Assembly (NCBI GenBank): GCA_016176555.1
Contig: JACOWY010000006.1
Location: 1 to 54,486 of the forward strand
Direction: 5' to 3'
Origin: Candidatus Chisholmbacteria bacterium
GTDB taxonomy: Bacteria; Patescibacteriota; Microgenomatia; UBA1400; JACOWY01
Length of the DNA stretch: 54,486 nt
In this document: piece by piece, positions 1-54,486 of the stretch
Layout of the letters: every line of letters begins with the position of its first letter
Position numbering within the stretch: the first letter of the stretch is position 1
The notes under the pieces: model-generated
Database searches by the model: none
The model's input: only the letters and a program-made list of their open reading frames with translations
Told to the model about the DNA's origin: nothing
Translations under genes and position numbers: made by a program

Positions 1-116
1 AAAAAGACATTAATCAGCACGTCACCATCTTAAAAAAAGTGTTTCCCCACGTCACCGCTCACAAAATCCTCAGCAACATCCTGGTATTTTGCTCCCTCAA
101 GGAGTAAAATTAAACA

Positions 117-240
117 CTAAGCACGAAATCCGAAGCACGAAACAAATTCAAAATTCTAACCCCCAAATTAGAAGGTTTTAAACATTAGCGATTTGAATTT
201 AAGTATTGTTTCGAATTTAGGTATTCGAGTTTCGAATTTC
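117..240. repeat. AT-rich imperfect palindrome built from short tandem words (family core CTAAGCACGAAGCACGAAACAA..AAATTCAAA)
   Basis: Left arm ctaagcacgaaatccgaagcacgaaacaaattcaaaat. Right arm atttgaatttaagtattgtttcgaatttagg..ttcgaatttc. Ends 8 nt before the secA ATG. Related copies at 12086, 15455, 42414 and 51563. Confidence 0.7.
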
Positions 241-247
241 ATTTTAT

Positions 248-3139
248 ATGGTTTTCAACTGGCTCTCTAAACTCCTTGATTCCAACCAAAAACAAGTTGA
301 CAAGTTGACTCCTCTTGTCCAAAGCATCAACGAGCTCGAGGGATCATACAAAAAACTTTCAGACAAAGATCTCAAGGCCAAAACCGCCGAATTCAAACAT
401 CGCCTCGAGCGGGAAGAAAGTCTCGATGATATTCTCCCCGAAGCCTTTGCCGCCGTGCGCGAAGCCTCCCGCCGCCACCTCAATCTCAGGCACTTTGACG
501 TTCAGCTGATGGCGGGCATCGTCTTTCACCAAGGCAAAGTGGCTGAGCAAAAAACCGGTGAAGGCAAAACCCTTTCCGCCACCCTCGCTCTCTACCTCAA
601 CGCCCTATCTGGCCAAGGCGTTCACCTGGTTACCGTCAATGACTATCTGGCTGCCCGCGACGCCGGCTGGATGGGCCCCATTTTCTACGCCCTAGGCGTA
701 TCAGTTGGCGTCATCATTCATGACAAAGCCATGCGCTACGATCCCGATTTTACCGACGAATCCGCTCAAGACGATCGCTTGGCTCACCTTGCCCCCATCA
801 CGCGCCAAGAAGCCTACGCAGCCGACATCACCTACGGCACCAACAACGAATTTGGCTTTGATTATCTCAGAGACAACATGGCCCAAGAGCTTGCCCGCAA
901 AGTGCAGCGCGGCCACCATTTCGCCATCGTCGACGAAGTCGACTCCATCCTCATCGACGAAGCCCGCACCCCCTTAATCATTTCCGCTCCCGACATGGAG
1001 CCAACCGAAAAATATTTTACCTTTGCCCAAGAAGTCGACTCCCTCTCTGGAGACACCGACTACGTCGTCGACGAAAAACTGAGAACCGCCAACCTAACCG
1101 ATCACGGCATTCGCAAAATTGAAAAACGCTTGCATGTCGAAAACCTCTACGAAAAAGATTTCGACACCCTCCACCACCTCGAACAAGCCCTCAAAGCCAA
1201 AACCCTTTTCCGCCGCGACACAGAATATGTCGTTAAAGACAACCAAGTCATCATTGTCGACGAGCACACGGGGAGGCTCATGTACGGCCGCCGCTACTCC
1301 GATGGCCTCCATCAAGCCATTGAAGCCAAAGAATCTGTCCCCATTCAGCAAGAATCAAGGACTCTCGCCACCATTTCGCTGCAAAACTACTTTAGGATGT
1401 ACGCCAAACTCGCCGGCATGACCGGTACCGCCGAAACCGAAGCCGAAGAGTTAAATAAAATTTATAAACTCGAAGTCGTCGTCGTCCCCACCAATCAACC
1501 AATCGTCCGCACTGACTCACCCGACGCCGTCTACAAAACCGTCCGCGCCAAATACGCCGCCGTCGTGAAGGAAGTCGAAGAAAAATATAAGAAAGGTCAG
1601 CCGGTCCTCATCGGCACCCGTTCCATCGACCACAACCAAATCATCTCCCAGTTCTTGCGCAAGAAAAAGATTCCTCATAACGTCTTAAACGCCAAGCAGC
1701 ACGAACGCGAAGCCATGATCCTCGCTGAAGCCGGTAAAAAGCAGGCCGTCACCGTGGCCACCAACATTGCCGGCCGCGGCGTCGACATAGTCCTTGGCGG
1801 CGCCACGCCCGACCCTCCTTCCGAATCCTCAAATTCTTCAGCGCCCTCAGACTCTTCAGTGCCTTCAGTGTCTAAAAAAAGCATTCAAGTCGCCACCAAA
1901 CAACATGAAGCAGCCATGACTCAGTGGGAAAAAGACCACCAAGCTGTCGTCAAGCTCGGCGGCCTCCACGTCATCGGCACCGAACGCCATGAATCCAGAC
2001 GCATCGACAACCAGCTGCGGGGTCGCTCGGGCCGCCAAGGCGATCCTGGTTCCTCTAGGTTTTACGTCGCGCTTGAAGACGACATCATGCGCCTCTTCGG
2101 CGGCGACCAGATCGCGAGGTTGATGACGACGTTGAAAATGCCCGAAGACCAACCCCTGGAATCAGGCCTTGTTTCCCGCGCTATCGAACAAGCCCAAACC
2201 AAAGTCGAAGGCTTTTACTTTGATCAAAGAAAGCGCGTCGTCGAATATGACGACGTCATGAACAAGCAGCGGGAAATTATCTACCAGCGCCGCGACCAAA
2301 TTCTCAAAAACAGCGAAGACGAAAATAGTCAAGAACTCAAACAGGAAATTCTCACCAATCTCCAAGCCGAATGCGAGGCCGTTGTCTCTGCTCGCGCCGG
2401 AGACGGTTTTGCCGCGCCGGAGTACGATGGCATTGTCACCGAATTCATCACCATCGTGCCCATGGATGACCAAAGTGCCAAAGAGCTTCGCACTCGCCTT
2501 TTACGCCTCAAAGAGCCAGCCAAAATGATCCAAACTCTGCAGTCTATTGCCGAGGCCGCCTACGATGCTCGCGAAAAAGAACTCACCCCCAAGCTCATGC
2601 GCCAAGTCGAAAAATTTGCCTTTCTCTCGGTCATCGACAATCAATGGATGGATCACCTCGACAACATCGAGGGCTTGAGAGAGGGCATTGGCCTTCGCGG
2701 TTACGCCCAAAAAGATCCTCTCATCGAATACAAAGCCGAAGCCTTTGACATGTTTCAAGCTTTAATGAACCGCATCGACTACGAGATGCTGCGCCGCGTC
2801 TTAAGGATCCAAGTCCAAAAAGCCCCCGAAGTTCTCCCGCCACTTGAACACGCCGTCACCACCAAGGATGACACCGATCTTTTGGAAGGAGCTGCCCAAA
2901 CCCAAACTACCGTTACCTCAGAAGCGGTCAGCCAAGGCAGGGCCTCCACCCAAGATTTTGCCGCTGCCCTCCAATCTCTCGGTCCCACCCCCCAGGAGCG
3001 CTTAGCCCAAGAAGCCAAAGCTAGCGAGAATCCTATCACCGGCAAAACTCGCTATCGCATCGGCCGCAACGACCCCTGCTGGTGTGGCAGCGGAAAAAAA
3101 TGGAAACGGTGTCATTTTCCGGATAAAGGAAAACGATAA
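248..3139 (+). CDS. secA: preprotein translocase ATPase SecA
   Basis: 963-aa ORF with motifs [41 protein letters not shown] and [26 protein letters not shown]-terminal zinc finger [13 protein letters not shown]. Confidence 0.97.
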
Positions 3140-3208
3140 AAAATGTTTACCCTGAGCGAACTTGTCCTGAGCGAAGTCGAAGGAGTCGAAGGGCCACTAT
3201 CCCGATAA

Positions 3209-3314
3209 AGGCAACCGCTAAACTACCATGACTGCCCGCACTCACGACGCCATCGCTTTTGAGGCAACCGCTAAACTACCATGACTGCCCGCACTCACGA
3301 CGCCATCGCTTTTG
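3209..3314 (+). repeat. perfect tandem duplication (2 x 53 bp) carrying a copy of the first ~36 nt of the CDS at 6966
   Basis: aggcaaccgctaaactaccATGACTGCCCGCACTCACGACGCCATCGCTTTTG occurs at 3209-3261 and again at 3262-3314. The ATG-containing part matches 6966-7001 with 2 mismatches. Confidence 0.92.
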
Positions 3315-3365
3315 CCCCTTCTCCCTAGAAGATAGCAAGGATACAGAAGCTAGGTCAAGAAATCC

Positions 3366-3395
3366 TTGCTATTACTTTTCCTGTGTGTCTATACT
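3366..3395 (+). promoter_or_regulatory. putative sigma70-type promoter for the 3417-6563 operon
   Basis: TTGCTA (3366-3371), 18-nt spacer, TATACT (3390-3395), about 20 nt upstream of the ATG at 3417. Confidence 0.4.
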
Positions 3396-3416
3396 TAAAT
3401 TGCGAGCAGAATCAAA

Positions 3417-4607
3417 ATGAAAAAACTCATTCTATCTGCATTCTGGTTAGCTTTATTCTCCTGGTTCGGAGTTTTCTTTCTTCCCAGTCAGGTTCAGGCT
3501 AAACCCAAGAGAATCACGTGTGAAGAGTGGATACAAATTGGAAGCTCTCCTGAATGTAAATATTTTGCCCATTATGATCCTACCAATAAAGATTCCTCAC
3601 TTGGCCATGAGACTTATTGCTTTTCAGATCCAGTGACAATTGATGAAAGCGGGACTTCCTACGATAAAGAAATGAACTCCCGACCTCCCGATTATATTGC
3701 GGATTTTGACTGGTGGACATGCGGATTCGCAGCCAGCTCGAGTGCCGAAATGACTAGCCCCCCAAAGACTACTTCTGGTCAGAATTCTCTCGATTGTAAG
3801 GTTTTACTTGAAGAGCTTCGCGGTGAACCCTCTCGTTTTTGGTTTGACCAGCTGGGGGGTACGTATGAGGTGCAAAAGCAAATAATTGAAAGAAAAAATG
3901 GCGATTATTGCGATTTTATTCAAAAATTGGGTGAAGGTGATGAGAACTCGATAAGGCTTGATAAAAGCGTCAGAATAACCTATCTTGATCCTCCACCTGA
4001 CCAAATTCCTCTACCACAAGATGAAGATTTTGAAGTCCTCAATTCAGATAGTAAAACTTATAGCGGTGTTAAAGTCAGTGGACAAAATCGAGATGTAATG
4101 AGTAGCGCCGAATATCGTTACAAAGCTATTGGTATCAATTATGGAAAAGCGGGGAGCCTTTTAGGAAACTGTCTCATTGAAGTTACGCACTTACAAGACT
4201 TCGATATCGAGTCTCAGAATTCGAAGAACACTAATTCAAAAGAAGAGCTTAGGGATTACGTAATTACTTCATATGTTAATGAAGTTAAAGACCAGAGAGA
4301 CAACGTGGTTGAAAACTCCAAGCTTCAAAAGTTTTGCGGCGGAACTAGTGGAAATGTGGCCAACTCCATATTTAGCTCGATGTCTGGGTTTTTCTCCAAC
4401 CTGTTTAACTCGATATTAAACATATTTAGACCAACTTCTCCATCAACTCTGGGTGTCACTACCTCCAGTCAAAAAGAGGCGTCTCGACAATTTTCGCCGC
4501 TGATTGTGGTCATCATTGTCGTCGGCATGCTCGTTTGGTTGATAAAAGGGCAAAAGCCATCTTCCCGAAAAAAGTCGAAACGATCTAAGAGATCAAAGAG
4601 AAGATAA
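3417..4607 (+). CDS. hypothetical secreted protein with C-terminal TM anchor and Lys/Arg/Ser tail
   Basis: N-terminal signal peptide MKKLILSAFWLALFSWFGVFFLPSQVQA. C-terminal LIVVIIVVGMLVWLI followed by KKSKRSKRSKRR. No recognised domain. The segment is visibly AT-richer than its flanks. Confidence 0.75.
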   Translation: MKKLILSAFWLALFSWFGVFFLPSQVQAKPKRITCEEWIQIGSSPECKYFAHYDPTNKDSSLGHETYCFSDPVTIDESGTSYDKEMNSRPPDYIADFDWWTCGFAASSSAEMTSPPKTTSGQNSLDCKVLLEELRGEPSRFWFDQLGGTYEVQKQIIERKNGDYCDFIQKLGEGDENSIRLDKSVRITYLDPPPDQIPLPQDEDFEVLNSDSKTYSGVKVSGQNRDVMSSAEYRYKAIGINYGKAGSLLGNCLIEVTHLQDFDIESQNSKNTNSKEELRDYVITSYVNEVKDQRDNVVENSKLQKFCGGTSGNVANSIFSSMSGFFSNLFNSILNIFRPTSPSTLGVTTSSQKEASRQFSPLIVVIIVVGMLVWLIKGQKPSSRKKSKRSKRSKRR

Positions 4608-4786
4608 TGCCAACTGCGTTTTTTTGGATTGCCTGGGGACTCATTTCTTTTTGGGCGCTAAAAACGTTTTACTATTCCTTTTCCAAAGAAAAGCTTGAAA
4701 AGTTACGCCAAGCCGCACTCGGCATAAATGTTGCCGTATTGATTTTATTGTTATTCTGCTTTTATTTTCGAGCGCGTTTCTCTTGA
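4607..4786 (+). CDS. small two-TM membrane protein (59 aa; below the ORF-track cutoff)
   Basis: The ATG overlaps the upstream stop (TAATG at 4605-4609). Translation is MPTAFFWIAWGLISFWALKTFYYSFSKEKLEKLRQAALGINVAVLILLLFCFYFRARFS. Its stop overlaps the next ATG (TGATG). Confidence 0.5.
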   Translation: MPTAFFWIAWGLISFWALKTFYYSFSKEKLEKLRQAALGINVAVLILLLFCFYFRARFS

Positions 4787-5001
4787 TGAGAGATTTATCA
4801 CTTCTTAAAACTGCTGCGATTGGAACGATTATAAATACATTTCTCCTTTTTATCCTCATGTATCAGCTTCGCCCGAACACGTTTGTTTTGACACTTTACG
4901 ATATGGCGCCAATTGTGGCCATTTTGTTTTTACTTGTTAATGATGTTGTGGTTCTACTTCTCTGGCAACAATTACAGTTGAAAAGCGGGAGGCTGAAATG
5001 A
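4786..5001 (+). CDS. small membrane protein (71 aa)
   Basis: The ATG at 4786 overlaps the previous TGA. Two hydrophobic helices. The stop overlaps the next ATG (ATGA at 4998-5001). Confidence 0.55.
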   Translation: MRDLSLLKTAAIGTIINTFLLFILMYQLRPNTFVLTLYDMAPIVAILFLLVNDVVVLLLWQQLQLKSGRLK

Positions 5002-6563
5002 AAAGAACAATAATATCATTAATTCTTGTCTTCTTTTTTGCTCTTTTTTTGCCTAATCGTATTTTTGCAGATTACACCCAAGATCTTGATGCTTGCCATA
5101 AAATATTGTCAAAATCTTCTTCTGATGAATATTGCACTTTACATATTAATGCTGAATTTGAAGGCAATGTGGGAAGTTCTAAATTGTACATTGCAAATGC
5201 CTATATTTATCCCGAATCGGGAGTAGGGCAAGCAACAAAATCATTAGAAGAAAAATATAAAAGTAGGCTTAAACAATGGCAATCTCCAGAGGACAGTGGG
5301 ATTTTGGATTCGAGAGAAAGGGAGCTATACAAAAAAGTAATTGAGGAAGCAGGGCCGGACAATATGAGATTTCTAATCAAGCAAATTCCGGATGAAGGAT
5401 TCTATACAATAGGGAAAAACATTGTCTATGATTTTAGAATTTATCTTTATATGCAGCAGGGAGTATGTGTTATTGTGATGGACGGAGGTGCAGGCAGGGG
5501 GTATATAAAGAACCAGAACAACAGATTTGACGACGTTGATGGCGATATCGAGAAGCTGAAAAAAGAATCAATTGTCTACATGAATAAAGTAGGCAACGAC
5601 CTTACAAATAACTGTAAAAAGGATACCAAAAGTGATTTTCAAAAAGTGGCAGAGTCTGATTTTGAGATTGTGTACCCTGTCCCTGCCGATCTGGCTTCTC
5701 CAAAGCAGGCTGCCGAGTCGGTGGTGATGACATCCGGAACAAAGTTATTCTTAGGCGTGGTGGGCGGCGGCGGGGAAGTTTTGGTGGAGTTTCCAAACGG
5801 GGACGACGTTACCGTTGAAGAAAAACAGGCAATTGATATTAAGTTTGGAGATTTATGGAAGGAGTGGAGATTTTTTAACCGGTTCCCCCAGAATAACTGG
5901 AAAGGCCATGTAACTGTACAGGAGGTTGATTGCCATATTTTGCTTGCGCAAGAAAAACAGGATCAAGAGACGTTGCAACGGCTTGGTGAAATCCGAAGCG
6001 CAAACCGCTACGATCTGGGTGACACGCTGATCATTAAATCAATAGGCGACTGTAGTTATATCAATGAAGGCGGGCCTGTTAGGGCGCTGGTTGAACAGGG
6101 AGAAGTAACTATTAAAACAACGGGTGGCGTTTCCATATCCACACAGAAAGCTGACTTTGGCATAGGCTATGATACCGCTTCCGGACAATCAATTATTGAA
6201 ATCTACCATGGGTCGGCGACAGTTTCGAACCAATCCGGACAATCAAAAAATATCTCTACGGTTTATGGATCCCAGATCAATCGAATTGAGGTTAGCCAAG
6301 ATGGAGCCATGACAGAAAAAATTGCCATTCCGGGGTCCGAGTGGGAAGCATTTTTAGCAAGCCAACAGACAGAAACAGAAAGTAAAAGCAGTGGAAATGC
6401 TCTGCCTATCCTGGTAGCAATTATTGTTTTAGGAATAGGAGGAACTGTTTTCTTCCTCTACAGGAAAGGAAAGCTTATGCCGCTTTATAGAATATCGATT
6501 CAAAAGATTTCTGAACTGATGAGAAAAACGAGTAAGAACAATAAGAGGCAGGAAACTGATTAA
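4998..6563 (+). CDS. hypothetical secreted protein with C-terminal TM anchor
   Basis: Signal peptide MKRTIISLILVFFFALFLPNRIFA. C-terminal LPILVAIIVLGIGGTVFFLY followed by a basic tail. No recognised catalytic motif. Confidence 0.75.
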   Translation: MKRTIISLILVFFFALFLPNRIFADYTQDLDACHKILSKSSSDEYCTLHINAEFEGNVGSSKLYIANAYIYPESGVGQATKSLEEKYKSRLKQWQSPEDSGILDSRERELYKKVIEEAGPDNMRFLIKQIPDEGFYTIGKNIVYDFRIYLYMQQGVCVIVMDGGAGRGYIKNQNNRFDDVDGDIEKLKKESIVYMNKVGNDLTNNCKKDTKSDFQKVAESDFEIVYPVPADLASPKQAAESVVMTSGTKLFLGVVGGGGEVLVEFPNGDDVTVEEKQAIDIKFGDLWKEWRFFNRFPQNNWKGHVTVQEVDCHILLAQEKQDQETLQRLGEIRSANRYDLGDTLIIKSIGDCSYINEGGPVRALVEQGEVTIKTTGGVSISTQKADFGIGYDTASGQSIIEIYHGSATVSNQSGQSKNISTVYGSQINRIEVSQDGAMTEKIAIPGSEWEAFLASQQTETESKSSGNALPILVAIIVLGIGGTVFFLYRKGKLMPLYRISIQKISELMRKTSKNNKRQETD

Positions 6564-6567
6564 ACTT

Positions 6568-6906
6568 CTAAAACTTTTTCTTTACTTCACCAGTCGCTTT
6601 ATCCACCGTATACCAATTAAACGTCGCCGTGTGTCCATCCTTGATTTCATACACTTGCACCATATAGGCATTCTCTTCCTCGCCATTAACGTCCACTAAT
6701 CCATTTGGCACCTCTTTAAGATAATCCTTCACTTCGGGCATCTCCTTGACCATCCTCACCGCGTCTACTTCAGAAACCCCCGATTGAGGCGACTGAGGCT
6801 GAGGCGCTTGGGGCTTTCTTAAAAGAACAAAGACACCGATTGTTGCCATCACCGCCAGTGGCAGAAGTACTTTCTTTATTGATTTTGCCCACCCCTTTTG
6901 CATCAT
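6568..6906 (-). CDS. membrane-anchored PepSY-like small protein
   Basis: N-terminal TM segment LLPLAVMATIGVFVLL. The C-terminal part (..YMVQVYEIKDGHTATFNWYTVDKATGEV) resembles a PepSY fold signature. Confidence 0.55.
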   Translation of the reverse strand: MMQKGWAKSIKKVLLPLAVMATIGVFVLLRKPQAPQPQSPQSGVSEVDAVRMVKEMPEVKDYLKEVPNGLVDVNGEEENAYMVQVYEIKDGHTATFNWYTVDKATGEVKKKF

Positions 6907-6965
6907 GTGATAAGTTTAAGATGTACTTCTATACCCTATACCCTAATCCCTAAACCCTATCATAC

Positions 6966-7538
6966 ATGACTGCCCGCACCCACGACGCCATTGCTTTTGC
7001 CTCCCTGGTCACCGCTGCCACCCTCTACCCACCGGCGAGCTTAAATCTCTACACCCTCTTTGCCGCCATCATCGGCAACAACATCGGCGCCCTCATTCCC
7101 GACATCGATCAAGCCAGCAACCGCTTGTGGGATCTCGTCCCCGGTGGTGACCGCATAGACAAAGTCTTAAGTCGCCTTTTTTACAAACACCGCACCCTTA
7201 CTCATTCATTACTAGGTCTATTTCTCATCTTTAAATCACTTGAATGGCTCTTGCCCCGGCTTCTCAATGAAGCGTTTGTCAACGTTGACCTCGTCTTTTG
7301 GTCTATCATCATCGGTTACGCCTCGCATTTAGTTGCCGACGCCTTTACTAAAGAAGGCTTGCCCTTACTTTTTCCCTTAAAAATCAAAATCGGCCTTCCA
7401 CCTATCAAAGCATTCCGCCTCACCACTGACAGTTGGGTCGAGCGCCTCGTTGTGCTGCCGGGAGTTGCCATTTATCTCTTTTGGTTTATCAACCAAAATA
7501 AAGCTACCCTGCTTGCACTTTTACACCAAATTCGCTAG
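6966..7538 (+). CDS. DUF457/YdjM-like membrane-bound metal-dependent hydrolase
   Basis: 190 aa, multi-TM, with the His/Asp pattern THDAIAF..IPDIDQ..RTLTHS..ASHLVADAFT typical of the family. Confidence 0.7.
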   Translation: MTARTHDAIAFASLVTAATLYPPASLNLYTLFAAIIGNNIGALIPDIDQASNRLWDLVPGGDRIDKVLSRLFYKHRTLTHSLLGLFLIFKSLEWLLPRLLNEAFVNVDLVFWSIIIGYASHLVADAFTKEGLPLLFPLKIKIGLPPIKAFRLTTDSWVERLVVLPGVAIYLFWFINQNKATLLALLHQIR

Positions 7539-7878
7539 ACCCTAAATGACAGAACTAAAAAGAGAAGAAGAATTTAAGTATCAGATCCATCCTAACTCTT
7601 GGGCCCGAGCGGTTGCCAGATCAACTTGTCGAGTAAATTCCCGCCCAGCCTCTCGCAAACTAATTCTTTCCAAATTGTAGCTTGTTTCTATCACTTGCAG
7701 TACTGCAATTATAGTCAGAGCAAAGGGGTCACCCTCTGCTTCAGCCCTACTTAACTCTCTAGCTAATTCACGAACCTCTTCTTCATAAGCCATACAGCGA
7801 AGTGGCAATTATATCAAATGATTGCCATCCACGGCCACCAGCAAACCCTGCTTGCACTTTTACACCAAATTCGCTAGA
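7506..7878. repeat. 339-bp cassette bounded by perfect 34-bp direct repeats (7506-7539 and 7845-7878)
   Basis: accctgcttgcacttttacaccaaattcgctaga occurs twice. The first copy is the true 3' end, including the stop codon, of the DUF457-like gene. Confidence 0.9.
7581..7793 (-). CDS. hypothetical 70-aa helical protein inside the 34-bp-repeat cassette
   Basis: ATG at 7793 (MAYEEEVRELARELSRAEAEG...), 14 nt downstream of an extended -10 (TGATATAAT, minus strand, 7816-7808). The track start at 7808 is a TTG lying inside that -10. Confidence 0.5.
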   Translation of the reverse strand: MAYEEEVRELARELSRAEAEGDPFALTIIAVLQVIETSYNLERISLREAGREFTRQVDLATARAQELGWI

Positions 7879-7890
7879 ACAAAGATCAAG

Positions 7891-8469
7891 ATGGCTGTTC
7901 AATCCACCATGCTTAAGCTAGGGACCCCCGCTCCCGACTTTAGTCTCACCGACGTTGGTTCCGGTACCACTGTTTCGCTGCAGGATTTTGCCGCCAAAAA
8001 AGCCCTCTTAGTCATGTTTATCTGCCGCCATTGTCCCTACGTCAAACACGTCGAGGCAGAACTAACTCGCCTTGGTAACGAATATCTCCACAAAGGCTTC
8101 GCCGTCGTCGCCATCTCCGCCAACGACCCCGATCAGTATCCCGACGACAGCCCCGCAAATCTCGACGAACAAGCCAAACGGCTCGGGTTTAAGTTTCCCT
8201 ATCTTTTTGACGCCAGCCAACAGGTCGCCAAAGCCTACACCGCCGCCTGCACCCCCGATTTGTTTCTGTTCGACCAGCAAAGAAAGCTCGTCTACCGCGG
8301 GGAGCTGGACGATAGCCGCCCTGGCAACAACGTTCCCGTCACTGGTCAAGACCTCCGCGCCGCCATTGAGGCCGTCCTCGCCGGCCAACCCGTCTCCCCG
8401 AACCAAAAACCTTCCATCGGCTGCAGCATCAAATGGAAACCCGGCACCGCTCCACACTACGCTCAATAA
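7891..8469 (+). CDS. thioredoxin-fold redoxin (AhpC/TSA / TlpA-like) protein
   Basis: MAVQSTMLKLGTPAPDFSL..ALLVMFICRHCPYVKH (CxxC motif). The 23-codon N-terminal extension in the track (from 7822) runs through the duplicated 34-bp repeat and is probably not translated. Confidence 0.85.
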   Translation: MAVQSTMLKLGTPAPDFSLTDVGSGTTVSLQDFAAKKALLVMFICRHCPYVKHVEAELTRLGNEYLHKGFAVVAISANDPDQYPDDSPANLDEQAKRLGFKFPYLFDASQQVAKAYTAACTPDLFLFDQQRKLVYRGELDDSRPGNNVPVTGQDLRAAIEAVLAGQPVSPNQKPSIGCSIKWKPGTAPHYAQ

Positions 8470-8629
8470 ATAAAGAAAAAACTGCCATAATGTACCCAAC
8501 CTTAACCCATTTAAATCGGGAAAAACTTACATACAGCACAGTACTTAAGTAATTAAACTATGGGAGTAATTCATCCACCGTGGCAGTAAGGTAGGTTGAA
8601 AAATACTTATCTCGTGCTAAACTAGGCTT

Positions 8630-9286
8630 ATGAAAGTCCGTGGCCCGCGCTTTAAGCTCGTTCCAATTGTCGCCTTTGTACTATTAGGAGTACTCGCCCT
8701 TCAAATTCCCTTCACCAAACTCCTAGGCGCCGACGTTCGCTTTACCCTCTTTGACCTCTTTGCTCCGATAGCCGGCAAACTCTTTGCTCCGGTGTTGGGC
8801 GTATTCGGAGTCTTCATTGCCTTACTTGTCGATTTTCTGTTGCACGGAGCGAGTCTCACTGTCGGCAGCCTCATTCGCTTCTTCCCCACCCTCTTCGCCG
8901 TTTGGTACTTTGGCAGCCGTAAACACACCTCATCCCTCATTGCTGTAGCGGCCATCATCGCCTTTAACCTCCACCCCATCGGCCGCACCGTTTGGTTCTA
9001 TAGCCTTTTTTGGACCATTCCTCTCATCATGTCCTACTTTAAAAACAAACATGTCCTCGCTCGTGCCTTAGGCAGCACCTTCACCGCCCACGCCGTCGGC
9101 GGCGCTTTGTGGATTTGGGCCTTTAATCTTCCCGCCGCCACCTGGATTAGCCTCATCCCCATCGTCATTCTCGAGCGGTCGGTTTTCACCCTCGGCATCG
9201 CTGGTAGCTATTTACTGGTGACCAAAATTCAGGCCGAACTAAAAAAGCAGCATCTCCCCGGTTTTCTCCAAGCATTCTTCAAGTAG
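8630..9286 (+). CDS. polytopic membrane protein, function unknown (possibly an ECF-type substrate-capture component)
   Basis: 218 aa with about 6 hydrophobic helices. No diagnostic motif. Confidence 0.55.
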   Translation: MKVRGPRFKLVPIVAFVLLGVLALQIPFTKLLGADVRFTLFDLFAPIAGKLFAPVLGVFGVFIALLVDFLLHGASLTVGSLIRFFPTLFAVWYFGSRKHTSSLIAVAAIIAFNLHPIGRTVWFYSLFWTIPLIMSYFKNKHVLARALGSTFTAHAVGGALWIWAFNLPAATWISLIPIVILERSVFTLGIAGSYLLVTKIQAELKKQHLPGFLQAFFK

Positions 9287-9402
9287 CTTATTCGAGTTTG
9301 GTTGAAAACCACGGGCTTTAGCCGTGGTGGTTCAGGCACTTCCACTCCGGGAGTGGAACTCTTATGATAATTTAAGTTTGGGTTCCACTCCCGGAGTGAA
9401 AC

Positions 9403-10404
9403 ATGAAAACTATTAGCATTATCATCGGCATTGTCATTGTGGCTGCCCTCGGTTTTACCGCCTATTGGTTTTACCAAAGCAACCAGTCGTTTGATTTTGT
9501 CTCTCCCGTCACGGAAAAAATCGAGGCGGTGCAAAAACCACTCCTCAAATACACTTTTGAAAATCTTGCCACCATCACCCCAGAAAAAAGTCAGATAAAT
9601 ATTGAGGAAGTTATTGACGAAGAAGACTCCTTCACTGCTCGGGTTTTTGCCTACATCTCTGAAGGCAAACGCATCACTGGCCAAATAAACGTTCCCGAGG
9701 GAGATGTCCCCGAAAATGGCTTTCCCGTCATTCTCATGCTTCGTGGCTTCATCGACCCAGAGACGTGTTCTACCGGCGATGGCACCAGATCCGCCGCCGC
9801 TGTCTTTGCTCAAAATGGTTTTGTCACCATCGCCCCCGATTTTCCCGGCTGTGGCGGTTCCGATGATCCCGACGAAAATTCCATCGTCGCCCGCCTCAAA
9901 CACCCATACGAAGTCTTAGTCCTTCTCAATTCCCTTGACTCTATACCCTATACCCTAGATACTAGTCGCTTATTCATCTGGGGTCACTCCAACGGCGGCC
10001 AAATGGCCCTCTCTCTCCTCGAAGTTTTGGGGAAACCCATCCCCACCACGCTTTGGGCCCCCGTCTCTAAACCCTTTCCCTACAGCATCCTCTACTACAC
10101 CGACGAGTTCGACGATCGGGGTAAGGCGCTGCGCAAAGTCCTCGCCGACTTTGAAAGAGACTACGACGTCGACCTCTATTCCATCGACAAGTATTACGAC
10201 CGCATCAAAAGTCCGATCCAAATCCACCAAGGCACTGCTGATGACGCCGTTCCCAAAGAGTGGACCGACGCACTCGTCAAAATGCTCGAAGAAAAAGAAG
10301 TCGACGTCACCTATTACCTCTATCCCGGCTCCGATCACAACCTCCGCCCCGCCTGGGATACGGTCATCTCTCGTGACGTCGCTTTTTTTCGCAAATTTCT
10401 CTAA
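9403..10404 (+). CDS. alpha/beta hydrolase (S9 peptidase / dienelactone-hydrolase-like) with N-terminal TM anchor
   Basis: Nucleophile elbow GHSNGG, late QGTADDAVP and SDHN motifs, N-terminal IIIGIVIVAALGFTAYWF. Confidence 0.8.
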   Translation: MKTISIIIGIVIVAALGFTAYWFYQSNQSFDFVSPVTEKIEAVQKPLLKYTFENLATITPEKSQINIEEVIDEEDSFTARVFAYISEGKRITGQINVPEGDVPENGFPVILMLRGFIDPETCSTGDGTRSAAAVFAQNGFVTIAPDFPGCGGSDDPDENSIVARLKHPYEVLVLLNSLDSIPYTLDTSRLFIWGHSNGGQMALSLLEVLGKPIPTTLWAPVSKPFPYSILYYTDEFDDRGKALRKVLADFERDYDVDLYSIDKYYDRIKSPIQIHQGTADDAVPKEWTDALVKMLEEKEVDVTYYLYPGSDHNLRPAWDTVISRDVAFFRKFL

Positions 10405-10414
10405 ACCAATCCAA

Positions 10415-10624
10415 TTATCCCAACTTTTCTTCTATCCGCCTGAGTCCTTCTTCAATTCTCCTCAAAGCTTCCATCACATCATGGTGATGTTCTTCTGGTC
10501 CATGGTGAGGTGGGTGATGATGAGGCGGAGGCGGGGGATGACCCGGCTCATGTGGCGGATGGTGTGGCTGCAAAGGAATGTCTGGCACAATAATCACCTC
10601 CCCTCGAGTTAATTTCAGCAGCAT
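10415..10624 (-). CDS. His/Pro-rich small protein with C-terminal coiled-coil heptads
   Basis: 69 aa: ..QPHHPPHEPGHPPPPPHHHPPHHGPEEHHHD..EALRRIEEGLRRIEEKLG. No clear RBS. It competes with a low-complexity + strand ORF (10151-10612). Confidence 0.4.
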   Translation of the reverse strand: MLLKLTRGEVIIVPDIPLQPHHPPHEPGHPPPPPHHHPPHHGPEEHHHDVMEALRRIEEGLRRIEEKLG

Positions 10625-10836
10625 TATACACCAGGCATGTTGTGAATCGAAGACAGTTTTAATCGCATCTGCTGCCCCCTGGTAGAATAAACTTCCGAGG
10701 CCAAAGAGGCCTCGGTATTCTCCCTTTCGGGAGAAGAAGTATGTTACGCTTTGTATTCGCTAACGCTCATTCTTTTTAGATCGCCTTCATCCGTGGGCTA
10801 AAAGCCCGCGGTTTTCGGCTATCTTGTAATAAAGCC

Positions 10837-11739
10837 ATGACCAACCGGCAAAAAGCCTTAGTTTACATTGTCCTCGGCTCCATTATTGGCGGCAGCCTCT
10901 CGGCAGCCAACAAAATAGGTATCAGAAATATCCCCCCTCTTGGTTTTGTCTCAGCTCGCGTCGCAGTCTCGGCCCTTTTCCTTCTCCCTATCATGGTTAA
11001 GACAAGGCTCTGGAGAGTTAAAAACAAGCTCCAGCTCATGCTTTTCTCACTTCTAGCCACCGCCAATATCGGTCTCTTTATCGTCGGCCTGGCCCGCACT
11101 ACAGCCAGCATGAGTTCAATCCTCTATGCCGCAGTACCTCTACTCACAGCCATCCTATCGCATTGGATATATCAAGAAAAAATCACCAGTCGTAAACTTG
11201 TGGGCATCATCATCGGTTTGGTAGGCACCCTAGTCATAGTGCTCACGCCAGCCTTAAGCCAAAACGGATTTCACACCGGCAGTGTCAGCGGCAATCTTAT
11301 TGTTTTTCTAGCAGTGGTCATTTATGCATTCCACACCGCCCTCTCTAAAAAAATGCAACAGCGCTATTCCCCGTTTGTCATCGTCGAGTATTTTATTATC
11401 ACCGCCACTCTAACTCTTACCCCTTTTGCCCTTTGGGAAATGACACAAGCAGGTAACTGGCTTACCACCGTTGAAAGCTCATCAATTTTCACCCTCCTCT
11501 ACGTTGTCGTCATCGGCACCATAGTTCTTTACTTCACTTTTCAAGAAGCCATCAGGTTTGCTACCCCCTTAATCGCCAGTCTACAAATGTATCTGGTGCC
11601 GGTATTTGGTGTCATCTTTGCCAGCCTGCTCTTGGGAGAAAAGCTCTCTTCCGAACTCGCGCTTGGCGCTTTTCTCGTCCTCGTCAGTATTTGGCTCATC
11701 ACTGGCAAACCCCAACCAAGACCTGGAAAAAACCCGTAA
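10837..11739 (+). CDS. EamA/DMT-family transporter
   Basis: 300 aa, 10 TM helices arranged as two EamA-like halves. Confidence 0.85.
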   Translation: MTNRQKALVYIVLGSIIGGSLSAANKIGIRNIPPLGFVSARVAVSALFLLPIMVKTRLWRVKNKLQLMLFSLLATANIGLFIVGLARTTASMSSILYAAVPLLTAILSHWIYQEKITSRKLVGIIIGLVGTLVIVLTPALSQNGFHTGSVSGNLIVFLAVVIYAFHTALSKKMQQRYSPFVIVEYFIITATLTLTPFALWEMTQAGNWLTTVESSSIFTLLYVVVIGTIVLYFTFQEAIRFATPLIASLQMYLVPVFGVIFASLLLGEKLSSELALGAFLVLVSIWLITGKPQPRPGKNP

Positions 11740-11787
11740 GAAGTGGTAAAATATCGTTTACTTTGACACCTAGGTGTTAAAGACACG

Positions 11788-12084
11788 ATGAATAGCTTGG
11801 TCCAAAAACTGTCCCAGGAAATAGAACGCCTGGAAGGGGTCAAGAGTAGAAGATCCGCCACTAAAATTACCTACGCCCACCGCCTTCCCTTTGCGACTAT
11901 TTTCATCAAAAATAAGCTCGTCGAGCTCGAATTTACTACTCCGAGCAAAATCAACCACGCCCGTCTAAAGAAAGTGAAACAGATCAAGGCAGACAAGTTC
12001 TCTCACAAAATTTCCCTTGCCAAAGAAGAAGATATCGATCCTCAAGTAACCGGTTGGATTATGATCGCCCACGCCACCAACTAA
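11788..12084 (+). CDS. hypothetical protein (DUF5655-like)
   Basis: 98 aa. The pattern ..ITYAHRLPFATIFIKNKLVELEF..HKISLAKEEDIDPQVTGWIMIA resembles DUF5655. Confidence 0.45.
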   Translation: MNSLVQKLSQEIERLEGVKSRRSATKITYAHRLPFATIFIKNKLVELEFTTPSKINHARLKKVKQIKADKFSHKISLAKEEDIDPQVTGWIMIAHATN

Positions 12085-12085
12085 A

Positions 12086-12275
12086 GTTGGAAATCTCAAA
12101 TTCCAAATCCCAAACCCCAAACAAATTCAAATATCAAAATTCCAAATTCAAAACAGTTTATATGTTTGTGATTTCGAGCTTGCGAGAAACCTCGGGTCGC
12201 TGGAGGCGACCGTAGAGATTTGATGCTTGTTATTTGGTGCTTATTTAGTTTTTGGTGCTTGGTACTTAGAATTTT
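12086..12275. repeat. AT-rich word palindrome (same family as 117-240) with an embedded GC-rich hairpin
   Basis: Left arm aaatcccaaaccccaaacaaattcaaatatcaaaattccaaattc. Right arm ..ttatttggtgcttatttagtttttggtgcttggtacttagaatttt. Embedded at 12170-12222 is gatttcgagcttgcgagaaacctcgg..cgtagagatttg, which also occurs at 23011-23062. Confidence 0.7.
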
Positions 12276-12324
12276 CCATCACTCATCATGCTTCCCTCAA
12301 AGTTGATGAGGTAAGATATTTAAC

Positions 12325-13083
12325 ATGCGCCCCAAAGTCTTACTCGCCATCACTCCGCATCCCGACGACGAATCGCTCATGTTTGGGGGTACACTCGCCA
12401 AATACGGCCAAGATGAGGACGTCAAAACAAACCTCATCACCGTCACCCGCGGTCAAAAAGGAAGCCTCGGGCCGAGATACCTGGGCGTTACCCGCAAAAA
12501 ACTAGGAGAGAAGCGAGAGCAAGAACTCCGCTGCGCCGCCAAAATTCTAAAAATTGACCATCTCTACATCCTCGATTACCAAGATGGAGAAGTCCCTGCA
12601 GTCGAAGAAAACATCGCCGTCGCCTCTCTAATCAGGCTGATCCGAAAAATCAACCCCCAAGTCGTCATCACCTTTGGCCCCGATGGCGGCTACGGTCACC
12701 CCGACCACATTGCCGTCTGTCACTGGGTAACTGAGGCAGTCAGATTCATAAAGGGAGTAGAGAAGCTCTACTATTACGCCATCAAAAAAGATTTTGCCAC
12801 AAGCTTTATCAAATACTTCGGGAAAATTCCTCTCAATGGTGAATTACTCGAAATCGCCATTCACGATGCTGCGTATATCGACGCCACACTCGATTGTCGC
12901 CAGTTTACTGAGCAAAAATTTAAAGCCATCCACTGCCACCAAACCCAGGAGTTTGACACTAAAAGATTTGATCTTCTCCGCCGTTTAAATGTCAAAAGTA
13001 TGATTTCGGATGATAACTACCACCTCGCCTTCGCCCGCGGCAATTTCCCCACCCCCGAGACCGATCTCTTCGCCGGCATTTGA
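12325..13083 (+). CDS. PIG-L/LmbE-family N-acetylglucosaminyl deacetylase
   Basis: AITPHPDDESLMFGG and GGYGHPDHIAV zinc-binding motifs. Confidence 0.88.
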   Translation: MRPKVLLAITPHPDDESLMFGGTLAKYGQDEDVKTNLITVTRGQKGSLGPRYLGVTRKKLGEKREQELRCAAKILKIDHLYILDYQDGEVPAVEENIAVASLIRLIRKINPQVVITFGPDGGYGHPDHIAVCHWVTEAVRFIKGVEKLYYYAIKKDFATSFIKYFGKIPLNGELLEIAIHDAAYIDATLDCRQFTEQKFKAIHCHQTQEFDTKRFDLLRRLNVKSMISDDNYHLAFARGNFPTPETDLFAGI

Positions 13084-13110
13084 CTTCATGATACGATTTG
13101 AACGCTGTCT

Positions 13111-13566
13111 ATGAGCAAAAAAAGACGACACAAATCCGCTGAAAAATCGGGTTTCCTGAGTCCCAAAAAGATCCGCCAGCTCTTGTTTCGAGTCGCCTTG
13201 GTGGGAGTCGGCGTCGCTGCCGGTGTTCTCGCCCGCCCCTCCCTCATCCAAGATCCGGCCCAACGTGCCCTAGTTGATGAACTTAGAAATCAAGTCCTCA
13301 CCGCCAATGAGGAGGGCCAGAAAAAAGCTCTCCAAGTCTTGGGTTCAAGTTCTGAAACTATCAAAGAAACCGTCGGCAAAGTATCCGGGGTTGCGGACGA
13401 AGTCACCGGCACTGATCCTCAAGTTCTCGTCAACGAAAAAGTCGCCATCATTAAACAAGAAGTCAAAAATCTGCCCCAAAATCAGATCAAAAAAATTAAG
13501 CTCGAATTCTGCCAAGACGTCATTAAAGAAGAAGTAGAGCTCGCCTGCCAGGAAAGTAATAACTAG
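13111..13566 (+). CDS. hypothetical membrane-anchored protein
   Basis: Basic N-terminus, one TM segment ([18 protein letters not shown]), charged helical C-terminal part. Confidence 0.55.
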
Positions 13567-13585
13567 TAAAAATTTCAAATTAACT

Positions 13586-14683
13586 ATGGATGAAATAAGA
13601 AATAAGCTCCAAGAGCTTCGTCAGCGGCTGGAAAAATTAACGTCCGAGATCGACATCCCCGCTAAAGAAAAAGAACACCGCGAGCTCGAGGCCCAAACGA
13701 TGAAACCCGGTTTTTGGGACGACGAAACCCTCGCCCGCCGTATCAGCCAAGAACTCGCCGAAATCCAAAGCGAACTTGCCAGCCTCAAAGCAATTGAAAC
13801 CAAGCTTACCTCCGCCCTCGCCTTGGTCGATATGGCCAAGACCCCAGATGACGCCCAAGCGGTGAGTGTTGATCTCGCCAAAGAAGCCAAATTACTGGAT
13901 CTCCAACTCCGCGGCCTCGAAACCAAAACCTTTCTTTCGGGGGCCCACGACAAAGCGGGAGCCATCCTTTCTATCCACGCCGGCCAAGGCGGCACCGAAG
14001 CCATGGATTGGGCCGCCATGTTACTGCGCATGTACCTTAAGTACTTGGAAAAACAAGGGTGGCACCACGAACTAGTCAACGAAACTCCCGGAGAGGAAGC
14101 CGGCATCAAATCCGCTACCATCATGGTCAACCACCCTTTTGCCTACGGCTACCTCAAAGGCGAAGCCGGCACCCATCGGCTAGTGCGCCAATCGCCCTTC
14201 AACGCCGACAACCTCCGCCAAACCTCCTTTGCCCTGGTTGAACTCCTGCCTCTCATCGAGGAAACCGAAGCCGTGACTTTGCGCGCTGAAGATATTGAGT
14301 TTCAAACCTATCGTTCGAGCGGCAAAGGCGGCCAGAATGTCAACAAAGTCTCCACCGCCGTTAGGCTCAAACACATTCCCACTGGCATCGTCGTCGAATG
14401 CCAAACAGAACGCCGCCAGGAGCAAAATCGCAAAATTGCCCAAAGCTTACTCAAAGCCAAGCTCTGGCAACTTGAGGAGGAAAAAAGAAAACAAGCGTTA
14501 AAAACCATTAAAGGTGAGCACCAAGTCGCTGGCTTTGGCCATCAAATTCGCTCTTACGTCCTTCATCCCTACAAACTCGTCAAGGATAACCGCACCAAAC
14601 TAGAGTCGCCTCATCCCGAAGCCGTTTTAAGTGGAGAGCTTGATGAGTTTATCGAGGCAGAAGTCAGAAGCGGAGCTTTCTAA
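13586..14683 (+). CDS. prfB: peptide chain release factor 2
   Basis: GGQ motif [11 protein letters not shown] and RF2-type SPF tripeptide (RQSPFNADN). Uninterrupted 365-aa ORF. Confidence 0.95.
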
Positions 14684-14708
14684 TCAAAAATGAATTACAA
14701 TATTTCCA

Positions 14709-14791
14709 GGGGAAAATGTCATTCTGGTGTAATCCAGAATCAACATTTTCCCAAGGACGAAATTTATAGATTCTGGACAAGCCAGAATGAC
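14709..14791. repeat. GTCATYCTG..CAGRATGAC hairpin repeats (MITE/REP-like family), two units
   Basis: ggggaaaatgtcattctggtgtaatccagaatcaacattttccc (44-nt near-palindrome) and attctggacaagccagaatgac. Confidence 0.8.
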
Positions 14792-14876
14792 AACCGATTA
14801 ATTATCTCAAGCTTAATTTCGTGATTCACATTAACCCCGGTTGTTTCCCCAAGCTCAGTCTGATATAGTAGGGCCT

Positions 14877-15446
14877 ATGAGTTCACCCACTGCCCCGCCA
14901 CCTCAAAACCCAATCTCTCGCCCCCAAAACCTCCCACCCATCTCCCCGCCACCCGGCCAGACAACTCAACCCCCCCTCGTCAAAAGCATGGATCTGACTA
15001 AAAACAAGCTCTCCATGAAAGTAGTCGTCATTGCCCTCGGCATCGTCGTCGCCGGCATTGCCTCAGGCTTTGGCCTCAATGTGGCCACTTCCGGTAGCCT
15101 CGGTATCAAATCCACCACCGAAGCAGGGGAAACCGGCGTCAAGGCCGGCGATGTCGTCGGTGTCACTGAAAGCACCTTTAAAGATAGTGCCACCGGTGTC
15201 CTCGTCCGCGGTGGGGTCGACGGCGAAGGTTCACATCACTTACTTCGCGAGGGTGGTCCTGATCAAACTGCCTACCTCACCTCCTCTGTCGTCGATCTCA
15301 ATCTCTTCGAGGGCCATAAAGTCGAAGTCTGGGGAGAAACCTTCGATGCTCAAAAAGCCGGCTGGCTCATGGACGTCGGTCGGGTCAAAGTCCTGCAGCT
15401 CAATGCCCCTCTCCCCTTCGAAGAAGTCCCAGCTGAAGATGAATAA
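14877..15446 (+). CDS. hypothetical Pro-rich, single-TM surface protein
   Basis: ATG at 14877 (MSSPTAPPPQNP...), TM segment VVVIALGIVVAGIASGFGL. The track start at 14841 is a TTG. Confidence 0.6.
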   Translation: MSSPTAPPPQNPISRPQNLPPISPPPGQTTQPPLVKSMDLTKNKLSMKVVVIALGIVVAGIASGFGLNVATSGSLGIKSTTEAGETGVKAGDVVGVTESTFKDSATGVLVRGGVDGEGSHHLLREGGPDQTAYLTSSVVDLNLFEGHKVEVWGETFDAQKAGWLMDVGRVKVLQLNAPLPFEEVPAEDE

Positions 15447-15454
15447 AAATCATC

Positions 15455-15583
15455 AAATCCGAAACTCGAAATTCGAAACAAATTCAAATATTTAATGTTT
15501 AAAATTTTTAAAAATTTTGAATTTAGAGATTGTTTCGTGCTTCGTGCTTAGAATTTCGAATTTAGGGTTCGTACTTCGAATTT
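15455..15583. repeat. AT-rich word palindrome (family of 117-240)
   Basis: Left arm ccgaaactcgaaattcgaaacaaattcaaatattt. Right arm aaattttgaatttagagattgtttcgtgcttcgtgcttagaatttcgaattt. Ends 10 nt before the ftsE ATG. Confidence 0.75.
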
Positions 15584-15592
15584 ACCAAAGCT

Positions 15593-16360
15593 ATGATCAT
15601 CTTTGACCAGGTGAGTAAAACTTTTCCCAACGGCACCGTAGCTCTTGAGGGAGTCAGCTTCACCGTCGACCCCAAAGAATTTGTCATCGTCACGGGGCCC
15701 TCGGGTGCTGGCAAAACGACGCTCTTAAGGCTCCTGTTGCGTGAATTTTTGCCTTCCGGGGGCAGGATTTTCGTGGACAAAGTCGACATTTCCACTCTAA
15801 AAAAAAGTGGCATCCCCGAGCTAAGGCGCCAAATTGGCGCCGCTTTTCAAGATTTCAAACTCTTGCCTGATTGGACTGTGGGTGAAAACATTGGCTTGGG
15901 GCTTGAAATTCTGGGTGAGGGTGAGGCAGAGATTGCCGACAGAGTCAACCACCTCCTCGAATTGACTGGCCTCAAAGACAAATCACCCCTCTTTCCTGGG
16001 CAGCTCTCCGGTGGAGAGCTCCAACGCGTCGTCATCGCTAGGGCCTTAGCCCCAGAGCCAAAGGTGCTGTTTGCCGACGAGCCCACCGGCAATCTCGACG
16101 ATGCCACCGCTCGGCAAATTATTTCTCTCCTTAAAGACATTAATAAGCTTGGCACCACCGTGATCATGGCCACCCATAATCCGAGGCTCGTTAACGATCC
16201 GAAAGAACGCCTCATTGTTTTAGAAAAAGGTAAACTCGTCAAAGACACTCGTAGCAAAGCGAAGATCTCATCGATCTCGAGCGCAGTCGAGGGGCTGAGC
16301 GAAGTCGAAGGACATAAACCAACCAAAAAGAAAAAAGACCACCCCGAAAAGGAAACCTAG
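15593..16360 (+). CDS. ftsE: cell-division ABC ATPase FtsE (with ~30-aa Lys-rich C-terminal extension)
   Basis: Walker A GPSGAGKTT, signature LSGGELQRV, Walker B LFADEPTGNLD. Followed 3 nt later by ftsX. Confidence 0.93.
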   Translation: MIIFDQVSKTFPNGTVALEGVSFTVDPKEFVIVTGPSGAGKTTLLRLLLREFLPSGGRIFVDKVDISTLKKSGIPELRRQIGAAFQDFKLLPDWTVGENIGLGLEILGEGEAEIADRVNHLLELTGLKDKSPLFPGQLSGGELQRVVIARALAPEPKVLFADEPTGNLDDATARQIISLLKDINKLGTTVIMATHNPRLVNDPKERLIVLEKGKLVKDTRSKAKISSISSAVEGLSEVEGHKPTKKKKDHPEKET

Positions 16361-16362
16361 CC

Positions 16363-17232
16363 ATGAGCAGACGCTCCTCATTTACCTTCAAACACATGCG
16401 CCGCTCACCCTACCAAAGCCTGGCTGCGGTAGCCGTCTTGAGCATCACCTTTTTTGTCGCCTCTATTTTCTCCCTCGTCACCTTAGGTTCGCAGCAAGTC
16501 CTGCGTTACTTCGAAACCCGGCCTCAAGTCACCGCCTTTTTCAAAGATGATACGGAGCTTTCGACCATCAATAATTTAAAACGAGAGCTCGAAACCCAAG
16601 AGTTTGTTGCCTCAGTCAAATACGTTTCCAAAGAAGAAGCTTTGAGTATCTACCGCGAACAAAATAAAAACGACCCGCTGCTTTTGGAAATGGTCACTGC
16701 CGACATCCTGCCCGCGAGTTTGGAAGTTTCCGGGGTTAGTGCCGAAGTCCTGCCTCAAATTGCCGACATGCTCGGGGTAGATCCGGCCATCGAAGAAGTC
16801 GTCTATCAAAAAGACGTCATTGAGACGCTGCGGTCTTGGGCCCGGGCCATTCGCCTGGCCGGTTTAGCCTTAGTGGCCGTCCTCGTCGCCACCTCAATTT
16901 TGACCATCGGCGTCATCGTCGGCATTAGTATCGCCAACCGCCGGCGCGAAATTGAAGTTTTGCATTTATTTGGCGCCAACCAGTGGTATATCAAAAAACC
17001 CTTTATTCTCGAAGGCGCGCTCTATGGCGTCATTGGCGCGGCTTTGGCTTGGGGTTTAAGCTACATTTTGTTGCTCTACAGTACCCCTTTCTTAGTTTCC
17101 TTCTTGGGCTCTATTCCCCTCTTACCGGTGCCGGTTACCTTCATGCTCGCCTTTTTAGCCGCTCTCATTCTTCTTGGTTTAAGCATCGGCTCGATCGGTA
17201 GTTTCCTAGCCGTCCGCCGATTCTTGCGCTGA
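16363..17232 (+). CDS. ftsX: cell-division permease FtsX
   Basis: 289 aa with TM1, an extracytoplasmic domain, then 3 TM helices. Adjacent to ftsE. Confidence 0.88.
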   Translation: MSRRSSFTFKHMRRSPYQSLAAVAVLSITFFVASIFSLVTLGSQQVLRYFETRPQVTAFFKDDTELSTINNLKRELETQEFVASVKYVSKEEALSIYREQNKNDPLLLEMVTADILPASLEVSGVSAEVLPQIADMLGVDPAIEEVVYQKDVIETLRSWARAIRLAGLALVAVLVATSILTIGVIVGISIANRRREIEVLHLFGANQWYIKKPFILEGALYGVIGAALAWGLSYILLLYSTPFLVSFLGSIPLLPVPVTFMLAFLAALILLGLSIGSIGSFLAVRRFLR

Positions 17233-18395
17233 TGAAAAAAATTTTACTGGGTCTTAGCTTTCTTGTAAGCCTTGTCGCTGTTTCCCTGCCCTTCTCTGCC
17301 CAAGCCAGCGAGCTCGATGATAAACAACAGGAAATCGAAGAGTTAGAGCAAAAAATCGCAGACCTCCAGGGGCAGCAAAAAACTCTCTCTTCAACCATCG
17401 CTTTCCTCGATACCAAAATCTCTCTCACCCAGGCTCAAATAAGCAAAACCCAAGTTGAGCTCAAAGGCATCGAAGCCGATATCGCTACCCTTTCAGGCAA
17501 AATAAATACCCTCAACGTTTCCCTCGATCGCCTCACCGAACTCTTGGTCAATCGCATCACCACTACCTATAAACGTAATCTCATCAATCCCATTACCCTG
17601 CTTTTCTCCTCAGGGGGTTTTTCAGATTTTCTGACTAAGCTTGAGTACCTAAGGCTCGTCCAGCGCCACGACCGCCGCATCATCTTCGCCACCGAACAAG
17701 CCCGCGCCAACTATGACGCTCAAAAAGATCTCAAAGAAGCCAAGCAAGCCGAAGTCGAAGCCCTAAACGCGAGGCTTGTCGCCGAGAAAGCCTCCCTCGC
17801 CCGCCAACAAGCCGAAAAGCAACAGTTACTCCAGCAAACCAAAAACGACGAAGCCACCTATCAAAATCTCTTAGCTAAGGCTGTCGCCGAGCTCGCCGCC
17901 ATTCAGGGCATCATCGCCGGCAAGGGTACTGAAACCGAAGTGGGGGCGGTAGGCGAGGGCAACAAAATTGCTTCTTATATCCCCAGTTCCTCAACCTGTT
18001 CCTCGGGGCCTCACCTCCACTTCGAAGTCACCAAAGACGACTCTCGGCAAGACCCCTCAGGACTTTTAGGGGGGGCTAACTTAAGCTATGCCTATGATAC
18101 GAGCCAAATTCCCGAAACAATTAATCCCGGCGGGTCATGGATTTGGCCAGTCAACGACCCCATTCGCATCACCCAAATTTATGGCCACACCTATTGGACC
18201 CAATATCTTCACTACGATTTCCATACCGGCATCGACATGCAAAATTCCAATGGTGACACCATGGTCAAAGCCGTCAAGCCCGGCAAACTCTTCCGTGGCT
18301 CCATCGCTTGTGGTGGGGGGACGCTGCGCTACGTCCGCGTCGAGCACGATCAAGACAACGTCGACAGCTACTACCTCCACGTCAACTATATCTGA
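17232..18395 (+). CDS. EnvC-like coiled-coil M23/LytM peptidase
   Basis: The ATG overlaps the ftsX stop (TGATG). Signal peptide, ~200-aa coiled coil, and M23 motifs HLHFEV and HTGIDM. Confidence 0.88.
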   Translation: MKKILLGLSFLVSLVAVSLPFSAQASELDDKQQEIEELEQKIADLQGQQKTLSSTIAFLDTKISLTQAQISKTQVELKGIEADIATLSGKINTLNVSLDRLTELLVNRITTTYKRNLINPITLLFSSGGFSDFLTKLEYLRLVQRHDRRIIFATEQARANYDAQKDLKEAKQAEVEALNARLVAEKASLARQQAEKQQLLQQTKNDEATYQNLLAKAVAELAAIQGIIAGKGTETEVGAVGEGNKIASYIPSSSTCSSGPHLHFEVTKDDSRQDPSGLLGGANLSYAYDTSQIPETINPGGSWIWPVNDPIRITQIYGHTYWTQYLHYDFHTGIDMQNSNGDTMVKAVKPGKLFRGSIACGGGTLRYVRVEHDQDNVDSYYLHVNYI

Positions 18396-18522
18396 GTTAC
18401 ACAAACGAAGATATTGGAGGTTTTTGCCAAATCAAAAACAACATATATTTGAGCGAACTTGTGAGCGAAAATATCGGAAGTTTTTGCTTAAGCAAAAACG
18501 ACGCATATTTAAACAGTGAGTT

Positions 18523-18665
18523 TGTCATTCTGGGGACTCAGAGCGAAACGTGGAGACATCCAGAATCCGCCACTACTAAATAAACAATCGTCATTCTGGT
18601 AAGCGAACCGCATCCTGAATTAGTCATCCCCCCGTCATTCTGGGGAGTGCAACGACTCCAGAATC
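18523..18665. repeat. three GTCATTCTGG..CCAGAATC hairpin units (MITE/REP-like family)
   Basis: gtcattctggggactcagagcgaaacgtggagacatccagaatc; cgtcattctggtaagcgaaccgcatcctgaat; cgtcattctggggagtgcaacgactccagaatc. Confidence 0.85.
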
Positions 18666-18674
18666 TAATAACCC

Positions 18675-18974
18675 ATGTCTAAACAAGGCTATGTCTACAT
18701 CATGGCCAATAATCGTCCCACTTTATATACGGGTGTAACCAGTAATCTCGTCAAACGCGTCTATGAGCACAAGCATCACTTGACGGGTGGTTTTACTACC
18801 AAATATAAGTTACATAAATTGGTTTACTTCGAATCTTTTGAAACCATCACCCAGGCGATCATTAGGGAAAAGCAAATTAAAGACATGGATCGGATAAATA
18901 AATTGTCTATGATCGAAAAACGTAATCCCATGTACAGAAATTTATTCGGTCAGATTCTGGACAAGCCAGAATGA
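18675..18974 (+). CDS. stand-alone GIY-YIG nuclease-family protein
   Basis: GYVYIMANNRPTLYTGVTSNLVKRVYEHK (GIY..YTG motif). The last codons and the stop lie in a repeat unit (attctggacaagccagaatga). Confidence 0.88.
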   Translation: MSKQGYVYIMANNRPTLYTGVTSNLVKRVYEHKHHLTGGFTTKYKLHKLVYFESFETITQAIIREKQIKDMDRINKLSMIEKRNPMYRNLFGQILDKPE

Positions 18975-19097
18975 CGAAGAAGGACAAGCCAGAATGACGG
19001 AAGCCATCCCCTCTAAGGTCACTGTCATTCTGGGGAGGAGTGAAACGACGACTCCAGAATCCATCTGATATCGATTCTGAACTAAATTCAGAATGAC
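18954..19097. repeat. four further units of the GTCATTCTG/CAGAATGAC family
   Basis: attctggacaagccagaatgacgaagaaggacaagccagaatgacgg; gtcattctggggaggagtgaaacgacgactccagaatc; gattctgaactaaattcagaatgac. Confidence 0.85.
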
Positions 19098-19132
19098 GAA
19101 GAAATTTCTGCTATGCTGGGAAAAACGTTGCT

Positions 19133-20005
19133 ATGCGCTGGCGACATCTCCTCATAAGCCTAGGTATTTTCTCTGTCTCTTTCACTCCAGTATTTGCCGC
19201 AGACACGGATATTGTTATCAACGAAGTTCTGCCAAACCCCAGCGACGACTCCAGTGAGCAAAACGAATTTATTGAACTTTACAACAAAGGATCGGAGCAA
19301 GTTTCTTTAACCAACTGGACCCTTGCTGATCAAGTCAAAACATACACCATAGGAGAAATAACATTAGCGGCCGGTGGTTTTGCCAGTTTTAAAAAATCTG
19401 ACACGAGTATTGGTTTAAACAATGATGGTGACAGCATTGAGTTGAAAAATGCCGGCGGCAGCCTCATTGATTCGATGTCCTTCGGTAATAGCTCAAATTC
19501 AGAAGATAGATCTTGGTCTAGGTACCCCGACGGTACCGGGAGTTTTTTTGCTGATACAACTCCTACTGAGAATGGTGCAAATTCAGTCCCCCCTAGCCCT
19601 TCACCCACACCCACACCCACACCAACCCCATCTCCTTCTCCAACTCCCACCTCTACCCCCAAACCATCACCAACTCCAAAACCTACAACCTCCACCGCTT
19701 CAGCTAAAAAATCTCCCGAGCCCACCCTCGAGCCGGTAGCTTTCTTAGACACCGAGCCAGAGCAGAAAAACGTTCAGCTTGGGGAAACCTTGGGTGAATC
19801 CACCGCAGCCTCTCCCGCAGCTACCGTAGTCGCCGGTAACCAATTTAATCGCCGGACCATCGTCAGCTGGCTTCTCACTGGGTCGGGCCTCGTCTTTCTC
19901 ACCGCCGCGGGGTTTCCTCTTCTCCGCCGCCACTTGAAGGCTGGTAAAATAGACAGATGGCCAAATTCAAACTCTGGGGACCGAGTATCATCTGGGCAGT
20001 CTTAA
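19133..20005 (+). CDS. lamin-tail-domain (LTD) surface protein with Pro/Thr/Ser linker and C-terminal TM
   Basis: Signal peptide, then the LTD signature DIVINEVLPNPSDDSSEQNEFIELYNKGSEQVSLTNWTL. Linker PSPSPTPTPTPTPSPSPTPTSTPKPSPTPKP. TM segment IVSWLLTGSGLVFLTAAGF. Confidence 0.8.
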   Translation: MRWRHLLISLGIFSVSFTPVFAADTDIVINEVLPNPSDDSSEQNEFIELYNKGSEQVSLTNWTLADQVKTYTIGEITLAAGGFASFKKSDTSIGLNNDGDSIELKNAGGSLIDSMSFGNSSNSEDRSWSRYPDGTGSFFADTTPTENGANSVPPSPSPTPTPTPTPSPSPTPTSTPKPSPTPKPTTSTASAKKSPEPTLEPVAFLDTEPEQKNVQLGETLGESTAASPAATVVAGNQFNRRTIVSWLLTGSGLVFLTAAGFPLLRRHLKAGKIDRWPNSNSGDRVSSGQS

Positions 20006-20331
20006 TCTTCACTCTCTCGTCTATTCCCACGCTTCCCAAAGTTGAAATCATTTGGTGGGACTACGTCTTAAAAAAATCCGCCCACATGTTTGAGTATGCT
20101 GTGCTCTTTTTTCTGCTCGTTCGGGCCTTGACCAAAACAAGGCTCAAAAAAGCTTCTCCAAAAATCTTTCTCCTCGCAGGACTAATCACTATTTTGTACG
20201 CTATCTCAGATGAGTGGCACCAAACCTTTGTCCCCGGCCGCGGCGGCCGCCTCACCGACGTCGGCTACGATACTATGGGAATGGTCCTAAGCTTCCTTTA
20301 CATCAAGTCAAAAGTATCTAAAACCCATTAA
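19957..20331 (+). CDS. VanZ-family membrane protein
   Basis: 124 aa, 4 TM helices, conserved SDEWHQTFVPGRGGRLTDV. Confidence 0.8.
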   Translation: MAKFKLWGPSIIWAVLIFTLSSIPTLPKVEIIWWDYVLKKSAHMFEYAVLFFLLVRALTKTRLKKASPKIFLLAGLITILYAISDEWHQTFVPGRGGRLTDVGYDTMGMVLSFLYIKSKVSKTH

Positions 20332-20347
20332 CTATTACCACTCTCTA

Positions 20348-20776
20348 GTGAAGTACGTCAGCCACAGTCCGGCAGAGACTAAAGCCATTGCTGCCAACAT
20401 TCTCAACAACCTGTCTACCAACGTCATCGCTCTTCACGGCCCTCTGGGGGCAGGCAAAACCGTTTTTGCCCAAGGCATGGCTCAAGCCTTGGGAGTCACT
20501 CAAAGAGTCATTAGCCCCACCTTTGTCCTCATGCGCCACTATCCAATCGCTGACTCCAAACACATATACAATAGTATCTACCACCTCGATCTCTATCGCG
20601 TCGATTCCGCCGCCGACCTCAGATCAGTCGAGCTTAAAGAAATTATCGCCGATCCCCAAAACCTCATCATCATCGAATGGGCCGAGAAAACCGGCCTCAA
20701 GCTCCCAGTCAAACCATTGAAAATTACGTTGAGTGGCGAAAACCATACTCGCACCATTGAGATAGCAAATTCATGA
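20348..20776 (+). CDS. tsaE: tRNA t6A37 biosynthesis ATPase TsaE
   Basis: GTG start. P-loop GPLGAGKTVFAQG, plus SPTFVLMRHY and HLDLYRV. Confidence 0.88.
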   Translation: MKYVSHSPAETKAIAANILNNLSTNVIALHGPLGAGKTVFAQGMAQALGVTQRVISPTFVLMRHYPIADSKHIYNSIYHLDLYRVDSAADLRSVELKEIIADPQNLIIIEWAEKTGLKLPVKPLKITLSGENHTRTIEIANS

Positions 20777-21120
20777 AACTTTTTATCGACACTTCCAGCA
20801 ATCAAAAAACCATCGTCAAACTCGATTCGAAAGCATTGATTAAGACTCACACCTCACCCCAAAGTCAAGCACTCATTACCGTCATCGCCGAGCTGCTTAA
20901 ACGAGAAGGTAAAACGGTCACAGACCTCACCGAAATCGTAGTTACTCCAGGCCCCGGCGCCTTTACCAGCCTTAGAATCGGCGTCGCCGTCGCCAACGCC
21001 CTTTCGTTTGCCCTAAAGATTCCCGTCAACGGCCACAAACTAGGCACACCAGTAGCACCCAAGTACGGTAAGCCACCCAACATCAGCCAGCCCAAAAGAA
21101 CCCCAAGTAAATTCCTTTAA
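20773..21120 (+). CDS. tsaB: TsaB-like protein, N-terminal half only (115 aa)
   Basis: The ATG overlaps the tsaE stop. Contains MKLFIDTSSN.. and VVTPGPGAFTSLRIGVAVANAL. Confidence 0.72.
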   Translation: MKLFIDTSSNQKTIVKLDSKALIKTHTSPQSQALITVIAELLKREGKTVTDLTEIVVTPGPGAFTSLRIGVAVANALSFALKIPVNGHKLGTPVAPKYGKPPNISQPKRTPSKFL

Positions 21121-21228
21121 ACTCCTCTAAACTCCTCTAAATTCCTTTAGTCTCCCTAAAATTTGACGCGACTTAATTAAAGGTCTAGGATTTCAAGAAA
21201 GGTGAAATCCAAGCCCGTCTGACGGGTT

Positions 21229-21314
21229 GGATGGAGCCGATACAAATAGCACACGCGCCAGCGCGTTCAGAGCGAAACAGCGAATCACGCGTTTACGTGT
21301 GATAAGCTATAAAG
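21229..21314. repeat. ~85-bp dispersed repeat (GGATGRAGCCGATAC..CACGCGTTTACGYGTG..CTATA)
   Basis: Second copy at 53928-54010 and a partial copy at 41444-41472. Contains cgcgc/gcgcg and cacgcg/cgcgtg hairpins. Confidence 0.8.
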
Positions 21315-21324
21315 CCGTACCTTT

Positions 21325-21807
21325 ATGAATATCGGGGTCATCGTCGCTATCGCTATCGTCATCGTCACTGTGGTAGTCAATCGTAGTCTCCCTCAAGAGC
21401 CAGAAGATTCTCTGTCTCCCGAGCCCATCGTCTCTCCCTCACCTGAACCCTCCCCAGAGCCGTCATTAGAGCCCTCGCCCACCCCGGAGCCTTCATCCAC
21501 GACCACGCCAACCCCAACGCTTACTCCCACGTCCCTCGAAACCTTCCGCTATCCCGAAAGCAGCGTTGAAAGTCAGTCATCCACCTCGCTTGCTTTAAAA
21601 ACTTCTGCGTCCGCCCAGACTGTCACCCAATGGTACCAAGATAAAATTAAAAGTTTAGGTTACTCGACCACCGCTTTTGTCCGTACCTCCACCAATGACA
21701 ATGTGAATAACGAACTTGCCGCCGCGGGTGACGGGCAAAATATTCGCGTCACAATTCGTCAAGAAAACCCTTCGGCCTCAACCTCAATCACTGTCACCAA
21801 AGAGTAA
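21325..21807 (+). CDS. hypothetical TM-anchored protein with Pro/Glu/Ser-rich linker
   Basis: N-terminal TM segment IGVIVAIAIVIVTVVV, followed by (S/E)PEP repeats. Confidence 0.6.
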   Translation: MNIGVIVAIAIVIVTVVVNRSLPQEPEDSLSPEPIVSPSPEPSPEPSLEPSPTPEPSSTTTPTPTLTPTSLETFRYPESSVESQSSTSLALKTSASAQTVTQWYQDKIKSLGYSTTAFVRTSTNDNVNNELAAAGDGQNIRVTIRQENPSASTSITVTKE

Positions 21808-21836
21808 AGTTATCACATTCTCCCTCTCGTGAATTC

Positions 21837-21919
21837 TGTCATCCTGAGCGCTAGCGAAGGATCTCATCTGGATGCTGAACTAAAACTTATCCTGAATTCT
21901 TTTCAGGATTCAGCATGAC
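21837..21919. repeat. GTCATCCTGAG / CAGCATGAC repeat units
   Basis: tgtcatcctgagcgctagcgaaggatctcat and ctggatgctgaac..cctgaattcttttcaggattcagcatgac. Followed up to 22140 by further small GC hairpins (ccatgggctttagcccatgg, ccacgggcgttagcccgtgg). Confidence 0.8.
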
Positions 21920-22184
21920 GAAATGTGATTTATTCGAGCCTAGCTGAATACCATGGGCTTTAGCCCATGGATGAATGCCAGGCAGAACGAACTCCGAAAG
22001 CCCTGAGCTCGTCGAAGGGCTGAGGATACCACGGGCGTTAGCCCGTGGTTGTTCATTGTTTACACCCGAAGTATTGACAAAGAAACCAGGCAACAGTATA
22101 GTAAGCGCCAGCGAACTACGTCGGGTCCGATTCATCGGACCGTAGACATATTACCGTCACTTGCCCCAGAGATGGGGTTTTTGT

Positions 22185-22934
22185 ATGCACAGAAGAAATA
22201 AAGTCGCCATCGCCGCTCTCCAATTCCGCCTCGAAAATCTGAGTCCTACACTTAGCTCCCTATTTAATAATTCGATAGAATTTCATCGAAGATATAATTT
22301 CTTAAATTCTCTTAAGCCTCTTATCGCCCAAGTCAAAGCCCGCATCGCCGGCTTCCAAAATGGCAACTATCACTACCGTCGCAGCCAATCACTTCCCTGG
22401 ACGAAAATCATTGTCGGCCTTATTGCTCTCGTCGTCGTGGGTCTAGCTGGCAGAGCCCTGATTCGCACCGTGGCCTCCAAAACGCCCTCGAGCCCAAACA
22501 CCAATATTGCCGCTCCCTACAAAACCCTTGAGCTCAACCGCGAATTTAGTTACACAGTCAAAAATAGCGCCGGTGAAGATACGGATATGAAGATTCATTT
22601 TAAACTCGAAAAACTAGAGCTGGCCAAAGAAATTGTTGCCAAGGGTCAACGGGCTACCGCTATTTCCGGTAGATCATTTTTACTCCTCACCATCAAGCTC
22701 ACCAACAACGAGGAGGTCGGCATTGAAATCGACACTCGTGATTACGTCCGCCTCAGCGTCGATGGCAGTGAAGAAAAGTTGGCCGCCGATATTCATAACG
22801 ACCCAGTGGAAGTCCAACCCCTCTCCACCAAAACCACCCGCATTGGTTTCCCCGTCAACGACACCATCAAAAAAGTCACCCTCTACATCGGCGAGATAAA
22901 AGGCGAAAAAGAGGCAATAGCAATCGACCTGTAG
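22185..22934 (+). CDS. hypothetical single-TM protein with DUF4352-like C-terminal beta domain
   Basis: ATG at 22185. TM segment IIVGLIALVVVGLAG. The C-terminal pattern ..GRSFLLLTIKLTNNEEVGIEIDTRDYVRL.. resembles DUF4352. Confidence 0.5.
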   Translation: MHRRNKVAIAALQFRLENLSPTLSSLFNNSIEFHRRYNFLNSLKPLIAQVKARIAGFQNGNYHYRRSQSLPWTKIIVGLIALVVVGLAGRALIRTVASKTPSSPNTNIAAPYKTLELNREFSYTVKNSAGEDTDMKIHFKLEKLELAKEIVAKGQRATAISGRSFLLLTIKLTNNEEVGIEIDTRDYVRLSVDGSEEKLAADIHNDPVEVQPLSTKTTRIGFPVNDTIKKVTLYIGEIKGEKEAIAIDL

Positions 22935-23123
22935 ATTATAGCAAGAGGTCCTTTAAAACTTTAAATAAAGCGCTACCTCGCCTGATCCGGCAACTGCCGG
23001 AGAAGGGTAGAGATTTCGAGCTTGCGAGAAACCTCGGCCGAGTGAAACGAGGCGTAGAGATAATTAACAAATGACCCATAGATTAATAAAATATTCATTA
23101 CTTAGTAAACCTATAGATACAGC

Positions 23124-23153
23124 TTGACAACAAGATAAACTACTCTGTATAGT
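23124..23153 (+). promoter_or_regulatory. putative sigma70-type promoter upstream of the yezD-like gene
   Basis: TTGACA (23124-23129), 18-nt spacer, TATAGT (23148-23153). Confidence 0.45.
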
Positions 23154-23210
23154 GCTTATCGAATCCGGAAGTGCAGAGAGAAATAAGAACTTGAGTCAAG
23201 CCTATGAGCC

Positions 23211-23399
23211 ATGATGCCATCAACCATCGTTACCAACAAACTTATCAAGGAAATTGAACAAGCCTTTCAAAGTGTTGGCGACTATGGTAGTGTCGAGATC
23301 TACATCCAAGCCAGCCGCGTGACCCAGATCACCAGCCGCAAGATTCGCAAAACCATGCATCCCGTCTACGGAAAAAACCGCTACTTAGCCAATAAGTGA
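23211..23399 (+). CDS. YezD-like small protein (DUF2292)
   Basis: 62 aa. IEQAFQSVGDYGSVEIYIQASRVTQITSRKIRK matches the DUF2292 pattern (..YGSvti.iqdGkvvqie..ekir). Confidence 0.6.
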   Translation: MMPSTIVTNKLIKEIEQAFQSVGDYGSVEIYIQASRVTQITSRKIRKTMHPVYGKNRYLANK

Positions 23400-23607
23400 A
23401 TATAAGAAAATATTAAAATCAGAAACTCGAGCACGCTGTGCCTGCCTCGCCGGCGGGCGGGCGCGCAGAGTTTCTCCATAATCGAGTAAGCACTGCGAAC
23501 TAGATTATCGGAAGTTTCGCCATAGGCGAAACGACGCACATTTCTTTTTGCCGTAACTTTTTCTTTCCCAAAGAAAAAGTACGAGCACTATTAACCGACC
23601 GCAACCG

Positions 23608-23653
23608 GAGGTTCTTAGAAAAAGATACGTCTTTTTCAAGGAACCTCTTTTTT
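23608..23653 (+). terminator. rho-independent terminator-like hairpin
   Basis: gaggttc..aaaaaga-tacg-tcttttt..gaacctc followed by tttttt. Confidence 0.55.
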
Positions 23654-23754
23654 GTTGCCAAAACCAGTTTGCTTGCAACGTGTTTGCTTGCAAACTATAC
23701 GTTGCCCGCGAATTTTATTTGCGAGGTCCTAAGAAAGGGGGTGAAAACAAATTC

Positions 23755-25062
23755 ATGACTAAATTTCAAAAGAAAATCGTAGGTGCTCTTGCTGGTGCTT
23801 CCATTTTGGTAAGCACCCTAACTCCGGCAGTTTTGGCTGCATCTTACGAAATCTCCGGCAACGGCCGCGATTCGACGAGTTTAATCGAGACTGATCTCGA
23901 AAGAAAAGTCGACGTCCAGCAAGACAACGACGCCGACGTTAAAAACGACGTCACCGTCTACACCAATACCGGCAACAACAAAGCCAACGATAATATTGGT
24001 GGTAACGTCTCGATAGACACCGGCAACACCGACGTTGGAGTGCAAATCTCCAACAACCTCAACACCAACTTTGCCGAAGTCGATAACTGTGGCGGTTGTG
24101 CCTTTGACGGCGAATTCAAAATTGCCAACAATGGCCGAGATTCGGACAACACCATCGAATTCGATGCCGAATCCAAAGTCGAAGTTGACCAAGACAACGA
24201 CGCCAAGGTTAAAAACTACGTTGACGTCACCGCTAAGACTGGCGATAACGACGCCAACGATAACAACGGTGGCTCTGTCGAAATCGACACCGGCAATGTC
24301 AAAGTCAATCCAGTTGCCATCTGGAACACCCTCAACGCTAACTTTGCTAGGGTTTCAAATGGCGGCGGAGATGGTGAACTTTCCGCCCGAATTGTCGGTA
24401 ACCTGAGAAAAAGCGCCAACTTGATTGATCTCGATTTCGAATCTAAAGTCGACGTCCAGCAAGACAACGACGCCGACGTCGCCAACGACGTAGACGTCTA
24501 TGGCAACTCCGGTAACAACGACGCCAACGACAACCACGGCTCTGTTGAAATCGACACTGGCAACGTTGAAATCGGCGTGCTGGTCGATACCGCCGCTAAT
24601 TTCAACTTAGCTGACGTCGAAGACTGCTGTCTTTTAGACCTTGACGCCAAAATCGGCGAAAACGGTCGCGATTCTGACAACACCATCGAACTCGACCTCG
24701 AGGACAAACTCGAAGTTGACCAAGACAACGACCTCGACTGTGACGGTGGTCACAAGAAAAGAGGCGGTTGGGGAGAGTGGGGTGAGTGGTGGAAGAAAGA
24801 TAAAGGCGGCAAATGTGCTGACGTTGATCTCACCGCTAAAACCGGTGACAACGACGCCAACGACAACGGCGCTGGTGGTGGCGATCCCTCGATCGACACT
24901 GGTGACGCCGACGTGGCCGTAGAAGTCTCAAACTCTGGTAACGTCAATGAGTTTGGTGACGGAGATTTTGACCTCCCTGGTGGAGGTACCTCAGTAGATA
25001 TCGATCTTGACTTCGGCGGACTCATGGAGCTCCTCGAAGAGCTGCTCGATCTATTGAGCTAG
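23755..25062 (+). CDS. secreted protein of four Asn/Asp-rich ~88-aa modules (module protein 1); no anchor, acidic C-terminal helix
   Basis: RBS aaggggg 12 nt upstream. Signal peptide MTKFQKKIVGALAGASILVSTLTPAVLA. Four repeats of the pattern ..NGRDS.N.I....K(V/L)(D/E)V.QDNDA.V.N.V.V....TG(N/D)NDANDN.GG.V.IDTGN..V......N.NfA.V... Ends in GGLMELLEELLDLLS. Confidence 0.82.
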   Translation: MTKFQKKIVGALAGASILVSTLTPAVLAASYEISGNGRDSTSLIETDLERKVDVQQDNDADVKNDVTVYTNTGNNKANDNIGGNVSIDTGNTDVGVQISNNLNTNFAEVDNCGGCAFDGEFKIANNGRDSDNTIEFDAESKVEVDQDNDAKVKNYVDVTAKTGDNDANDNNGGSVEIDTGNVKVNPVAIWNTLNANFARVSNGGGDGELSARIVGNLRKSANLIDLDFESKVDVQQDNDADVANDVDVYGNSGNNDANDNHGSVEIDTGNVEIGVLVDTAANFNLADVEDCCLLDLDAKIGENGRDSDNTIELDLEDKLEVDQDNDLDCDGGHKKRGGWGEWGEWWKKDKGGKCADVDLTAKTGDNDANDNGAGGGDPSIDTGDADVAVEVSNSGNVNEFGDGDFDLPGGGTSVDIDLDFGGLMELLEELLDLLS

Positions 25063-25224
25063 AAGCTTATATGGTGCGGTGGGAGGCACGGACTTGTCTC
25101 AAGTACCGAGCCCCCACCCGCCATGAAGCCATAACACATTTCGCAAGAAACAGCGGCCGAGCTAAAGCGAGGCGTAGCTATAGACTTGTAATTAAAAGCT
25201 AGCGAGTCACTGCCCACCAAGCTA

Positions 25225-27256
25225 TTGATGAAAAATTTAACTAAAAAATTAGTCAGCCTAATTACTAGTTTCATGCTGGTGATGACCTCAGTGGGCCCAG
25301 TGATTAATCCTGGGCTGGTATACGCCGTGCCCGCTCGACCGGATACGCCGGAAGAGCCAGATCAACCCGATCTCCCCGACGAGCCCGAGCTTCCCAGTCA
25401 GCCCCGACAGCCGGGCGATCCTACCCCCACCCCCCAGCCAAACGCAACCTCCCAAACTACTTCCACCGATACCACTAATTCTTCTTCCCCACCCCCTGTC
25501 ACCACTACCAGCACCGGCGGCACGACTGAAGGCGATGGCCAAGGCGATACCGCCATCACCACCGGCACTGCCACCGCCACCGGCACTATTGACACCACTG
25601 CCAACACCAACCTCGGCACCACCGGAGGTTCTGGCACCGGCTCAGGCCTTTCCGCCTCCAACATCAACAATGGCCAAAACTCCACCAACACCAATACTAT
25701 CGATAACACCAGCACCTCCTCGCTCGATCAAGATAATTCTGCCAAGGTCACCAACACCGCCGGCTTAAGCGCCGTCTCCGGTCGTCGAATTCAACGTTGT
25801 CGATGATCACGTCGGTGATATCATCCTTGACTTTGCCAATCCTTGCGCCACCGGCGGCTGCATCGCCGGCACTCCCTTAAACCTCTCCAACACCGGCAAC
25901 GGTCAAAACTCCACTAACACCAACGACGTCACTACCGACTTGACCTCCGCTACCTTCCAAAACAACGACGCCACTATTGAAAACAACCTCATCTTAGATT
26001 CTAACTCCGGTTACAACGTGGCCAAAGACAACCTTGGGGGCGACGTGGCCATTGTGAGTGGCGACGCCAATACTTCTGCCAACGTCGTCAACATGGCCAA
26101 CAACAACTTTGCCGGCAATGTCTTAGTCGGCGTGGTCAACATTTTTGGCGACCTCATTGGCGACATCATCCTTCCCGAGCAAGAAGGCAGCGGTGGAGGC
26201 TCCGGCACCTACGCTGCCAATGTGGCTAATGGGGCTGATTCACAAAACTTCAATAACATCGATCAGTCCACGCTGGATGCCATCACTCAGAACAATACTG
26301 CTACCATAGATAACAACCTGAATTTAGCCGCTACCACGGGCGGCAACTCTGCCAAAGACAACATTGGCGGCGGCGGCAACTCGATCATTACCGGTGATGC
26401 CAACGTCGTCGCTCAAGTCTTAAACATCGCCAACACCAACATCGTCGGCGGCTCCTGGTGGGTAGTTTTGGTCAACGAAGCCGGCAACTGGATCGGCCAC
26501 ATCGTGGGCGGGGGAGAAGGCGCCAACTACGCCGGCTCCGCGGGCACAGAGTTTCTGGTCAACCCCGATGGCTCCATTACCGCCTCAAATGGTGAAAACC
26601 TCGCTGGTTCGACCAATACCAATAACCTCACCACTAACACGACCAATACCACCACTCAAACCAACACCGCCACCATTGTCAACAATCTCGATCTTTCTGC
26701 CAACACTGGTGGTAACAAAGCCAAAGACAACGGCGGCGGCAATACCTCCATTGTCACCGGCGACGCCAACATCGTGGCCAACGTCGTCAACTTCCTCAAC
26801 AACAACTTTGTGGGGGGCCGTGTCTACCTCACCGTCATCAACGTCTTTGGATCTTGGCTAGGCGACTTCGTCGGCCCAGGCCAAACACAGGATACAGCTT
26901 CAAATAATTCCCAGACTCTCGCTCTCGGTGGCACAGAAAACAGCGGCAGCTCAAGTGGCAGCCACAACTCTGGAACTTCAAGCCAAAGCAACTCAGCTAA
27001 CACCCAAGTCCAAGCTGCGCTCGCCTCCCAACCTGTCACCTCACCGGCTCAAGTGCTCGGCAATAAAGTCGGCCAATTCCTTTCCTTCCAAGAGGAAAAC
27101 CCTGAAGACCCGGCGCCCACCGTCCAAGCTGCCAGCTCTGCGGCCAAAAAAGTCATCAAAGTCAACTTAGCCATCGTCATTCCCTTACTGCTCGCCTATT
27201 TCGCTATTCGCTATCACAAACAACTTGCTGCCCTTCTGCCCGAGAAGAGGAAGTAA
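25225..27256 (+). pseudogene. module protein 2: signal peptide, Pro-rich and Thr/Gly-rich spacers, four variant Asn-rich modules, Ser/Thr stalk, C-terminal TM. Reading frame broken at ~25769-25806.
   Basis: ORF 25225-25806 stops inside a module. The +1 frame is open from 25769 and continues the module consensus into ORF 25940-27256. About 35-40 aa of the module are missing at the junction. C-terminal LAIVIPLLLAYFAIRY followed by a basic tail. Confidence 0.7.
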
Positions 27257-27260
27257 GTTA

Positions 27261-28379
27261 GTGTTCAAAAAAATTGTTTCCTTTGTCACTGTCCTCACCC
27301 TGGCGCTTGATCTCGCCGCCCTCCCCGTACTGGCCACGACCGTTGAGATCAGTGGCAATGGGGCCGAATCACAGAGTGTAGCCACCGTTACCCAATCTCA
27401 GCAAAGTTCCATCTCTCAATCAAACGAGGGAGATGTCAATAACAACGTCAATATTGACGCCAACACCGGCAATAACACCGCCTCGGACAACACTGGCGAT
27501 ACGAGTATCACCACTGGCGACATCCACACCAATACTGCCATCACCAATGATCTCAACCAATCCCAGGCTTCAGCCGAGTGTTGCCCTCAAGGAGCCACGA
27601 CACTCATCATCAAAGACAACGGTGCTAACTCCCAAAACACCATTACCGCCACTACCCATACCTCAGCCGAGGGCATTATCAATCAAACCGCTACGATCAA
27701 TAACACCGTCCAAGGTAATGCCAACACCGGCTACAACACCGCCAACGATAATCATGGCACTGTGAGTATCACCACCGGCAACATCTTTATCCACGAAAAA
27801 ATCGCCAATAAACACGTCAATCAAGCCATCATGACCCTGCCTCAGGATGCAGGCCCCAATGTTTCCGCCCGCATCTCAGACAACGGCCAGAACACCACCA
27901 ATACCATCACCCATAACTATGTCTCCCTCGTCAACGCCGTGGTCAACAACGTGGCAGAGATTACCAACAAAAGCCATTGGTCAGCCAACACTGGCGGCAA
28001 CGACGCTAATGACAACTTTGGTCATGTCTCCATCGACACCGGCGATATCTTAGTCTGGATCGACATTCAAAACGACGTCAACTATTCCCAAGTCGAAGTC
28101 GGCTGCTGTGAGGCCAAACCTTCACCCACCCCCACTCCTCCTCCTGGCCCCGTGCCTTCACCTCCCCCCGGTCGTGGAGGCAACGGCGGCGGCGGCGATG
28201 GAGATGGTGGCAATGGCGCAGCTGCAGCCGGTGGCAACGGCGGCGGCCAGATTTTGCCCGTCACCGGTAACAACCTGTTGCTGACCTTAACCTTTATCAA
28301 CCTCTTGCTGCTTACCTTCGGCCTCTACCTCAAGACGCCCCCTAACCGAGAGCTCAAACTCACCTTCTCCTTCGCCTAG
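27261..28379 (+). CDS. module protein 3: three Asn-rich modules, Pro-rich and Gly-rich stalk, LPXTG cell-wall sorting signal
   Basis: GTG at 27261 with RBS gaggaag. Signal peptide ..LDLAALPVLA. LPVTG at 28254-28268, followed by a hydrophobic stretch and KTPPNRELK. Confidence 0.85.
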   Translation: MFKKIVSFVTVLTLALDLAALPVLATTVEISGNGAESQSVATVTQSQQSSISQSNEGDVNNNVNIDANTGNNTASDNTGDTSITTGDIHTNTAITNDLNQSQASAECCPQGATTLIIKDNGANSQNTITATTHTSAEGIINQTATINNTVQGNANTGYNTANDNHGTVSITTGNIFIHEKIANKHVNQAIMTLPQDAGPNVSARISDNGQNTTNTITHNYVSLVNAVVNNVAEITNKSHWSANTGGNDANDNFGHVSIDTGDILVWIDIQNDVNYSQVEVGCCEAKPSPTPTPPPGPVPSPPPGRGGNGGGGDGDGGNGAAAAGGNGGGQILPVTGNNLLLTLTFINLLLLTFGLYLKTPPNRELKLTFSFA

Positions 28380-28399
28380 CGAAAATCTTTAAAGTTATA

Positions 28400-28430
28400 A
28401 AGACCGGGTCTTCGTACAAGACCCGGTCTT
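28400..28430. repeat. perfect 13-bp-stem hairpin of the RGMCCGGKYCTT..AAGRMCCGGKCTTGAAG family
   Basis: aagaccgggtctt-cgtac-aagacccggtctt followed by gaag. Related copies at 28474-28502, 29170-29200 and inside rarA at 43223-43262. Confidence 0.85.
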
Positions 28431-28473
28431 GAAGACAAACAGTTGGAGGAAAAACCACTTTAATCAAAGTAAG

Positions 28474-28502
28474 AGGCCGGGTCTTTTCACTGACCCAGCC
28501 TT
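28474..28502. repeat. hairpin of the same family (imperfect)
   Basis: aggccgggtct-tttcact-gacccagcctt followed by gaag. Confidence 0.7.
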
Positions 28503-28562
28503 GAAGCCAACCGGTTGAAGTTCCAACAAGTTCAATTTCAGTTTTGCTACAATCCCTAAACC

Positions 28563-29129
28563 ATGACCAAATCCACCCCAACTCTCGCCAGCCGCCTTGG
28601 CACCGTCCTCATCGCCGCTTCCTTGCTCTTTTTCCTCATTCTCTATGGTCCTTTCCTTCTCTTATTCCTCCCCGGTAAAACAGTCGCCGTCCCCCAAAAT
28701 CAACCTGGCCTGACTATCACCATCCCCAAAATCAATGCCCAAGCCCCGATCATTAAAGATGTTGATCCTTGGAACGAAGCAGAATATCGCACCAGACTTA
28801 AAGAAGGCGTAGCCCACGCTAAAGGCTCGAGCCTTCCGGGCGAGGGGAGTACCACCTATCTCTTCGCCCACTCCTCCGATCTGCCTTGGAATCTCACCCG
28901 CTACAACACAGCCTTTTTTCGCTTAGGCGAACTCCAACCCGGCGACGCCATCATGGTCACCGATGATGTTCAAACCTTCACCTACCAAGTTACCGCCATC
29001 AAAGTCGTCCGCCCCGACGAAGTCAAATACCTCACCCAATTTCAGGATAAAGATCAGCTCATTCTCCAAACCTGCACCCCCATCGGCACCGCCCTCAAGC
29101 GCCTCCTCGTCTTCGCCGCACCTGCCTAA
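28563..29129 (+). CDS. sortase-family transpeptidase
   Basis: N-terminal TM. Catalytic His in TYLFAHS, Cys in LILQTCTP and a downstream Arg in LKRLLVF. Confidence 0.88.
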   Translation: MTKSTPTLASRLGTVLIAASLLFFLILYGPFLLLFLPGKTVAVPQNQPGLTITIPKINAQAPIIKDVDPWNEAEYRTRLKEGVAHAKGSSLPGEGSTTYLFAHSSDLPWNLTRYNTAFFRLGELQPGDAIMVTDDVQTFTYQVTAIKVVRPDEVKYLTQFQDKDQLILQTCTPIGTALKRLLVFAAPA

Positions 29130-29169
29130 CTTAAACCTACAACTTTCGCGTTGACATATCTTGCGGTAA

Positions 29170-29200
29170 AAGGCCGGGTCTTTTGGCCAGACCCGGCCTT
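29170..29200. repeat. perfect 12-bp-stem hairpin of the same family, in the convergent intergenic gap
   Basis: aaggccgggtct-tttggcc-agacccggcctt followed by gaag. Confidence 0.85.
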
Positions 29201-29271
29201 GAAGCTCATCGGAAATACCTCATCGACACACATAAACGCTTCAAACCGATGTTGAAATTAGAAACAGCAAC

Positions 29272-30261
29272 CTAAAGCTCACAACCACCCACATCTTCGC
29301 CATCCACGCATTTGTCGACGCCAGAATTGCCTCTCAGCCGATCAGTATCGTCACCTCCATCCAAGAGGTCATTACCGCTGTCCCCACCCAGTCCGTCATT
29401 ACCACCCTCTCCGAAAATTTTGTCATTACCTGAATTACCATTCATTCGGTCGTTGCCCCCGCCGCCGTGCATCACGTCGTTCCCATTACCGCCACTCAGT
29501 CTATCCTCGCCGGGGCCACCAATACCGACGTCATTCCCCGAATCCAACTCAATCCGATCGTCACCCTCACCCCCCACTACACAATCATGCCCCGAAGCGG
29601 CAATAATCCGGTCGTTGCCGCCTTTGCCCAAAATGAATTCATGTGCCGACGTCCCCCGGAGAATATCATCGCCCTCAGTGCCCTCGATTACTTCGGTGAT
29701 AAACCCAGCGATCGGAAAGCACTCGTCGGGCAAATCAAGTTCACCCTCTTCACTGCCAAATACAAGATCAAAAATCGTCTCCGCTCCCTGCCACTGATTA
29801 TCATCTTCTCCGGGCACAAAACAGACCACAAAATCGTAGTTTACCGTTTCGGTACTGCCCACAGTCGACAAAAACACCCCATCAGGCGCGTCGCTGGCCG
29901 TAAAAAAACTGGCCAAAGTGCCATTAAATAACTCCGTGGCATCCTGCGAAATAGTCAGGTTTAGCCTCTCGGCAAAGCCCAAGGGATTTTCCGTTTCGTT
30001 ATCACTTTTTACCGCCACAGCCACACTATTTGGCCCAGTGTTTTCCGCTACCACCGTGTGCACGTCGGTGCAATCGCCCGGCAGCATCCCCGTCACTTCA
30101 AAAATCGGATCTCCGAGCGGTACGCCCAAATAGGTAATAATCAAATCTCCCACCGCCTGTACATTCGCCCCCAAAACGTTTTTCCCTTGCCACCACTCCC
30201 AGCCAAAAAAGCTCACCACAATGATCGAAGGGATAATGAGTTTGAGCAGACGTTTCTTCAT
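29272..30261 (-). CDS. TasA/camelysin-like domain fused to RTX-type calcium-binding repeats
   Basis: Start at MKKRLLKLIIPSIIVVSFF; the 18 upstream codons in the track lie in a repeat element. TasA-like MLPGDCTDVHTVVAENTG and NQWQGAETIFDLVFG. C-terminal GGxGxD nonapeptides (GGNGNDVMHGGGGNDRMNGNSGNDKIFGEGGNDGLGGDSGNDLL). Confidence 0.78.
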   Translation of the reverse strand: MKKRLLKLIIPSIIVVSFFGWEWWQGKNVLGANVQAVGDLIITYLGVPLGDPIFEVTGMLPGDCTDVHTVVAENTGPNSVAVAVKSDNETENPLGFAERLNLTISQDATELFNGTLASFFTASDAPDGVFLSTVGSTETVNYDFVVCFVPGEDDNQWQGAETIFDLVFGSEEGELDLPDECFPIAGFITEVIEGTEGDDILRGTSAHEFILGKGGNDRIIAASGHDCVVGGEGDDRIELDSGNDVGIGGPGEDRLSGGNGNDVMHGGGGNDRMNGNSGNDKIFGEGGNDGLGGDSGNDLLDGGDDTDRLRGNSGVDKCVDGEDVGGCEL

Positions 30262-30273
30262 AATCTCAAGATT

Positions 30274-30344
30274 TGTCATTCTGAAGCTGAGCTTGTCGAA
30301 GCTGAAGAATCTCATTAGATCCTTCGCGTACGCTCAGGATGACA
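30274..30344. repeat. full-length GTCATTCTGA..TCAGGATGACA element
   Basis: tgtcattctgaagctgagcttgtcgaagctgaagaatctcattagatccttcgcgtacgctcaggatgaca. Confidence 0.85.
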
Positions 30345-30372
30345 AAGTGATTATTGAAATAATTCATAATTT

Positions 30373-30780
30373 TCACAATCCTGGCGTTGGTGTTGTTCGC
30401 ACTACAAAATCACTAGGTGCAAAATTAGTTCCCGTCGCCGAATCAAGGCCGGTGGGATCCCGCTCAATCGATTCATCTGTACTTGGCTCCAAGCCAGTCA
30501 CCCCATTCCACTCAATCGTGTCTATAACCACATCGTTAGCATCCAAAAGCCTCAATAAATTGGTATTCAAATTAACTTGAGCCCCAAGATTCACTGTCAC
30601 CGCACCATTCACGTTGCCGTTTAAGCACTGCTGAATCACTCCATTACTCTTCACCAAGATGGCAAACGCCCCAGTATTGAGCGAGGTATTTGAGTTTGCT
30701 ATCGCCAACGTGTTAGTCCCGTCGCTGAGTTTAAAGTTTTGCAAGTCCACTGGTGCCCCGCTGCCATTACACAATTCCAA
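30373..30780 (-). CDS. lamin-tail-domain protein fragment; its expected signal peptide lies upstream in another frame
   Basis: QFLELCNGSGAPVDLQNFKLSDG.. and IEWNG..SIERDP..TPG are LTD signatures. The ORF opens only at a TTG just after stop codons. Confidence 0.65.
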   Translation of the reverse strand: MELCNGSGAPVDLQNFKLSDGTNTLAIANSNTSLNTGAFAILVKSNGVIQQCLNGNVNGAVTVNLGAQVNLNTNLLRLLDANDVVIDTIEWNGVTGLEPSTDESIERDPTGLDSATGTNFAPSDFVVRTTPTPGL

Positions 30781-31543
30781 AAATTGACCACATCACTAAA
30801 GTCTGCGCTATGTCATCGAAAGAAGAAGCCGCCCCAAACACATTGGCCAGGCTCGTTTCCGAGTCAAGAAAAAATGACCCGCTCACCGCCATGGTCACAA
30901 ACAACGCCCCCAAAAACGGCACGACTGTAGTGGCCAACGGTAAACCCCTTGGCTCTTTCTTAGGCAGAAGATTAATTTTGAAAGCCACGCTAACGTCTCG
31001 CCTGCGCCTCAGCCACAGCCTTAGTCGCCCCAATCCACGCTTAATTTCTCTGCCTAAATTCTTCAGTTCCTCATAAATAATAATCGTCGCCGGCACTATC
31101 ACCAGAAAAATAAACCCTTGTGGTTTCTTAGCAAAATCCACCGCATAACCCACATAGGGGACGCTCAACGTCACCGCGCCGATAATGTCATCCTTGTGCA
31201 CCAAGCCTTGATCCACCGACTTGTTGGCATCACCTTTGGTTTGGTAGAGAATCTCCTGGTCCTCGCCATCTTGCGCCAAATCATTCACTCGGTGCGTCAC
31301 CGGCAAATCTTTACCAGTGATAAAAGTAATAATGTCGCCCTGAGCATAGCCAAAGGGTTTAGGCTTCACAAACACCACGCTACCCAAAGGGATCGCCGGC
31401 TCCATGGAGCCCGACATGACCACATAGGGTTTAATCGGCACTGAGTAGCCCAAATGCCCGGCCACAAACAGTGCTCCTCCCGCCGCCATCACGGCAAAAA
31501 GGACTACCTGAAAACTAATTGAGAGAATCTTTCGCATCTTCAT
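30767..31543 (-). CDS. sipW: SipW/archaeal-type signal peptidase I (S26). The ORF continues without a stop into a second, SipW-class signal-peptide-like segment.
   Basis: MKMRKILSISFQVVLFAV.., catalytic-Ser box MSGSMEPAIPLGSVVFV, VTHRV, C-terminal TM FIFLVIVPATIIIY. Then RRRRD..LATTVVPFLGALFVTMAVSGSFFLDSETSLANVFGAASS. Confidence 0.85.
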   Translation of the reverse strand: MKMRKILSISFQVVLFAVMAAGGALFVAGHLGYSVPIKPYVVMSGSMEPAIPLGSVVFVKPKPFGYAQGDIITFITGKDLPVTHRVNDLAQDGEDQEILYQTKGDANKSVDQGLVHKDDIIGAVTLSVPYVGYAVDFAKKPQGFIFLVIVPATIIIYEELKNLGREIKRGLGRLRLWLRRRRDVSVAFKINLLPKKEPRGLPLATTVVPFLGALFVTMAVSGSFFLDSETSLANVFGAASSFDDIAQTLVMWSIFGIV

Positions 31544-31577
31544 TATCGCATTGACAGGGTTCAACCCTATCAACCTT

Positions 31578-31695
31578 TGTCATCCTGAATTTGTCCCCGT
31601 CATCCTGATCCTGAGCTTGCCGAAGGAGAAGGATCTCATGAGAGAACACGTAACCGGGGTGAGATCCTTCGGTCGCCAGCTCTCTCAGGATGACA
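31578..31695. repeat. GTCATCCTGA..TCAGGATGACA element (two left ends)
   Basis: tgtcatcctgaatttgtccccgtcatcctgatcctgagcttgccgaaggagaaggatctcat..gagatccttcggtcgccagctctctcaggatgaca. Confidence 0.85.
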
Positions 31696-31817
31696 AGTAA
31701 CCTGTTTAGCTAGTACGTAGAATTTCGTAGACCAGAACCAACAGTATTTTCTTGTCTAGTCACTAGTGCCTAGTGCCTAGTCACTATTTCTATTAGCTCT
31801 GGCCTACCCTCTTAAGG

Positions 31818-31865
31818 CTCTACGGCCAAAAGAGAGTAGTTCTCTACGGCCAAAAGAGAGTAGTT
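31818..31865. repeat. perfect 24-bp tandem duplication
   Basis: ctctacggccaaaagagagtagtt occurs twice, directly downstream of the TasA-like gene stop. Confidence 0.9.
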
Positions 31866-31878
31866 AAATTCTCGTTTA

Positions 31879-32766
31879 TTAGTCAAGTGGTTCGCAAACG
31901 AAATCAGGGTTATTTCTCGATTGCTCAACTCTAAACGAGAGATCAGCTGTTAAAGAATCAGACTGGGTGTCATTACCCATGACGTCACCGTCACAAGAAA
32001 TATCACCACCGGAAATTCCAATTCCTCCGGCACACCATGCTAGACCGATGAAGTAGTCGTTGCTACCGATAAGTGGGCCACCGCCTAATGGATCAAACAC
32101 GTTACCATTACTATCAGCTAATGGGTAAGTAACACCATTTAAGACATCGCTAGCTGGACCGCTTACGTTACTGAAAAGGGGAAACTCGTCATCGGCTGTG
32201 TTGGGCGTTTGATCATTTCCATCCGGCTCAAAGACATTATCACCGTCGTCTTTCCAGGAAAAAAATTCAAGATTTTGAGCCAGTTCACCCTCATCGTCAC
32301 CTCCCGTTGTATCACCAGCTTCCTCTTCAGGTTCTGTAAGTCCGTTGTCATCATTTTCGAGAGGACTGATATCCATACAAGCCCATGCATCGTTGTCAAA
32401 TACATGCAAGCTAATGGTATTCTCCCCAGCATCTCCCGGTTTAACATCAGAGAATGAGAAGAACTTTTCCTCAAAAAGATCTGTGAGATCCCAACTACCA
32501 TCACAAGGTTCACCAATTAAATCCGGTCTAGTTGATGTATTAGGTACATCCTCCACCCATTCGAAAACGCCAGGATCAACTTCAGTACAGGTTAGACCCG
32601 CGTAGTGAGCGGTACTATCAATTTGAAGATCCAATTCTCCAGCTTGAAAAGTATTATCAAAAGACGTCTCAGTGTCGCTAAAGAAGGCTCCGCTGGCGGC
32701 AAAAGCCGCACCAGCCACCAAAGCCACAGTCATCACACTCAAAAGAATTCGTTTCATTTTTCTCAC
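31879..32766 (-). CDS. TasA/camelysin (M73)-family secreted protein with SipW-cognate signal peptide
   Basis: RBS aaggggggtga. MRKMKRILLSVMTVALVAGAAFAASGAFFSDTETSFDNTFQAGELDL matches the SipW-class signal (FSDTETS..NTF.AG.LDL). Also FSDVKPGDAGENTISL and a late ..DLSFRVEQSRNN. Confidence 0.85.
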   Translation of the reverse strand: MRKMKRILLSVMTVALVAGAAFAASGAFFSDTETSFDNTFQAGELDLQIDSTAHYAGLTCTEVDPGVFEWVEDVPNTSTRPDLIGEPCDGSWDLTDLFEEKFFSFSDVKPGDAGENTISLHVFDNDAWACMDISPLENDDNGLTEPEEEAGDTTGGDDEGELAQNLEFFSWKDDGDNVFEPDGNDQTPNTADDEFPLFSNVSGPASDVLNGVTYPLADSNGNVFDPLGGGPLIGSNDYFIGLAWCAGGIGISGGDISCDGDVMGNDTQSDSLTADLSFRVEQSRNNPDFVCEPLD

Positions 32767-32933
32767 CCCCCTTCAGACATTCAAATATTTCTATGTATAC
32801 TTTTTCCTCTGGTTAACTCCAACACTGTCGTGCCAGACTTTCCCACCCTGAGCGAGGTTGAAGGGTTTCGGAATCGGATTGATCCCGAACTAAATTCAGG
32901 GTGCCTGAGAAAAAGTTTTCGAAACAGTTCAGA

Positions 32934-32957
32934 CAAAAAAGCTCCCAGCTTGGGAGC
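32934..32957 (-). terminator. rho-independent terminator inside the leader of the TasA-like gene
   Basis: Minus strand: gctcccaagctgggagc followed by tttttt. About 135 nt downstream of the predicted TSS and about 170 nt upstream of the ATG at 32766. Confidence 0.65.
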
Positions 32958-32974
32958 ATTCATATCATTCCAAT

Positions 32975-33120
32975 GAAGGCGGAGAAAAACGGGCAGGCTT
33001 TTCATCTTCGTAAATAAGACTTGTAGCAATCTTTTCCCCGTCTCCGTGAGCGGCCGACTTTAAAAGATTGGCCCCACTATACCAATGCCTCAATCAGCTC
33101 TGTCAACTGGATCTTTGTGT
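32975..33120 (-). promoter_or_regulatory. promoter plus leader module, copy 1 (homologous to 34029-34168)
   Basis: Minus strand: TTGACA (33106-33101), 19-nt spacer, TGgTATAGT (-10 at 33081-33076). The downstream leader contains the 9-bp stem caatctttt/aaaagattg. Confidence 0.6.
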
Positions 33121-33236
33121 GATGATGTGGGCGAAATCATGACTCAATCGATCACAGTAGTGCAACGAGTTTTTAAGCACTTCAATCAATTAAAGTGAAG
33201 TCTCCATCGTAGCCAAAGCCCTGGTCTTGACCATTC

Positions 33237-33321
33237 TGTCATCCTGAGGATCCGGCTCAGCCGGAGACGAAGGATCTCCGCTCAATGAATTGAGAGATTC
33301 TTCGTTACACTCAGAATGACA
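33237..33321. repeat. GTCATCCTGAG..TCAGAATGACA element
   Basis: tgtcatcctgaggatccggctcagccggagacgaaggatctccgctcaatgaattgagagattcttcgttacactcagaatgaca. Confidence 0.85.
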
Positions 33322-33381
33322 AATCCAGCACCTAAAACCCGCCGTTAGAGGCGGGTTGTAGGCTGTCAAAGTCAATCCAGA

Positions 33382-33717
33382 TTAAATCGCCGGCGGTGTT
33401 TGGTTCACCCGATTGGTGATGGTAATGGTGACGTCAATTTTACCTGTCTTGATTTTCACTTTGCCATCATTGTCGTCGGCACTATTGCCGCCAGTATAGA
33501 GAGTGAGCCTCAGGTCGTTATCGATGTCGGCATCGTTGTCCACATCCACTTTTACTTTCTTTTCCACTTTAAGTTCACACTTATTGTGAGAGCTGCGGCC
33601 ATTATCTTTGATCACACAGCGCAGTCGGGGTGCGGCCAAAGCTGGTCCGACGGCAAGTAAAGTTGCCATCGCCCCACCGATGATACCCACGCCAATTTTG
33701 GTTGCGAGTTTTTGCAT
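33382..33717 (-). CDS. single-module paralogue (111 aa) of the Asn/Asp-rich repeat family
   Basis: Strong RBS aggaggtga. Signal peptide MQKLATKIGVGIIGGAMATLLAVGPALA. One module: IKDNGRSSHNKCELKVEKKVKVDVDNDADIDNDLRLTLYTGGNSADDNDGKVKIKTGKIDVTITITNRVNQ. Confidence 0.78.
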   Translation of the reverse strand: MQKLATKIGVGIIGGAMATLLAVGPALAAPRLRCVIKDNGRSSHNKCELKVEKKVKVDVDNDADIDNDLRLTLYTGGNSADDNDGKVKIKTGKIDVTITITNRVNQTPPAI

Positions 33718-33965
33718 TTTTATTTCACCTCCTTTCAGCCAAGTCCGATCTATCGGACCTGGCAGACCCCGCACTGGAACCCGAATGCGAAGCCCGACTA
33801 GATGATCGAGCGAGCAAGTCGAGCCTGCCACGTACCGACTGGTACTGTGGCGACTAGTGCTGGGGCAACTACTTTGTTAATGATTAAGTAAGTCATTTTT
33901 AACACCAGAGATTAAAAGTATTTTCATAAAAACTTAAGAGTTTAGTAACAGCGGTTCTCCCACAC

Positions 33966-34001
33966 AAAAAACCGCCTTCCCAGTAGGCTCTAAGAAAGCG
34001 G
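33966..34001 (-). terminator. terminator-like hairpin inside the leader of the single-module gene
   Basis: Minus strand: ccgctttc-(14-nt loop)-gaaggcgg followed by tttttt. About 150 nt downstream of the predicted TSS. Confidence 0.5.
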
Positions 34002-34028
34002 TATCAATATAAAAAACACTGAGACGAA

Positions 34029-34168
34029 AAATAGGGCAGGCAGTCATCTCTAAACTTCAACGTTTAAAAGTGATCGTCTCTTTTTCGTCTCCGATTGCGG
34101 CCAACCCCAAAAAGACTGACGCCACTATACCAATCCCCCAACAGACCCTGTCAACTGCATCTTTATGT
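34029..34168 (-). promoter_or_regulatory. promoter plus leader module, copy 2
   Basis: Minus strand: TTGACA (34154-34149), 19-nt spacer, TGgTATAGT (-10 at 34129-34124). Roughly three-quarters identical by eye to copy 1 over about 140 bp. Confidence 0.6.
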
Positions 34169-34217
34169 AAACCTGTGAATAAAAGCGGAGCAAACTTGTA
34201 CTTTGAACCAATACTCG

Positions 34218-35153
34218 TTAACCGATACCACGACGTGCAGAACCAGCAAAAGGAATACTGATACGTTCCATCTTTTTGTACGCTTCTGGCGTTGCTGCAC
34301 AAAGAGCCAGAATATGTCCATCAGCAAAACCAGTAATTAGCTTTATTTGTTCAAATAAACTAGGAACTACAAGTCCCGGCGCCGCTTCACGAAGTTGAGC
34401 CTTACTTTCAGCCACAGCCTGCCCATGGTAGAGAGCAACCCTTTCAGCGTACCTAGTTTTAGTTTCTACTGAAAGCAACTTAAATTCCGAAGAGCTAAGA
34501 ATAGCAACTAATGTTTGGGTCGTTAGCGGAACGACTCGCTCAATAGTGATGAGTTTATTAACTACATCCTCTAAAGGATCGGTATCATGTTCTGGATTTC
34601 TCCTTTCGGCTGCACGAGATAAGAGCAAGTTAACACAAGGTTGTTCTCGACGACGATGCTCTGAGATGTCGGACACGATGGGTAAGTTCAAATCAATTTT
34701 TGGGTTATTAATCAACTCCGTATCAAAGCCGTTAAGAATAAGAGTTCTTAAAAGATCAATGCCTTCCGTTTCTAATCTCGAAACCGCTAAGACCATAAGC
34801 TCGTACTGTCTTTGTTGGCCAAGGTGAATAAGAGCACTTTCTCGAACAATCGCATTCAATACAAATCCCGGCACTCTGCGTAACCAAACAAGAAGGCTCT
34901 CGGCGTTTTGGATAAGGAAATCTTCTGGTTGTTCGCCAAGGAAAGCACTTACAGTCTTTTGCCACTCTTGAAGCCCTATAGAGTGGTGAGGCCCAGGAGG
35001 TTTTCTGGCCACTAAATCTAAAAACTGCCTGATTGTCTCAGGTGGTTCAATGGGTGTATTGCCAGTTTCAGAGGGGGCGCCAGCGGACATGATATTTTTA
35101 TTAAAACCCAATTGTATCAGAGTTAAGTAAAATTCATGCTCAAAACAGACCAA
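34218..35153 (-). CDS. hypothetical cytoplasmic protein, no recognised domain
   Basis: 311-aa ORF in an AT-richer segment. An alternative start is at 35090 (MSAGAPSETG..). No TM segment or signal peptide. Confidence 0.6.
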   Translation of the reverse strand: MVCFEHEFYLTLIQLGFNKNIMSAGAPSETGNTPIEPPETIRQFLDLVARKPPGPHHSIGLQEWQKTVSAFLGEQPEDFLIQNAESLLVWLRRVPGFVLNAIVRESALIHLGQQRQYELMVLAVSRLETEGIDLLRTLILNGFDTELINNPKIDLNLPIVSDISEHRRREQPCVNLLLSRAAERRNPEHDTDPLEDVVNKLITIERVVPLTTQTLVAILSSSEFKLLSVETKTRYAERVALYHGQAVAESKAQLREAAPGLVVPSLFEQIKLITGFADGHILALCAATPEAYKKMERISIPFAGSARRGIG

Positions 35154-35255
35154 AATATATAAACAGATTTTGTTACGGCTTTTTCAAAGAGTACAATCAA
35201 TGGTGTAATTTCAGCCCCATCTATGGTTATAGCACCCAGTGGCCAGAAAAAAGCC

Positions 35256-36304
35256 ATGACCACCATCTTTTTTATTGTCTTTTTAGACATTTTAGGCTTT
35301 AGCCTCATCTTGCCCCTCTTGCCCTTTATCGCCGAAAGCTTTGGCGGCAATCCTACCACCATCGGTTTTTTAGTCGCCAGCTACTCCTTTTTTCAATTTA
35401 TCGCCGCCCCGATTCTAGGCACTCTCTCCGATCGCTTCGGCCGTAGAAAATTACTCATCTTCTCGCAAATCGGCTCAGCTTTGGGGTTTATCATCTTAGG
35501 CCTAGCCCACACCTTACCTCTCCTGTTTCTTTCCCGCATTATTGACGGCATTACCGGCGGCAATATTTCCATCGCCCACGCCTACATTGCCGATATCACT
35601 ACCCCCAAAAATCGCGCCAAAGGCATGGGCATGCTCAGTGCTGCGTTTGGTGCTGGATTTATCATCGGCCCTGCTGTCGGAGGATTCCTGTCCCAAATCA
35701 GCTTTTCGTTGCCCGCCTATGTCGCTGCTGCTATGGCTCTCATCACCGCTCTCGCTACGCAATTATTCTTAAAAGAAACCGTGGCCTCGACCCAAAACAC
35801 CGTCAAACATTTTTCCGGCCTCAAAGCCAGCGTACCTTTAACTTTGGCCCACAACAAATCGCCTGGGTATTTGCCTTTGTGGGCCTGACCCAAATTGTTG
35901 TCCAACTCAAGGTTTTGCCCTTTTTAGTTGATCGACTAGGGGAATGGCGCCTGCTCAAAGTCTCCATATTTATATTTGCGGTAAGTTTTTTTGCCCTGCT
36001 TGTGTCCTTCCATCCACTCCTCTTGCTCATCTCTGTTGGCCTGATCGCTCCGGGCCAAGGCCTCGCCACTCCTGCCATTCAAGCCCTCGCCTCGGAAACA
36101 GTCAGCCCCAAAGAATACGGCGAAACCTTAGGGATTATGCAATCAGCGGGCAGCCTCGGCCGCATCGCCGGCCCCGTCATCGGTGGCCTCCTCTTTACCG
36201 GGTTTTCTAAATCGGCCCCATACATCTTTGTTGCCACGCTACTCACGCTGACTGTGTTATTTCTATTAAGTCAACACCAAGAGCGGCGGCAGCTCGTTCG
36301 TTGA
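35256..36304 (+). pseudogene. MFS (TetA/DHA1-like) transporter, frame broken between TM6 and TM8
   Basis: N-terminal half ends at 35888 (..SDRFGRRKLL.. motif A). The C-terminal half continues in another frame (NFGPQQIAWVFAFVGLTQIVVQ..DRLGEWRLL). A TM7-sized segment appears to be missing. Confidence 0.72.
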
Positions 36305-36340
36305 AGCTTCACCCTCATGGTAAGCTACTGTCAACACCAC

Positions 36341-37537
36341 ATGGCGCACACCAATATCTCGTCTCTTCTCAAAACTCTCGCCCAAAAAAATGTCAGAAAT
36401 TACGGTCACGACTTTCTCCAAACCTGGGATAAAAGCCTCGCCGAATTAGAAGCGACGTTATTGACCGCTGAAATCTTGTTGGCTGCCTGGCGCGCCAACC
36501 TGTCACCCAGAGTCTTTGGCTCTGGCCTCGCCGTCTCCTGGTTCCGCGACAAATCGACGCGCACTCGCTTCAGCTTTAAATCCGCTGCCGACCTTCTGGG
36601 TCTCTCCGTTCAAGATTTAGACGAGCAAACCTCCCAAATTTCCCACGGCGAAACCACCCGCGAGAGCGCCAACATGATTTCTTTTCTCACCGACGTGATT
36701 GGTATCAGAGATGATAAGTATCTAGGATTTGGCCACACCTTTCAAAAAGAAGTCGCCGCCGCGGTTGCAGAGGGTTTTAAGGATGGCATCTTGCCCCAGC
36801 GCCCCGCTGTATTAAATCTCCAATGTGACCGCGATCACCCCACCCAAAGTTTGGCAGACTTAATGCATCTTCAGACGTACTTTGGTGGTCTCAACCAACT
36901 CAAAGGCAAAAAGCTAGTCATGTCGTGGGCGTATTCCCCAAGCTATGGCAAACCCCTCTCCGTCGCTCAAGGCACCATCGGGCTCATGACTCGCTTCGGC
37001 CTGAACGTCGTTCTCGCTCATCCAAAGGGTTATGAGCTGATTCCTGAATTGGAAAAACAAGCCCATGATTTTGCCCAAAAATCAGGCGGTTCCTTTACTA
37101 TAACTAACGATATGAAAGCCGCCTTCAAAGACGCCGACATTGTCTACCCCAAATCCTGGGCTTCATTCAAAGCCATGCAGCGCCGCGCCAGCCTCTACCA
37201 AAGAAACGATCAAGCGGGGATAGAGAAACTCGAAAAAGCCGAGCTCGCCGAAAACGCCCAGCATAAAAATTGGACCTGCACTGAAAAACTGATGACCACC
37301 ACCAAGAACGGTCAGGCGCTTTACATGCACTGTTTGCCCGCCGACGTCACCGGCGTCAGTTGCCAGTTAGGCGAAGTCGCAGCTTCTGTCTTTGATCGCT
37401 ACCGCGCAGAGACTTTTACTCAAGCCGGCTACAAACCCTACATCATCGCTGCCATGATACTCCTGACTAAGTTTGGCCCCAAAACCGCCACCGTCCTCCG
37501 CCGCGCTCTAGCCCAACGAGAACCCCGCACTCTGTAG
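36341..37537 (+). CDS. ygeW: knotted carbamoyltransferase, YgeW type
   Basis: Near-colinear with my recollection of E. coli YgeW: FRDKSTRTRFSF, SQISHGETTRESANMISF, LNLQCDRDHPTQSLADL, WAYSPSYGKPLSV, YMHCLPADVTGVSC, KPYIIAAMIL. Confidence 0.88.
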   Translation: MAHTNISSLLKTLAQKNVRNYGHDFLQTWDKSLAELEATLLTAEILLAAWRANLSPRVFGSGLAVSWFRDKSTRTRFSFKSAADLLGLSVQDLDEQTSQISHGETTRESANMISFLTDVIGIRDDKYLGFGHTFQKEVAAAVAEGFKDGILPQRPAVLNLQCDRDHPTQSLADLMHLQTYFGGLNQLKGKKLVMSWAYSPSYGKPLSVAQGTIGLMTRFGLNVVLAHPKGYELIPELEKQAHDFAQKSGGSFTITNDMKAAFKDADIVYPKSWASFKAMQRRASLYQRNDQAGIEKLEKAELAENAQHKNWTCTEKLMTTTKNGQALYMHCLPADVTGVSCQLGEVAASVFDRYRAETFTQAGYKPYIIAAMILLTKFGPKTATVLRRALAQREPRTL

Positions 37538-37575
37538 CCCTTTCTAAAGTTATTGTTGAATAAACTCAAGTATCC

Positions 37576-37738
37576 GTCATGCTGAACTCGCCTGCACTGA
37601 GCAACGTCGAAGTGTTTCAGCATCCATTTTGTCATTCTGGCTTGTCCAGAATCAGATCCTGAAATGTCTACGCTTCTCCGGCAGCTGCCGGATCAGCCGA
37701 CGTTACTCGCTTGCGCTTTGTAATAAATTCAGGATGAC
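37576..37738. repeat. cluster of GTCATKCTGA / CAGAAT / CAGGATGAC units
   Basis: gtcatgctgaactcg..gtttcagcatcc, gtcattctggcttgtccagaatc and ..aattcaggatgac. Also ctccggcagctgccggatcag, which recurs in inverted form at 22984-23005. Confidence 0.8.
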
Positions 37739-37801
37739 TGTTAAGTAGTAACAAATACCTTCCGCTTCACATCAAGGTGCTATTTAGATATAGTTGAGTT
37801 A

Positions 37802-38731
37802 ATGCTCGAACACCTGCTCCATCTTTTTACCCCTCGCTCGTCCAATAATCATCACCCCCGCTTACTCCAACCGGCAGGTTTAGCCCTGCTGGCGAGCTTG
37901 TATCTATTTTTCAATGCCTCAGTTCGCCTCTTTGCCATCTACGACGAGCATATTGTCCATGGCGACGTCTTAGGCTTTGCCTCCAACATTTACCCCGAGG
38001 AGATCATCGAGCTCACCAATGAAGAGCGAGCCAAAGCCGGTCTGCCCACCCTCAAAGAAAACTCGCTTCTTTCCCAAGCTGCCCAAGCCAAAGCTTCCGA
38101 CATGTTTACCTTTAACTACTGGGCGCACACCAACACCCAAAACGGCAAAGAGCCCTGGGCCTTTATCCGCGAAGCGGGCTACAGCTATAAGTATGCCGGC
38201 GAAAACCTAGCCCGCGATTTTGGCGACACCCCCTCGATGATGGCTGCCTGGATAGCCTCCCCTTCACATCGAGTCAACATTCTCTCCGATCGCTACGACG
38301 AAATCGGCATCGCCGTAGTAAACGGCACGCTCGAGGGAGTCGAAACGACCCTGGTCGTCCAAATGTTTGGCCGAGGCACGGGCAGCCAGGCTGTTGCCGC
38401 CACCACCACTCTAGGCAAAGCGAAAGAACTAGTTCCCCAAGTCTCCGCCCAAGAAAAACCACCCGAACCCGAGGAGCCAGTGGTTGAAACGATCACCGTC
38501 AACCCGCCAGAGTCAGAAGCAATAGCTTCTCCGGTTATCTCTCCTCTGTCGCTCAACAAAGCCGTGGCCATGAGCATCTTGCTCTTGCTTTCAATTGCCC
38601 TCATTGTCGACTATGTCATGCTAAAACGTGCCAAAGTCTTAAGAGTCAGCGGCAAGGGTCTCGCCCACCTTTCCTTTATCGGTGTGCTTATAATAATAGT
38701 ACTCATGAGTGGTCCCGGAGGCATCTTGTGA
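37802..38731 (+). CDS. CAP/SCP (PR-1-like) domain protein with N- and C-terminal TM segments
   Basis: ERAKAGLPTL..QAKASDM..YWAHTN..GENLA..AWIASPSHRVNIL motifs. Confidence 0.8.
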   Translation: MLEHLLHLFTPRSSNNHHPRLLQPAGLALLASLYLFFNASVRLFAIYDEHIVHGDVLGFASNIYPEEIIELTNEERAKAGLPTLKENSLLSQAAQAKASDMFTFNYWAHTNTQNGKEPWAFIREAGYSYKYAGENLARDFGDTPSMMAAWIASPSHRVNILSDRYDEIGIAVVNGTLEGVETTLVVQMFGRGTGSQAVAATTTLGKAKELVPQVSAQEKPPEPEEPVVETITVNPPESEAIASPVISPLSLNKAVAMSILLLLSIALIVDYVMLKRAKVLRVSGKGLAHLSFIGVLIIIVLMSGPGGIL

Positions 38732-38982
38732 TCGACGAGTTTAAAGCCCACCAGCAACACTATCTCATTCTCGCCATTATTCTCGGGGCTGGTCTCGTTG
38801 CCATCCTTCTCTTTCGTGTCAACGAAGTTCTTAAAAACACCGTCATCTTAGCTTTAGCCGCAGCCTATGTGGCGTGGGGCATCTACCACCACAAGACTTC
38901 TAATCATCTTCGCCTCAAAGTGGTGCTAGAATACCTCCTTGTGGCTCTACTCGGAGTTTTATTATTAAGAGCTATTGTCTAA
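38728..38982 (+). CDS. small three-TM membrane protein
   Basis: 84 aa. Start overlaps the upstream stop (GTGA). Confidence 0.55.
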   Translation: MIDEFKAHQQHYLILAIILGAGLVAILLFRVNEVLKNTVILALAAAYVAWGIYHHKTSNHLRLKVVLEYLLVALLGVLLLRAIV

Positions 38983-38986
38983 TGGG

Positions 38987-39022
38987 TAATTTTTAACTTT
39001 TAATTTTTAACTTTTAACTTAT
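38987..39022. repeat. AT-rich tandem words (aatttttaactttt x2 plus a partial unit)
   Basis: taatttttaacttttaatttttaacttttaactt, directly upstream of the rfbA-like ATG. The same words recur in the palindrome at 40003-40104. Confidence 0.7.
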
Positions 39023-39025
39023 TTT

Positions 39026-39751
39026 ATGAAAGGCATTGTATTAGCTGGCGGACTTGGTACGAGATTGTATCCCCTGACCCACGTCACCAACAAACACCTC
39101 CTACCCGTTTATAACCAACCGATGGTGTTTTACCCCATCCAAACGCTGGTCAAAGCTGGCATTACCGAAATCATGGTCGTCACCGGTGGGCCCCACGCCG
39201 GTCATTTCTTAAGAGTCTTAAAAAACGGTGAAGACTTAGGCGTCACCCATCTTGAGTTTGCCTATCAAGAAAAAGAAGGGGGCATTGCCGCAGCGCTCGG
39301 CCTCTGCGAGTCGTTTGCCGACGAAGGATCGGTCGCGGTCATCTTGGGCGACAACACCACCGACGCCGATATTAGTGAATCGGTCAAAGACTTCACTTCG
39401 GGCGCCAAAATCTTCTTAAAAAAAGTTCCTGACCCCGAGCGCTTTGGCGTGCCCGTATTTGACCCCCAAGATCCAAAGAAAGTCTTAAGCATCGAAGAAA
39501 AACCCCAAGAGCCCAAATCAGCCTACGCCGTCATCGGCCTCTATATGTACGATAACCAAGTTTTTGAATACATTCGCACTAACCAACCCTCCGACAGGGG
39601 TGAACTAGAAATCACCGACGTCAACAATCGCTATATCGAAGCGGGTACTATGCAATGGGCGCAGCTCGAGGGTTTTTGGTCCGACGCCGGCACCTTTGAA
39701 AGCCTGTATCTGGCCAACAAATTTTGGGCCGAAAAAAAAAGAGTAGGTTGA
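39026..39751 (+). CDS. rfbA: glucose-1-phosphate thymidylyltransferase-like sugar nucleotidyltransferase (short form)
   Basis: MKGIVLAGGLGTRLYPLTHVTNKHLLPVYNQPMVFYPI and ..EKPQEPKSAYAVIGLYMYD.. Confidence 0.85.
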   Translation: MKGIVLAGGLGTRLYPLTHVTNKHLLPVYNQPMVFYPIQTLVKAGITEIMVVTGGPHAGHFLRVLKNGEDLGVTHLEFAYQEKEGGIAAALGLCESFADEGSVAVILGDNTTDADISESVKDFTSGAKIFLKKVPDPERFGVPVFDPQDPKKVLSIEEKPQEPKSAYAVIGLYMYDNQVFEYIRTNQPSDRGELEITDVNNRYIEAGTMQWAQLEGFWSDAGTFESLYLANKFWAEKKRVG

Positions 39752-39794
39752 CACTAACCTGTTTATTTTGGTAATGTCTACCAAGCTTTAACAA

Positions 39795-39938
39795 CTAATA
39801 TCAAGAGCGATGGTGAGGGATCTGGCCCCATGACCCATCCAGCAACCGGCTTTTTAAAAGACGCGGTGCTAATTCCAGCCTAGCCCTTCCGCAGCTTTAT
39901 GCGAAGGAGGGTCTCGCCTAAAGCGAAGGAAAGATAAG
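39795..39938 (+). promoter_or_regulatory. SAM-I (S-box) riboswitch
   Basis: AUCAAGAG..GGUGAGGGAUCUGGCCCCAUGACCCAUCCAGCAACCGG..GGUGCUAAUUCCAGCC..GAAAGAUAAG matches the conserved SAM-I core. Located upstream of metK. Confidence 0.85.
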
Positions 39939-39977
39939 TCCTACGAAGCATTTATGCGAAGTAGGAAAATCATCATC

Positions 39978-40000
39978 GACCTCCTCCGGGAGGTCTTTTT
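39978..40000 (+). terminator. riboswitch expression-platform terminator
   Basis: gacctcc-tccg-ggaggtc followed by ttttt. Confidence 0.75.
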
Positions 40001-40002
40001 AG

Positions 40003-40104
40003 TTTAAAATTCAAAATTCAAAGTGCAAAATTATAGTTTAAAGTTAAAAATTTTTAATTCTAAACTGTAACTTTTAACTTTTCACTTTGAAATTTTAACT
40101 TGAA
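40003..40104. repeat. AT-rich word palindrome
   Basis: tttaaaattcaaaattcaaagtgcaaaattatagtttaaagttaaaa / ttaattctaaactgtaacttttaacttttcactttgaaattttaactt. Ends at the metK ATG. Confidence 0.7.
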
Positions 40105-40106
40105 AT

Positions 40107-41219
40107 ATGCATTACAACTCCTTCACTTCAGAATCTGTCTGCGAAGGTCACCCCGATAAAATCTGCGACCAAGTCTCCGACGCCTGCCTCGACGCCTGCC
40201 TGAAGCAGGATCCCTATTCCCACACCGGCATTGAGTGCCTCGCTACCACCAACCGCTTCATCGTCGCTGGTGAGGTCAAAAGCCAAGCCAAGGTTGACTA
40301 CAAAACCATCGCCAAAAACATCATCAAAGAATTGGGCTACGATAGCCCTGTCTATCACTTTGATTATCACACTGCCAAAATCGACGTCCTCATTCACCAA
40401 CAAGCCCCCGATATCGCTTTAGGCGTAGACGTCGGCGGCGCCGGCGATCAAGGCATGATGTTTGGCTATGCCTGCGACGAAACCAAAGATTTTATGCCCC
40501 TGCCCATCACCATCGCCCACGCCCTCACTCGCGCCGTTGACCAAGCTCGTAAAACTAAACGCATTCCGTATCTGAGGCCCGACGGCAAAAGCCAAGTCGT
40601 CGTCGACTACAAAAATGGCCAGCCGGTCGGTGTCAGCACCGTCATCCTCGCCGTGCCTCACAAACCATCGGTCTCCACCAACACCATCCGCACCGATCTC
40701 TTTCACCAAGTCGTCACCCCAACCCTGAGGAAATTTGGCTACAAAATCGGCATCACTAACTTTACCCTCAATGGCACTGGTCGTTGGGAAGTGGGTGGTC
40801 CGGATTCGGACTCGGGGTTAACCGGCCGCAAAATCATGGTCGACACTTATGGCAGCATGGGCCGCCATGGTGGGGGATCCTTCTCCGGTAAAGATCCCAC
40901 CAAAGTCGATCGCTCCGCTGCCTACGCCTGTAGGTTTTTAGCCAAAAACATTGTCGCCCACAAACTAGCCCGCCGCTGCGAAGTCAAAGTCGCTTATGTC
41001 ATCGGCCAAGCTGAGCCCGTGGCTCAATCAGTCGACACTTTTGGCACCGAAAAGGTCAGAAACGGCGCTATCAAAGACTTTATGAAAAAAGTTCTTCACT
41101 TATCAGTCAACGGCATTCTTGAAACACTTGATCTTCGCCGCCCCATCTACCGTGAAACCGCCCGCTATGGCCACTTCGGCCGCCCCTCCTTCCCCTGGGA
41201 AAAAATAGTTTCAGTTTAA
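40107..41219 (+). CDS. metK: S-adenosylmethionine synthetase
   Basis: SESVCEGHPDKICDQVSD, GAGDQGMMFGYA, GGGSFSGKDPTKVDRSAAY. Confidence 0.95.
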   Translation: MHYNSFTSESVCEGHPDKICDQVSDACLDACLKQDPYSHTGIECLATTNRFIVAGEVKSQAKVDYKTIAKNIIKELGYDSPVYHFDYHTAKIDVLIHQQAPDIALGVDVGGAGDQGMMFGYACDETKDFMPLPITIAHALTRAVDQARKTKRIPYLRPDGKSQVVVDYKNGQPVGVSTVILAVPHKPSVSTNTIRTDLFHQVVTPTLRKFGYKIGITNFTLNGTGRWEVGGPDSDSGLTGRKIMVDTYGSMGRHGGGSFSGKDPTKVDRSAAYACRFLAKNIVAHKLARRCEVKVAYVIGQAEPVAQSVDTFGTEKVRNGAIKDFMKKVLHLSVNGILETLDLRRPIYRETARYGHFGRPSFPWEKIVSV

Positions 41220-41317
41220 TCGTCATTAATCGTCATAAATAGTCATTCGTTGTCATTTGTGAACAAAATGACTACGTATGACGCGAGCGTCTGCTCGCAT
41301 ATGACTACGAATGACTA
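41219..41317. repeat. word palindrome built on GTCAT/ATGAC words
   Basis: Left arm tcgtcattaatcgtcataaatagtcattcgttgtcatttgt. Right arm acaaaatgactacgtatgac..atatgactacgaatgacta. Confidence 0.7.
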
Positions 41318-41473
41318 AAGTATCTCCTGGACTTGCATTCTCAAAATGTGCTAGTCTTTAATAAGATAAAATAGACACTCCGATAAATCGGAGTGTACTA
41401 ATAATTAAAATTTTCGGCACCAGCCGAAAGCGTTCCTGATAACTACGCGTTTACGCGTAGGTATCTATAAGGT

Positions 41474-42205
41474 ATGGCGGAAGATTCAATGGAGTCAGCC
41501 TCAGTCGACACTTCAGTGAAACAAGGCCCCTTACCCGGCCCCGGCGCTCTTCTTTCCCAAAGCTGGCAGTTGTTTAAGGCTCACTGGCTCTTGTTCGACT
41601 GGCTCATTTTGCTGCCCGTAATTCTCTTACTTGCTTTAGTGGGTGTGATGTTAGTGGTTGCGCTCACTCTTGGCACCGAGGTATTCGGATCCAGTACAAC
41701 AAGCATTGCTGTACTCATTATTTTTAGTGTACCTGCAGTAATTGTTAGTTTTTTGACTCAAATTGCCCTCGTCAAAGCCATCCAACACGAAGGCGCTGTC
41801 GGCACCAAGCAACTCTTACGGGAAAGCTGGCCTTTAGTCTGGCGTTTTTTCTTGCTAAATCTTTTAGTAGCCCTTACCATGATTGTGGGCTTTATTCTCT
41901 TCGTCATCCCAGGAATTATCTTTAGCGTCTGGTTTATGTTCAGTATCTACATTCTGGTTGTCGAAGGTACCTCAGGCACCGCCGCCATGCGCCGCAGCAA
42001 ATTTTATGCCCGGGGGAAATTTTGGGGCCTCATCGGCAGGGCTCTAGTGGTCATTCTCATAGCCATGATCCCTTCAATCCTGGTTTCTGCTTTTGAAAAC
42101 GAAACTCTGGCGATTCTCCTTCAGCTGCTTTCCGTTTTTGTTATTTCTCCTGTGAGCGCAATCTACTTCTTCAAGCTCTACCAAGGCGCCAAGGCGAGCA
42201 GCTAA
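41474..42205 (+). CDS. polytopic membrane protein (DUF975-like)
   Basis: 243 aa, about 6 TM helices, no catalytic motif. Confidence 0.55.
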   Translation: MAEDSMESASVDTSVKQGPLPGPGALLSQSWQLFKAHWLLFDWLILLPVILLLALVGVMLVVALTLGTEVFGSSTTSIAVLIIFSVPAVIVSFLTQIALVKAIQHEGAVGTKQLLRESWPLVWRFFLLNLLVALTMIVGFILFVIPGIIFSVWFMFSIYILVVEGTSGTAAMRRSKFYARGKFWGLIGRALVVILIAMIPSILVSAFENETLAILLQLLSVFVISPVSAIYFFKLYQGAKASS

Positions 42206-42222
42206 ATTAAATATTTTTCTCC

Positions 42223-42290
42223 GTCATCCTGGCTTGTCCAGGATCTTCTTCGTTGTCATCCTGAACTTGTTTCAGGATTTTTTTGTCATT
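42223..42290. repeat. GTCATCCTGG..CCAGGATC and GTCATCCTGAAC..TTCAGGAT units
   Basis: cgtcatcctggcttgtccaggatc and gtcatcctgaacttgtttcaggat. Confidence 0.85.
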
Positions 42291-42413
42291 GACAGTCAGA
42301 TGCCCTACTTTCATAACAAGAAATCCATACCAATCTAATAAACGTTACAGCATCACGGACTATCCAGTGATGCTATACTGTAACCTAACATTACCCAAAC
42401 TAGCCTAACGGCT

Positions 42414-42543
42414 AGAAATTCCAAGCACCAAGCATCAAACTCTAAATAAATTAAAATTCTAATATCAAAATCTAAACGTTTAGAAATTGGAATTTGATTT
42501 TTAGAATTTGTTTGTGGTTTGTAATTTGGAATTTGAGATTTGT
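42414..42543. repeat. AT-rich word palindrome (family of 117-240)
   Basis: Left arm gaaattccaagcaccaagcatcaaactctaaat..aatatcaaaatct. Right arm agaaattggaatttgatttttagaatttgtttgtggtttgtaatttggaatttgagatttg. Ends at the rarA ATG. Confidence 0.75.
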
Positions 42544-42544
42544 T

Positions 42545-43813
42545 ATGCAACCGCTCGCCGATCGTATCCGCCCCCAAACTCTCAAAGATTTCGTCGGTCA
42601 ACCCCACCTCGTTGGTCCCGGTAAACCGATTCACCAAGCCATTAAACAAGGCCGCATTCACTCCATGATTTTTTGGGGCCCTCCCGGCTCAGGCAAAACC
42701 ACCCTAGCTCAAATTATCGCCAACGCCATCAAGGCTCAATTCTTTCACCTCTCCGCCGTCTCCGCCGGCAAATCCGACATCAAAAAAATCATTGATAGCA
42801 TCAGGGTTAAACCATCAGCCCAACAAGAGCTCACTCCAGGCAATCTGTTAAATCTGCCTAAATCTGTTTCATCTGTGTTATTCCTCGACGAAATTCACCG
42901 CTTCAACAAAGCCCAGCAAGACTATCTTTTACCTTTTGTCGAAACCGGCACCCTCACTCTCATTGGTGCCACCACCGAAAACCCCAGCTTCGAGGTCATC
43001 TCACCACTTCTGTCCCGTTGCCAAGTCTATGTTCTCGATTCTCTTTCTGGAAAAGAACTGCGCCAAATTATCCACAGAGGCATAAAGCACCTCGGGGGTG
43101 GCCGTATGGACTCCCCCGAGGTGGGTAAAGACGCCATAGAATTTTTAATCCAATTCGCCAACGGCGATGCCCGCCAAGCGCTGAATCTTTTAGAAAACAC
43201 GGTAAAACTGTATGGCAGAAAGAGACCCGACCTTCGTCCGCCAGGGCGGACAGGTCGGGTCTTGAAACCTAGCATTTCTGTCTCTGATCTCAAAACCACT
43301 CTCCAAAGCAAATTCCTCCAGTACGACAAAGGTGGGGAAGAACACTACAACACCATCTCCGCCTTCATCAAATCCATGCGCGCCAGTAACCCCGATGCCG
43401 CTCTCTACTACCTTGCCCGCATGGTCGATACCGGCGAAGATCCGCTGTTTATCGCTCGCCGCATGGTCGTCTTTGCTTCCGAAGATATCGGTATGGCCCA
43501 GCCCACGGCCCTCGTCGTCGCCAACGAAGTTTTTAGGGCTTGCGAAACTATCGGCTACCCGGAATGCGCCATCAATCTGGCTCACGGCGTCGTCTATCTC
43601 GCTAAAGCGCCCAAAAACCGCGCCGCCTACGATGGCTTGAGAGCCGCCCAAAAAGACGTCAAAGACTTTGGCAACCTCCCCATCCCTCTAAACCTTCGCA
43701 ATGCCCCCACCAAACTGATGAAAGACTTGGGTTACGGCAGCGGGTATGAACCATATACCAAAGAGTCTTTATTGCCACATAAAATCAAAGGGAAGAAGTA
43801 TTATCATGAGTGA
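42545..43813 (+). CDS. rarA: replication-associated recombination protein A (AAA+ ATPase)
   Basis: ATG at 42545 ([19 protein letters not shown]). Walker [48 protein letters not shown]. The track's N-terminal extension lies in the palindrome. Confidence 0.92.
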
Positions 43814-43825
43814 AGCGTAAAGCAT

Positions 43826-44365
43826 ATGAGTATCCATCCTCCAGAATATTTCTACCCTCTTTATAAGCCAGAAGATCAACACATATACGACCTAATTGTT
43901 GCGCTGTCTAAAAACCAGAGACTTCCCCGCATTGTTACCTCAAAAACAGAAAGAAACGAATTCACCAAACTACTGATACTAACTGGCAAAATCAAAAATT
44001 ATCGCCTATTTCGTGACAAAGTGGTGGAAGCTTTGGAAAAAGGTCAACTTATATTGAAACAACTCAACGCATTTGGTAAAACGATCAAGATACCTAAAGG
44101 CATAGACACTTCTTGGGCTATTTTCATTCAAGATCAGCGGATTTGCGAGATATTGGACGCATTAGCAGAAACTAAAATTTCCTATACTGGCTCCGATAAG
44201 GAATTTACAGAGTTCCTTTACCGCTATCTCCTGACCCAATTATTACAAGATTGGCGTGGTCCTAAGCTTGCAGTTTCTCTCGAAAGCATCGAAAAGAAGA
44301 AAATTTCGTATTCTTTTCTCAACAAATTATTAAGCGACTGGGATTTTACACACATTTTCAAGTAG
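43826..44365 (+). CDS. hypothetical protein, no recognised domain
   Basis: 179-aa ORF in an AT-richer segment. Confidence 0.5.
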   Translation: MSIHPPEYFYPLYKPEDQHIYDLIVALSKNQRLPRIVTSKTERNEFTKLLILTGKIKNYRLFRDKVVEALEKGQLILKQLNAFGKTIKIPKGIDTSWAIFIQDQRICEILDALAETKISYTGSDKEFTEFLYRYLLTQLLQDWRGPKLAVSLESIEKKKISYSFLNKLLSDWDFTHIFK

Positions 44366-44407
44366 ACTCGCTACCAGTGAGGACCAAAGGAAGAAATTCT
44401 ATAGAGA

Positions 44408-45037
44408 ATGAACTTCATGAATAATCACCTCGTCATCAAACACCACTTTCGCAAAATTGATCCGATCATCTATTCAGTCATGAAAGATTTAGACTTTAGC
44501 GATTGGCTCAAACCGCGTGTAGCAAAAAGAACTGCTCGCGGCTACTTTGCGGCGTTGTGTCGCGAGATTATCGGTCAGCAATTATCGGGCAAAGTCGCCG
44601 ACATCATTCTCACCCGATTTAAAGGATTATCTAAATCCAAAATAATTAAGCCGCAGGACGTTTTAAAACTTTCCGACCAAAAGTTACGTGATGTCGGCAT
44701 GTCCTGGGCCAAAGTTAAATACGTCAAAGATCTCGCCCTTCAAATTTCTAGCCGTTCCCTAAACTTGCATACTGTGCCGTACTTAAGTGATGAGGAGGTT
44801 GTGCACAAACTCACCCAAGTCAAAGGCATCGGTCGTTGGACCGCCGAAATGTTCCTCATCTTCACCCTTGGCCGCGAAGATGTCTTTTCCTTCGGTGATT
44901 TAGGTCTCAAAAAAGGTTTGCAAAAACTCTACAAACTTAAAAAAGTAACCGAGAAAAATGTCCACAAAATTATTGCTCCTTGGTCACCCTACAAATCCTA
45001 CGGCTCCATCGCCCTCTGGCACAGCCTCGAATCATGA
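44408..45037 (+). CDS. HhH-GPD DNA glycosylase (AlkA / 3-methyladenine glycosylase II-like)
   Basis: LTQVKGIGRWTAEMFLIFTLGREDVFSFGDLGLKKG (helix-hairpin-helix plus the catalytic Asp region). Confidence 0.85.
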   Translation: MNFMNNHLVIKHHFRKIDPIIYSVMKDLDFSDWLKPRVAKRTARGYFAALCREIIGQQLSGKVADIILTRFKGLSKSKIIKPQDVLKLSDQKLRDVGMSWAKVKYVKDLALQISSRSLNLHTVPYLSDEEVVHKLTQVKGIGRWTAEMFLIFTLGREDVFSFGDLGLKKGLQKLYKLKKVTEKNVHKIIAPWSPYKSYGSIALWHSLES

Positions 45038-45063
45038 GAGCGTTGAATAATACGTTCTACTAC

Positions 45064-45131
45064 GTCATCCTGGTAACTCAAAGCGAAGCGTGGAGGCATC
45101 CAGGATCTGATTCTGGACAAGCCAGAATGAC
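45064..45131. repeat. GTCATCCTGG..CCAGGATC plus ATTCTGGACAAGCCAGAATGAC units
   Basis: gtcatcctggtaactcaaagcgaagcgtggaggcatccaggatctgattctggacaagccagaatgac. Confidence 0.85.
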
Positions 45132-45310
45132 GAGTTATTCGACAGTCTCAGAGTCATAACCCCTTGCCTTAGCCTGCTCCAACCGCTATGATGGCGCCAA
45201 ATTAAACAACCAACGGTATACTTCTAGCTTAATCTTTATCCCTGCCCGTAAAACTATCGTCGCCAAGTTTCTGCCCGAGAACCACTGGTTCAGAAAGGAG
45301 GTGAGTCAAC

Positions 45311-45646
45311 TTGAGTCTCCAACTTGCCACTATTATCGGCAATGCCACCAAAGATGCGGAACAAAGATCGTCCAAAGACGGCGTCAACTACCTGACCTTT
45401 AGGTTAGCCGTCAGCGGCTACGGTGATAAACCCACCTTTTACAATATTGTCGTCTTTGGCAAATACGGCGAGGTCTTAAAAGACCACATCACCCGAGGCA
45501 GAAAGGTCTTCGCCTCGGGCCGTTTACAAATCAACGACAAAGGCTACGTCAGTGTCGTCGCCGACCACATCGAACTCTTGGCCCAACCCAAAAAGAAAGT
45601 TCAGGCAGAAGCCATCGAGCCACAGCCCGAAACCAAAGAAGTTTAA
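45311..45646 (+). CDS. ssb: single-stranded DNA-binding (OB-fold) protein, short form
   Basis: TTG start 7 nt after the RBS aggaggtga. LATIIGNATKDAEQRSSKDGVNYLTFRLAV..FYNIVVFGKYGE..GRKVFASGRLQ. Confidence 0.72.
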   Translation: MSLQLATIIGNATKDAEQRSSKDGVNYLTFRLAVSGYGDKPTFYNIVVFGKYGEVLKDHITRGRKVFASGRLQINDKGYVSVVADHIELLAQPKKKVQAEAIEPQPETKEV

Positions 45647-45715
45647 TTGACACGATTCGAAGAGTCTCGAGGTTCAGGCTAAAAACCACTCAACCTCTGG
45701 TATAGTGGAAAAATA

Positions 45716-46393
45716 ATGTCTATTGCCCAGAACCTTAAGCAAATCGAAAACCGTATTCACAAGGCTGCCAAAAGAGCAGGGCGAAACCCCAAAAAGATTA
45801 CCCTCGTGGTCGCCGGCAAATATGCTAGTGACAACCAAATGGGTGTGTTAGTCAAAGCGGGCGCCAAAGTCATCGGTGAAAACAGAGAACAAGACTTACG
45901 GAGAAAAAACTCGATATATGGCCCCAAAGTCGACTGGCACTTCATCGGTCACCTCCAACGCAACAAAGTTAAACACGTCATCAAAATCGCGAAGTTAATT
46001 CACTCAGTCGACAGCGTACGATTAATCGCTGAGCTAGAAAATCAGCTTTCCAAAATCAACAAAAAACTGCCGATTCTGCTCGAAGTCAATACCGCTGGCG
46101 AAACGAGTAAATTCGGCGCTTCGCCACAAGAGGTGATAAAGCTTGCCAAACAATGCAGTCAGTGTCGGTTTGTTAAACTCATGGGCCTGATGACCATGGG
46201 CGGCATGGTTGAACACGCTGAAGACAACCGAAAAAATTTTAGATTACTCAAAAATCTAGCCCAAAAAATAGAACGCTTAAAACTGCCCCACATCTCAATG
46301 AAGCATTTATCTATGGGCACCACTCGTGATTTCGAAATCGCCATCGAAGAGGGTGCCACTCTAGTCCGCGTCGGTAGTGCTGTTTTTAATTAA
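45716..46393 (+). CDS. yggS: YggS-family PLP-binding (PLP homeostasis) protein
   Basis: LVVAGKYAS.., WHFIGHLQRNKVK, LMGLMTMG, SMGTTRDFEIAIEEGATLVRVGSAVF. Confidence 0.9.
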   Translation: MSIAQNLKQIENRIHKAAKRAGRNPKKITLVVAGKYASDNQMGVLVKAGAKVIGENREQDLRRKNSIYGPKVDWHFIGHLQRNKVKHVIKIAKLIHSVDSVRLIAELENQLSKINKKLPILLEVNTAGETSKFGASPQEVIKLAKQCSQCRFVKLMGLMTMGGMVEHAEDNRKNFRLLKNLAQKIERLKLPHISMKHLSMGTTRDFEIAIEEGATLVRVGSAVFN

Positions 46394-46408
46394 TAGTAAA
46401 ATACAGCT

Positions 46409-46918
46409 ATGAAAATCGCCGTTCTTTCGGACATCCACGACCACATCGACAAACTTAACCAAGTCCTTAAACAAATCAATGGCAAAGTTGAAGTCATAAT
46501 CTTCTGTGGCGACTTAATTTCACCCTTTACCACTGGCATTCTTGCCCAAGCCAACTTGCCTACCTACGCCTGCCTTGGCAACAACGACGAAGATCACATC
46601 GGCATGTTTAAAAAAGGCGGTAGCAATTTTACCTGGATTCACCTCTCGCAAGAGTTTGGTGAAGTTGAATTAGGTAGGAGAAAAATTGCTTTTTGCCACT
46701 ACCCCAAGCTCGGCGAACTTCTCGCCAAAACCAACGACTACGACGCTGTCTTCTTCGGCCACACCCATGAAGTCGTCAACAAAACTATCGGTAAAACCCT
46801 CCTCCTCAATCCAGGCGCCGTCTGTGGCATCAACTTCGACAAAGGCGACTACGACCTCGCCACTTTTGCGTTCTATGACACATCCACTAATAAAGCTGAA
46901 ATAGTAAAGTTTGCATGA
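46409..46918 (+). CDS. YfcE/MJ0936-type metallophosphoesterase
   Basis: MKIAVLSDIHDH, CGDLISP, GNNDED, FGHTHE, NPGA. Confidence 0.88.
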   Translation: MKIAVLSDIHDHIDKLNQVLKQINGKVEVIIFCGDLISPFTTGILAQANLPTYACLGNNDEDHIGMFKKGGSNFTWIHLSQEFGEVELGRRKIAFCHYPKLGELLAKTNDYDAVFFGHTHEVVNKTIGKTLLLNPGAVCGINFDKGDYDLATFAFYDTSTNKAEIVKFA

Positions 46919-47619
46919 ACTTACCAGGAAAAACAGCCTTAGTTACCGGCGGCTCAAGTGGTTTAGGCCTTTCAATCGCAAAACAACTCCTCCAAGAAAA
47001 AGTCAAAGTTGTTATTTGTGGTCGTTCGCAAGCAGGCATCACCAAAGCGACAAAACAGCTAGGAACCAGTAACCTTGTAGCCGAAGCTTGTGACGTTAGT
47101 AATTTCAGTCAAGTTACTGCATTCACAAAAAAAATTGGCCATATAGATATCTTAATTAACAATGCCGGAGTTTGGCTCGAAGGAGCTCTCGAAAACAACT
47201 CAGTTGAAAAAATTAATGAAACCATAGACGTCAATCTAAAAGGAGTCATTTATACGACCAAAGCCGTGCTACCACAAATGAAGCAAAAGAACGATGGGTA
47301 TATCGTTAACATTTCTTCCACTTCTGGCATCAAAGAGAAAGAAAATCAAGCTGTGTACGTTGCTTCAAAATATGGTGTTCGCGGTTTCACCGATTCACTC
47401 AAACTTGATCTAAAAAACACCAATATCAAAGTGATGGGTCTCTATCCGGGAGGCATGAATACACCACTATTTAAAAAAGCAGGGTATCCAAAAGAAAACC
47501 AAGACTGGATGGACCCCGACAAAGTTGCAGATGTGGTAGTCTTTGCCCTCAAGCAAGATGACACCATGATCCTCGATCATATTGTCATCAACAAAAGGCT
47601 CACCAAACCATTAAATTAG
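46915..47619 (+). CDS. short-chain dehydrogenase/reductase (SDR)
   Basis: TGGSSGLG, NNAG, catalytic S..YVASK. Confidence 0.9.
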   Translation: MNLPGKTALVTGGSSGLGLSIAKQLLQEKVKVVICGRSQAGITKATKQLGTSNLVAEACDVSNFSQVTAFTKKIGHIDILINNAGVWLEGALENNSVEKINETIDVNLKGVIYTTKAVLPQMKQKNDGYIVNISSTSGIKEKENQAVYVASKYGVRGFTDSLKLDLKNTNIKVMGLYPGGMNTPLFKKAGYPKENQDWMDPDKVADVVVFALKQDDTMILDHIVINKRLTKPLN

Positions 47620-47684
47620 CCCGAAGAGTTTCTTATTGTTTTTTCTTGACACATCGTATATAGTAGCGCGGTACTTAATCGCCT

Positions 47685-48407
47685 ATGGCTGCACGCAAGC
47701 GCTCTACCAGAAGAAGAACCCGCCGGAGCCGGCGCTCTTCGAACGTCCTCGCTGCCACTACCAAAAACCCGGAGTCACTTCAATTTAGCCTCGACTACGT
47801 CAAAAAACACCAACTTAAAAGTGGTTTAATCGGGGCTCTGGTTATCATTGCTCTCCTTCTCGCTTTCCCTCTCCGTTTCCTCGTCGTCTCCGCTTCTGTC
47901 AACGGCCAGCCCATCTATTCGTGGCAGTATCTCAGCCAACTCAATAAAAGCGCTGGCAGCCAAACCATTAATCAACTCATCAGCCAAAAATTAATCGAGC
48001 AAGAAATCCAGAAGCAAGGCGTCCAAGTCACCCAAGCAGAGATTGACGCGCAAATGGCCCAAATCGAAAGCCAATTTGGTGAAGAGGGTGGCGGCCTCGA
48101 CACGGTTCTCGCCGCGCAAGGTTTAACCCGCGCCCAATTTACAGACCAAATTCGCCTCAATCTGGGCCTCGAAAAACTCATCAAGGGTACCATCCAAGTC
48201 ACCCCTGAAGAGATTCAGGCAGAATTAACTAAAAATGCCGAGCTTTATGAAAGCTTAAGCGAAGCGGATAGCGCCACCACCGCTGCTGAAAATCTTAGAA
48301 ACGACAAAATGCAAGCCGAATTTCAAACCTGGTTCCAAAAAATCAAAGCAGAAGCCAACATCAAAATAAACCTCCCCCTTCCCGCCTCCCCCGACCTAGG
48401 CGTCTAG
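47685..48407 (+). CDS. SurA-N-terminal-like periplasmic-type chaperone without an obvious PPIase domain
   Basis: Arg-rich N-terminus, one TM segment, helical region with ..QLISQKLIEQEIQKQGVQVTQAEID.. Confidence 0.55.
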   Translation: MAARKRSTRRRTRRSRRSSNVLAATTKNPESLQFSLDYVKKHQLKSGLIGALVIIALLLAFPLRFLVVSASVNGQPIYSWQYLSQLNKSAGSQTINQLISQKLIEQEIQKQGVQVTQAEIDAQMAQIESQFGEEGGGLDTVLAAQGLTRAQFTDQIRLNLGLEKLIKGTIQVTPEEIQAELTKNAELYESLSEADSATTAAENLRNDKMQAEFQTWFQKIKAEANIKINLPLPASPDLGV

Positions 48408-48453
48408 ATTTTCCTAATATAAATTGAACTCTAACATTGCACCTCAAGTGCCA

Positions 48454-48534
48454 TGTCATTCTGAGTGAAACGAAGAATCTCTCTTGTTTTATGAGGGAAG
48501 ATCCTTCGTCGAATCAACTCGACTCAGGATGACA
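48454..48534. repeat. full-length GTCATTCTGAG..TCAGGATGACA element
   Basis: tgtcattctgagtgaaacgaagaatctctcttgttttatgagggaagatccttcgtcgaatcaactcgactcaggatgaca. Confidence 0.85.
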
Positions 48535-48580
48535 CTAGAAACTCCTAGAAACTCATAGACCATTAGTTTTGTCACCGACG

Positions 48581-48958
48581 CTAAAAATAGCTTAAACCTG
48601 CCGGTGACTCATTAAGTGTCATCATCTTTTGTTGCTCGGGCGAGTAGATTTTAGTGATGACAAACTTTCCCGACGTCGTTTTGGTTTTTCCATCCAAAGA
48701 GGCATGAATAGTTTGTTCCAAAATTAAACAGTGCCCCCAATATAGCCATTTGTCGTCAAGATTGTGCACCAAAAAGCACCGAATTGGAGGCGCATGATAG
48801 ATCCGCGCATTGGGTTTACTCTGAAAGTTGAATACTTTACCTTTAAAGTCGGCAGCTTTAAATGGTTTCTGCTGATGCCGTGAAAGTATAAGTTCTTTAG
48901 GAAAACCCTGCTCAGTTGTTACTTGCAAGGTGTCGTTAAGTTCAACAAAACTTCCCAT
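48581..48958 (-). CDS. hypothetical protein (125 aa)
   Basis: Start moved to MGSFVELNDT (48958). The 19 upstream codons in the track lie in a dispersed ~50-bp repeat (48965-49016, also at 51706-51753). Confidence 0.5.
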   Translation of the reverse strand: MGSFVELNDTLQVTTEQGFPKELILSRHQQKPFKAADFKGKVFNFQSKPNARIYHAPPIRCFLVHNLDDKWLYWGHCLILEQTIHASLDGKTKTTSGKFVITKIYSPEQQKMMTLNESPAGLSYF

Positions 48959-49037
48959 AGCGGTATTATGAGCGTAGCGAATAACGTCGGCTCCGCCAAT
49001 GCGGAGCGTAGACATTCTAACACAAGGCGATGGTAAA

Positions 49038-49823
49038 ATGACTCAAAACAATTCGCCTCAGCCACATCAAACCATGCTCTTTTCTGTTTTCGTTTTCGCC
49101 ATCTTACTCATTTCCCTCATCGGCGCCCGCAATGTCTTCGCCTTTTTTCTCCAAGATCTTACGAGAATGTTAACCGGCCACAGTCGCCTTGGCCTAATCG
49201 TCTACAGTCTCCTCTTTCTCCCCGGTGTCATCATCCACGAAATCAGCCATTTTTTTGTGGCGGCTTTTTTAGGCGTCCAAACCGGCACCATCACCATTTT
49301 TCCGTCTGATTTTTCCGATGAAGGTGAGCAATCCTTGGGCTCTGTCCAAATCGCCAAATCAGACGTCCTCCGCGCGAGCCTCATCGGTTTAGCCCCTTTA
49401 TTCCTGGGTAGCCTCAGCATCATCGCCATCACCACTTGGCAGTTCCCACAACTTATAGATAGCGTCTTGAGCCTCGAAGGCACCCTCAACCAACTCCTCA
49501 TCGAGGGCAAAAGAATCCTCGCCGAGCCCCTCAATCTCTTGTGGCTCTATCTCATTTTTGCTATCTCTAACACCATGTTTGTTTCTAAATCCGATCGTCG
49601 CTCCTGGCCCGCTCTTTTAGTCTTACTTGTCCTCCTGGCGCTCATCGCCACTTTAGCCGGTATTTCTTCTTCAGTCATTAACTTTCTCCGTCAACCTATT
49701 CTCGTCGCCCTCAACATTCTCACCGCCGTTTTTTTTGTCAGCCTCTTTGTCGATGTCTTGGCTCTCACCCCGCTCGTGGTCATCCACAACGTTGTCAAAA
49801 AACTTCGCTCAAGTCATCACTAA
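49038..49823 (+). CDS. polytopic membrane protein with HExxH motif (M50/site-2-protease-like)
   Basis: LPGVIIHEISHFFVAAFLG within TM2. About 6 TM helices. Confidence 0.55.
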   Translation: MTQNNSPQPHQTMLFSVFVFAILLISLIGARNVFAFFLQDLTRMLTGHSRLGLIVYSLLFLPGVIIHEISHFFVAAFLGVQTGTITIFPSDFSDEGEQSLGSVQIAKSDVLRASLIGLAPLFLGSLSIIAITTWQFPQLIDSVLSLEGTLNQLLIEGKRILAEPLNLLWLYLIFAISNTMFVSKSDRRSWPALLVLLVLLALIATLAGISSSVINFLRQPILVALNILTAVFFVSLFVDVLALTPLVVIHNVVKKLRSSHH

Positions 49824-49838
49824 CACGAATTTCGCAGC

Positions 49839-49940
49839 TGTCATTCTGAAGCTGAGTCTGTCGAAGCTGAAGAATCTCTCTCGAATGCGAGACTGAAACA
49901 AACTTAAAGATCCTTCGTCGTTTCACTCCTCAGGATGACA
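49839..49940. repeat. full-length GTCATTCTGA..TCAGGATGACA element
   Basis: tgtcattctgaagctgagtctgtcgaagctgaagaatctctctcg..agatccttcgtcgtttcactcctcaggatgaca. Confidence 0.85.
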
Positions 49941-49994
49941 GGAAGTGCGAAACTCATAACTAATTAGCCTGGAAATTGTGCTAGAATTACCTTC

Positions 49995-50495
49995 ATGCCA
50001 AAAAACATGTCCTTCATCAGTCCGACCCTGGGGCAACTCTCTCTCTATGAAGTCGTCCAGGACATTGCCAAATATCTTCACGATGATCCCGAATCGCATT
50101 ACCGTTTGGTCATCGGCTCCGACTCGCACGAGCGCCGCGTCAATGGTCACAAAATAGCTAACTACATCACCGCCGTCGTGGTTCACCGTATTGGCCACGG
50201 TGGCCGTTACTATTGGAAAAATGGCGCCAAAGAGAAAGTTTTTAATCTGAGGCAAAAAATTTACAAAGAAACCCAGCTATCGTTAGAAACCACCGAAGCC
50301 TTAGTGCCTCATATCCGTAAAAGCCTCAACGGCTCTCGCAATTGGGAGTTAGAGATTCACATCGACGTCGGCGAATTCGGCCAAACCCGCGACATGATCA
50401 AAGAAGTCGTCGGCATGGTCACGGGCAATGGCTACACAGCGCGCACCAAGCCCGACTCCTTTGCCGCCACCACCGTCGCCGACAAACACACCTAA
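49995..50495 (+). CDS. YkuK/DUF458-like (RNase H-like fold) protein
   Basis: 166 aa. The pattern ..YRLVIGSDSH..ITAVVVHRIGHGGRYYW..ELEIHIDVG resembles DUF458. Confidence 0.55.
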   Translation: MPKNMSFISPTLGQLSLYEVVQDIAKYLHDDPESHYRLVIGSDSHERRVNGHKIANYITAVVVHRIGHGGRYYWKNGAKEKVFNLRQKIYKETQLSLETTEALVPHIRKSLNGSRNWELEIHIDVGEFGQTRDMIKEVVGMVTGNGYTARTKPDSFAATTVADKHT

Positions 50496-50529
50496 TCAGT
50501 CTCCCTTTTGTTTTGGTACAATTTTTCCT

Positions 50530-51540
50530 ATGAAACTTCTAGTCACCGGTGGCGCCGGTTTCATCGGCTCCAACTTCATTCATTTTTGGCTTAAAAACCA
50601 TCCCTCTGACGACATAGTCAATCTCGACAAACTCACCTACGCCGGCAACCTGGAAAGCTTAAGAGATGTCGAAACCAATCCCCACTACAAGTTTCTCCAG
50701 GGCGATATCACCGACATTGACGCCGTCAACGTAGCCATCCATCAAGCCAACGTCGTGGTTCATTTTGCCGCCGAAAGCCACGTCGACCGCAGTATCTTAG
50801 GCCCTGGAGTATTCGTCACCACCAACGTCATTGGCACCCAAGTATTGCTTGACGCCGCTTTAGAGCACGAAGTCGAGCGCTTCATCCACATTTCTACCGA
50901 TGAAGTTTTCGGTGATCTCCCATTCGACTCTCAGGAAAAATTCAATGAAACATCACCCTACAGCCCCTCGAGCCCCTACGCCGCCTCCAAAGCCGGCTCA
51001 GATCATCTCGCTCGGGCCTATCATCGCACCTTCAATTTGCCGGTCATCGTCACCAATTGTTCCAACAACTACGGCCCCTATCAGTTCCCCGAAAAATTCA
51101 TTTCCCTCGCCATCACCAACATCATCGAAGGCAAAAAAGCCCCTCTCTATGGCGCAGGTAAAAACATTCGCGACTGGCTCTATGTGGAAGATCACTGTCG
51201 GGCTATCGAAACCGTCCTCAGTAAAGGAGAAGTAGGGGAGACGTATTGCGTCGGCGGATTGACTAATGCGATCAGCAATAAAAAGGTCTTAGCCAAAGTT
51301 GCCACATCTATGGGCAAAACATTCGAGGCAACGGTGGAATTAGTCAAAGATCGCCCTGGCCACGATCGCCGTTACGCAGTTGACTGGTCTAAAATAAACC
51401 GAGAGCTCGGTTGGAAACCCCTCCACGACTTTGACACTTGGCTGCAAAAAACCATTGAGTGGTACAAAGCCAACGAACCCTGGTGGAAACCGTTAAAAGA
51501 GCGCGAGCAAGAATACTTCAAGGAGCAATATGAAAATTGA
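50530..51540 (+). CDS. rfbB: dTDP-glucose 4,6-dehydratase
   Basis: ATG at 50530 (MKLLVTGGAGFIGSNF). HFAAESHVDRS, YAASKAGSDHL, RPGHDRRYA. Confidence 0.95.
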   Translation: MKLLVTGGAGFIGSNFIHFWLKNHPSDDIVNLDKLTYAGNLESLRDVETNPHYKFLQGDITDIDAVNVAIHQANVVVHFAAESHVDRSILGPGVFVTTNVIGTQVLLDAALEHEVERFIHISTDEVFGDLPFDSQEKFNETSPYSPSSPYAASKAGSDHLARAYHRTFNLPVIVTNCSNNYGPYQFPEKFISLAITNIIEGKKAPLYGAGKNIRDWLYVEDHCRAIETVLSKGEVGETYCVGGLTNAISNKKVLAKVATSMGKTFEATVELVKDRPGHDRRYAVDWSKINRELGWKPLHDFDTWLQKTIEWYKANEPWWKPLKEREQEYFKEQYEN

Positions 51541-51562
51541 CCTAATTATTCTAATCAATGAC

Positions 51563-51690
51563 TAAATTCCAAATGACAAATTACAAACAATATTAAATAT
51601 CAAAACTCGAATGTTCTAAATAAGTTTTGATATTTGATCATTGGAATTTTGAATTTGCTTGTGATTTGGTGCTTGATGCTTGTAAATTTA
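51563..51690. repeat. AT-rich word palindrome (family of 117-240)
   Basis: ..aaattccaaatgacaaattacaaacaatattaaatatcaaaact / agttttgatatttgatcattggaattttgaatttgcttgtgatttggtgcttgatgcttg. An 11-bp perfect central stem. Confidence 0.75.
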
Positions 51691-51774
51691 CTTAGAAATT
51701 AGATCATTATGAGCGCAGCGAATAACATCGGCTCACCTTGGTGAGCGTAGATTATTAGAAATTAGAAATTTCCT

Positions 51775-52338
51775 ATGTATCAAATCTACACTCTGGACAA
51801 CAAAAACAACTATCCCCTCATCCACGACGTCATCATTCACCCCTTTAAGGTTAATCGCGATCCCCGGGGCACGCTCACCGAAGCCCTCAAAACCACCTGG
51901 GAAGACGTCTATAGCGAAAAAGATATGCCCTTTACCCAAATGTATTTTTCTGAAACCGAATCTGGGGTTTCCCGCGACGTTGACCAATGGCACATACACC
52001 CTTCAGGCCAGCAAGATCGTTTTTTTGTTATCCAAGGCACTATCGTCACCGCCGTCTACGATAACCGAGACGCTTCACCCACCAAAGGCACAGTCAACTT
52101 ATTTCTCATGGGCGACACTGAAAACGACACGGGCCAATATATGCTGGTTATTCCCAAGCAAACCCATCATGGCTACGTCGTGGTAAGTCAAACTCCCGCC
52201 ATCCTCGGCAATTTTCCCACCCGGCTCTATGATCCCAAGGAGGAGGGTCGAACATCAATGAGCGAGGTCAAACTTCCAGACGGCAGCATCTTTTCCTGGG
52301 AAGAAGTTAAGGAAGCCGCAAATGAAATCATCAGGTAG
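51775..52338 (+). CDS. rfbC: RmlC-like cupin (dTDP-4-dehydrorhamnose 3,5-epimerase family)
   Basis: DPRGTLTE.., QMYFSETESGVSRDVDQWHIH..QQDRFFVIQGT... Located between the rfbB and rfbD-like genes. Confidence 0.65.
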   Translation: MYQIYTLDNKNNYPLIHDVIIHPFKVNRDPRGTLTEALKTTWEDVYSEKDMPFTQMYFSETESGVSRDVDQWHIHPSGQQDRFFVIQGTIVTAVYDNRDASPTKGTVNLFLMGDTENDTGQYMLVIPKQTHHGYVVVSQTPAILGNFPTRLYDPKEEGRTSMSEVKLPDGSIFSWEEVKEAANEIIR

Positions 52339-52343
52339 GTTAC

Positions 52344-52580
52344 TCATCCGATAAACACCTCGGACGGTGGCGAGGCAACGACCTCGACTCCTCCGAGGTG
52401 GATTTCACCATCCGAGGAGTCCATGCGGTCACCTCGGAGGTGGTTTAATCCACCGGCTGCCAGCCGAATTCCCCGCCCTTCCATGGGTGGGGATGAGGCG
52501 CCGCTCCCGCCGAGTCGGCGGGAGTAGGGCAGCCTCGGAGGACGGAATCCCCGGCCTTCCACGGCCGGGGAGGACGTCAA
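52344..52580. other. GC-rich block of 5-6 consecutive hairpins (structured RNA or clustered REP-like repeats)
   Basis: Repeated cctcggagg/ccgaggtg words. Paired hairpins gaattccccgcccttccatgggtggggatgagg and ggaatccccggccttccacggccggggaggac. Also ctcccgccgagtcggcgggag. Confidence 0.5.
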
Positions 52581-52586
52581 AGAAAA

Positions 52587-53486
52587 ATGAGTATGAAGGC
52601 AACAATCATCGGCACTGGACTCACCAGCATGGTAGGGTCAAGGTTTGTCGAACTGTTTCAAGATGAGTATTATTTCACCAATCTTGACCTGGCGACAGGG
52701 ATTGATATCACCAACGAAGAAGACACGAAACAAAAAATTGAGGGAGGGGAGAGTGGGGGAGTCGTCCTCCACTTTGCTGCTTTCACCGACGTCGATGCCG
52801 CCAACGACCAAGCGGACGACAAAGATGGATTGTGTTACCGACTCAATGTCTTAGGTACCCGTTATGTCGCACAATCATGCAAGGCAGCCGGTAAATACCT
52901 CATCCACATCTCCACCGACTTTGTCTTTGATGGCACTAAAACATCTCCTTACACCGAGTCAGACTCCCCTAATCCCATTGAATGGTACGGCCAAACCAAA
53001 TTTTGGGCCGAACATGAAGTCGAAAAAAGCGGAGTAGCAGGGGTGATCGTCCGCACTACCTATCCTTATCGGGCTCATTTCGAGCCAAAAAAGGATTTCG
53101 TTCGTAACATTATCGCTAAACTCAAAGATGGCACCCTGCCCCCCATGTTTACCGACCACATCATCACCCCCACCTTTATCGATGATATCGCCCATGCGCT
53201 CAAAGTCATCAGTGAAAAAAAACCTCAGGGTATTTATCACGTCGTCGGCTCTTCATACGAGTCAAACTACGATGTTGCGACTAAGGTAGCCAAAATCTTT
53301 GGCCTTGATAAGAGCAGAATAAAACCAGGCAGTCTTGAAGAATTTCTCAAAACTGCTAAACGGCCCTACCAAAAAAGCCTCGCTACCTCTAACGCCAAAC
53401 TCAAACGCGATTTAGGCGTTTCCATGAGCACCCTCGAAGAAGGATTATATAAAATGAGAGAGCAACAACAAGAAAACCCGCGTTAA
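52587..53486 (+). CDS. rfbD: RmlD-like NAD(P)-dependent sugar-nucleotide reductase
   Basis: 299 aa. N-terminal Rossmann region IIGTGLTSMVGSRF, ISTDFVFDG, YGQTKFWAE (YxxxK). Confidence 0.72.
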   Translation: MSMKATIIGTGLTSMVGSRFVELFQDEYYFTNLDLATGIDITNEEDTKQKIEGGESGGVVLHFAAFTDVDAANDQADDKDGLCYRLNVLGTRYVAQSCKAAGKYLIHISTDFVFDGTKTSPYTESDSPNPIEWYGQTKFWAEHEVEKSGVAGVIVRTTYPYRAHFEPKKDFVRNIIAKLKDGTLPPMFTDHIITPTFIDDIAHALKVISEKKPQGIYHVVGSSYESNYDVATKVAKIFGLDKSRIKPGSLEEFLKTAKRPYQKSLATSNAKLKRDLGVSMSTLEEGLYKMREQQQENPR

Positions 53487-53575
53487 TCCGCGTAGGCAGC
53501 ATCACCTAACTTTAAAAGCGTAAACCAATCACGCTGCCTCAAATCTGCGTTAATCTGCTTCTACATGATAAAGTC

Positions 53576-53923
53576 ATGACTATAATCAAGGTTGTCAAGC
53601 TCGTCGTCACCGTCCCCAAAACCCACGCCGATAAGGTCCGTCAAGCCTTAGGTCGCGCCGGAGCCGGCCACCTCGGTAAATACTCCTTTTGCAGCTTTAC
53701 CCTCACTGGCACCGGTCGCTTCTTACCCCAAAAAGGTGCCAAACCAGCTATTGGCAAAGTAGGCCAACTGGAGAAGATCATCGAGGAACGGATTGAAGTC
53801 ACCTGTTACCAGGGAGATCTCGATAAAATCATCGCCGCTGTCAAAAAAGTTCATCCCTACGAAGAACCCGCCATCGACGTCTACCCACTCCTATTACAAG
53901 AAAGGCGAAAATCACGGCTTTAG
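53576..53923 (+). CDS. YqfO C-terminal / COG3323-type PII-like small protein
   Basis: VKLVVTVPKTHADKVRQALGRAGAG..GKYSFCSF...G.F.P..GAKP.IG..G.LE...E.RIEV..HPYEEPAIDVYPL. Confidence 0.6.
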   Translation: MTIIKVVKLVVTVPKTHADKVRQALGRAGAGHLGKYSFCSFTLTGTGRFLPQKGAKPAIGKVGQLEKIIEERIEVTCYQGDLDKIIAAVKKVHPYEEPAIDVYPLLLQERRKSRL

Positions 53924-53927
53924 CCGT

Positions 53928-54010
53928 GGATGAAGCCGATACCAATAAGTCGCGCTTTAGCGCGTACAAAGCGTAACAGAGAACCACGCGTTTACGCGTG
54001 GGTATCTATA
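53928..54010. repeat. second copy of the ~85-bp repeat seen at 21229-21314
   Basis: ggatgaagccgataccaataagtcgcgctttagcgcgtacaaagcgtaacagagaaccacgcgtttacgcgtgggtatctata. Confidence 0.8.
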
Positions 54011-54044
54011 TCCTACCTAACAAGGTTCCGTACCTTGTAAAAGT

Positions 54045-54486
54045 CTACTTTTTCTCAAGTAGATCCGGCCGCCGTTTCTTAGTCCGCTTTAAAGCCTCTT
54101 CTCCTCGCCACTTCTTAATCTCCGCATGATTTCCAGACAAAAGAATTTCAGGAACTTTCTTTCTCTTATATTCCTCCGGCCTCGTATATTGGGGATACTC
54201 TAACATTCCGTAACTCCCACGCTCTGTAGTGTGGTAGTTACGGAAAGACTCCTCTTCAAGTGATGCTGCCTCACCTAACACTCCAGGAATAAGTCGCACC
54301 ACACTATCCACTACTACCATCACTGGTAACTCGCCACCCGTTAACACATAGTCTACTTGAGATTTCTCTAAAGACTCTTGCGGAAAAGCTGTCACGTGAT
54401 CGCCCATGAGCACCACCAGAATGTCAGGACGCATTTTCTTCATGTGGTCAATGATCTTCCAATATTTTTTGATGGTCGGTGTTTTG
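54045..54486 (-). CDS. trmD: tRNA (guanine37-N1)-methyltransferase TrmD, 5'-truncated by the window edge
   Basis: ..[27 protein letters not shown].. and ..[33 protein letters not shown]. Confidence 0.85.

What the first reader, a model, noticed from the sequence alone, without database searches (positions are those of the whole stretch)
23124..33831. Convergent dual-pathway surface-fibre locus: a sortase/LPXTG block facing a SipW/TasA-like block
Gene content:
- Plus-strand block: a YezD-like small protein; three large secreted proteins built from one Asn/Asp-rich module (23755-25062, 25225-27256, 27261-28379, the last ending in LPVTG-TM-basic tail); and a sortase (28563-29129).
- Minus-strand block, converging on the first: a one-module paralogue (33382-33717); a TasA/camelysin-like protein with a textbook SipW-class signal peptide (AFFSDTETSFDNTFQAGELDL); a SipW-type signal peptidase; an LTD protein preceded by a second SipW-class signal; and a TasA-like/RTX calcium-repeat fusion.

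Interpretation:
- Two dedicated protein-sorting enzymes therefore sit next to their apparent substrates within 10.7 kb.
- The new module occurs in both blocks.
- Established knowledge: tapA-sipW-tasA builds biofilm fibres in Bacillus, and sortases attach LPXTG proteins to peptidoglycan.
- Inference: this is one system in which a wall-anchored module protein nucleates or tethers polymers of unanchored module and/or TasA-like subunits. I know of no described system with this combination.
Basis: partly seen in the sequence, partly recalled or inferred. Interest (0 to 1): 0.82.

Follow-up and report, generated by a model that had tools for sequence, protein, structure and literature searches.

The report
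Two neighbouring bacterial surface-fibre gene cassettes
An uncultured ultra-small bacterium (Candidatus Chisholmbacteria) carries an unannotated family of repeat proteins with its own wall-anchoring enzyme, next to a TasA-type biofilm-fibre gene set; the two sets are neighbours in only about a quarter of related species, so they are more likely two surface systems sharing a gene island than one new machine.

Summary
Protein B (25225-27256) is broken by a ~110-nt deletion and frameshift. The "second SipW signal" is in frame with sipW, a SipW-signal-LTD fusion split here by a T5 frameshift.

The window is a Candidatus Chisholmbacteria (Microgenomates, CPR) contig. In 80 related species the plus-strand block is a conserved cassette: up257, DUF2292, A (4 modules), B (about 5 modules, INLAW-TM anchor), C (3 modules, LPXTG), sortase, and a convergent basic D. 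The ~88-aa module has no Pfam, NCBIfam or PDB match. AlphaFold gives a confident all-beta model with no Foldseek neighbour.

The minus-strand block is a separate cassette widespread in Patescibacteria: TasA-like, SipW(-LTD), RTX/TasA-like. The TasA-like model's best structural match is the TasA fibre.

The cassettes adjoin in 18 of 80 species (17 of 57 with enough flank). Two of six closest TasA-like loci showed the same link. Linked species are scattered over the protein-A tree. In nine species, RTX sits 12-94 bp upstream of D.

Sorting signals are not cross-wired. SipW/TasA operons beside sortases and LPXTG proteins are already described in Clostridia.

Verdict: two autonomous cassettes in a surface-gene island, possibly cooperating. 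New variant of known kinds; the module family is the new part.

The parts
21325..21807 (+). up160: small membrane protein with a Pro-rich linker. It is a frequent upstream neighbour of the module cassette.
   Evidence: jackhmmer finds it in 49 of 82 loci, usually just upstream of up257. No Pfam family.
22161..22934 (+). up257: single-pass membrane protein with a beta-rich ectodomain. It is the most conserved neighbour of the cassette.
   Evidence: Present immediately upstream of DUF2292/A in 80 of 82 loci. No Pfam or NCBIfam hit even at E<=10.
23124..23153 (+). Promoter-like site TTGACA-18-TATAGT (11 of 12 matches) upstream of the DUF2292-A-B-C-sortase genes.
   Evidence: This is a consensus match only.
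23211..23399 (+). DUF2292 (YezD-like) small basic protein, the first gene of the plus-strand cassette.
   Evidence: PF10055 E 6.9e-6, 26 bits against a cutoff of 22. Found in 73 of 82 loci directly upstream of A.
23755..25062 (+). Protein A: signal peptide, four ~88-aa Asn/Asp-rich all-beta modules with Cys pairs at module junctions, and a short C-terminal amphipathic helix. It has no anchor. pI is 4.05.
   Evidence: More than 350 full-length homologues of about 400-440 aa, none with a Pfam domain. AF2 pLDDT 81.2, pTM 0.76.
25225..27256 (+). Protein B, interrupted. The N-terminal fragment is 25225-25806 (signal peptide, Pro-rich linker, start of first module). The C-terminal fragment is about 25781-27256 in the +1 frame (modules with an extra NxFGxWxGD extension, linker, 'KVIKVNLAI' + TM + basic tail). 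About 37 aa are missing at about 25775-25785.
   Evidence: Intact orthologues are 700-800 aa and end in (K/R)x(V/I)xINLAW-TM-basic.
27261..28379 (+). Protein C: signal peptide, three modules, Pro/Gly-rich stalk, then LPVTG + hydrophobic segment + basic tail (a sortase sorting signal).
   Evidence: Orthologues carry LP[AVI]TG in 24 of 37 C-like ORFs, followed by a conserved YLRLRSGRSP tail.
28563..29129 (+). Sortase with an N-terminal membrane anchor, a His in 'LFAHSS', the catalytic Cys in 'LILQTCTP', and an Arg in 'KRLLV'.
   Evidence: PF04203 E 1.5e-27. TIGR01076 77 bits against a cutoff of 39. No class model reaches its cutoff; the best is class C at 81.6 against 160. A sortase lies downstream of A in 45 of 57 loci with enough flank.
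29272..30315 (-). N-terminal hydrophobic segment, then a ~175-aa short TasA/camelysin-type domain, then a C-terminal RTX Ca2+-binding beta-roll. The likely start is the internal Met at about 30261.
   Evidence: PF00353 E 5e-27. By iterative HMM the N-domain matches ~190-aa proteins, one of which (L002 16520-17101) is annotated PF12389. Direct hhalign to the long TasA-like family was negative.
30373..30780 (-). Lamin-tail-domain (LTD) reading frame. It is the cargo part of a SipW-signal-LTD fusion, out of frame here because of a T5 run at 30779-30783.
   Evidence: PF00932 E 1.2e-7, 32.5 bits against 34.3..
30767..31573 (-). SipW/ER-type signal peptidase I (SGSMEP serine box, THRV, GDAN). It continues in frame through a basic linker into a third TM and a SipW-class cleavage and donor-strand-like motif, SGSFFLDSETSLANVFGAASSF.
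   Evidence: NF046067 E 3e-32 and TIGR02228 97 bits against 51.85. In-frame fusions occur in L083 (383 aa), L012, L042, L078, L013, L087 and L088.
31879..32766 (-). Long TasA/CalY-like subunit with the signal-peptide junction ...ASGA|FFSDTETSFDNTFQAGELDL.
   Evidence: PF12389 E 8.8e-5. TIGR04088 is sub-threshold at 14.2 against 19. More than 1,800 homologues, several named TasA or CalY family or SipW-dependent signal peptide protein. AF2 pLDDT 86.6. The top Foldseek hit is the TasA fibre 8AUR, E 1.1e-3, prob 0.99.
32941..32957 (-). Terminator-like hairpin (7-bp stem followed by T6) between gene D and the TasA-like gene.
   Evidence: It suggests that D is transcribed separately from the TasA block in this genome. 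This is a consensus match only.
33382..33717 (-). Protein D: signal peptide plus one module, basic (pI 9.2). Orthologues are ~200-aa two-module basic proteins convergent to the sortase.

Best explanation
The region holds two self-sufficient cell-surface assembly cassettes of a Microgenomates (CPR) bacterium. They lie tail to tail in a variable surface-protein gene island.

Cassette 1 (plus strand, with D on the minus strand) is lineage-wide.
- Acidic proteins A, B and C are built from one ~88-aa all-beta Asn/Asp-rich module. They are exported with ordinary signal peptides (shown from sequence).
- The adjacent sortase cuts C at LPVTG and links it to the wall. This is inferred from the canonical sorting signal and the conserved C-sortase pairing.
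- B stays in the membrane through a conserved INLAW-TM-basic C-terminus (inferred).
- A is free and D is free and basic.
- Because all four share the same module, free A and D are proposed to co-assemble, sheet to sheet, onto anchored B and C. This would give a tethered beta-rich surface polymer or layer. The logic is that of the Streptomyces long and short chaplins, or of curli CsgB and CsgA (inferred; no assembly was shown).

Cassette 2 (minus strand) is a TasA-type donor-strand fibre set found widely in Patescibacteria.
- SipW removes the special signal peptide of the TasA-like subunit and exposes the N-terminal FFSDTETS strand. That strand inserts into the next subunit, by analogy with B. 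subtilis TasA.
- The LTD domain is made as a fusion to SipW and carries the same N-terminal motif after its own cleavage site. It would act as a TapA-like first donor or tip.
- The RTX protein has a short TasA-type domain but no donor motif. It would be a Ca2+-binding terminal or minor subunit.

The two cassettes use separate signals and enzymes. Their frequent adjacency reflects a shared island, and perhaps co-regulation or cooperation at the surface, not an obligatory single machine.
For: Cassette 1 is a conserved unit.
- up257, DUF2292, A, B, C(LPXTG), sortase and convergent D recur in the same order in 80 species-representative loci.
- The module profile finds only 3,066 clusters in 1.84 billion representatives. 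The best 150 hits are mostly of A, B or C size, with 3-5 matched modules.
- A's AF2 model is confident and all-beta, with long strands.

Signals are not cross-wired.
- Only C carries LPXTG.
- Only the TasA-like protein and the SipW extension carry the FF-D-ETS motif.

Cassette 2 is autonomous.
- The order tasA(-tasA)-sipW(+LTD)-RTX recurs in L083, L085, L086 and L088 with no module genes within 10 kb.
- The long TasA-like family has more than 1,800 homologues. Source names include Paceibacterota, Giovannonibacteria and Yonathbacteria.
- The TasA-like model's top structural hit is the TasA fibre. Its residues 29-40 are disordered in the monomer model, as expected of a donor strand (PMC9674648).

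Linkage is in the minority: 18 of 80 loci, or 17 of 57 with enough flank.

The island is variable.
- Extra sortases, a SpaA-like 1,840-aa protein and LTD proteins occur around the cassette in different species.
- A and B can be followed directly by the TasA block without C and the sortase (L012, L042, L023).

Precedent: srtB next to sipW-bsa in C. perfringens is dispensable for BsaA polymers (PMC7395162).
Against: - Adjacency (22-30%) is well above the roughly 2-4% expected for a random position in a genome of about 1 Mb. Genome size is my assumption for CPR.
- Linked species are spread over 12 of 34 protein-A clusters.
- Adjacency is seen from both directions: 2 of 6 TasA-first look-ups, L084 and L087.
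- In nine species, plus L087, the RTX gene is 12-94 bp upstream of D on the same strand. That spacing looks operonic and ties a module protein to the TasA cassette.
- No assembly, anchoring or expression data exist for any of these proteins.
- The coordinates of the module model could not be inspected, so sheet-to-sheet co-assembly is conjecture.
- In this genome B and SipW-LTD are frameshifted, so the system may not be intact here.
Confidence: 0.5

Rival explanations
1. One integrated system. Wall-anchored C and membrane-anchored B form a module platform. The basic module protein D, often co-transcribed with the TasA cassette, bridges that platform to acidic TasA-like fibres. The sortase pathway would then supply the anchor that B. 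subtilis obtains from TapA.
For: - The two cassettes are repeatedly adjacent in dispersed lineages.
- RTX and D are 12-94 bp apart on the same strand in nine species and in L087.
- The convergent layout of the window is reproduced in L011, L043, L059, L066 and L087.
- D is basic (pI 9.2), whereas A, B, C, the TasA-like protein and the RTX protein are all at pI about 4.
- The literature proposes LPXTG proteins as anchors in BsaA/AbpX loci.
Against: - About 70-78% of species keep the full module/sortase/D cassette with no TasA gene within about 10 kb.
- D is present and convergent to the sortase without any TasA block in most species. Of the 30 loci that have a D gene, 21 lack an adjacent TasA block.
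- The TasA cassette occurs alone in 4 of 6 look-ups.
- In the window itself a terminator-like hairpin separates D from the TasA-like gene.
- No TasA-block protein has a sortase signal.
- The C. perfringens precedent showed no dependence on the neighbouring sortase.
Confidence: 0.27
2. The module cassette does not make fibres at all. It builds a two-dimensional envelope layer (S-layer-like or wall-associated lattice) of the CPR cell. A is the abundant lattice protein. B and C are its membrane and wall attachment points. The TasA block next door is unrelated.
For: - There is a single conserved copy per locus across Microgenomates classes, next to housekeeping genes such as TsaE and a TsaD-family fragment.
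- A is highly acidic.
- A's four modules are predicted as one rigid body (pTM 0.76), not as beads on a string.
- Three anchoring modes would suit a layer that spans membrane to wall.
- From my own knowledge, not tested here: cryo-EM of groundwater CPR cells showed a distinct surface layer.
Against: - No SLH or other known S-layer anchoring domain was found.
- Nothing in the data distinguishes a lattice from a fibre.
- The non-significant Foldseek neighbours are beta-solenoid adhesins and functional amyloids such as Ag43, FapC and CsgA.
Confidence: 0.15
3. In this particular genome the locus is decaying. B (deletion plus frameshift) and SipW-LTD (frameshift) are pseudogenes and D is truncated to one module, so the window shows a relic rather than a working system.
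For: - B lacks about 37 aa and changes frame.
- The LTD domain is out of frame.
- D has one module where orthologues have two.
- The TasA block has one TasA-like gene where relatives have two, and it sits in a rearranged position relative to D.
- An MFS transporter 2 kb away is also split.
Against: - The LTD frameshift lies in a T5 homopolymer.
- Three split genes in 54 kb of a MAG are equally typical of assembly or consensus errors.
- All other genes of both cassettes are intact with conserved motifs.
- This reading is not exclusive of the others.
Confidence: 0.3

Closest known systems
Streptomyces chaplins (long ChpA-C with a sortase signal, short secreted ChpD-H)
   Same: A paralogous set shares one domain. 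Multi-domain members carry a C-terminal sortase signal and are wall-linked. Free members co-assemble on them to tether a surface polymer (PMC5618241). This is the logic proposed for C (LPVTG) and A/D.
   Different: - There is no sequence relationship: no Pfam hit at all, including the chaplin domain PF03777.
- The module is 88 aa, acidic and Asn/Asp-rich, not a ~55-aa hydrophobic domain.
- There is an extra membrane-anchored member (B).
- A dedicated sortase is encoded in the cassette.
- Amyloid behaviour is untested.
Bacillus subtilis tapA-sipW-tasA
   Same: - A dedicated ER/archaeal-type signal peptidase sits next to a jelly-roll subunit whose post-cleavage N-terminus resembles the TasA donor strand.
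- An accessory protein carries a similar N-terminus, as TapA does (PMC9674648).
- The TasA fibre 8AUR is the top structural match of the window protein.
   Different: - The accessory protein is an LTD domain translationally fused to SipW, not TapA.
- There is an extra RTX-fused short TasA-type protein.
- The SipW equivalog model is not reached (111.6 against 190 bits).
- TM-scores to TasA are low (0.29-0.35).
- The host is a CPR bacterium.
Clostridium perfringens sipW-bsaABC operon with adjacent srtB, and BsaA/TasA-family neighbourhoods in Firmicutes
   Same: - A sortase gene sits next to a SipW/TasA-like operon but in the opposite orientation.
- Most strains have an LPXTG-bearing BsaB-like protein.
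- The family is reported to co-occur often with LPxTG proteins, signal peptidases and sortases (PMC11580942; PMC7395162).
   Different: - There, the LPXTG protein is itself TasA-like. Here the sortase substrate belongs to an unrelated module family with its own four-gene cassette.
- The srtB deletion had no effect on BsaA polymers.
AbpX-type TasA-superfamily loci in bacteria
   Same: The gene clusters combine a TasA-superfamily fibril protein, a dedicated SPase I, calcium dependence, LPXTG or SLH anchors and sortases (bioRxiv 10.64898/2026.01.04.697558).
   Different: - AbpX-associated peptidases have ten TM helices. Here the peptidase has the two helices of SipW plus one from the fused signal.
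- Calcium binding here is supplied by an RTX domain.
- No AbpX match was found in the PDB searches.
Curli (CsgA/CsgB) and other beta-solenoid functional amyloids
   Same: - Repeat modules with conserved Asn/Gln/Ala/Val on one strand face.
- A surface-bound paralogue that could nucleate a secreted one.
- CsgA and FapC are among the nearest Foldseek neighbours, though not significant.
   Different: - Foldseek E-values are 0.1-0.3 and TM-scores below 0.1.
- There is no Curlin_rpt Pfam hit.
- Strands of up to 31 residues are unlike curli rungs.
- There is no CsgG/E/F-type secretion system, and the host is a monoderm with a sortase.
Gram-positive sortase-assembled (SpaA-type) pili
   Same: A sortase is encoded next to LPXTG-bearing secreted repeat proteins. 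The best, sub-threshold, sortase class score is class C.
   Different: - Only one of the four module proteins has LPXTG.
- There are no Cna-B/SpaA domains and no recognisable pilin motif.
- The class C model is far below its cutoff (81.6 against 160).

Membership tests
Sortase (PF04203 / TIGR01076) | Sortase domain scoring above the curated cutoffs | tested here: met
   PF04203 96.3 bits against 26.6. TIGR01076 77 bits against 39.35.
Sortase (PF04203 / TIGR01076) | Catalytic His, the Cys in a TLxTC-type motif, and Arg | tested here: met
   'LFAHSS', 'LILQTCTP' (Cys171) and 'KRLLVF' were read from the sequence. The assignment is by position, not by a structural alignment.
Sortase class A-F | Reaches an NCBIfam class model cutoff | tested here: not met
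   The best scores are class C 81.6 against 160, class D 61.6 against 165 and class E 35.3 against 160. The enzyme remains an unclassified CPR sortase.
LPXTG cell-wall sorting signal (substrate C) | An LPXTG motif, then a hydrophobic segment, then a basic tail at the C-terminus | tested here: met
   The window sequence is ...GQILPVTGNNLLLTLTFINLLLLTFGLYLKTPPNRELK.... LP[AVI]TG is found in 24 of 37 orthologues. Actual cleavage and anchoring cannot be tested here.
SipW / ER-archaeal-type signal peptidase I | Match to TIGR02228 (sigpep_I_arch) above cutoff, with the Ser and His boxes | tested here: met
   97 bits against 51.85. SGSMEP, THRV and GDAN are present.
SipW / ER-archaeal-type signal peptidase I | Match to the Bacillus SipW equivalog NF046067 above cutoff | tested here: not met
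   111.6 bits against 190. It is SipW-like, not a SipW equivalog.
TasA/CalY/camelysin family (PF12389) | Pfam match above the gathering score | tested here: met
   22.9 bits against 22.5, covering only residues 7-53. Many homologues carry PF12389 and are named TasA or CalY family by their sources. The match is marginal for the window protein itself.
TasA/CalY/camelysin family (PF12389) | Jelly-roll fold like TasA | tested here: inconclusive
   AF2 pLDDT is 86.6. The top Foldseek PDB hit is the TasA fibre 8AUR_A, with E 1.1e-3, prob 0.99 and 212 aligned columns, but TM-scores are 0.29/0.35 and rmsd is 8.8 A. No PDB sequence or profile hit was found.
TasA/CalY/camelysin family (PF12389) | SipW-cognate signal peptide (TIGR04088) | tested here: inconclusive
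   14.2 bits against a cutoff of 19, E 0.036. The motif A|FFSDTETS is visible, and JGI labels homologues as having a SipW-cognate signal.
TasA/CalY/camelysin family (PF12389) | Polymerises by N-terminal donor-strand exchange | not testable with these tools
   The only indirect sign is that residues 29-40 have pLDDT below 50 in the monomer model. No multimer prediction was available.
RTX calcium-binding repeat (PF00353) | Nonapeptide GGxGxD repeats above cutoff | tested here: met
   93.9 bits against 23, with 5-6 stretches.
Lamin tail domain (PF00932) | Pfam match above the gathering score | tested here: inconclusive
   32.5 bits against 34.3, covering profile positions 26-108. The N-terminal part lies in the other frame. 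Orthologous fusion proteins carry PF00932.
DUF2292 (YezD-like) | Pfam match above the gathering score | tested here: met
   26 bits against 22.
Any described family for the Asn/Asp-rich module (Pfam-A 2025, NCBIfam 20.0, PDB sequences, PDB and BFVD folds) | A significant sequence or structure match | tested here: not met
   There are no Pfam hits at E<=10 and no NCBIfam hits. The PDB gave no hit by phmmer or by profile. The best Foldseek E-values are 0.11 against the PDB and 2.7e-3 against BFVD, with probability <=0.08 and TM-scores <=0.13.
Chaplin-type tethered amyloid (functional analogy only) | Chaplin domain PF03777; cross-beta fibrils | tested here: not met
   No Pfam hit. Amyloid behaviour cannot be tested here. 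This is a 'works like' comparison, not a membership claim.

The most novel reading that the evidence does not exclude
The A/B/C/D module proteins are a previously undescribed class of self-assembling beta-rich surface polymer specific to Microgenomates. Under this reading:
- It is built from one module deployed in four states: free acidic, free basic, membrane-held through a new INLAW-type C-terminal signal, and wall-linked through LPXTG and a dedicated sortase.
- It is physically coupled, through the basic protein D, to TasA-type donor-strand fibres whose nucleator is made as a fusion to its own signal peptidase.
- The result would be a composite envelope or attachment structure of these ultra-small, probably host-dependent cells.
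Probability: 0.2. Interest if true: 0.8.

Novelty: new variant of a known kind. Interest (0 to 1): 0.5.

Why it matters
Cell-surface structures are the likely interface between CPR/Patescibacteria and their hosts or substrates, yet almost none is characterised outside type IV pili.

- This locus defines a conserved, unannotated surface cassette present in most Microgenomates classes sampled. It has a confident but unmatched all-beta fold and a built-in anchoring enzyme. That makes it a concrete target for cryo-ET, metaproteomics and heterologous assembly.
- It extends the TasA/SipW fibre paradigm into CPR with two unusual features: a signal peptidase fused to its own substrate, and an RTX-fused TasA-type subunit.
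- The dual-pathway combination itself is not new. It is described in Clostridia, and the evidence here does not show that the two halves form one machine.

Tried and rejected
- **Family searches for the module.** Pfam and NCBIfam scans of every locus protein, including at E<=10, gave nothing for the module proteins, up257 or up160.
- **PDB sequence searches.** Searches with C, the TasA-like protein and profiles A2 and A3 gave only low-complexity noise or nothing.
- **Fold searches for A.** Foldseek against the PDB and BFVD gave no significant neighbour. The beta-solenoid and amyloid entries at the top have TM-scores below 0.13 and I do not treat them as homologues. Model coordinates are not exposed, so I could not decide between a solenoid, a ribbon and a sheet.
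- **RTX N-domain.** hhalign of the long TasA-like profile against the RTX protein was negative. Its TasA-type label rests on an iterative HMM link to ~190-aa PF12389 proteins.
- **Class C pilus system.** I rejected this reading. Only C has LPXTG, there are no Cna-B/SpaA domains, and the class model is far below cutoff.
- **Module in both blocks as evidence of integration.** I rejected this. D is convergent to the sortase in species without any TasA block.
- **Mobile element or phage origin.** I saw no support for this. Composition is even across the region, there are no tRNAs, and the flanks are housekeeping genes.
- **Literature.** Searches for a CPR sortase/module system and for LTD-SipW fusions found no description.

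Full report
**Source and gene content.** The best hit of protein A is a 100%-identical NCBI entry, HYS86_00980, from a Candidatus Chisholmbacteria MAG on a 54,486-bp contig. The window is therefore a CPR/Microgenomates contig.
- DUF2292, 23211-23399
- Module proteins A (23755-25062) and C (27261-28379; LPVTG, hydrophobic segment, basic tail)
- Sortase, 28563-29129 (PF04203 E 1.5e-27)
- On the other strand: an RTX protein (29272-30315), an LTD frame (30373-30780), a SipW-type signal peptidase (30767-31573; TIGR02228 97 bits against 51.85), a TasA/camelysin-like protein (31879-32766; PF12389 just above threshold) and the one-module protein D (33382-33717).

**The module is real.** All-against-all BLASTP among A, B, C and D gives E-values down to 1e-45 in repeated register. 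Ten modules from the window align over about 88 residues with invariant G, N, A, D, N, G, I, T, G, N columns. A, B and C are acidic (pI 4.0-4.5) with 18-27% Asn+Asp. D is basic, pI 9.2.

**Corrections to the observation.**
1. Protein B is not one ORF. The 25225 frame stops at 25806 and the rest is read in the +1 frame from about 25781. Compared with intact 732-749-aa orthologues (L055, L003), about 37 residues are missing at the junction.
2. The sipW ORF does not stop after the peptidase. It continues in frame through a basic linker into a third hydrophobic segment and the motif SGSFFLDSETSLANVFGAASSF. The LTD frame follows after a T5 run at 30779-30783, and removing one T joins the frames. 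Intact in-frame SipW-signal-cargo proteins exist in relatives: L083 (383 aa, with a Pfam LTD hit), L012, L042, L078, L013, L087 and L088. Short stubs occur in L085, L023 and L043. Separate sipW and LTD genes occur in L002, L011, L059, L066 and L074.
3. An MFS transporter nearby is also split. These breaks may be MAG consensus errors or real decay; I could not tell which.

**The module family.**
- A has more than 350 full-length homologues of about 400-440 aa, none with a Pfam domain.
- Neither Pfam at E<=10, NCBIfam, nor PDB sequences (single sequence or profile) match A, B, C or D.
- AlphaFold2 on a 114-sequence alignment gives pLDDT 81, pTM 0.76. The modules themselves are mostly above 90.
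- The model is purely beta. Each module has a 7-residue strand, a 31-residue strand, a TGxNxAxDNxGG loop, a 4-residue strand, a TGD turn and a 19-20-residue strand. A short C-terminal helix ends the protein.
- The long strands carry alternating conserved V/Q/N/A residues on one face.
- Foldseek finds nothing significant in the PDB (best E 0.11) or BFVD (best E 2.7e-3, probability 0.08, TM-score about 0.1). The meaningless top ranks are beta-solenoid adhesins and functional amyloids.
- A module profile finds 3,066 clusters at E<=1e-3 among 1.84 billion representatives. The best 150 are mostly of A, B or C size, with 3-5 matched modules.

**Synteny of the plus-strand block.** A degenerate-pattern scan of one genome per GTDB species returned 80 loci. 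All that carry informative titles are Microgenomates: Woese-, Levy-, Davies-, Gottesman-, Ames- and Chisholmbacteria. Iterative HMM annotation of their ORFs shows one conserved order:

(up160) - up257 - DUF2292 - A - B (700-800 aa) - C (about 370-400 aa) - sortase, then a convergent ~200-aa two-module basic D.

- In 82 loci (these 80 plus L001 and L002), up257 was found in 80 and DUF2292 in 73.
- A sortase lies downstream of A in 45 of 57 loci with at least 9 kb of flank.
- B always ends in (K/R)x(V/I)xINLAW, a hydrophobic segment and a basic tail.
- C ends in LP[AVI]TG plus a YLRLRSGRSP-type tail. Some Woesebacteria have 'GLSDTS' instead.
- The module is thus deployed free (A, D), membrane-held (B) and wall-linked (C).
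- A strong promoter-like site (TTGACA-18-TATAGT) sits at 23124-23153, just before DUF2292.

**The minus-strand block.**
- The TasA-like protein has more than 1,800 homologues across Patescibacteria. Many carry PF12389 or are named TasA or CalY family, or SipW-dependent signal peptide protein, by their sources.
- Its AF2 model (pLDDT 86.6) has a disordered segment at residues 29-40, right after the predicted cleavage site. Its top PDB match is the TasA fibre 8AUR (E 1.1e-3, prob 0.99, TM 0.29-0.35).
- In B. subtilis that N-terminal segment is the donor strand. TapA carries a similar N-terminus and is proposed to provide the first donor strand (PMC9674648).
- The window's LTD extension has the same FF-D-ETS-N-F-A motif as the TasA-like protein. 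I therefore infer a TapA-like role for it.
- By iterative HMM, the RTX protein's N-terminal ~175 residues are related to ~190-aa proteins, one of which is annotated PF12389. Direct hhalign to the long family was negative.
- The order tasA(-tasA)-sipW(+LTD)-RTX recurs in all six look-ups of the closest TasA-like homologues.

**Are the two blocks one system?**

Against:
- Only 18 of 80 species have any TasA-block gene in the fetched flanks, or 17 of 57 with enough downstream sequence.
- Four of six TasA-first look-ups have no module gene within 10 kb.
- Arrangements vary: same strand in L002, upstream in L074, directly after B without C and the sortase in L012, L042 and L023.
- Other surface genes (extra sortases, a SpaA-like giant protein, LTD proteins) also populate this neighbourhood.
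- Sorting signals are not cross-wired.
- In the window a terminator-like hairpin separates D from the TasA-like gene.

For:
- A linkage of 22-30% far exceeds the few percent expected by chance in a genome of about 1 Mb.
- Linked species fall in 12 of 34 protein-A clusters, mixed with unlinked ones.
- L084 and L087 show the linkage from the TasA side, and L087 reproduces the full convergent layout.
- In nine species, plus L087, the RTX gene lies 12-94 bp upstream of D on the same strand.

I conclude that the cassettes are autonomous but have an affinity: a shared island, and possibly co-regulation or cooperation through D. I give the fully integrated reading about one chance in four.

**What is known.**
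- TasA homologues in Patescibacteria were noted in PMC9245690.
- BsaA/TasA-family genes are reported to be 'often in putative operons' with LPxTG proteins, SpaA domains, signal peptidases and sortases. C. perfringens has srtB beside sipW-bsa, with an LPXTG BsaB-like protein in most strains (PMC11580942).
- Deleting srtB did not change BsaA polymers (PMC7395162).
- Bacterial abpX loci are linked to LPXTG anchors and sortases (bioRxiv 10.64898/2026.01.04.697558).
- The dual-enzyme combination is therefore described.
- The anchored-plus-free paralogue logic matches the Streptomyces chaplins (PMC5618241).
- I found no description of the module family, of the INLAW-type terminus, or of SipW-substrate fusions.

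**Verdict.** The locus is a new variant of known kinds of system, and its interesting content is the Microgenomates-wide module/sortase cassette and the SipW-LTD fusion. Interest 0.5.

Noticed in passing
window 30767-31573 (-) with 30373-30780 (-); L083 10922-12073; L087 10890-11969; L088 11274-13034; L012 15821-16930: SipW is translationally fused to a substrate. The order is peptidase, basic linker, extra TM, SipW-class cleavage and donor-strand motif, then a cargo domain (an LTD in L083 and L088; not identified in the others). The enzyme would have to cut off its own C-terminal passenger. The fusion is seen in at least 8 relatives, and the genes are separate in 5 others. I found no description in the searchable literature.
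   Followed up: partly
window 27130-27256 (C-terminus of B); about 70 orthologues in L001-L082: Protein B ends in a strongly conserved (K/R)x(V/I)xINLAW motif followed by a hydrophobic segment and a basic tail. This is the tripartite shape of a C-terminal sorting signal, but it matches no motif known to me. The window variant is KVIKVNLAI.
   Followed up: partly
L003, L008, L019, L021, L036, L039 (C-like ORFs, about 13.5-14.9 kb): In some Woesebacteria, protein C has 'I(I/L)GLSDTS' + TM instead of LPXTG. Five of these six loci (not L036) still show a sortase hit downstream. This may be a variant sortase recognition motif.
   Followed up: no
window 25775-25785: Protein B lacks about 37 aa (110 or 112 nt) relative to orthologues and changes frame. 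This is either a real deletion or a repeat-collapse assembly error.
   Followed up: partly
window 35223-35888 and 35879-36304 (+): The two ORFs look like one MFS transporter gene split in two; only the first half was scanned, and it matches MFS_1. This would be a third apparent frameshift in the contig, which suggests consensus errors in the MAG or general gene decay.
   Followed up: no
window 33382-33717 (-) compared with L011 16094-16711, L043 14432-15049, L087 12988-13578: In relatives, D is a two-module basic protein placed right after the RTX gene, or alone convergent to the sortase. The window's D has one module and lies on the far side of the TasA block, between two terminator-like hairpins (33971-34002 and 32941-32957). 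This implies a local rearrangement.
   Followed up: partly
window 19133-20005 (+): A second LTD protein (PF00932 E 1.2e-19) has an ordinary signal peptide, a Pro/Thr-rich stalk and a C-terminal TM. LTD genes also lie upstream of the cassette in L004, L021 and L055.
   Followed up: no
window 39795-39938 (+): A SAM-I riboswitch (RF00162, 55 bits) lies upstream of the 40107-41219 ORF.
   Followed up: no
L001/L009 1266-8296: In a Gottesmanbacteria genome the same neighbourhood also holds a 1,840-aa SpaA-domain protein and a second sortase just upstream of up160/up257. This supports the idea of a variable surface-protein island.
   Followed up: no
window 23755-25062; alignment A1/A2: Protein A has nearly invariant Cys pairs at module junctions (CGGC after module 1, DCC..L after module 3). 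Its short C-terminal motif, DLxxLLxxL, is conserved and predicted helical. The function of both is unknown; disulfide staples and a docking helix are possibilities.
   Followed up: no

Follow-up and report, generated by a model that had tools for sequence, protein, structure and literature searches.

A tandem Asn/Asp-rich repeat encoded in a conserved sortase operon of CPR bacteria is predicted to form giant flattened beta-solenoid coils

The window analysed here, from an uncultivated, ultra-small CPR bacterium, is a 54,486-nt stretch of a Candidatus Chisholmbacteria bacterium assembly (GCA_016176555.1 JACOWY010000006.1:1-54486). It carries a group of genes encoding secreted proteins built from a module of about 85-90 residues rich in Asn and Asp (Table 1). 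Three of these proteins, named P1, P2 and P3, are encoded one after the other, directly upstream of a sortase gene; a small fourth one, P4, is encoded farther away. All four have N-terminal signal peptides of the ordinary A-x-A type, as read from the sequence. The C-termini are those described in the initial annotation, namely an acidic amphipathic tail in P1, a TM helix in P2, an LPVTG signal with a TM segment in P3 and nothing in P4. Signal peptides and anchors together support its reading of the family as surface proteins.

Table 1. Positions in the window of the module genes, their parts and the neighbouring genes.
Feature	Position	Strand	Description
up160	21325..21807	+	N-terminal TM, Pro/Ser/Thr-rich linker, small domain; frequent operon companion
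up257	22161..22934	+	conserved membrane-anchored protein without known family; start codon uncertain
Promoter-like site	23124-23153		11/12 matches; ahead of DUF2292-like gene
DUF2292-like gene	23211..23399	+	62 aa; immediately upstream of P1; position conserved at nearly all related loci
P1	23755..25062	+	435 aa, secreted; four modules between a signal peptide (aa 1-28) and an acidic amphipathic C-terminal tail
P1 module 1	23851..24099	+	ends with CGGC bulge (24088-24099)
P1 module 2	24121..24369	+	found by profile search
P1 module 3	24391..24627	+	followed by vicinal CC (24622-24633)
P1 module 4	24652..24948	+	divergent; Cys-flanked Trp/Gly/Lys-rich insertion (24739-24816) within the predicted long strand
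P1 C-terminal tail	24964..25059	+	acidic/aromatic stretch, then putative amphipathic LLxxLLxxLL helix; conserved among orthologues
P2 upstream fragment	25225..25806	+	signal peptide, Pro/Thr-rich region, two partial modules
P2 partial modules	25450-25632, 25666-25785	+	degenerate and truncated, respectively; in upstream fragment
P2 downstream fragment	25781..27256	+	other frame; three intact modules, linker, C-terminal TM
P2 intact modules	25892-26113, 26225-26446, 26594-26812	+	each followed by a hydrophobic extension
P2 hydrophobic extensions	26114-26176, 26447-26509, 26813-26875	+	about 21 aa each
P2 C-terminal TM	27161-27214	+	Ser/Thr/Gln-rich linker before, basic end after
P3	27261..28379	+	signal peptide, three modules, Pro/Gly-rich linker, LPVTG, TM and basic tail; likely start
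P3 modules	27348-27584, 27609-27836, 27873-28109	+	modules 1 and 3 each followed by a CC pair
P3 linker	28116-28253	+	Pro/Gly-rich
P3 LPVTG	28254-28268	+
Sortase	28563..29129	+	directly downstream of P3; position conserved at related loci
RTX protein	29272-30315		calcium-binding protein
TasA-like protein	31879-32766
P4	33382..33717	-	111 aa, secreted; nothing C-terminal to the module
P4 module	33400-33612	-	single module

P1 is identical in sequence to HYS86_00980, a protein of a Candidatus Chisholmbacteria MAG. The insertion in its fourth module is predicted to be disordered; homologues also carry it, in variable form. P3 probably starts at the GTG codon at 27261, which has an AGGAAG ribosome-binding site ahead of it, and not at 27225. 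Its sorting signal is complete, with LPVTG followed by the hydrophobic segment NNLLLTLTFINLLLLTFGLYL and then by K..R, and the LPxTG signal is also found in 11 P3 orthologues. The adjacent sortase is recognised by PF04203 (E 1.5e-27) and by TIGR01076 (77 bits, above the cut-off of 39.35). None of the curated NCBIfam sortase classes fits it, the best score, 81.6 bits for class C, falling short of the cut-off of 160. P3 is thus an LPxTG sortase substrate both by its sorting signal and by the presence of a cognate sortase. P2 corresponds to a single gene that is interrupted here: some 37 codons, matching residues ~215-251 of the orthologues, are gone and the reading frame shifts near 25781, whereas the orthologues are uninterrupted single ORFs of 700-790 aa. 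Unless this is an assembly error, the organism would lack an intact system, a point against the reading favoured below.

The modules were collected with jackhmmer, starting from one module and searching all stop-to-stop ORFs of the window in six frames. The twelve copies counted by eye (4, 4, 3 and 1 in P1, P2, P3 and P4) are essentially recovered, 11 copies being good and 2 partial, with domain E-values of ~1e-9 to 1e-36; P2 differs, with three intact and two partial copies. P1 has four (domain i-E 1e-35, 3e-32 and 3e-30, the fourth being split by the insertion into matches at 2e-7 and 7e-12), P3 has three (2e-26, 6e-23 and 2e-28) and the 111-aa P4 has one (2e-28). In P2, the three intact copies of the downstream part score ~1e-21 each and the two partial copies of the upstream part 2e-9 and 4e-9. 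No further ORF of the window matched.

The module profile agrees with the by-eye consensus of the initial annotation. Asn29, Asn46, Asn74, Gly44 and Gly61 are near-invariant (98-99% conserved). The x-N-x-A-x-V-x-N alternation noticed earlier is real and runs through columns 13-43, where conserved apolar, Asn or Gln positions that are never charged (0%) alternate over 31 residues, with no break of parity, with positions charged in 40-55% of cases, mostly by Asp. The mean information is 2.7 bits for the former, presumed inward positions, vs. 1.1 bits for the outward ones. Cys pairs do occur at the module boundaries, as had been proposed: they lie in columns 82-84 of about 300 of the 1,346 collected modules, mostly as co-occurring pairs. 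Indels are restricted to the tip defined below, to the Cys bulge and to one site in P1 module 4, and the linkers between modules measure only 5-10 residues.

From its sequence, the module appears to be a previously undescribed repeat, as initially suggested. None of the five module proteins matches a Pfam or NCBIfam model at E <= 1, a scan of 45 homologues against the same collections gave no consistent match, and PDB sequences contain no match to the module. The family is large all the same, with 3,245 cluster representatives at 50% identity, of which 2,154 match at E <= 1e-10. Every traceable representative comes from CPR/Patescibacteria, mostly Microgenomates. Two architectures dominate, one of ~420 aa with 4 modules and one of ~750 aa with 5 modules. 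Full-length P1 homologues with 40-68% identity are present in MAGs of Chisholm-, Gottesman-, Woese-, Levyi-, Roizman-, Curtiss- and Woykebacteria.

The gene order up257, DUF2292, P1, P2, P3, sortase recurs, completely or partly, at 20 related loci. P1 with 4 modules, P2, and P3 mostly with 3 modules follow one another at 15 of these 20, and P2 is split at a 16th. A sortase gene follows the module genes within 3 kb at 14 of the 20 loci, the remaining ones ending early or diverging. Upstream, up257 and the DUF2292-like gene are each found at 19 of the 20, up257, where present, always preceding the DUF2292/P1 pair. The C-terminus is kept per paralogue: acidic tail in P1, TM helix in P2, LPxTG in P3. 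The diverse C-termini had been read as choice-of-anchor behaviour. This is misleading, since tail, TM helix and LPxTG belong to three fixed paralogues, which keep their order, their number of modules and their type of C-terminus at the 20 loci; moreover, the NCBIfam 'choice-of-anchor' models match neither the module proteins (at E <= 1) nor the 45 homologues. Such constancy within a sortase operon points to a multi-component assembly of which the three anchors would mark the components, rather than to domain shuffling. Other neighbours encode the RTX protein, LTD and SipW proteins and the TasA-like protein; an RTX calcium-binding protein gene is also found near related loci. The HemolysinCabind (GGxGxD) profile matches only the RTX neighbour, and the Peptidase_M73/TasA profile and the SipW-type signal TIGR04088 only the TasA-like one, the module proteins matching none of them.

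Four lines of evidence suggest that one module forms one flattened coil of ~88 residues in a parallel beta-solenoid: an AlphaFold2 model, the behaviour of a lone module, residue couplings and the inward/outward alternation described above. AlphaFold2, given a 45-sequence alignment of P1, returned a model with pLDDT 77 and pTM 0.63, the modules themselves reaching pLDDT 85-90. Residues 29-300 are 76% strand in this model, with one strand of 31-33 residues per module, and a tail helix (aa 420-433) is predicted with low confidence. Tandem repeats are readily stacked by AlphaFold2. The single module of P4, modelled with a 100-sequence module alignment, has pLDDT 45 and no secondary structure, as would be expected if the strands require neighbouring modules as partners. 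P4 has only one close homologue, and this failure could instead stem from the heterologous alignment.

When 1,286 unique modules (Meff 1,195) were subjected to direct-coupling analysis, one long antidiagonal (i+j = 104-106) emerged, linking columns 23-48 to columns 56-78 through the conserved face only. Each of its residues couples to j and j+2, which suggests interdigitating face-to-face packing. A small arch links columns 2-5 to 15-17; Cys residues at columns 2 and 15 co-occur in 7/7 cases, and Cys34 and Cys46 of P4 fall on these two coupled columns. Antidiagonal and arch are module-specific, with z of 6-11 within a module and ~0 between modules; no inter-module antidiagonal is seen among the couplings of consecutive modules. 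Of the latter, 33 of the 40 strongest are same-column pairs, which shared ancestry or gene conversion would produce as well. No coupling series of constant separation, as shorter stacked rungs would give, accompanies the single arch of columns 23-78. Thus, the stacked-beta, solenoid- or amyloid-like architecture anticipated by the initial annotation is predicted, but its stacking unit would be the whole module with two long antiparallel arms facing each other, not a strand-loop-strand of ~22 residues. Judging from secondary structure, couplings and the failure of the single module, the modules would be stacked in register.

Nearly all top Foldseek matches are parallel beta-solenoids, beta-helices or beta-rolls (CsgA, FapC, SufBD, Ag43, pectate lyases), none being significant. 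No superposition with solved or viral structures was obtained (TM <= 0.11). The best match, CsgA (E 6e-3, TM-score 0.05), is itself non-significant. Like the module proteins, curli CsgA/CsgB (Curlin_rpt, PF07012; 8c50) are secreted, with imperfect Asn/Gln/Gly/Ala-rich repeats. In curli, and by prediction in the module proteins, each repeat makes one layer of a cross-beta solenoid with buried Asn/Gln ladders, and a major subunit is assisted by cell-associated partners. However, a curli layer has 19-23 residues, whereas a module layer would have ~88 with strands of ~31, and the module proteins are anchored by sortase or TM helix. The sequence link to curlin made earlier is rejected: hhalign gave a probability of 0.3% against E. 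coli CsgA, and Curlin_rpt matched neither the module proteins nor the 45 homologues. Of the initial interpretation, the unrecognised module, its stacked-beta prediction and the surface anchors are therefore retained, without the curlin link, the ~22-residue unit and the choice of anchors. As the host has no outer membrane, an export apparatus of the CsgG/E/F type is not expected; indeed, no curli or Fap secretion family matched in a scan of operon and neighbour products, which covered 21325-32766 and a few additional ORFs outside this range.

The Pseudomonas functional amyloid FapC (9u4u), the third Foldseek match (E 0.08, TM 0.06, non-significant), also has few long imperfect repeats, each a cross-beta layer as predicted here, and operon partners, but it shares no sequence similarity with the module and differs in repeat length and motif. 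The Fap system requires an outer-membrane channel. Gram-positive LPxTG substrates and sortase pili resemble P3 in its LPVTG, hydrophobic segment, basic tail and adjacent sortase gene, and pilus loci likewise group several structural paralogues with a dedicated sortase in one operon. In contrast, the module proteins have no Ig-like, CnaB or SpaA domains, and P3 alone among the three paralogues carries the signal. As regards the fold itself, Kajava and Steven reportedly proposed superpleated beta-structure and beta-serpentine amyloid models with long flat segments per layer, in-register stacking and Asn/Gln ladders. In such amyloids every layer is contributed by its own chain, whereas 3-5 layers would be covalently linked in one chain here. 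Coils of classical beta-solenoids have about 12-30 residues, much shorter than the predicted coil of ~88. Finally, the archaeal SH sheath proteins of Methanothrix and Methanospirillum form a continuous cross-beta envelope assembly from several secreted paralogues with varied add-on parts, their core consisting of two sheets of six antiparallel strands (PMC11576556). The module proteins are predicted to resemble them in building a cross-beta envelope structure from several secreted paralogues; they differ in that the SH proteins are archaeal, have no tandem ~88-residue coil and show no sequence relation.

We consider it somewhat more probable than not that all four proteins, including the small P4, are structural components of the cell surface exported through Sec, whose modules act as giant flat beta-solenoid coils in a surface fibre or layer. 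In each coil, a strand of ~31 residues (columns 13-43) would run outward and turn at the conserved T-G-x-N-x-A-x-D-N-T-G-G-x-V-x-I-x-T-G tip. The return arm (columns 61-80) would lead through a short Cys-containing bulge and carry on as columns 1-5 of the following module, with the G-N-G-x-D-S-x-N turn closing the coil. The arms would pack face to face via Ala, Val, Ile and Asn/Gln, giving a core of Ala/Val and Asn/Gln ladders with Asp, Glu, Lys and Thr pointing outward. Backbone hydrogen bonds would form between successive modules and not within a module, so that each protein would amount to a block in which 3-5 cross-beta layers are already stacked. The three paralogues would sit at three envelope depths: P2 held by its C-terminal membrane helix, P3 covalently attached through LPVTG by the adjacent sortase, and P1 bound non-covalently, by edge-to-edge stacking onto other blocks at their open ends and/or by docking of its amphipathic acidic tail. 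Together, they may build the fibre or layer. The divergent last module of P1 and the helix that follows, a possible cap, count against open-ended homopolymerisation of P1.

Two other arrangements appear improbable to us, and to a similar degree. The modules could be independent small beta domains in the style of Ig-like, CnaB or G5-E domains, strung into monomeric stalks that present an adhesive tip at a distance from the cell. Gram-positive stalk adhesins do typically combine tandem modules, an LPxTG or TM anchor and a neighbouring sortase, P4 exists as a single-module protein, and Foldseek gives no significant solenoid match; yet the lone module is modelled as unfolded while four-module P1 folds, the pTM of P1 implies a fixed geometry between modules, and the linkers are merely 5-10 residues long. 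Couplings confined to one arm face, that of the near-invariant Asn/Gln, would also be unfavourable for an isolated two-stranded ribbon. The blocks could otherwise tile the cell as a two-dimensional paracrystalline, S-layer-like sheet, in which flat plates of 3-5 layers are tied by P2 and P3 to membrane and wall. The long, thin predicted plates, with a strand of ~31 residues per side, would suit such a sheet, as would three co-conserved paralogues with complementary anchors. Groundwater CPR cells are said to show a patterned surface layer by cryo-EM (the work of Luef et al. in 2015), which also speaks for it; to our knowledge, the protein of that layer has not been identified. Both coil turns covary (columns 7-10 with 50-53), but with equal strength within and between modules, so that a paralogue-class signature explains it more simply than a contact.

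Compared with the fibre or layer of stacked coils that we favour, a functional role of the flat faces seems less probable still than either of these arrangements. Asp arrays in P1, or Thr/Asn/Ser in P2 and P3, would then bind cations, host polysaccharide, ice or mineral surfaces, in the manner of antifreeze, ice-nucleation or RTX-type proteins. The charge of the outward positions, the nearby RTX gene and the presence of ice-binding beta-helices among the Foldseek matches are in line with it. However, those matches are non-significant, the outward positions are the poorly conserved ones, and the module proteins have no Ca-binding motif. A compositional artefact, that is, low-complexity Asn/Asp-rich sequence with no defined structure or a spurious ORF, can practically be dismissed. 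The composition bias is strong and ORFs overlap in other frames, but this explanation is refuted by the size of the family, by invariant residues that are position-specific over thousands of sequences, by conserved synteny and by the strong coupling pattern; the confident AlphaFold2 model also speaks against it.

The ~85-90-aa Asn/Asp-rich module is the building unit of a large undescribed family of surface proteins; the family is new, while its kind, the repeat-built cross-beta surface protein, is known. A jackhmmer search that was seeded with one module and covered every stop-to-stop ORF in the window retrieved module domains with E-values of 1e-36 to 1e-9. P1 has four and P3 three; P2 has three intact copies besides two partial ones, the 111-aa protein P4 has one, and no others occur in the window. 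These copies bear out those read by eye in the initial annotation, which also described correctly the consensus, its N/A/V alternation, the pairs of Cys where modules end and C-termini of four kinds. In P1, an insertion splits module 4. At the N-terminus of every module protein, an ordinary signal peptide can be read in the sequence, and only a few residues separate it from module 1. P3 probably begins 36 nt further downstream than first annotated, as listed below with the other features. P1 and P4 are 100% identical to HYS86_00980 and HYS86_01025, respectively.

Module-protein operon of the Candidatus Chisholmbacteria contig and its neighbours
Feature	Coordinates	Strand	Remarks
Lamin-tail-domain (LTD) protein, upstream	19133-20005		290 aa; LTD E 1.2e-19
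up160	21325-21807		often accompanies the operon, upstream of P1
up257	22161-22934		conserved gene upstream of P1
P1	23755-25062	same as P2, P3	435 aa
P2	25225-27256	same as P1, P3	two frames, break at about 25781
P3	27261-28379	same as P1, P2	likely start GTG 27261; AGGAAG site upstream of start
Sortase	28563-29129		downstream of P3; Pfam Sortase E 1.5e-27
RTX calcium-binding repeat protein	29272-30315	-	
Lamin-tail-domain (LTD) protein	30373-30780	-	
SipW-type (archaeal-type) signal peptidase	30767-31573	-	
TasA/camelysin-like protein	31879-32766	-	SipW-type signal peptide
P4	33382-33717	-	111 aa, one module

The module had been called unrecognised, and database searches confirm this. None of the five proteins matches Pfam-A or NCBIfam at E <= 1, and no consistent match to these libraries was found among 45 full-length P1 homologues. 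Profiles of 11 and of 100 modules retrieved nothing from the PDB sequences beyond a Takeout-like protein (E 0.38), and full-text literature searches found no published description of the family. The proposed likeness to curlin did not hold. Indeed, it fails on every curlin sequence and context feature tested, and the coil would be about four times larger. Homology was rejected since there is no Pfam match and hhalign gave a probability of 0.3% between the module profile and the E. coli CsgA sequence (UniProt P28307).

With a profile of the 11 window modules, 3,245 representatives (50%-identity clusters) are found at E <= 1e-3, 2,154 at E <= 1e-10 and 809 at E <= 1e-30. The dominant architectures have about 400-440 aa with four modules and about 700-800 aa with five; rarer members have up to ten. 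All members with a readable organism belong, as does the host of the window, a Candidatus Chisholmbacteria MAG, to the CPR/Patescibacteria (Chisholm-, Gottesman-, Woese-, Levyi-, Roizman-, Curtiss- and Woykebacteria, and one Parcubacteria MAG). Some TPA assemblies with a module locus are titled "uncultured Gammaproteobacteria"; this title is presumably a placeholder, because these assemblies carry the same CPR-type locus. For P4, a word-indexed search found only one homologue. This family size, together with conservation among homologues, the related loci and the coupling pattern described below, refutes the view that the modules are a compositional artefact.

Scanning 20 related loci with the module HMM and the neighbouring proteins of the window showed a shared gene order in most of them: (up160), up257, a ~65-aa DUF2292-like gene, P1, P2, P3 and the sortase. 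Module numbers are steady across the loci (P1 four, P2 four or five, P3 mostly three), and each paralogue retains its own C-terminus. P1 ends with an FDFDF-like acidic/aromatic stretch followed by an amphipathic LLxxLLxxLL helix, P2 with an "INLAWLLLL"-type transmembrane (TM) helix and basic residues, and P3 with LP[AVI]TG, a TM segment and "LRLRSGRSP". The system consists of secreted repeat proteins with three anchoring modes and a dedicated sortase, within a conserved operon. The choice-of-anchor behaviour suggested earlier is not what the loci display, each ending being tied to one paralogue. Hence, the anchors vary because three paralogues that are inherited together have fixed, separate roles, and not through domain shuffling. 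In four P3 orthologues (L001, L003, L010, L019), LPxTG is replaced by a conserved "VLGLS"-type sequence with a TM segment, which could serve as a sorting signal of variant form or simply as a membrane anchor.

P2 does contain the module copies attributed to it, but it is a single gene broken in this assembly, whereas its orthologues are unbroken ORFs of 700-790 aa. About 37 codons are missing, corresponding exactly to columns 45-80 of the second module (columns number the positions within the ~88-residue module), and the frame changes there (25666-25840, at ~25781). Either the deletion is genuine and has made P2 a pseudogene, or a repeat was collapsed in the assembly. An MFS transporter at 35223-36304 is also apparently split; its two ORFs, 35223-35888 and 35879-36304, overlap but lie in different frames. 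With this further frame break, the contig may contain indel errors from assembly.

The stacked-beta, amyloid-like surface family envisaged in the initial annotation is largely borne out. The AlphaFold2 model of P1, built with 45 homologues, has a mean pLDDT of 77 and a pTM of 0.63, with modules at 85-90 and low values in the 26-residue insertion of module 4 and in the tail. Strand makes up 76% of residues 29-300, with one unbroken strand of 31-33 residues per module. Foldseek found no match to this model in PDB and BFVD at E <= 1e-3 (TM <= 0.11) and no superposable structure. The top PDB matches, none at E <= 1e-3, are nearly all parallel beta-solenoids, beta-helices or beta-rolls (CsgA, FapC, SufBD, Ag43, TibA, pectate lyases), which suggests local parallel stacking within an unmatched overall shape.

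Direct-coupling analysis was applied to 1,286 unique modules (Meff about 1,195) from 264 proteins and the 20 loci; it revealed a long antidiagonal (i+j = 104-106) linking columns 23-48 to 56-78, and a short arch linking columns 2-5 to 15-17. Along the antidiagonal, couplings involve the conserved face only and each residue is paired with both j and j+2; the two arms would therefore face each other with interdigitating side chains rather than form a hydrogen-bonded hairpin. Cysteines at columns 2 and 15 co-occur in 7/7 cases, including Cys34/Cys46 of P4. The antidiagonal and arch pairs are module-specific: z is 6-11 inside modules but about 0 from one module to its neighbour. Among the couplings of 958 pairs of consecutive modules, 33 of the 40 strongest lie between identical columns, and an inter-module antidiagonal is absent. 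The same-column couplings fit in-register stacking, with shared ancestry contributing to that signal. Other chain paths were rejected: a beta-meander of long hairpins because there is no inter-module antidiagonal, an N-terminal segment folded back on the long strand because no antidiagonal lies near i+j = 42-44, and two ~44-residue coils per module because no pair series has a constant offset.

The module profile has an unbroken alternation of conserved and variable positions over columns 13-43. Conserved positions are Asn/Gln/Ala/Val/Ile/Thr, with 0% charged residues (mean 2.7 bits), and the intervening ones 40-55% Asp/Glu/Lys/Arg (mean 1.1 bits). Asn29, Asn46, Asn74, Gly44 and Gly61 are 98-99% conserved. 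Invariant buried Asn/Gln are a hallmark of ladders in parallel stacks such as beta-solenoids and amyloids. Insertions and deletions are confined to three places, the tip (columns 52-54), a bulge after column 79 and a single site in the long strand of P1 module 4. The bulge carries Cys pairs in P1 and P3 and a ~21-residue hydrophobic hairpin-like extension in P2.

In the proposed coil, the chain would run from columns 1-5 through a G-N-G-x-D-S-x-N turn into a 31-residue outward strand, then through a T-G-x-N-x-A-x-D-N-T-G-G-x-V-x-I-x-T-G tip into a return strand, and via the Cys bulge to the next module, one layer up. Such a coil is predicted to take about 88 residues. In classical beta-solenoids coils have roughly 12-30 residues, and a layer ~88 residues wide would be without precedent among solved structures. 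Each protein would form a plate about 31 residues long and only 3-5 layers thick, a pre-stacked cross-beta block that would be dry inside, where Ala/Val/Asn/Gln pack, and polar outside. The predicted exterior faces are acidic in P1 and Thr/Asn/Ser-rich in P2 and P3.

That the modules are instead independent stalk domains is disfavoured by the face-to-face coupling pattern and the conserved-face profile. Moreover, AlphaFold2 does not fold P4 on its own, the model from a 100-sequence module alignment having a pLDDT of 45 and no secondary structure, as expected if strands pair between modules. The blocks may also form an S-layer-like sheet instead of a fibre. In all proteins, the two turns at opposite ends of the predicted coil covary strongly (G-N-G turn, columns 7-10, with D-N-T-G-G tip, columns 50-53, and charge swaps at columns 9 and 50), which was once read as lateral intermolecular contact. 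The covariation is as strong between modules as it is within them; the contact was therefore rejected and the signal regarded as a signature of protein or paralogue class. Finally, the regular faces may bind a ligand, a mineral or ice, although outward positions are poorly conserved.

Concerning function and assembly of pre-stacked blocks, we infer that P2 is held at the membrane and P3 linked to the wall, while P1 and small module proteins would add by edge stacking or via the P1 tail, giving a surface fibre or sheet. Association would be expected, since the predicted blocks are only 3-5 layers thick, with open edges of ~31 residues and no N-terminal cap. The divergent last module of P1, and the helix that follows it as a possible cap, speak against unlimited homopolymerisation of P1. 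A complete scheme, which we consider rather unlikely as it stands, would have P1-P3 and the small one- and two-module proteins build a regular surface structure of Microgenomates-type CPR. This structure, a fibre or sheet of cross-beta (amyloid-like) type, would be heteromeric, tethered through sortase and membrane, and made of covalently pre-stacked 3-5-layer bricks with layers ~88 residues wide, the Trp/Lys-rich disulfide-closed loop and tail of P1 forming a distal, possibly host-contacting end.

CPR/Patescibacteria represent a large share of bacterial diversity, and a lifestyle of attachment to other cells is assumed for most of them; to our knowledge, almost nothing is known of the make-up of their surfaces. 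Being large (>3,000 clusters at 50% identity), CPR-only among traced members, syntenic with a dedicated sortase and absent from curated libraries, the module family is a specific candidate for a main structure of the envelope or of attachment, and one amenable to expression and imaging. If the predicted fold is true, ~88 residues per coil and ~100-A strands would extend the range of known cross-beta architectures, and nature would offer a case of "amyloid layers" joined covalently. The module proteins belong to neither the curli nor the Fap functional amyloids but in principle would work most like these, with imperfect repeats that each supply one cross-beta layer and partners in an operon. 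P3 and its sortase would work as in a Gram-positive sortase locus. Archaeal sheath proteins, a cross-beta envelope built from paralogues, may be a functional analogue of the P1-P3 system, but their core differs in being antiparallel (PMC11576556).

The insertion in P1 module 4 (24739-24816; CDGGHKKRGGWGEWGEWWKKDKGGKC) is Trp/Gly/Lys/Glu-rich, flanked by Cys...Cys and regarded as disulfide-closed. In homologues, the loop has another sequence but a constant character (Trp and basic residues between two Cys), and this Trp/Lys/Gly-rich loop is a candidate binding element. One homologue weakly matches the NCBIfam "amphi-Trp" model (E 0.008).

Around the operon, a sigma-70-like near-consensus promoter (TTGACA, 18-nt spacer, TATAGT, 11/12 matches) lies just ahead of the conserved 62-aa DUF2292-like gene preceding P1, the two together spanning 23124-23399; this suggests that the transcription unit starts there. 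Many related loci (L002, L006, L009, L018) have an anchorless secreted two-module protein of 160-236 aa on the opposite strand just past the sortase; in the window, the one-module P4 is found instead, 5 kb away. Often nearby, as in the window, are a small two-module protein, RTX and LTD proteins, a SipW-type signal peptidase and a TasA/camelysin-like protein. A further Lamin-tail-domain protein lies upstream of the operon. The second surface/matrix gene set that adjoins the operon (29272-32766, minus strand) recurs near it in L002, L004, L006, L016 and L018.
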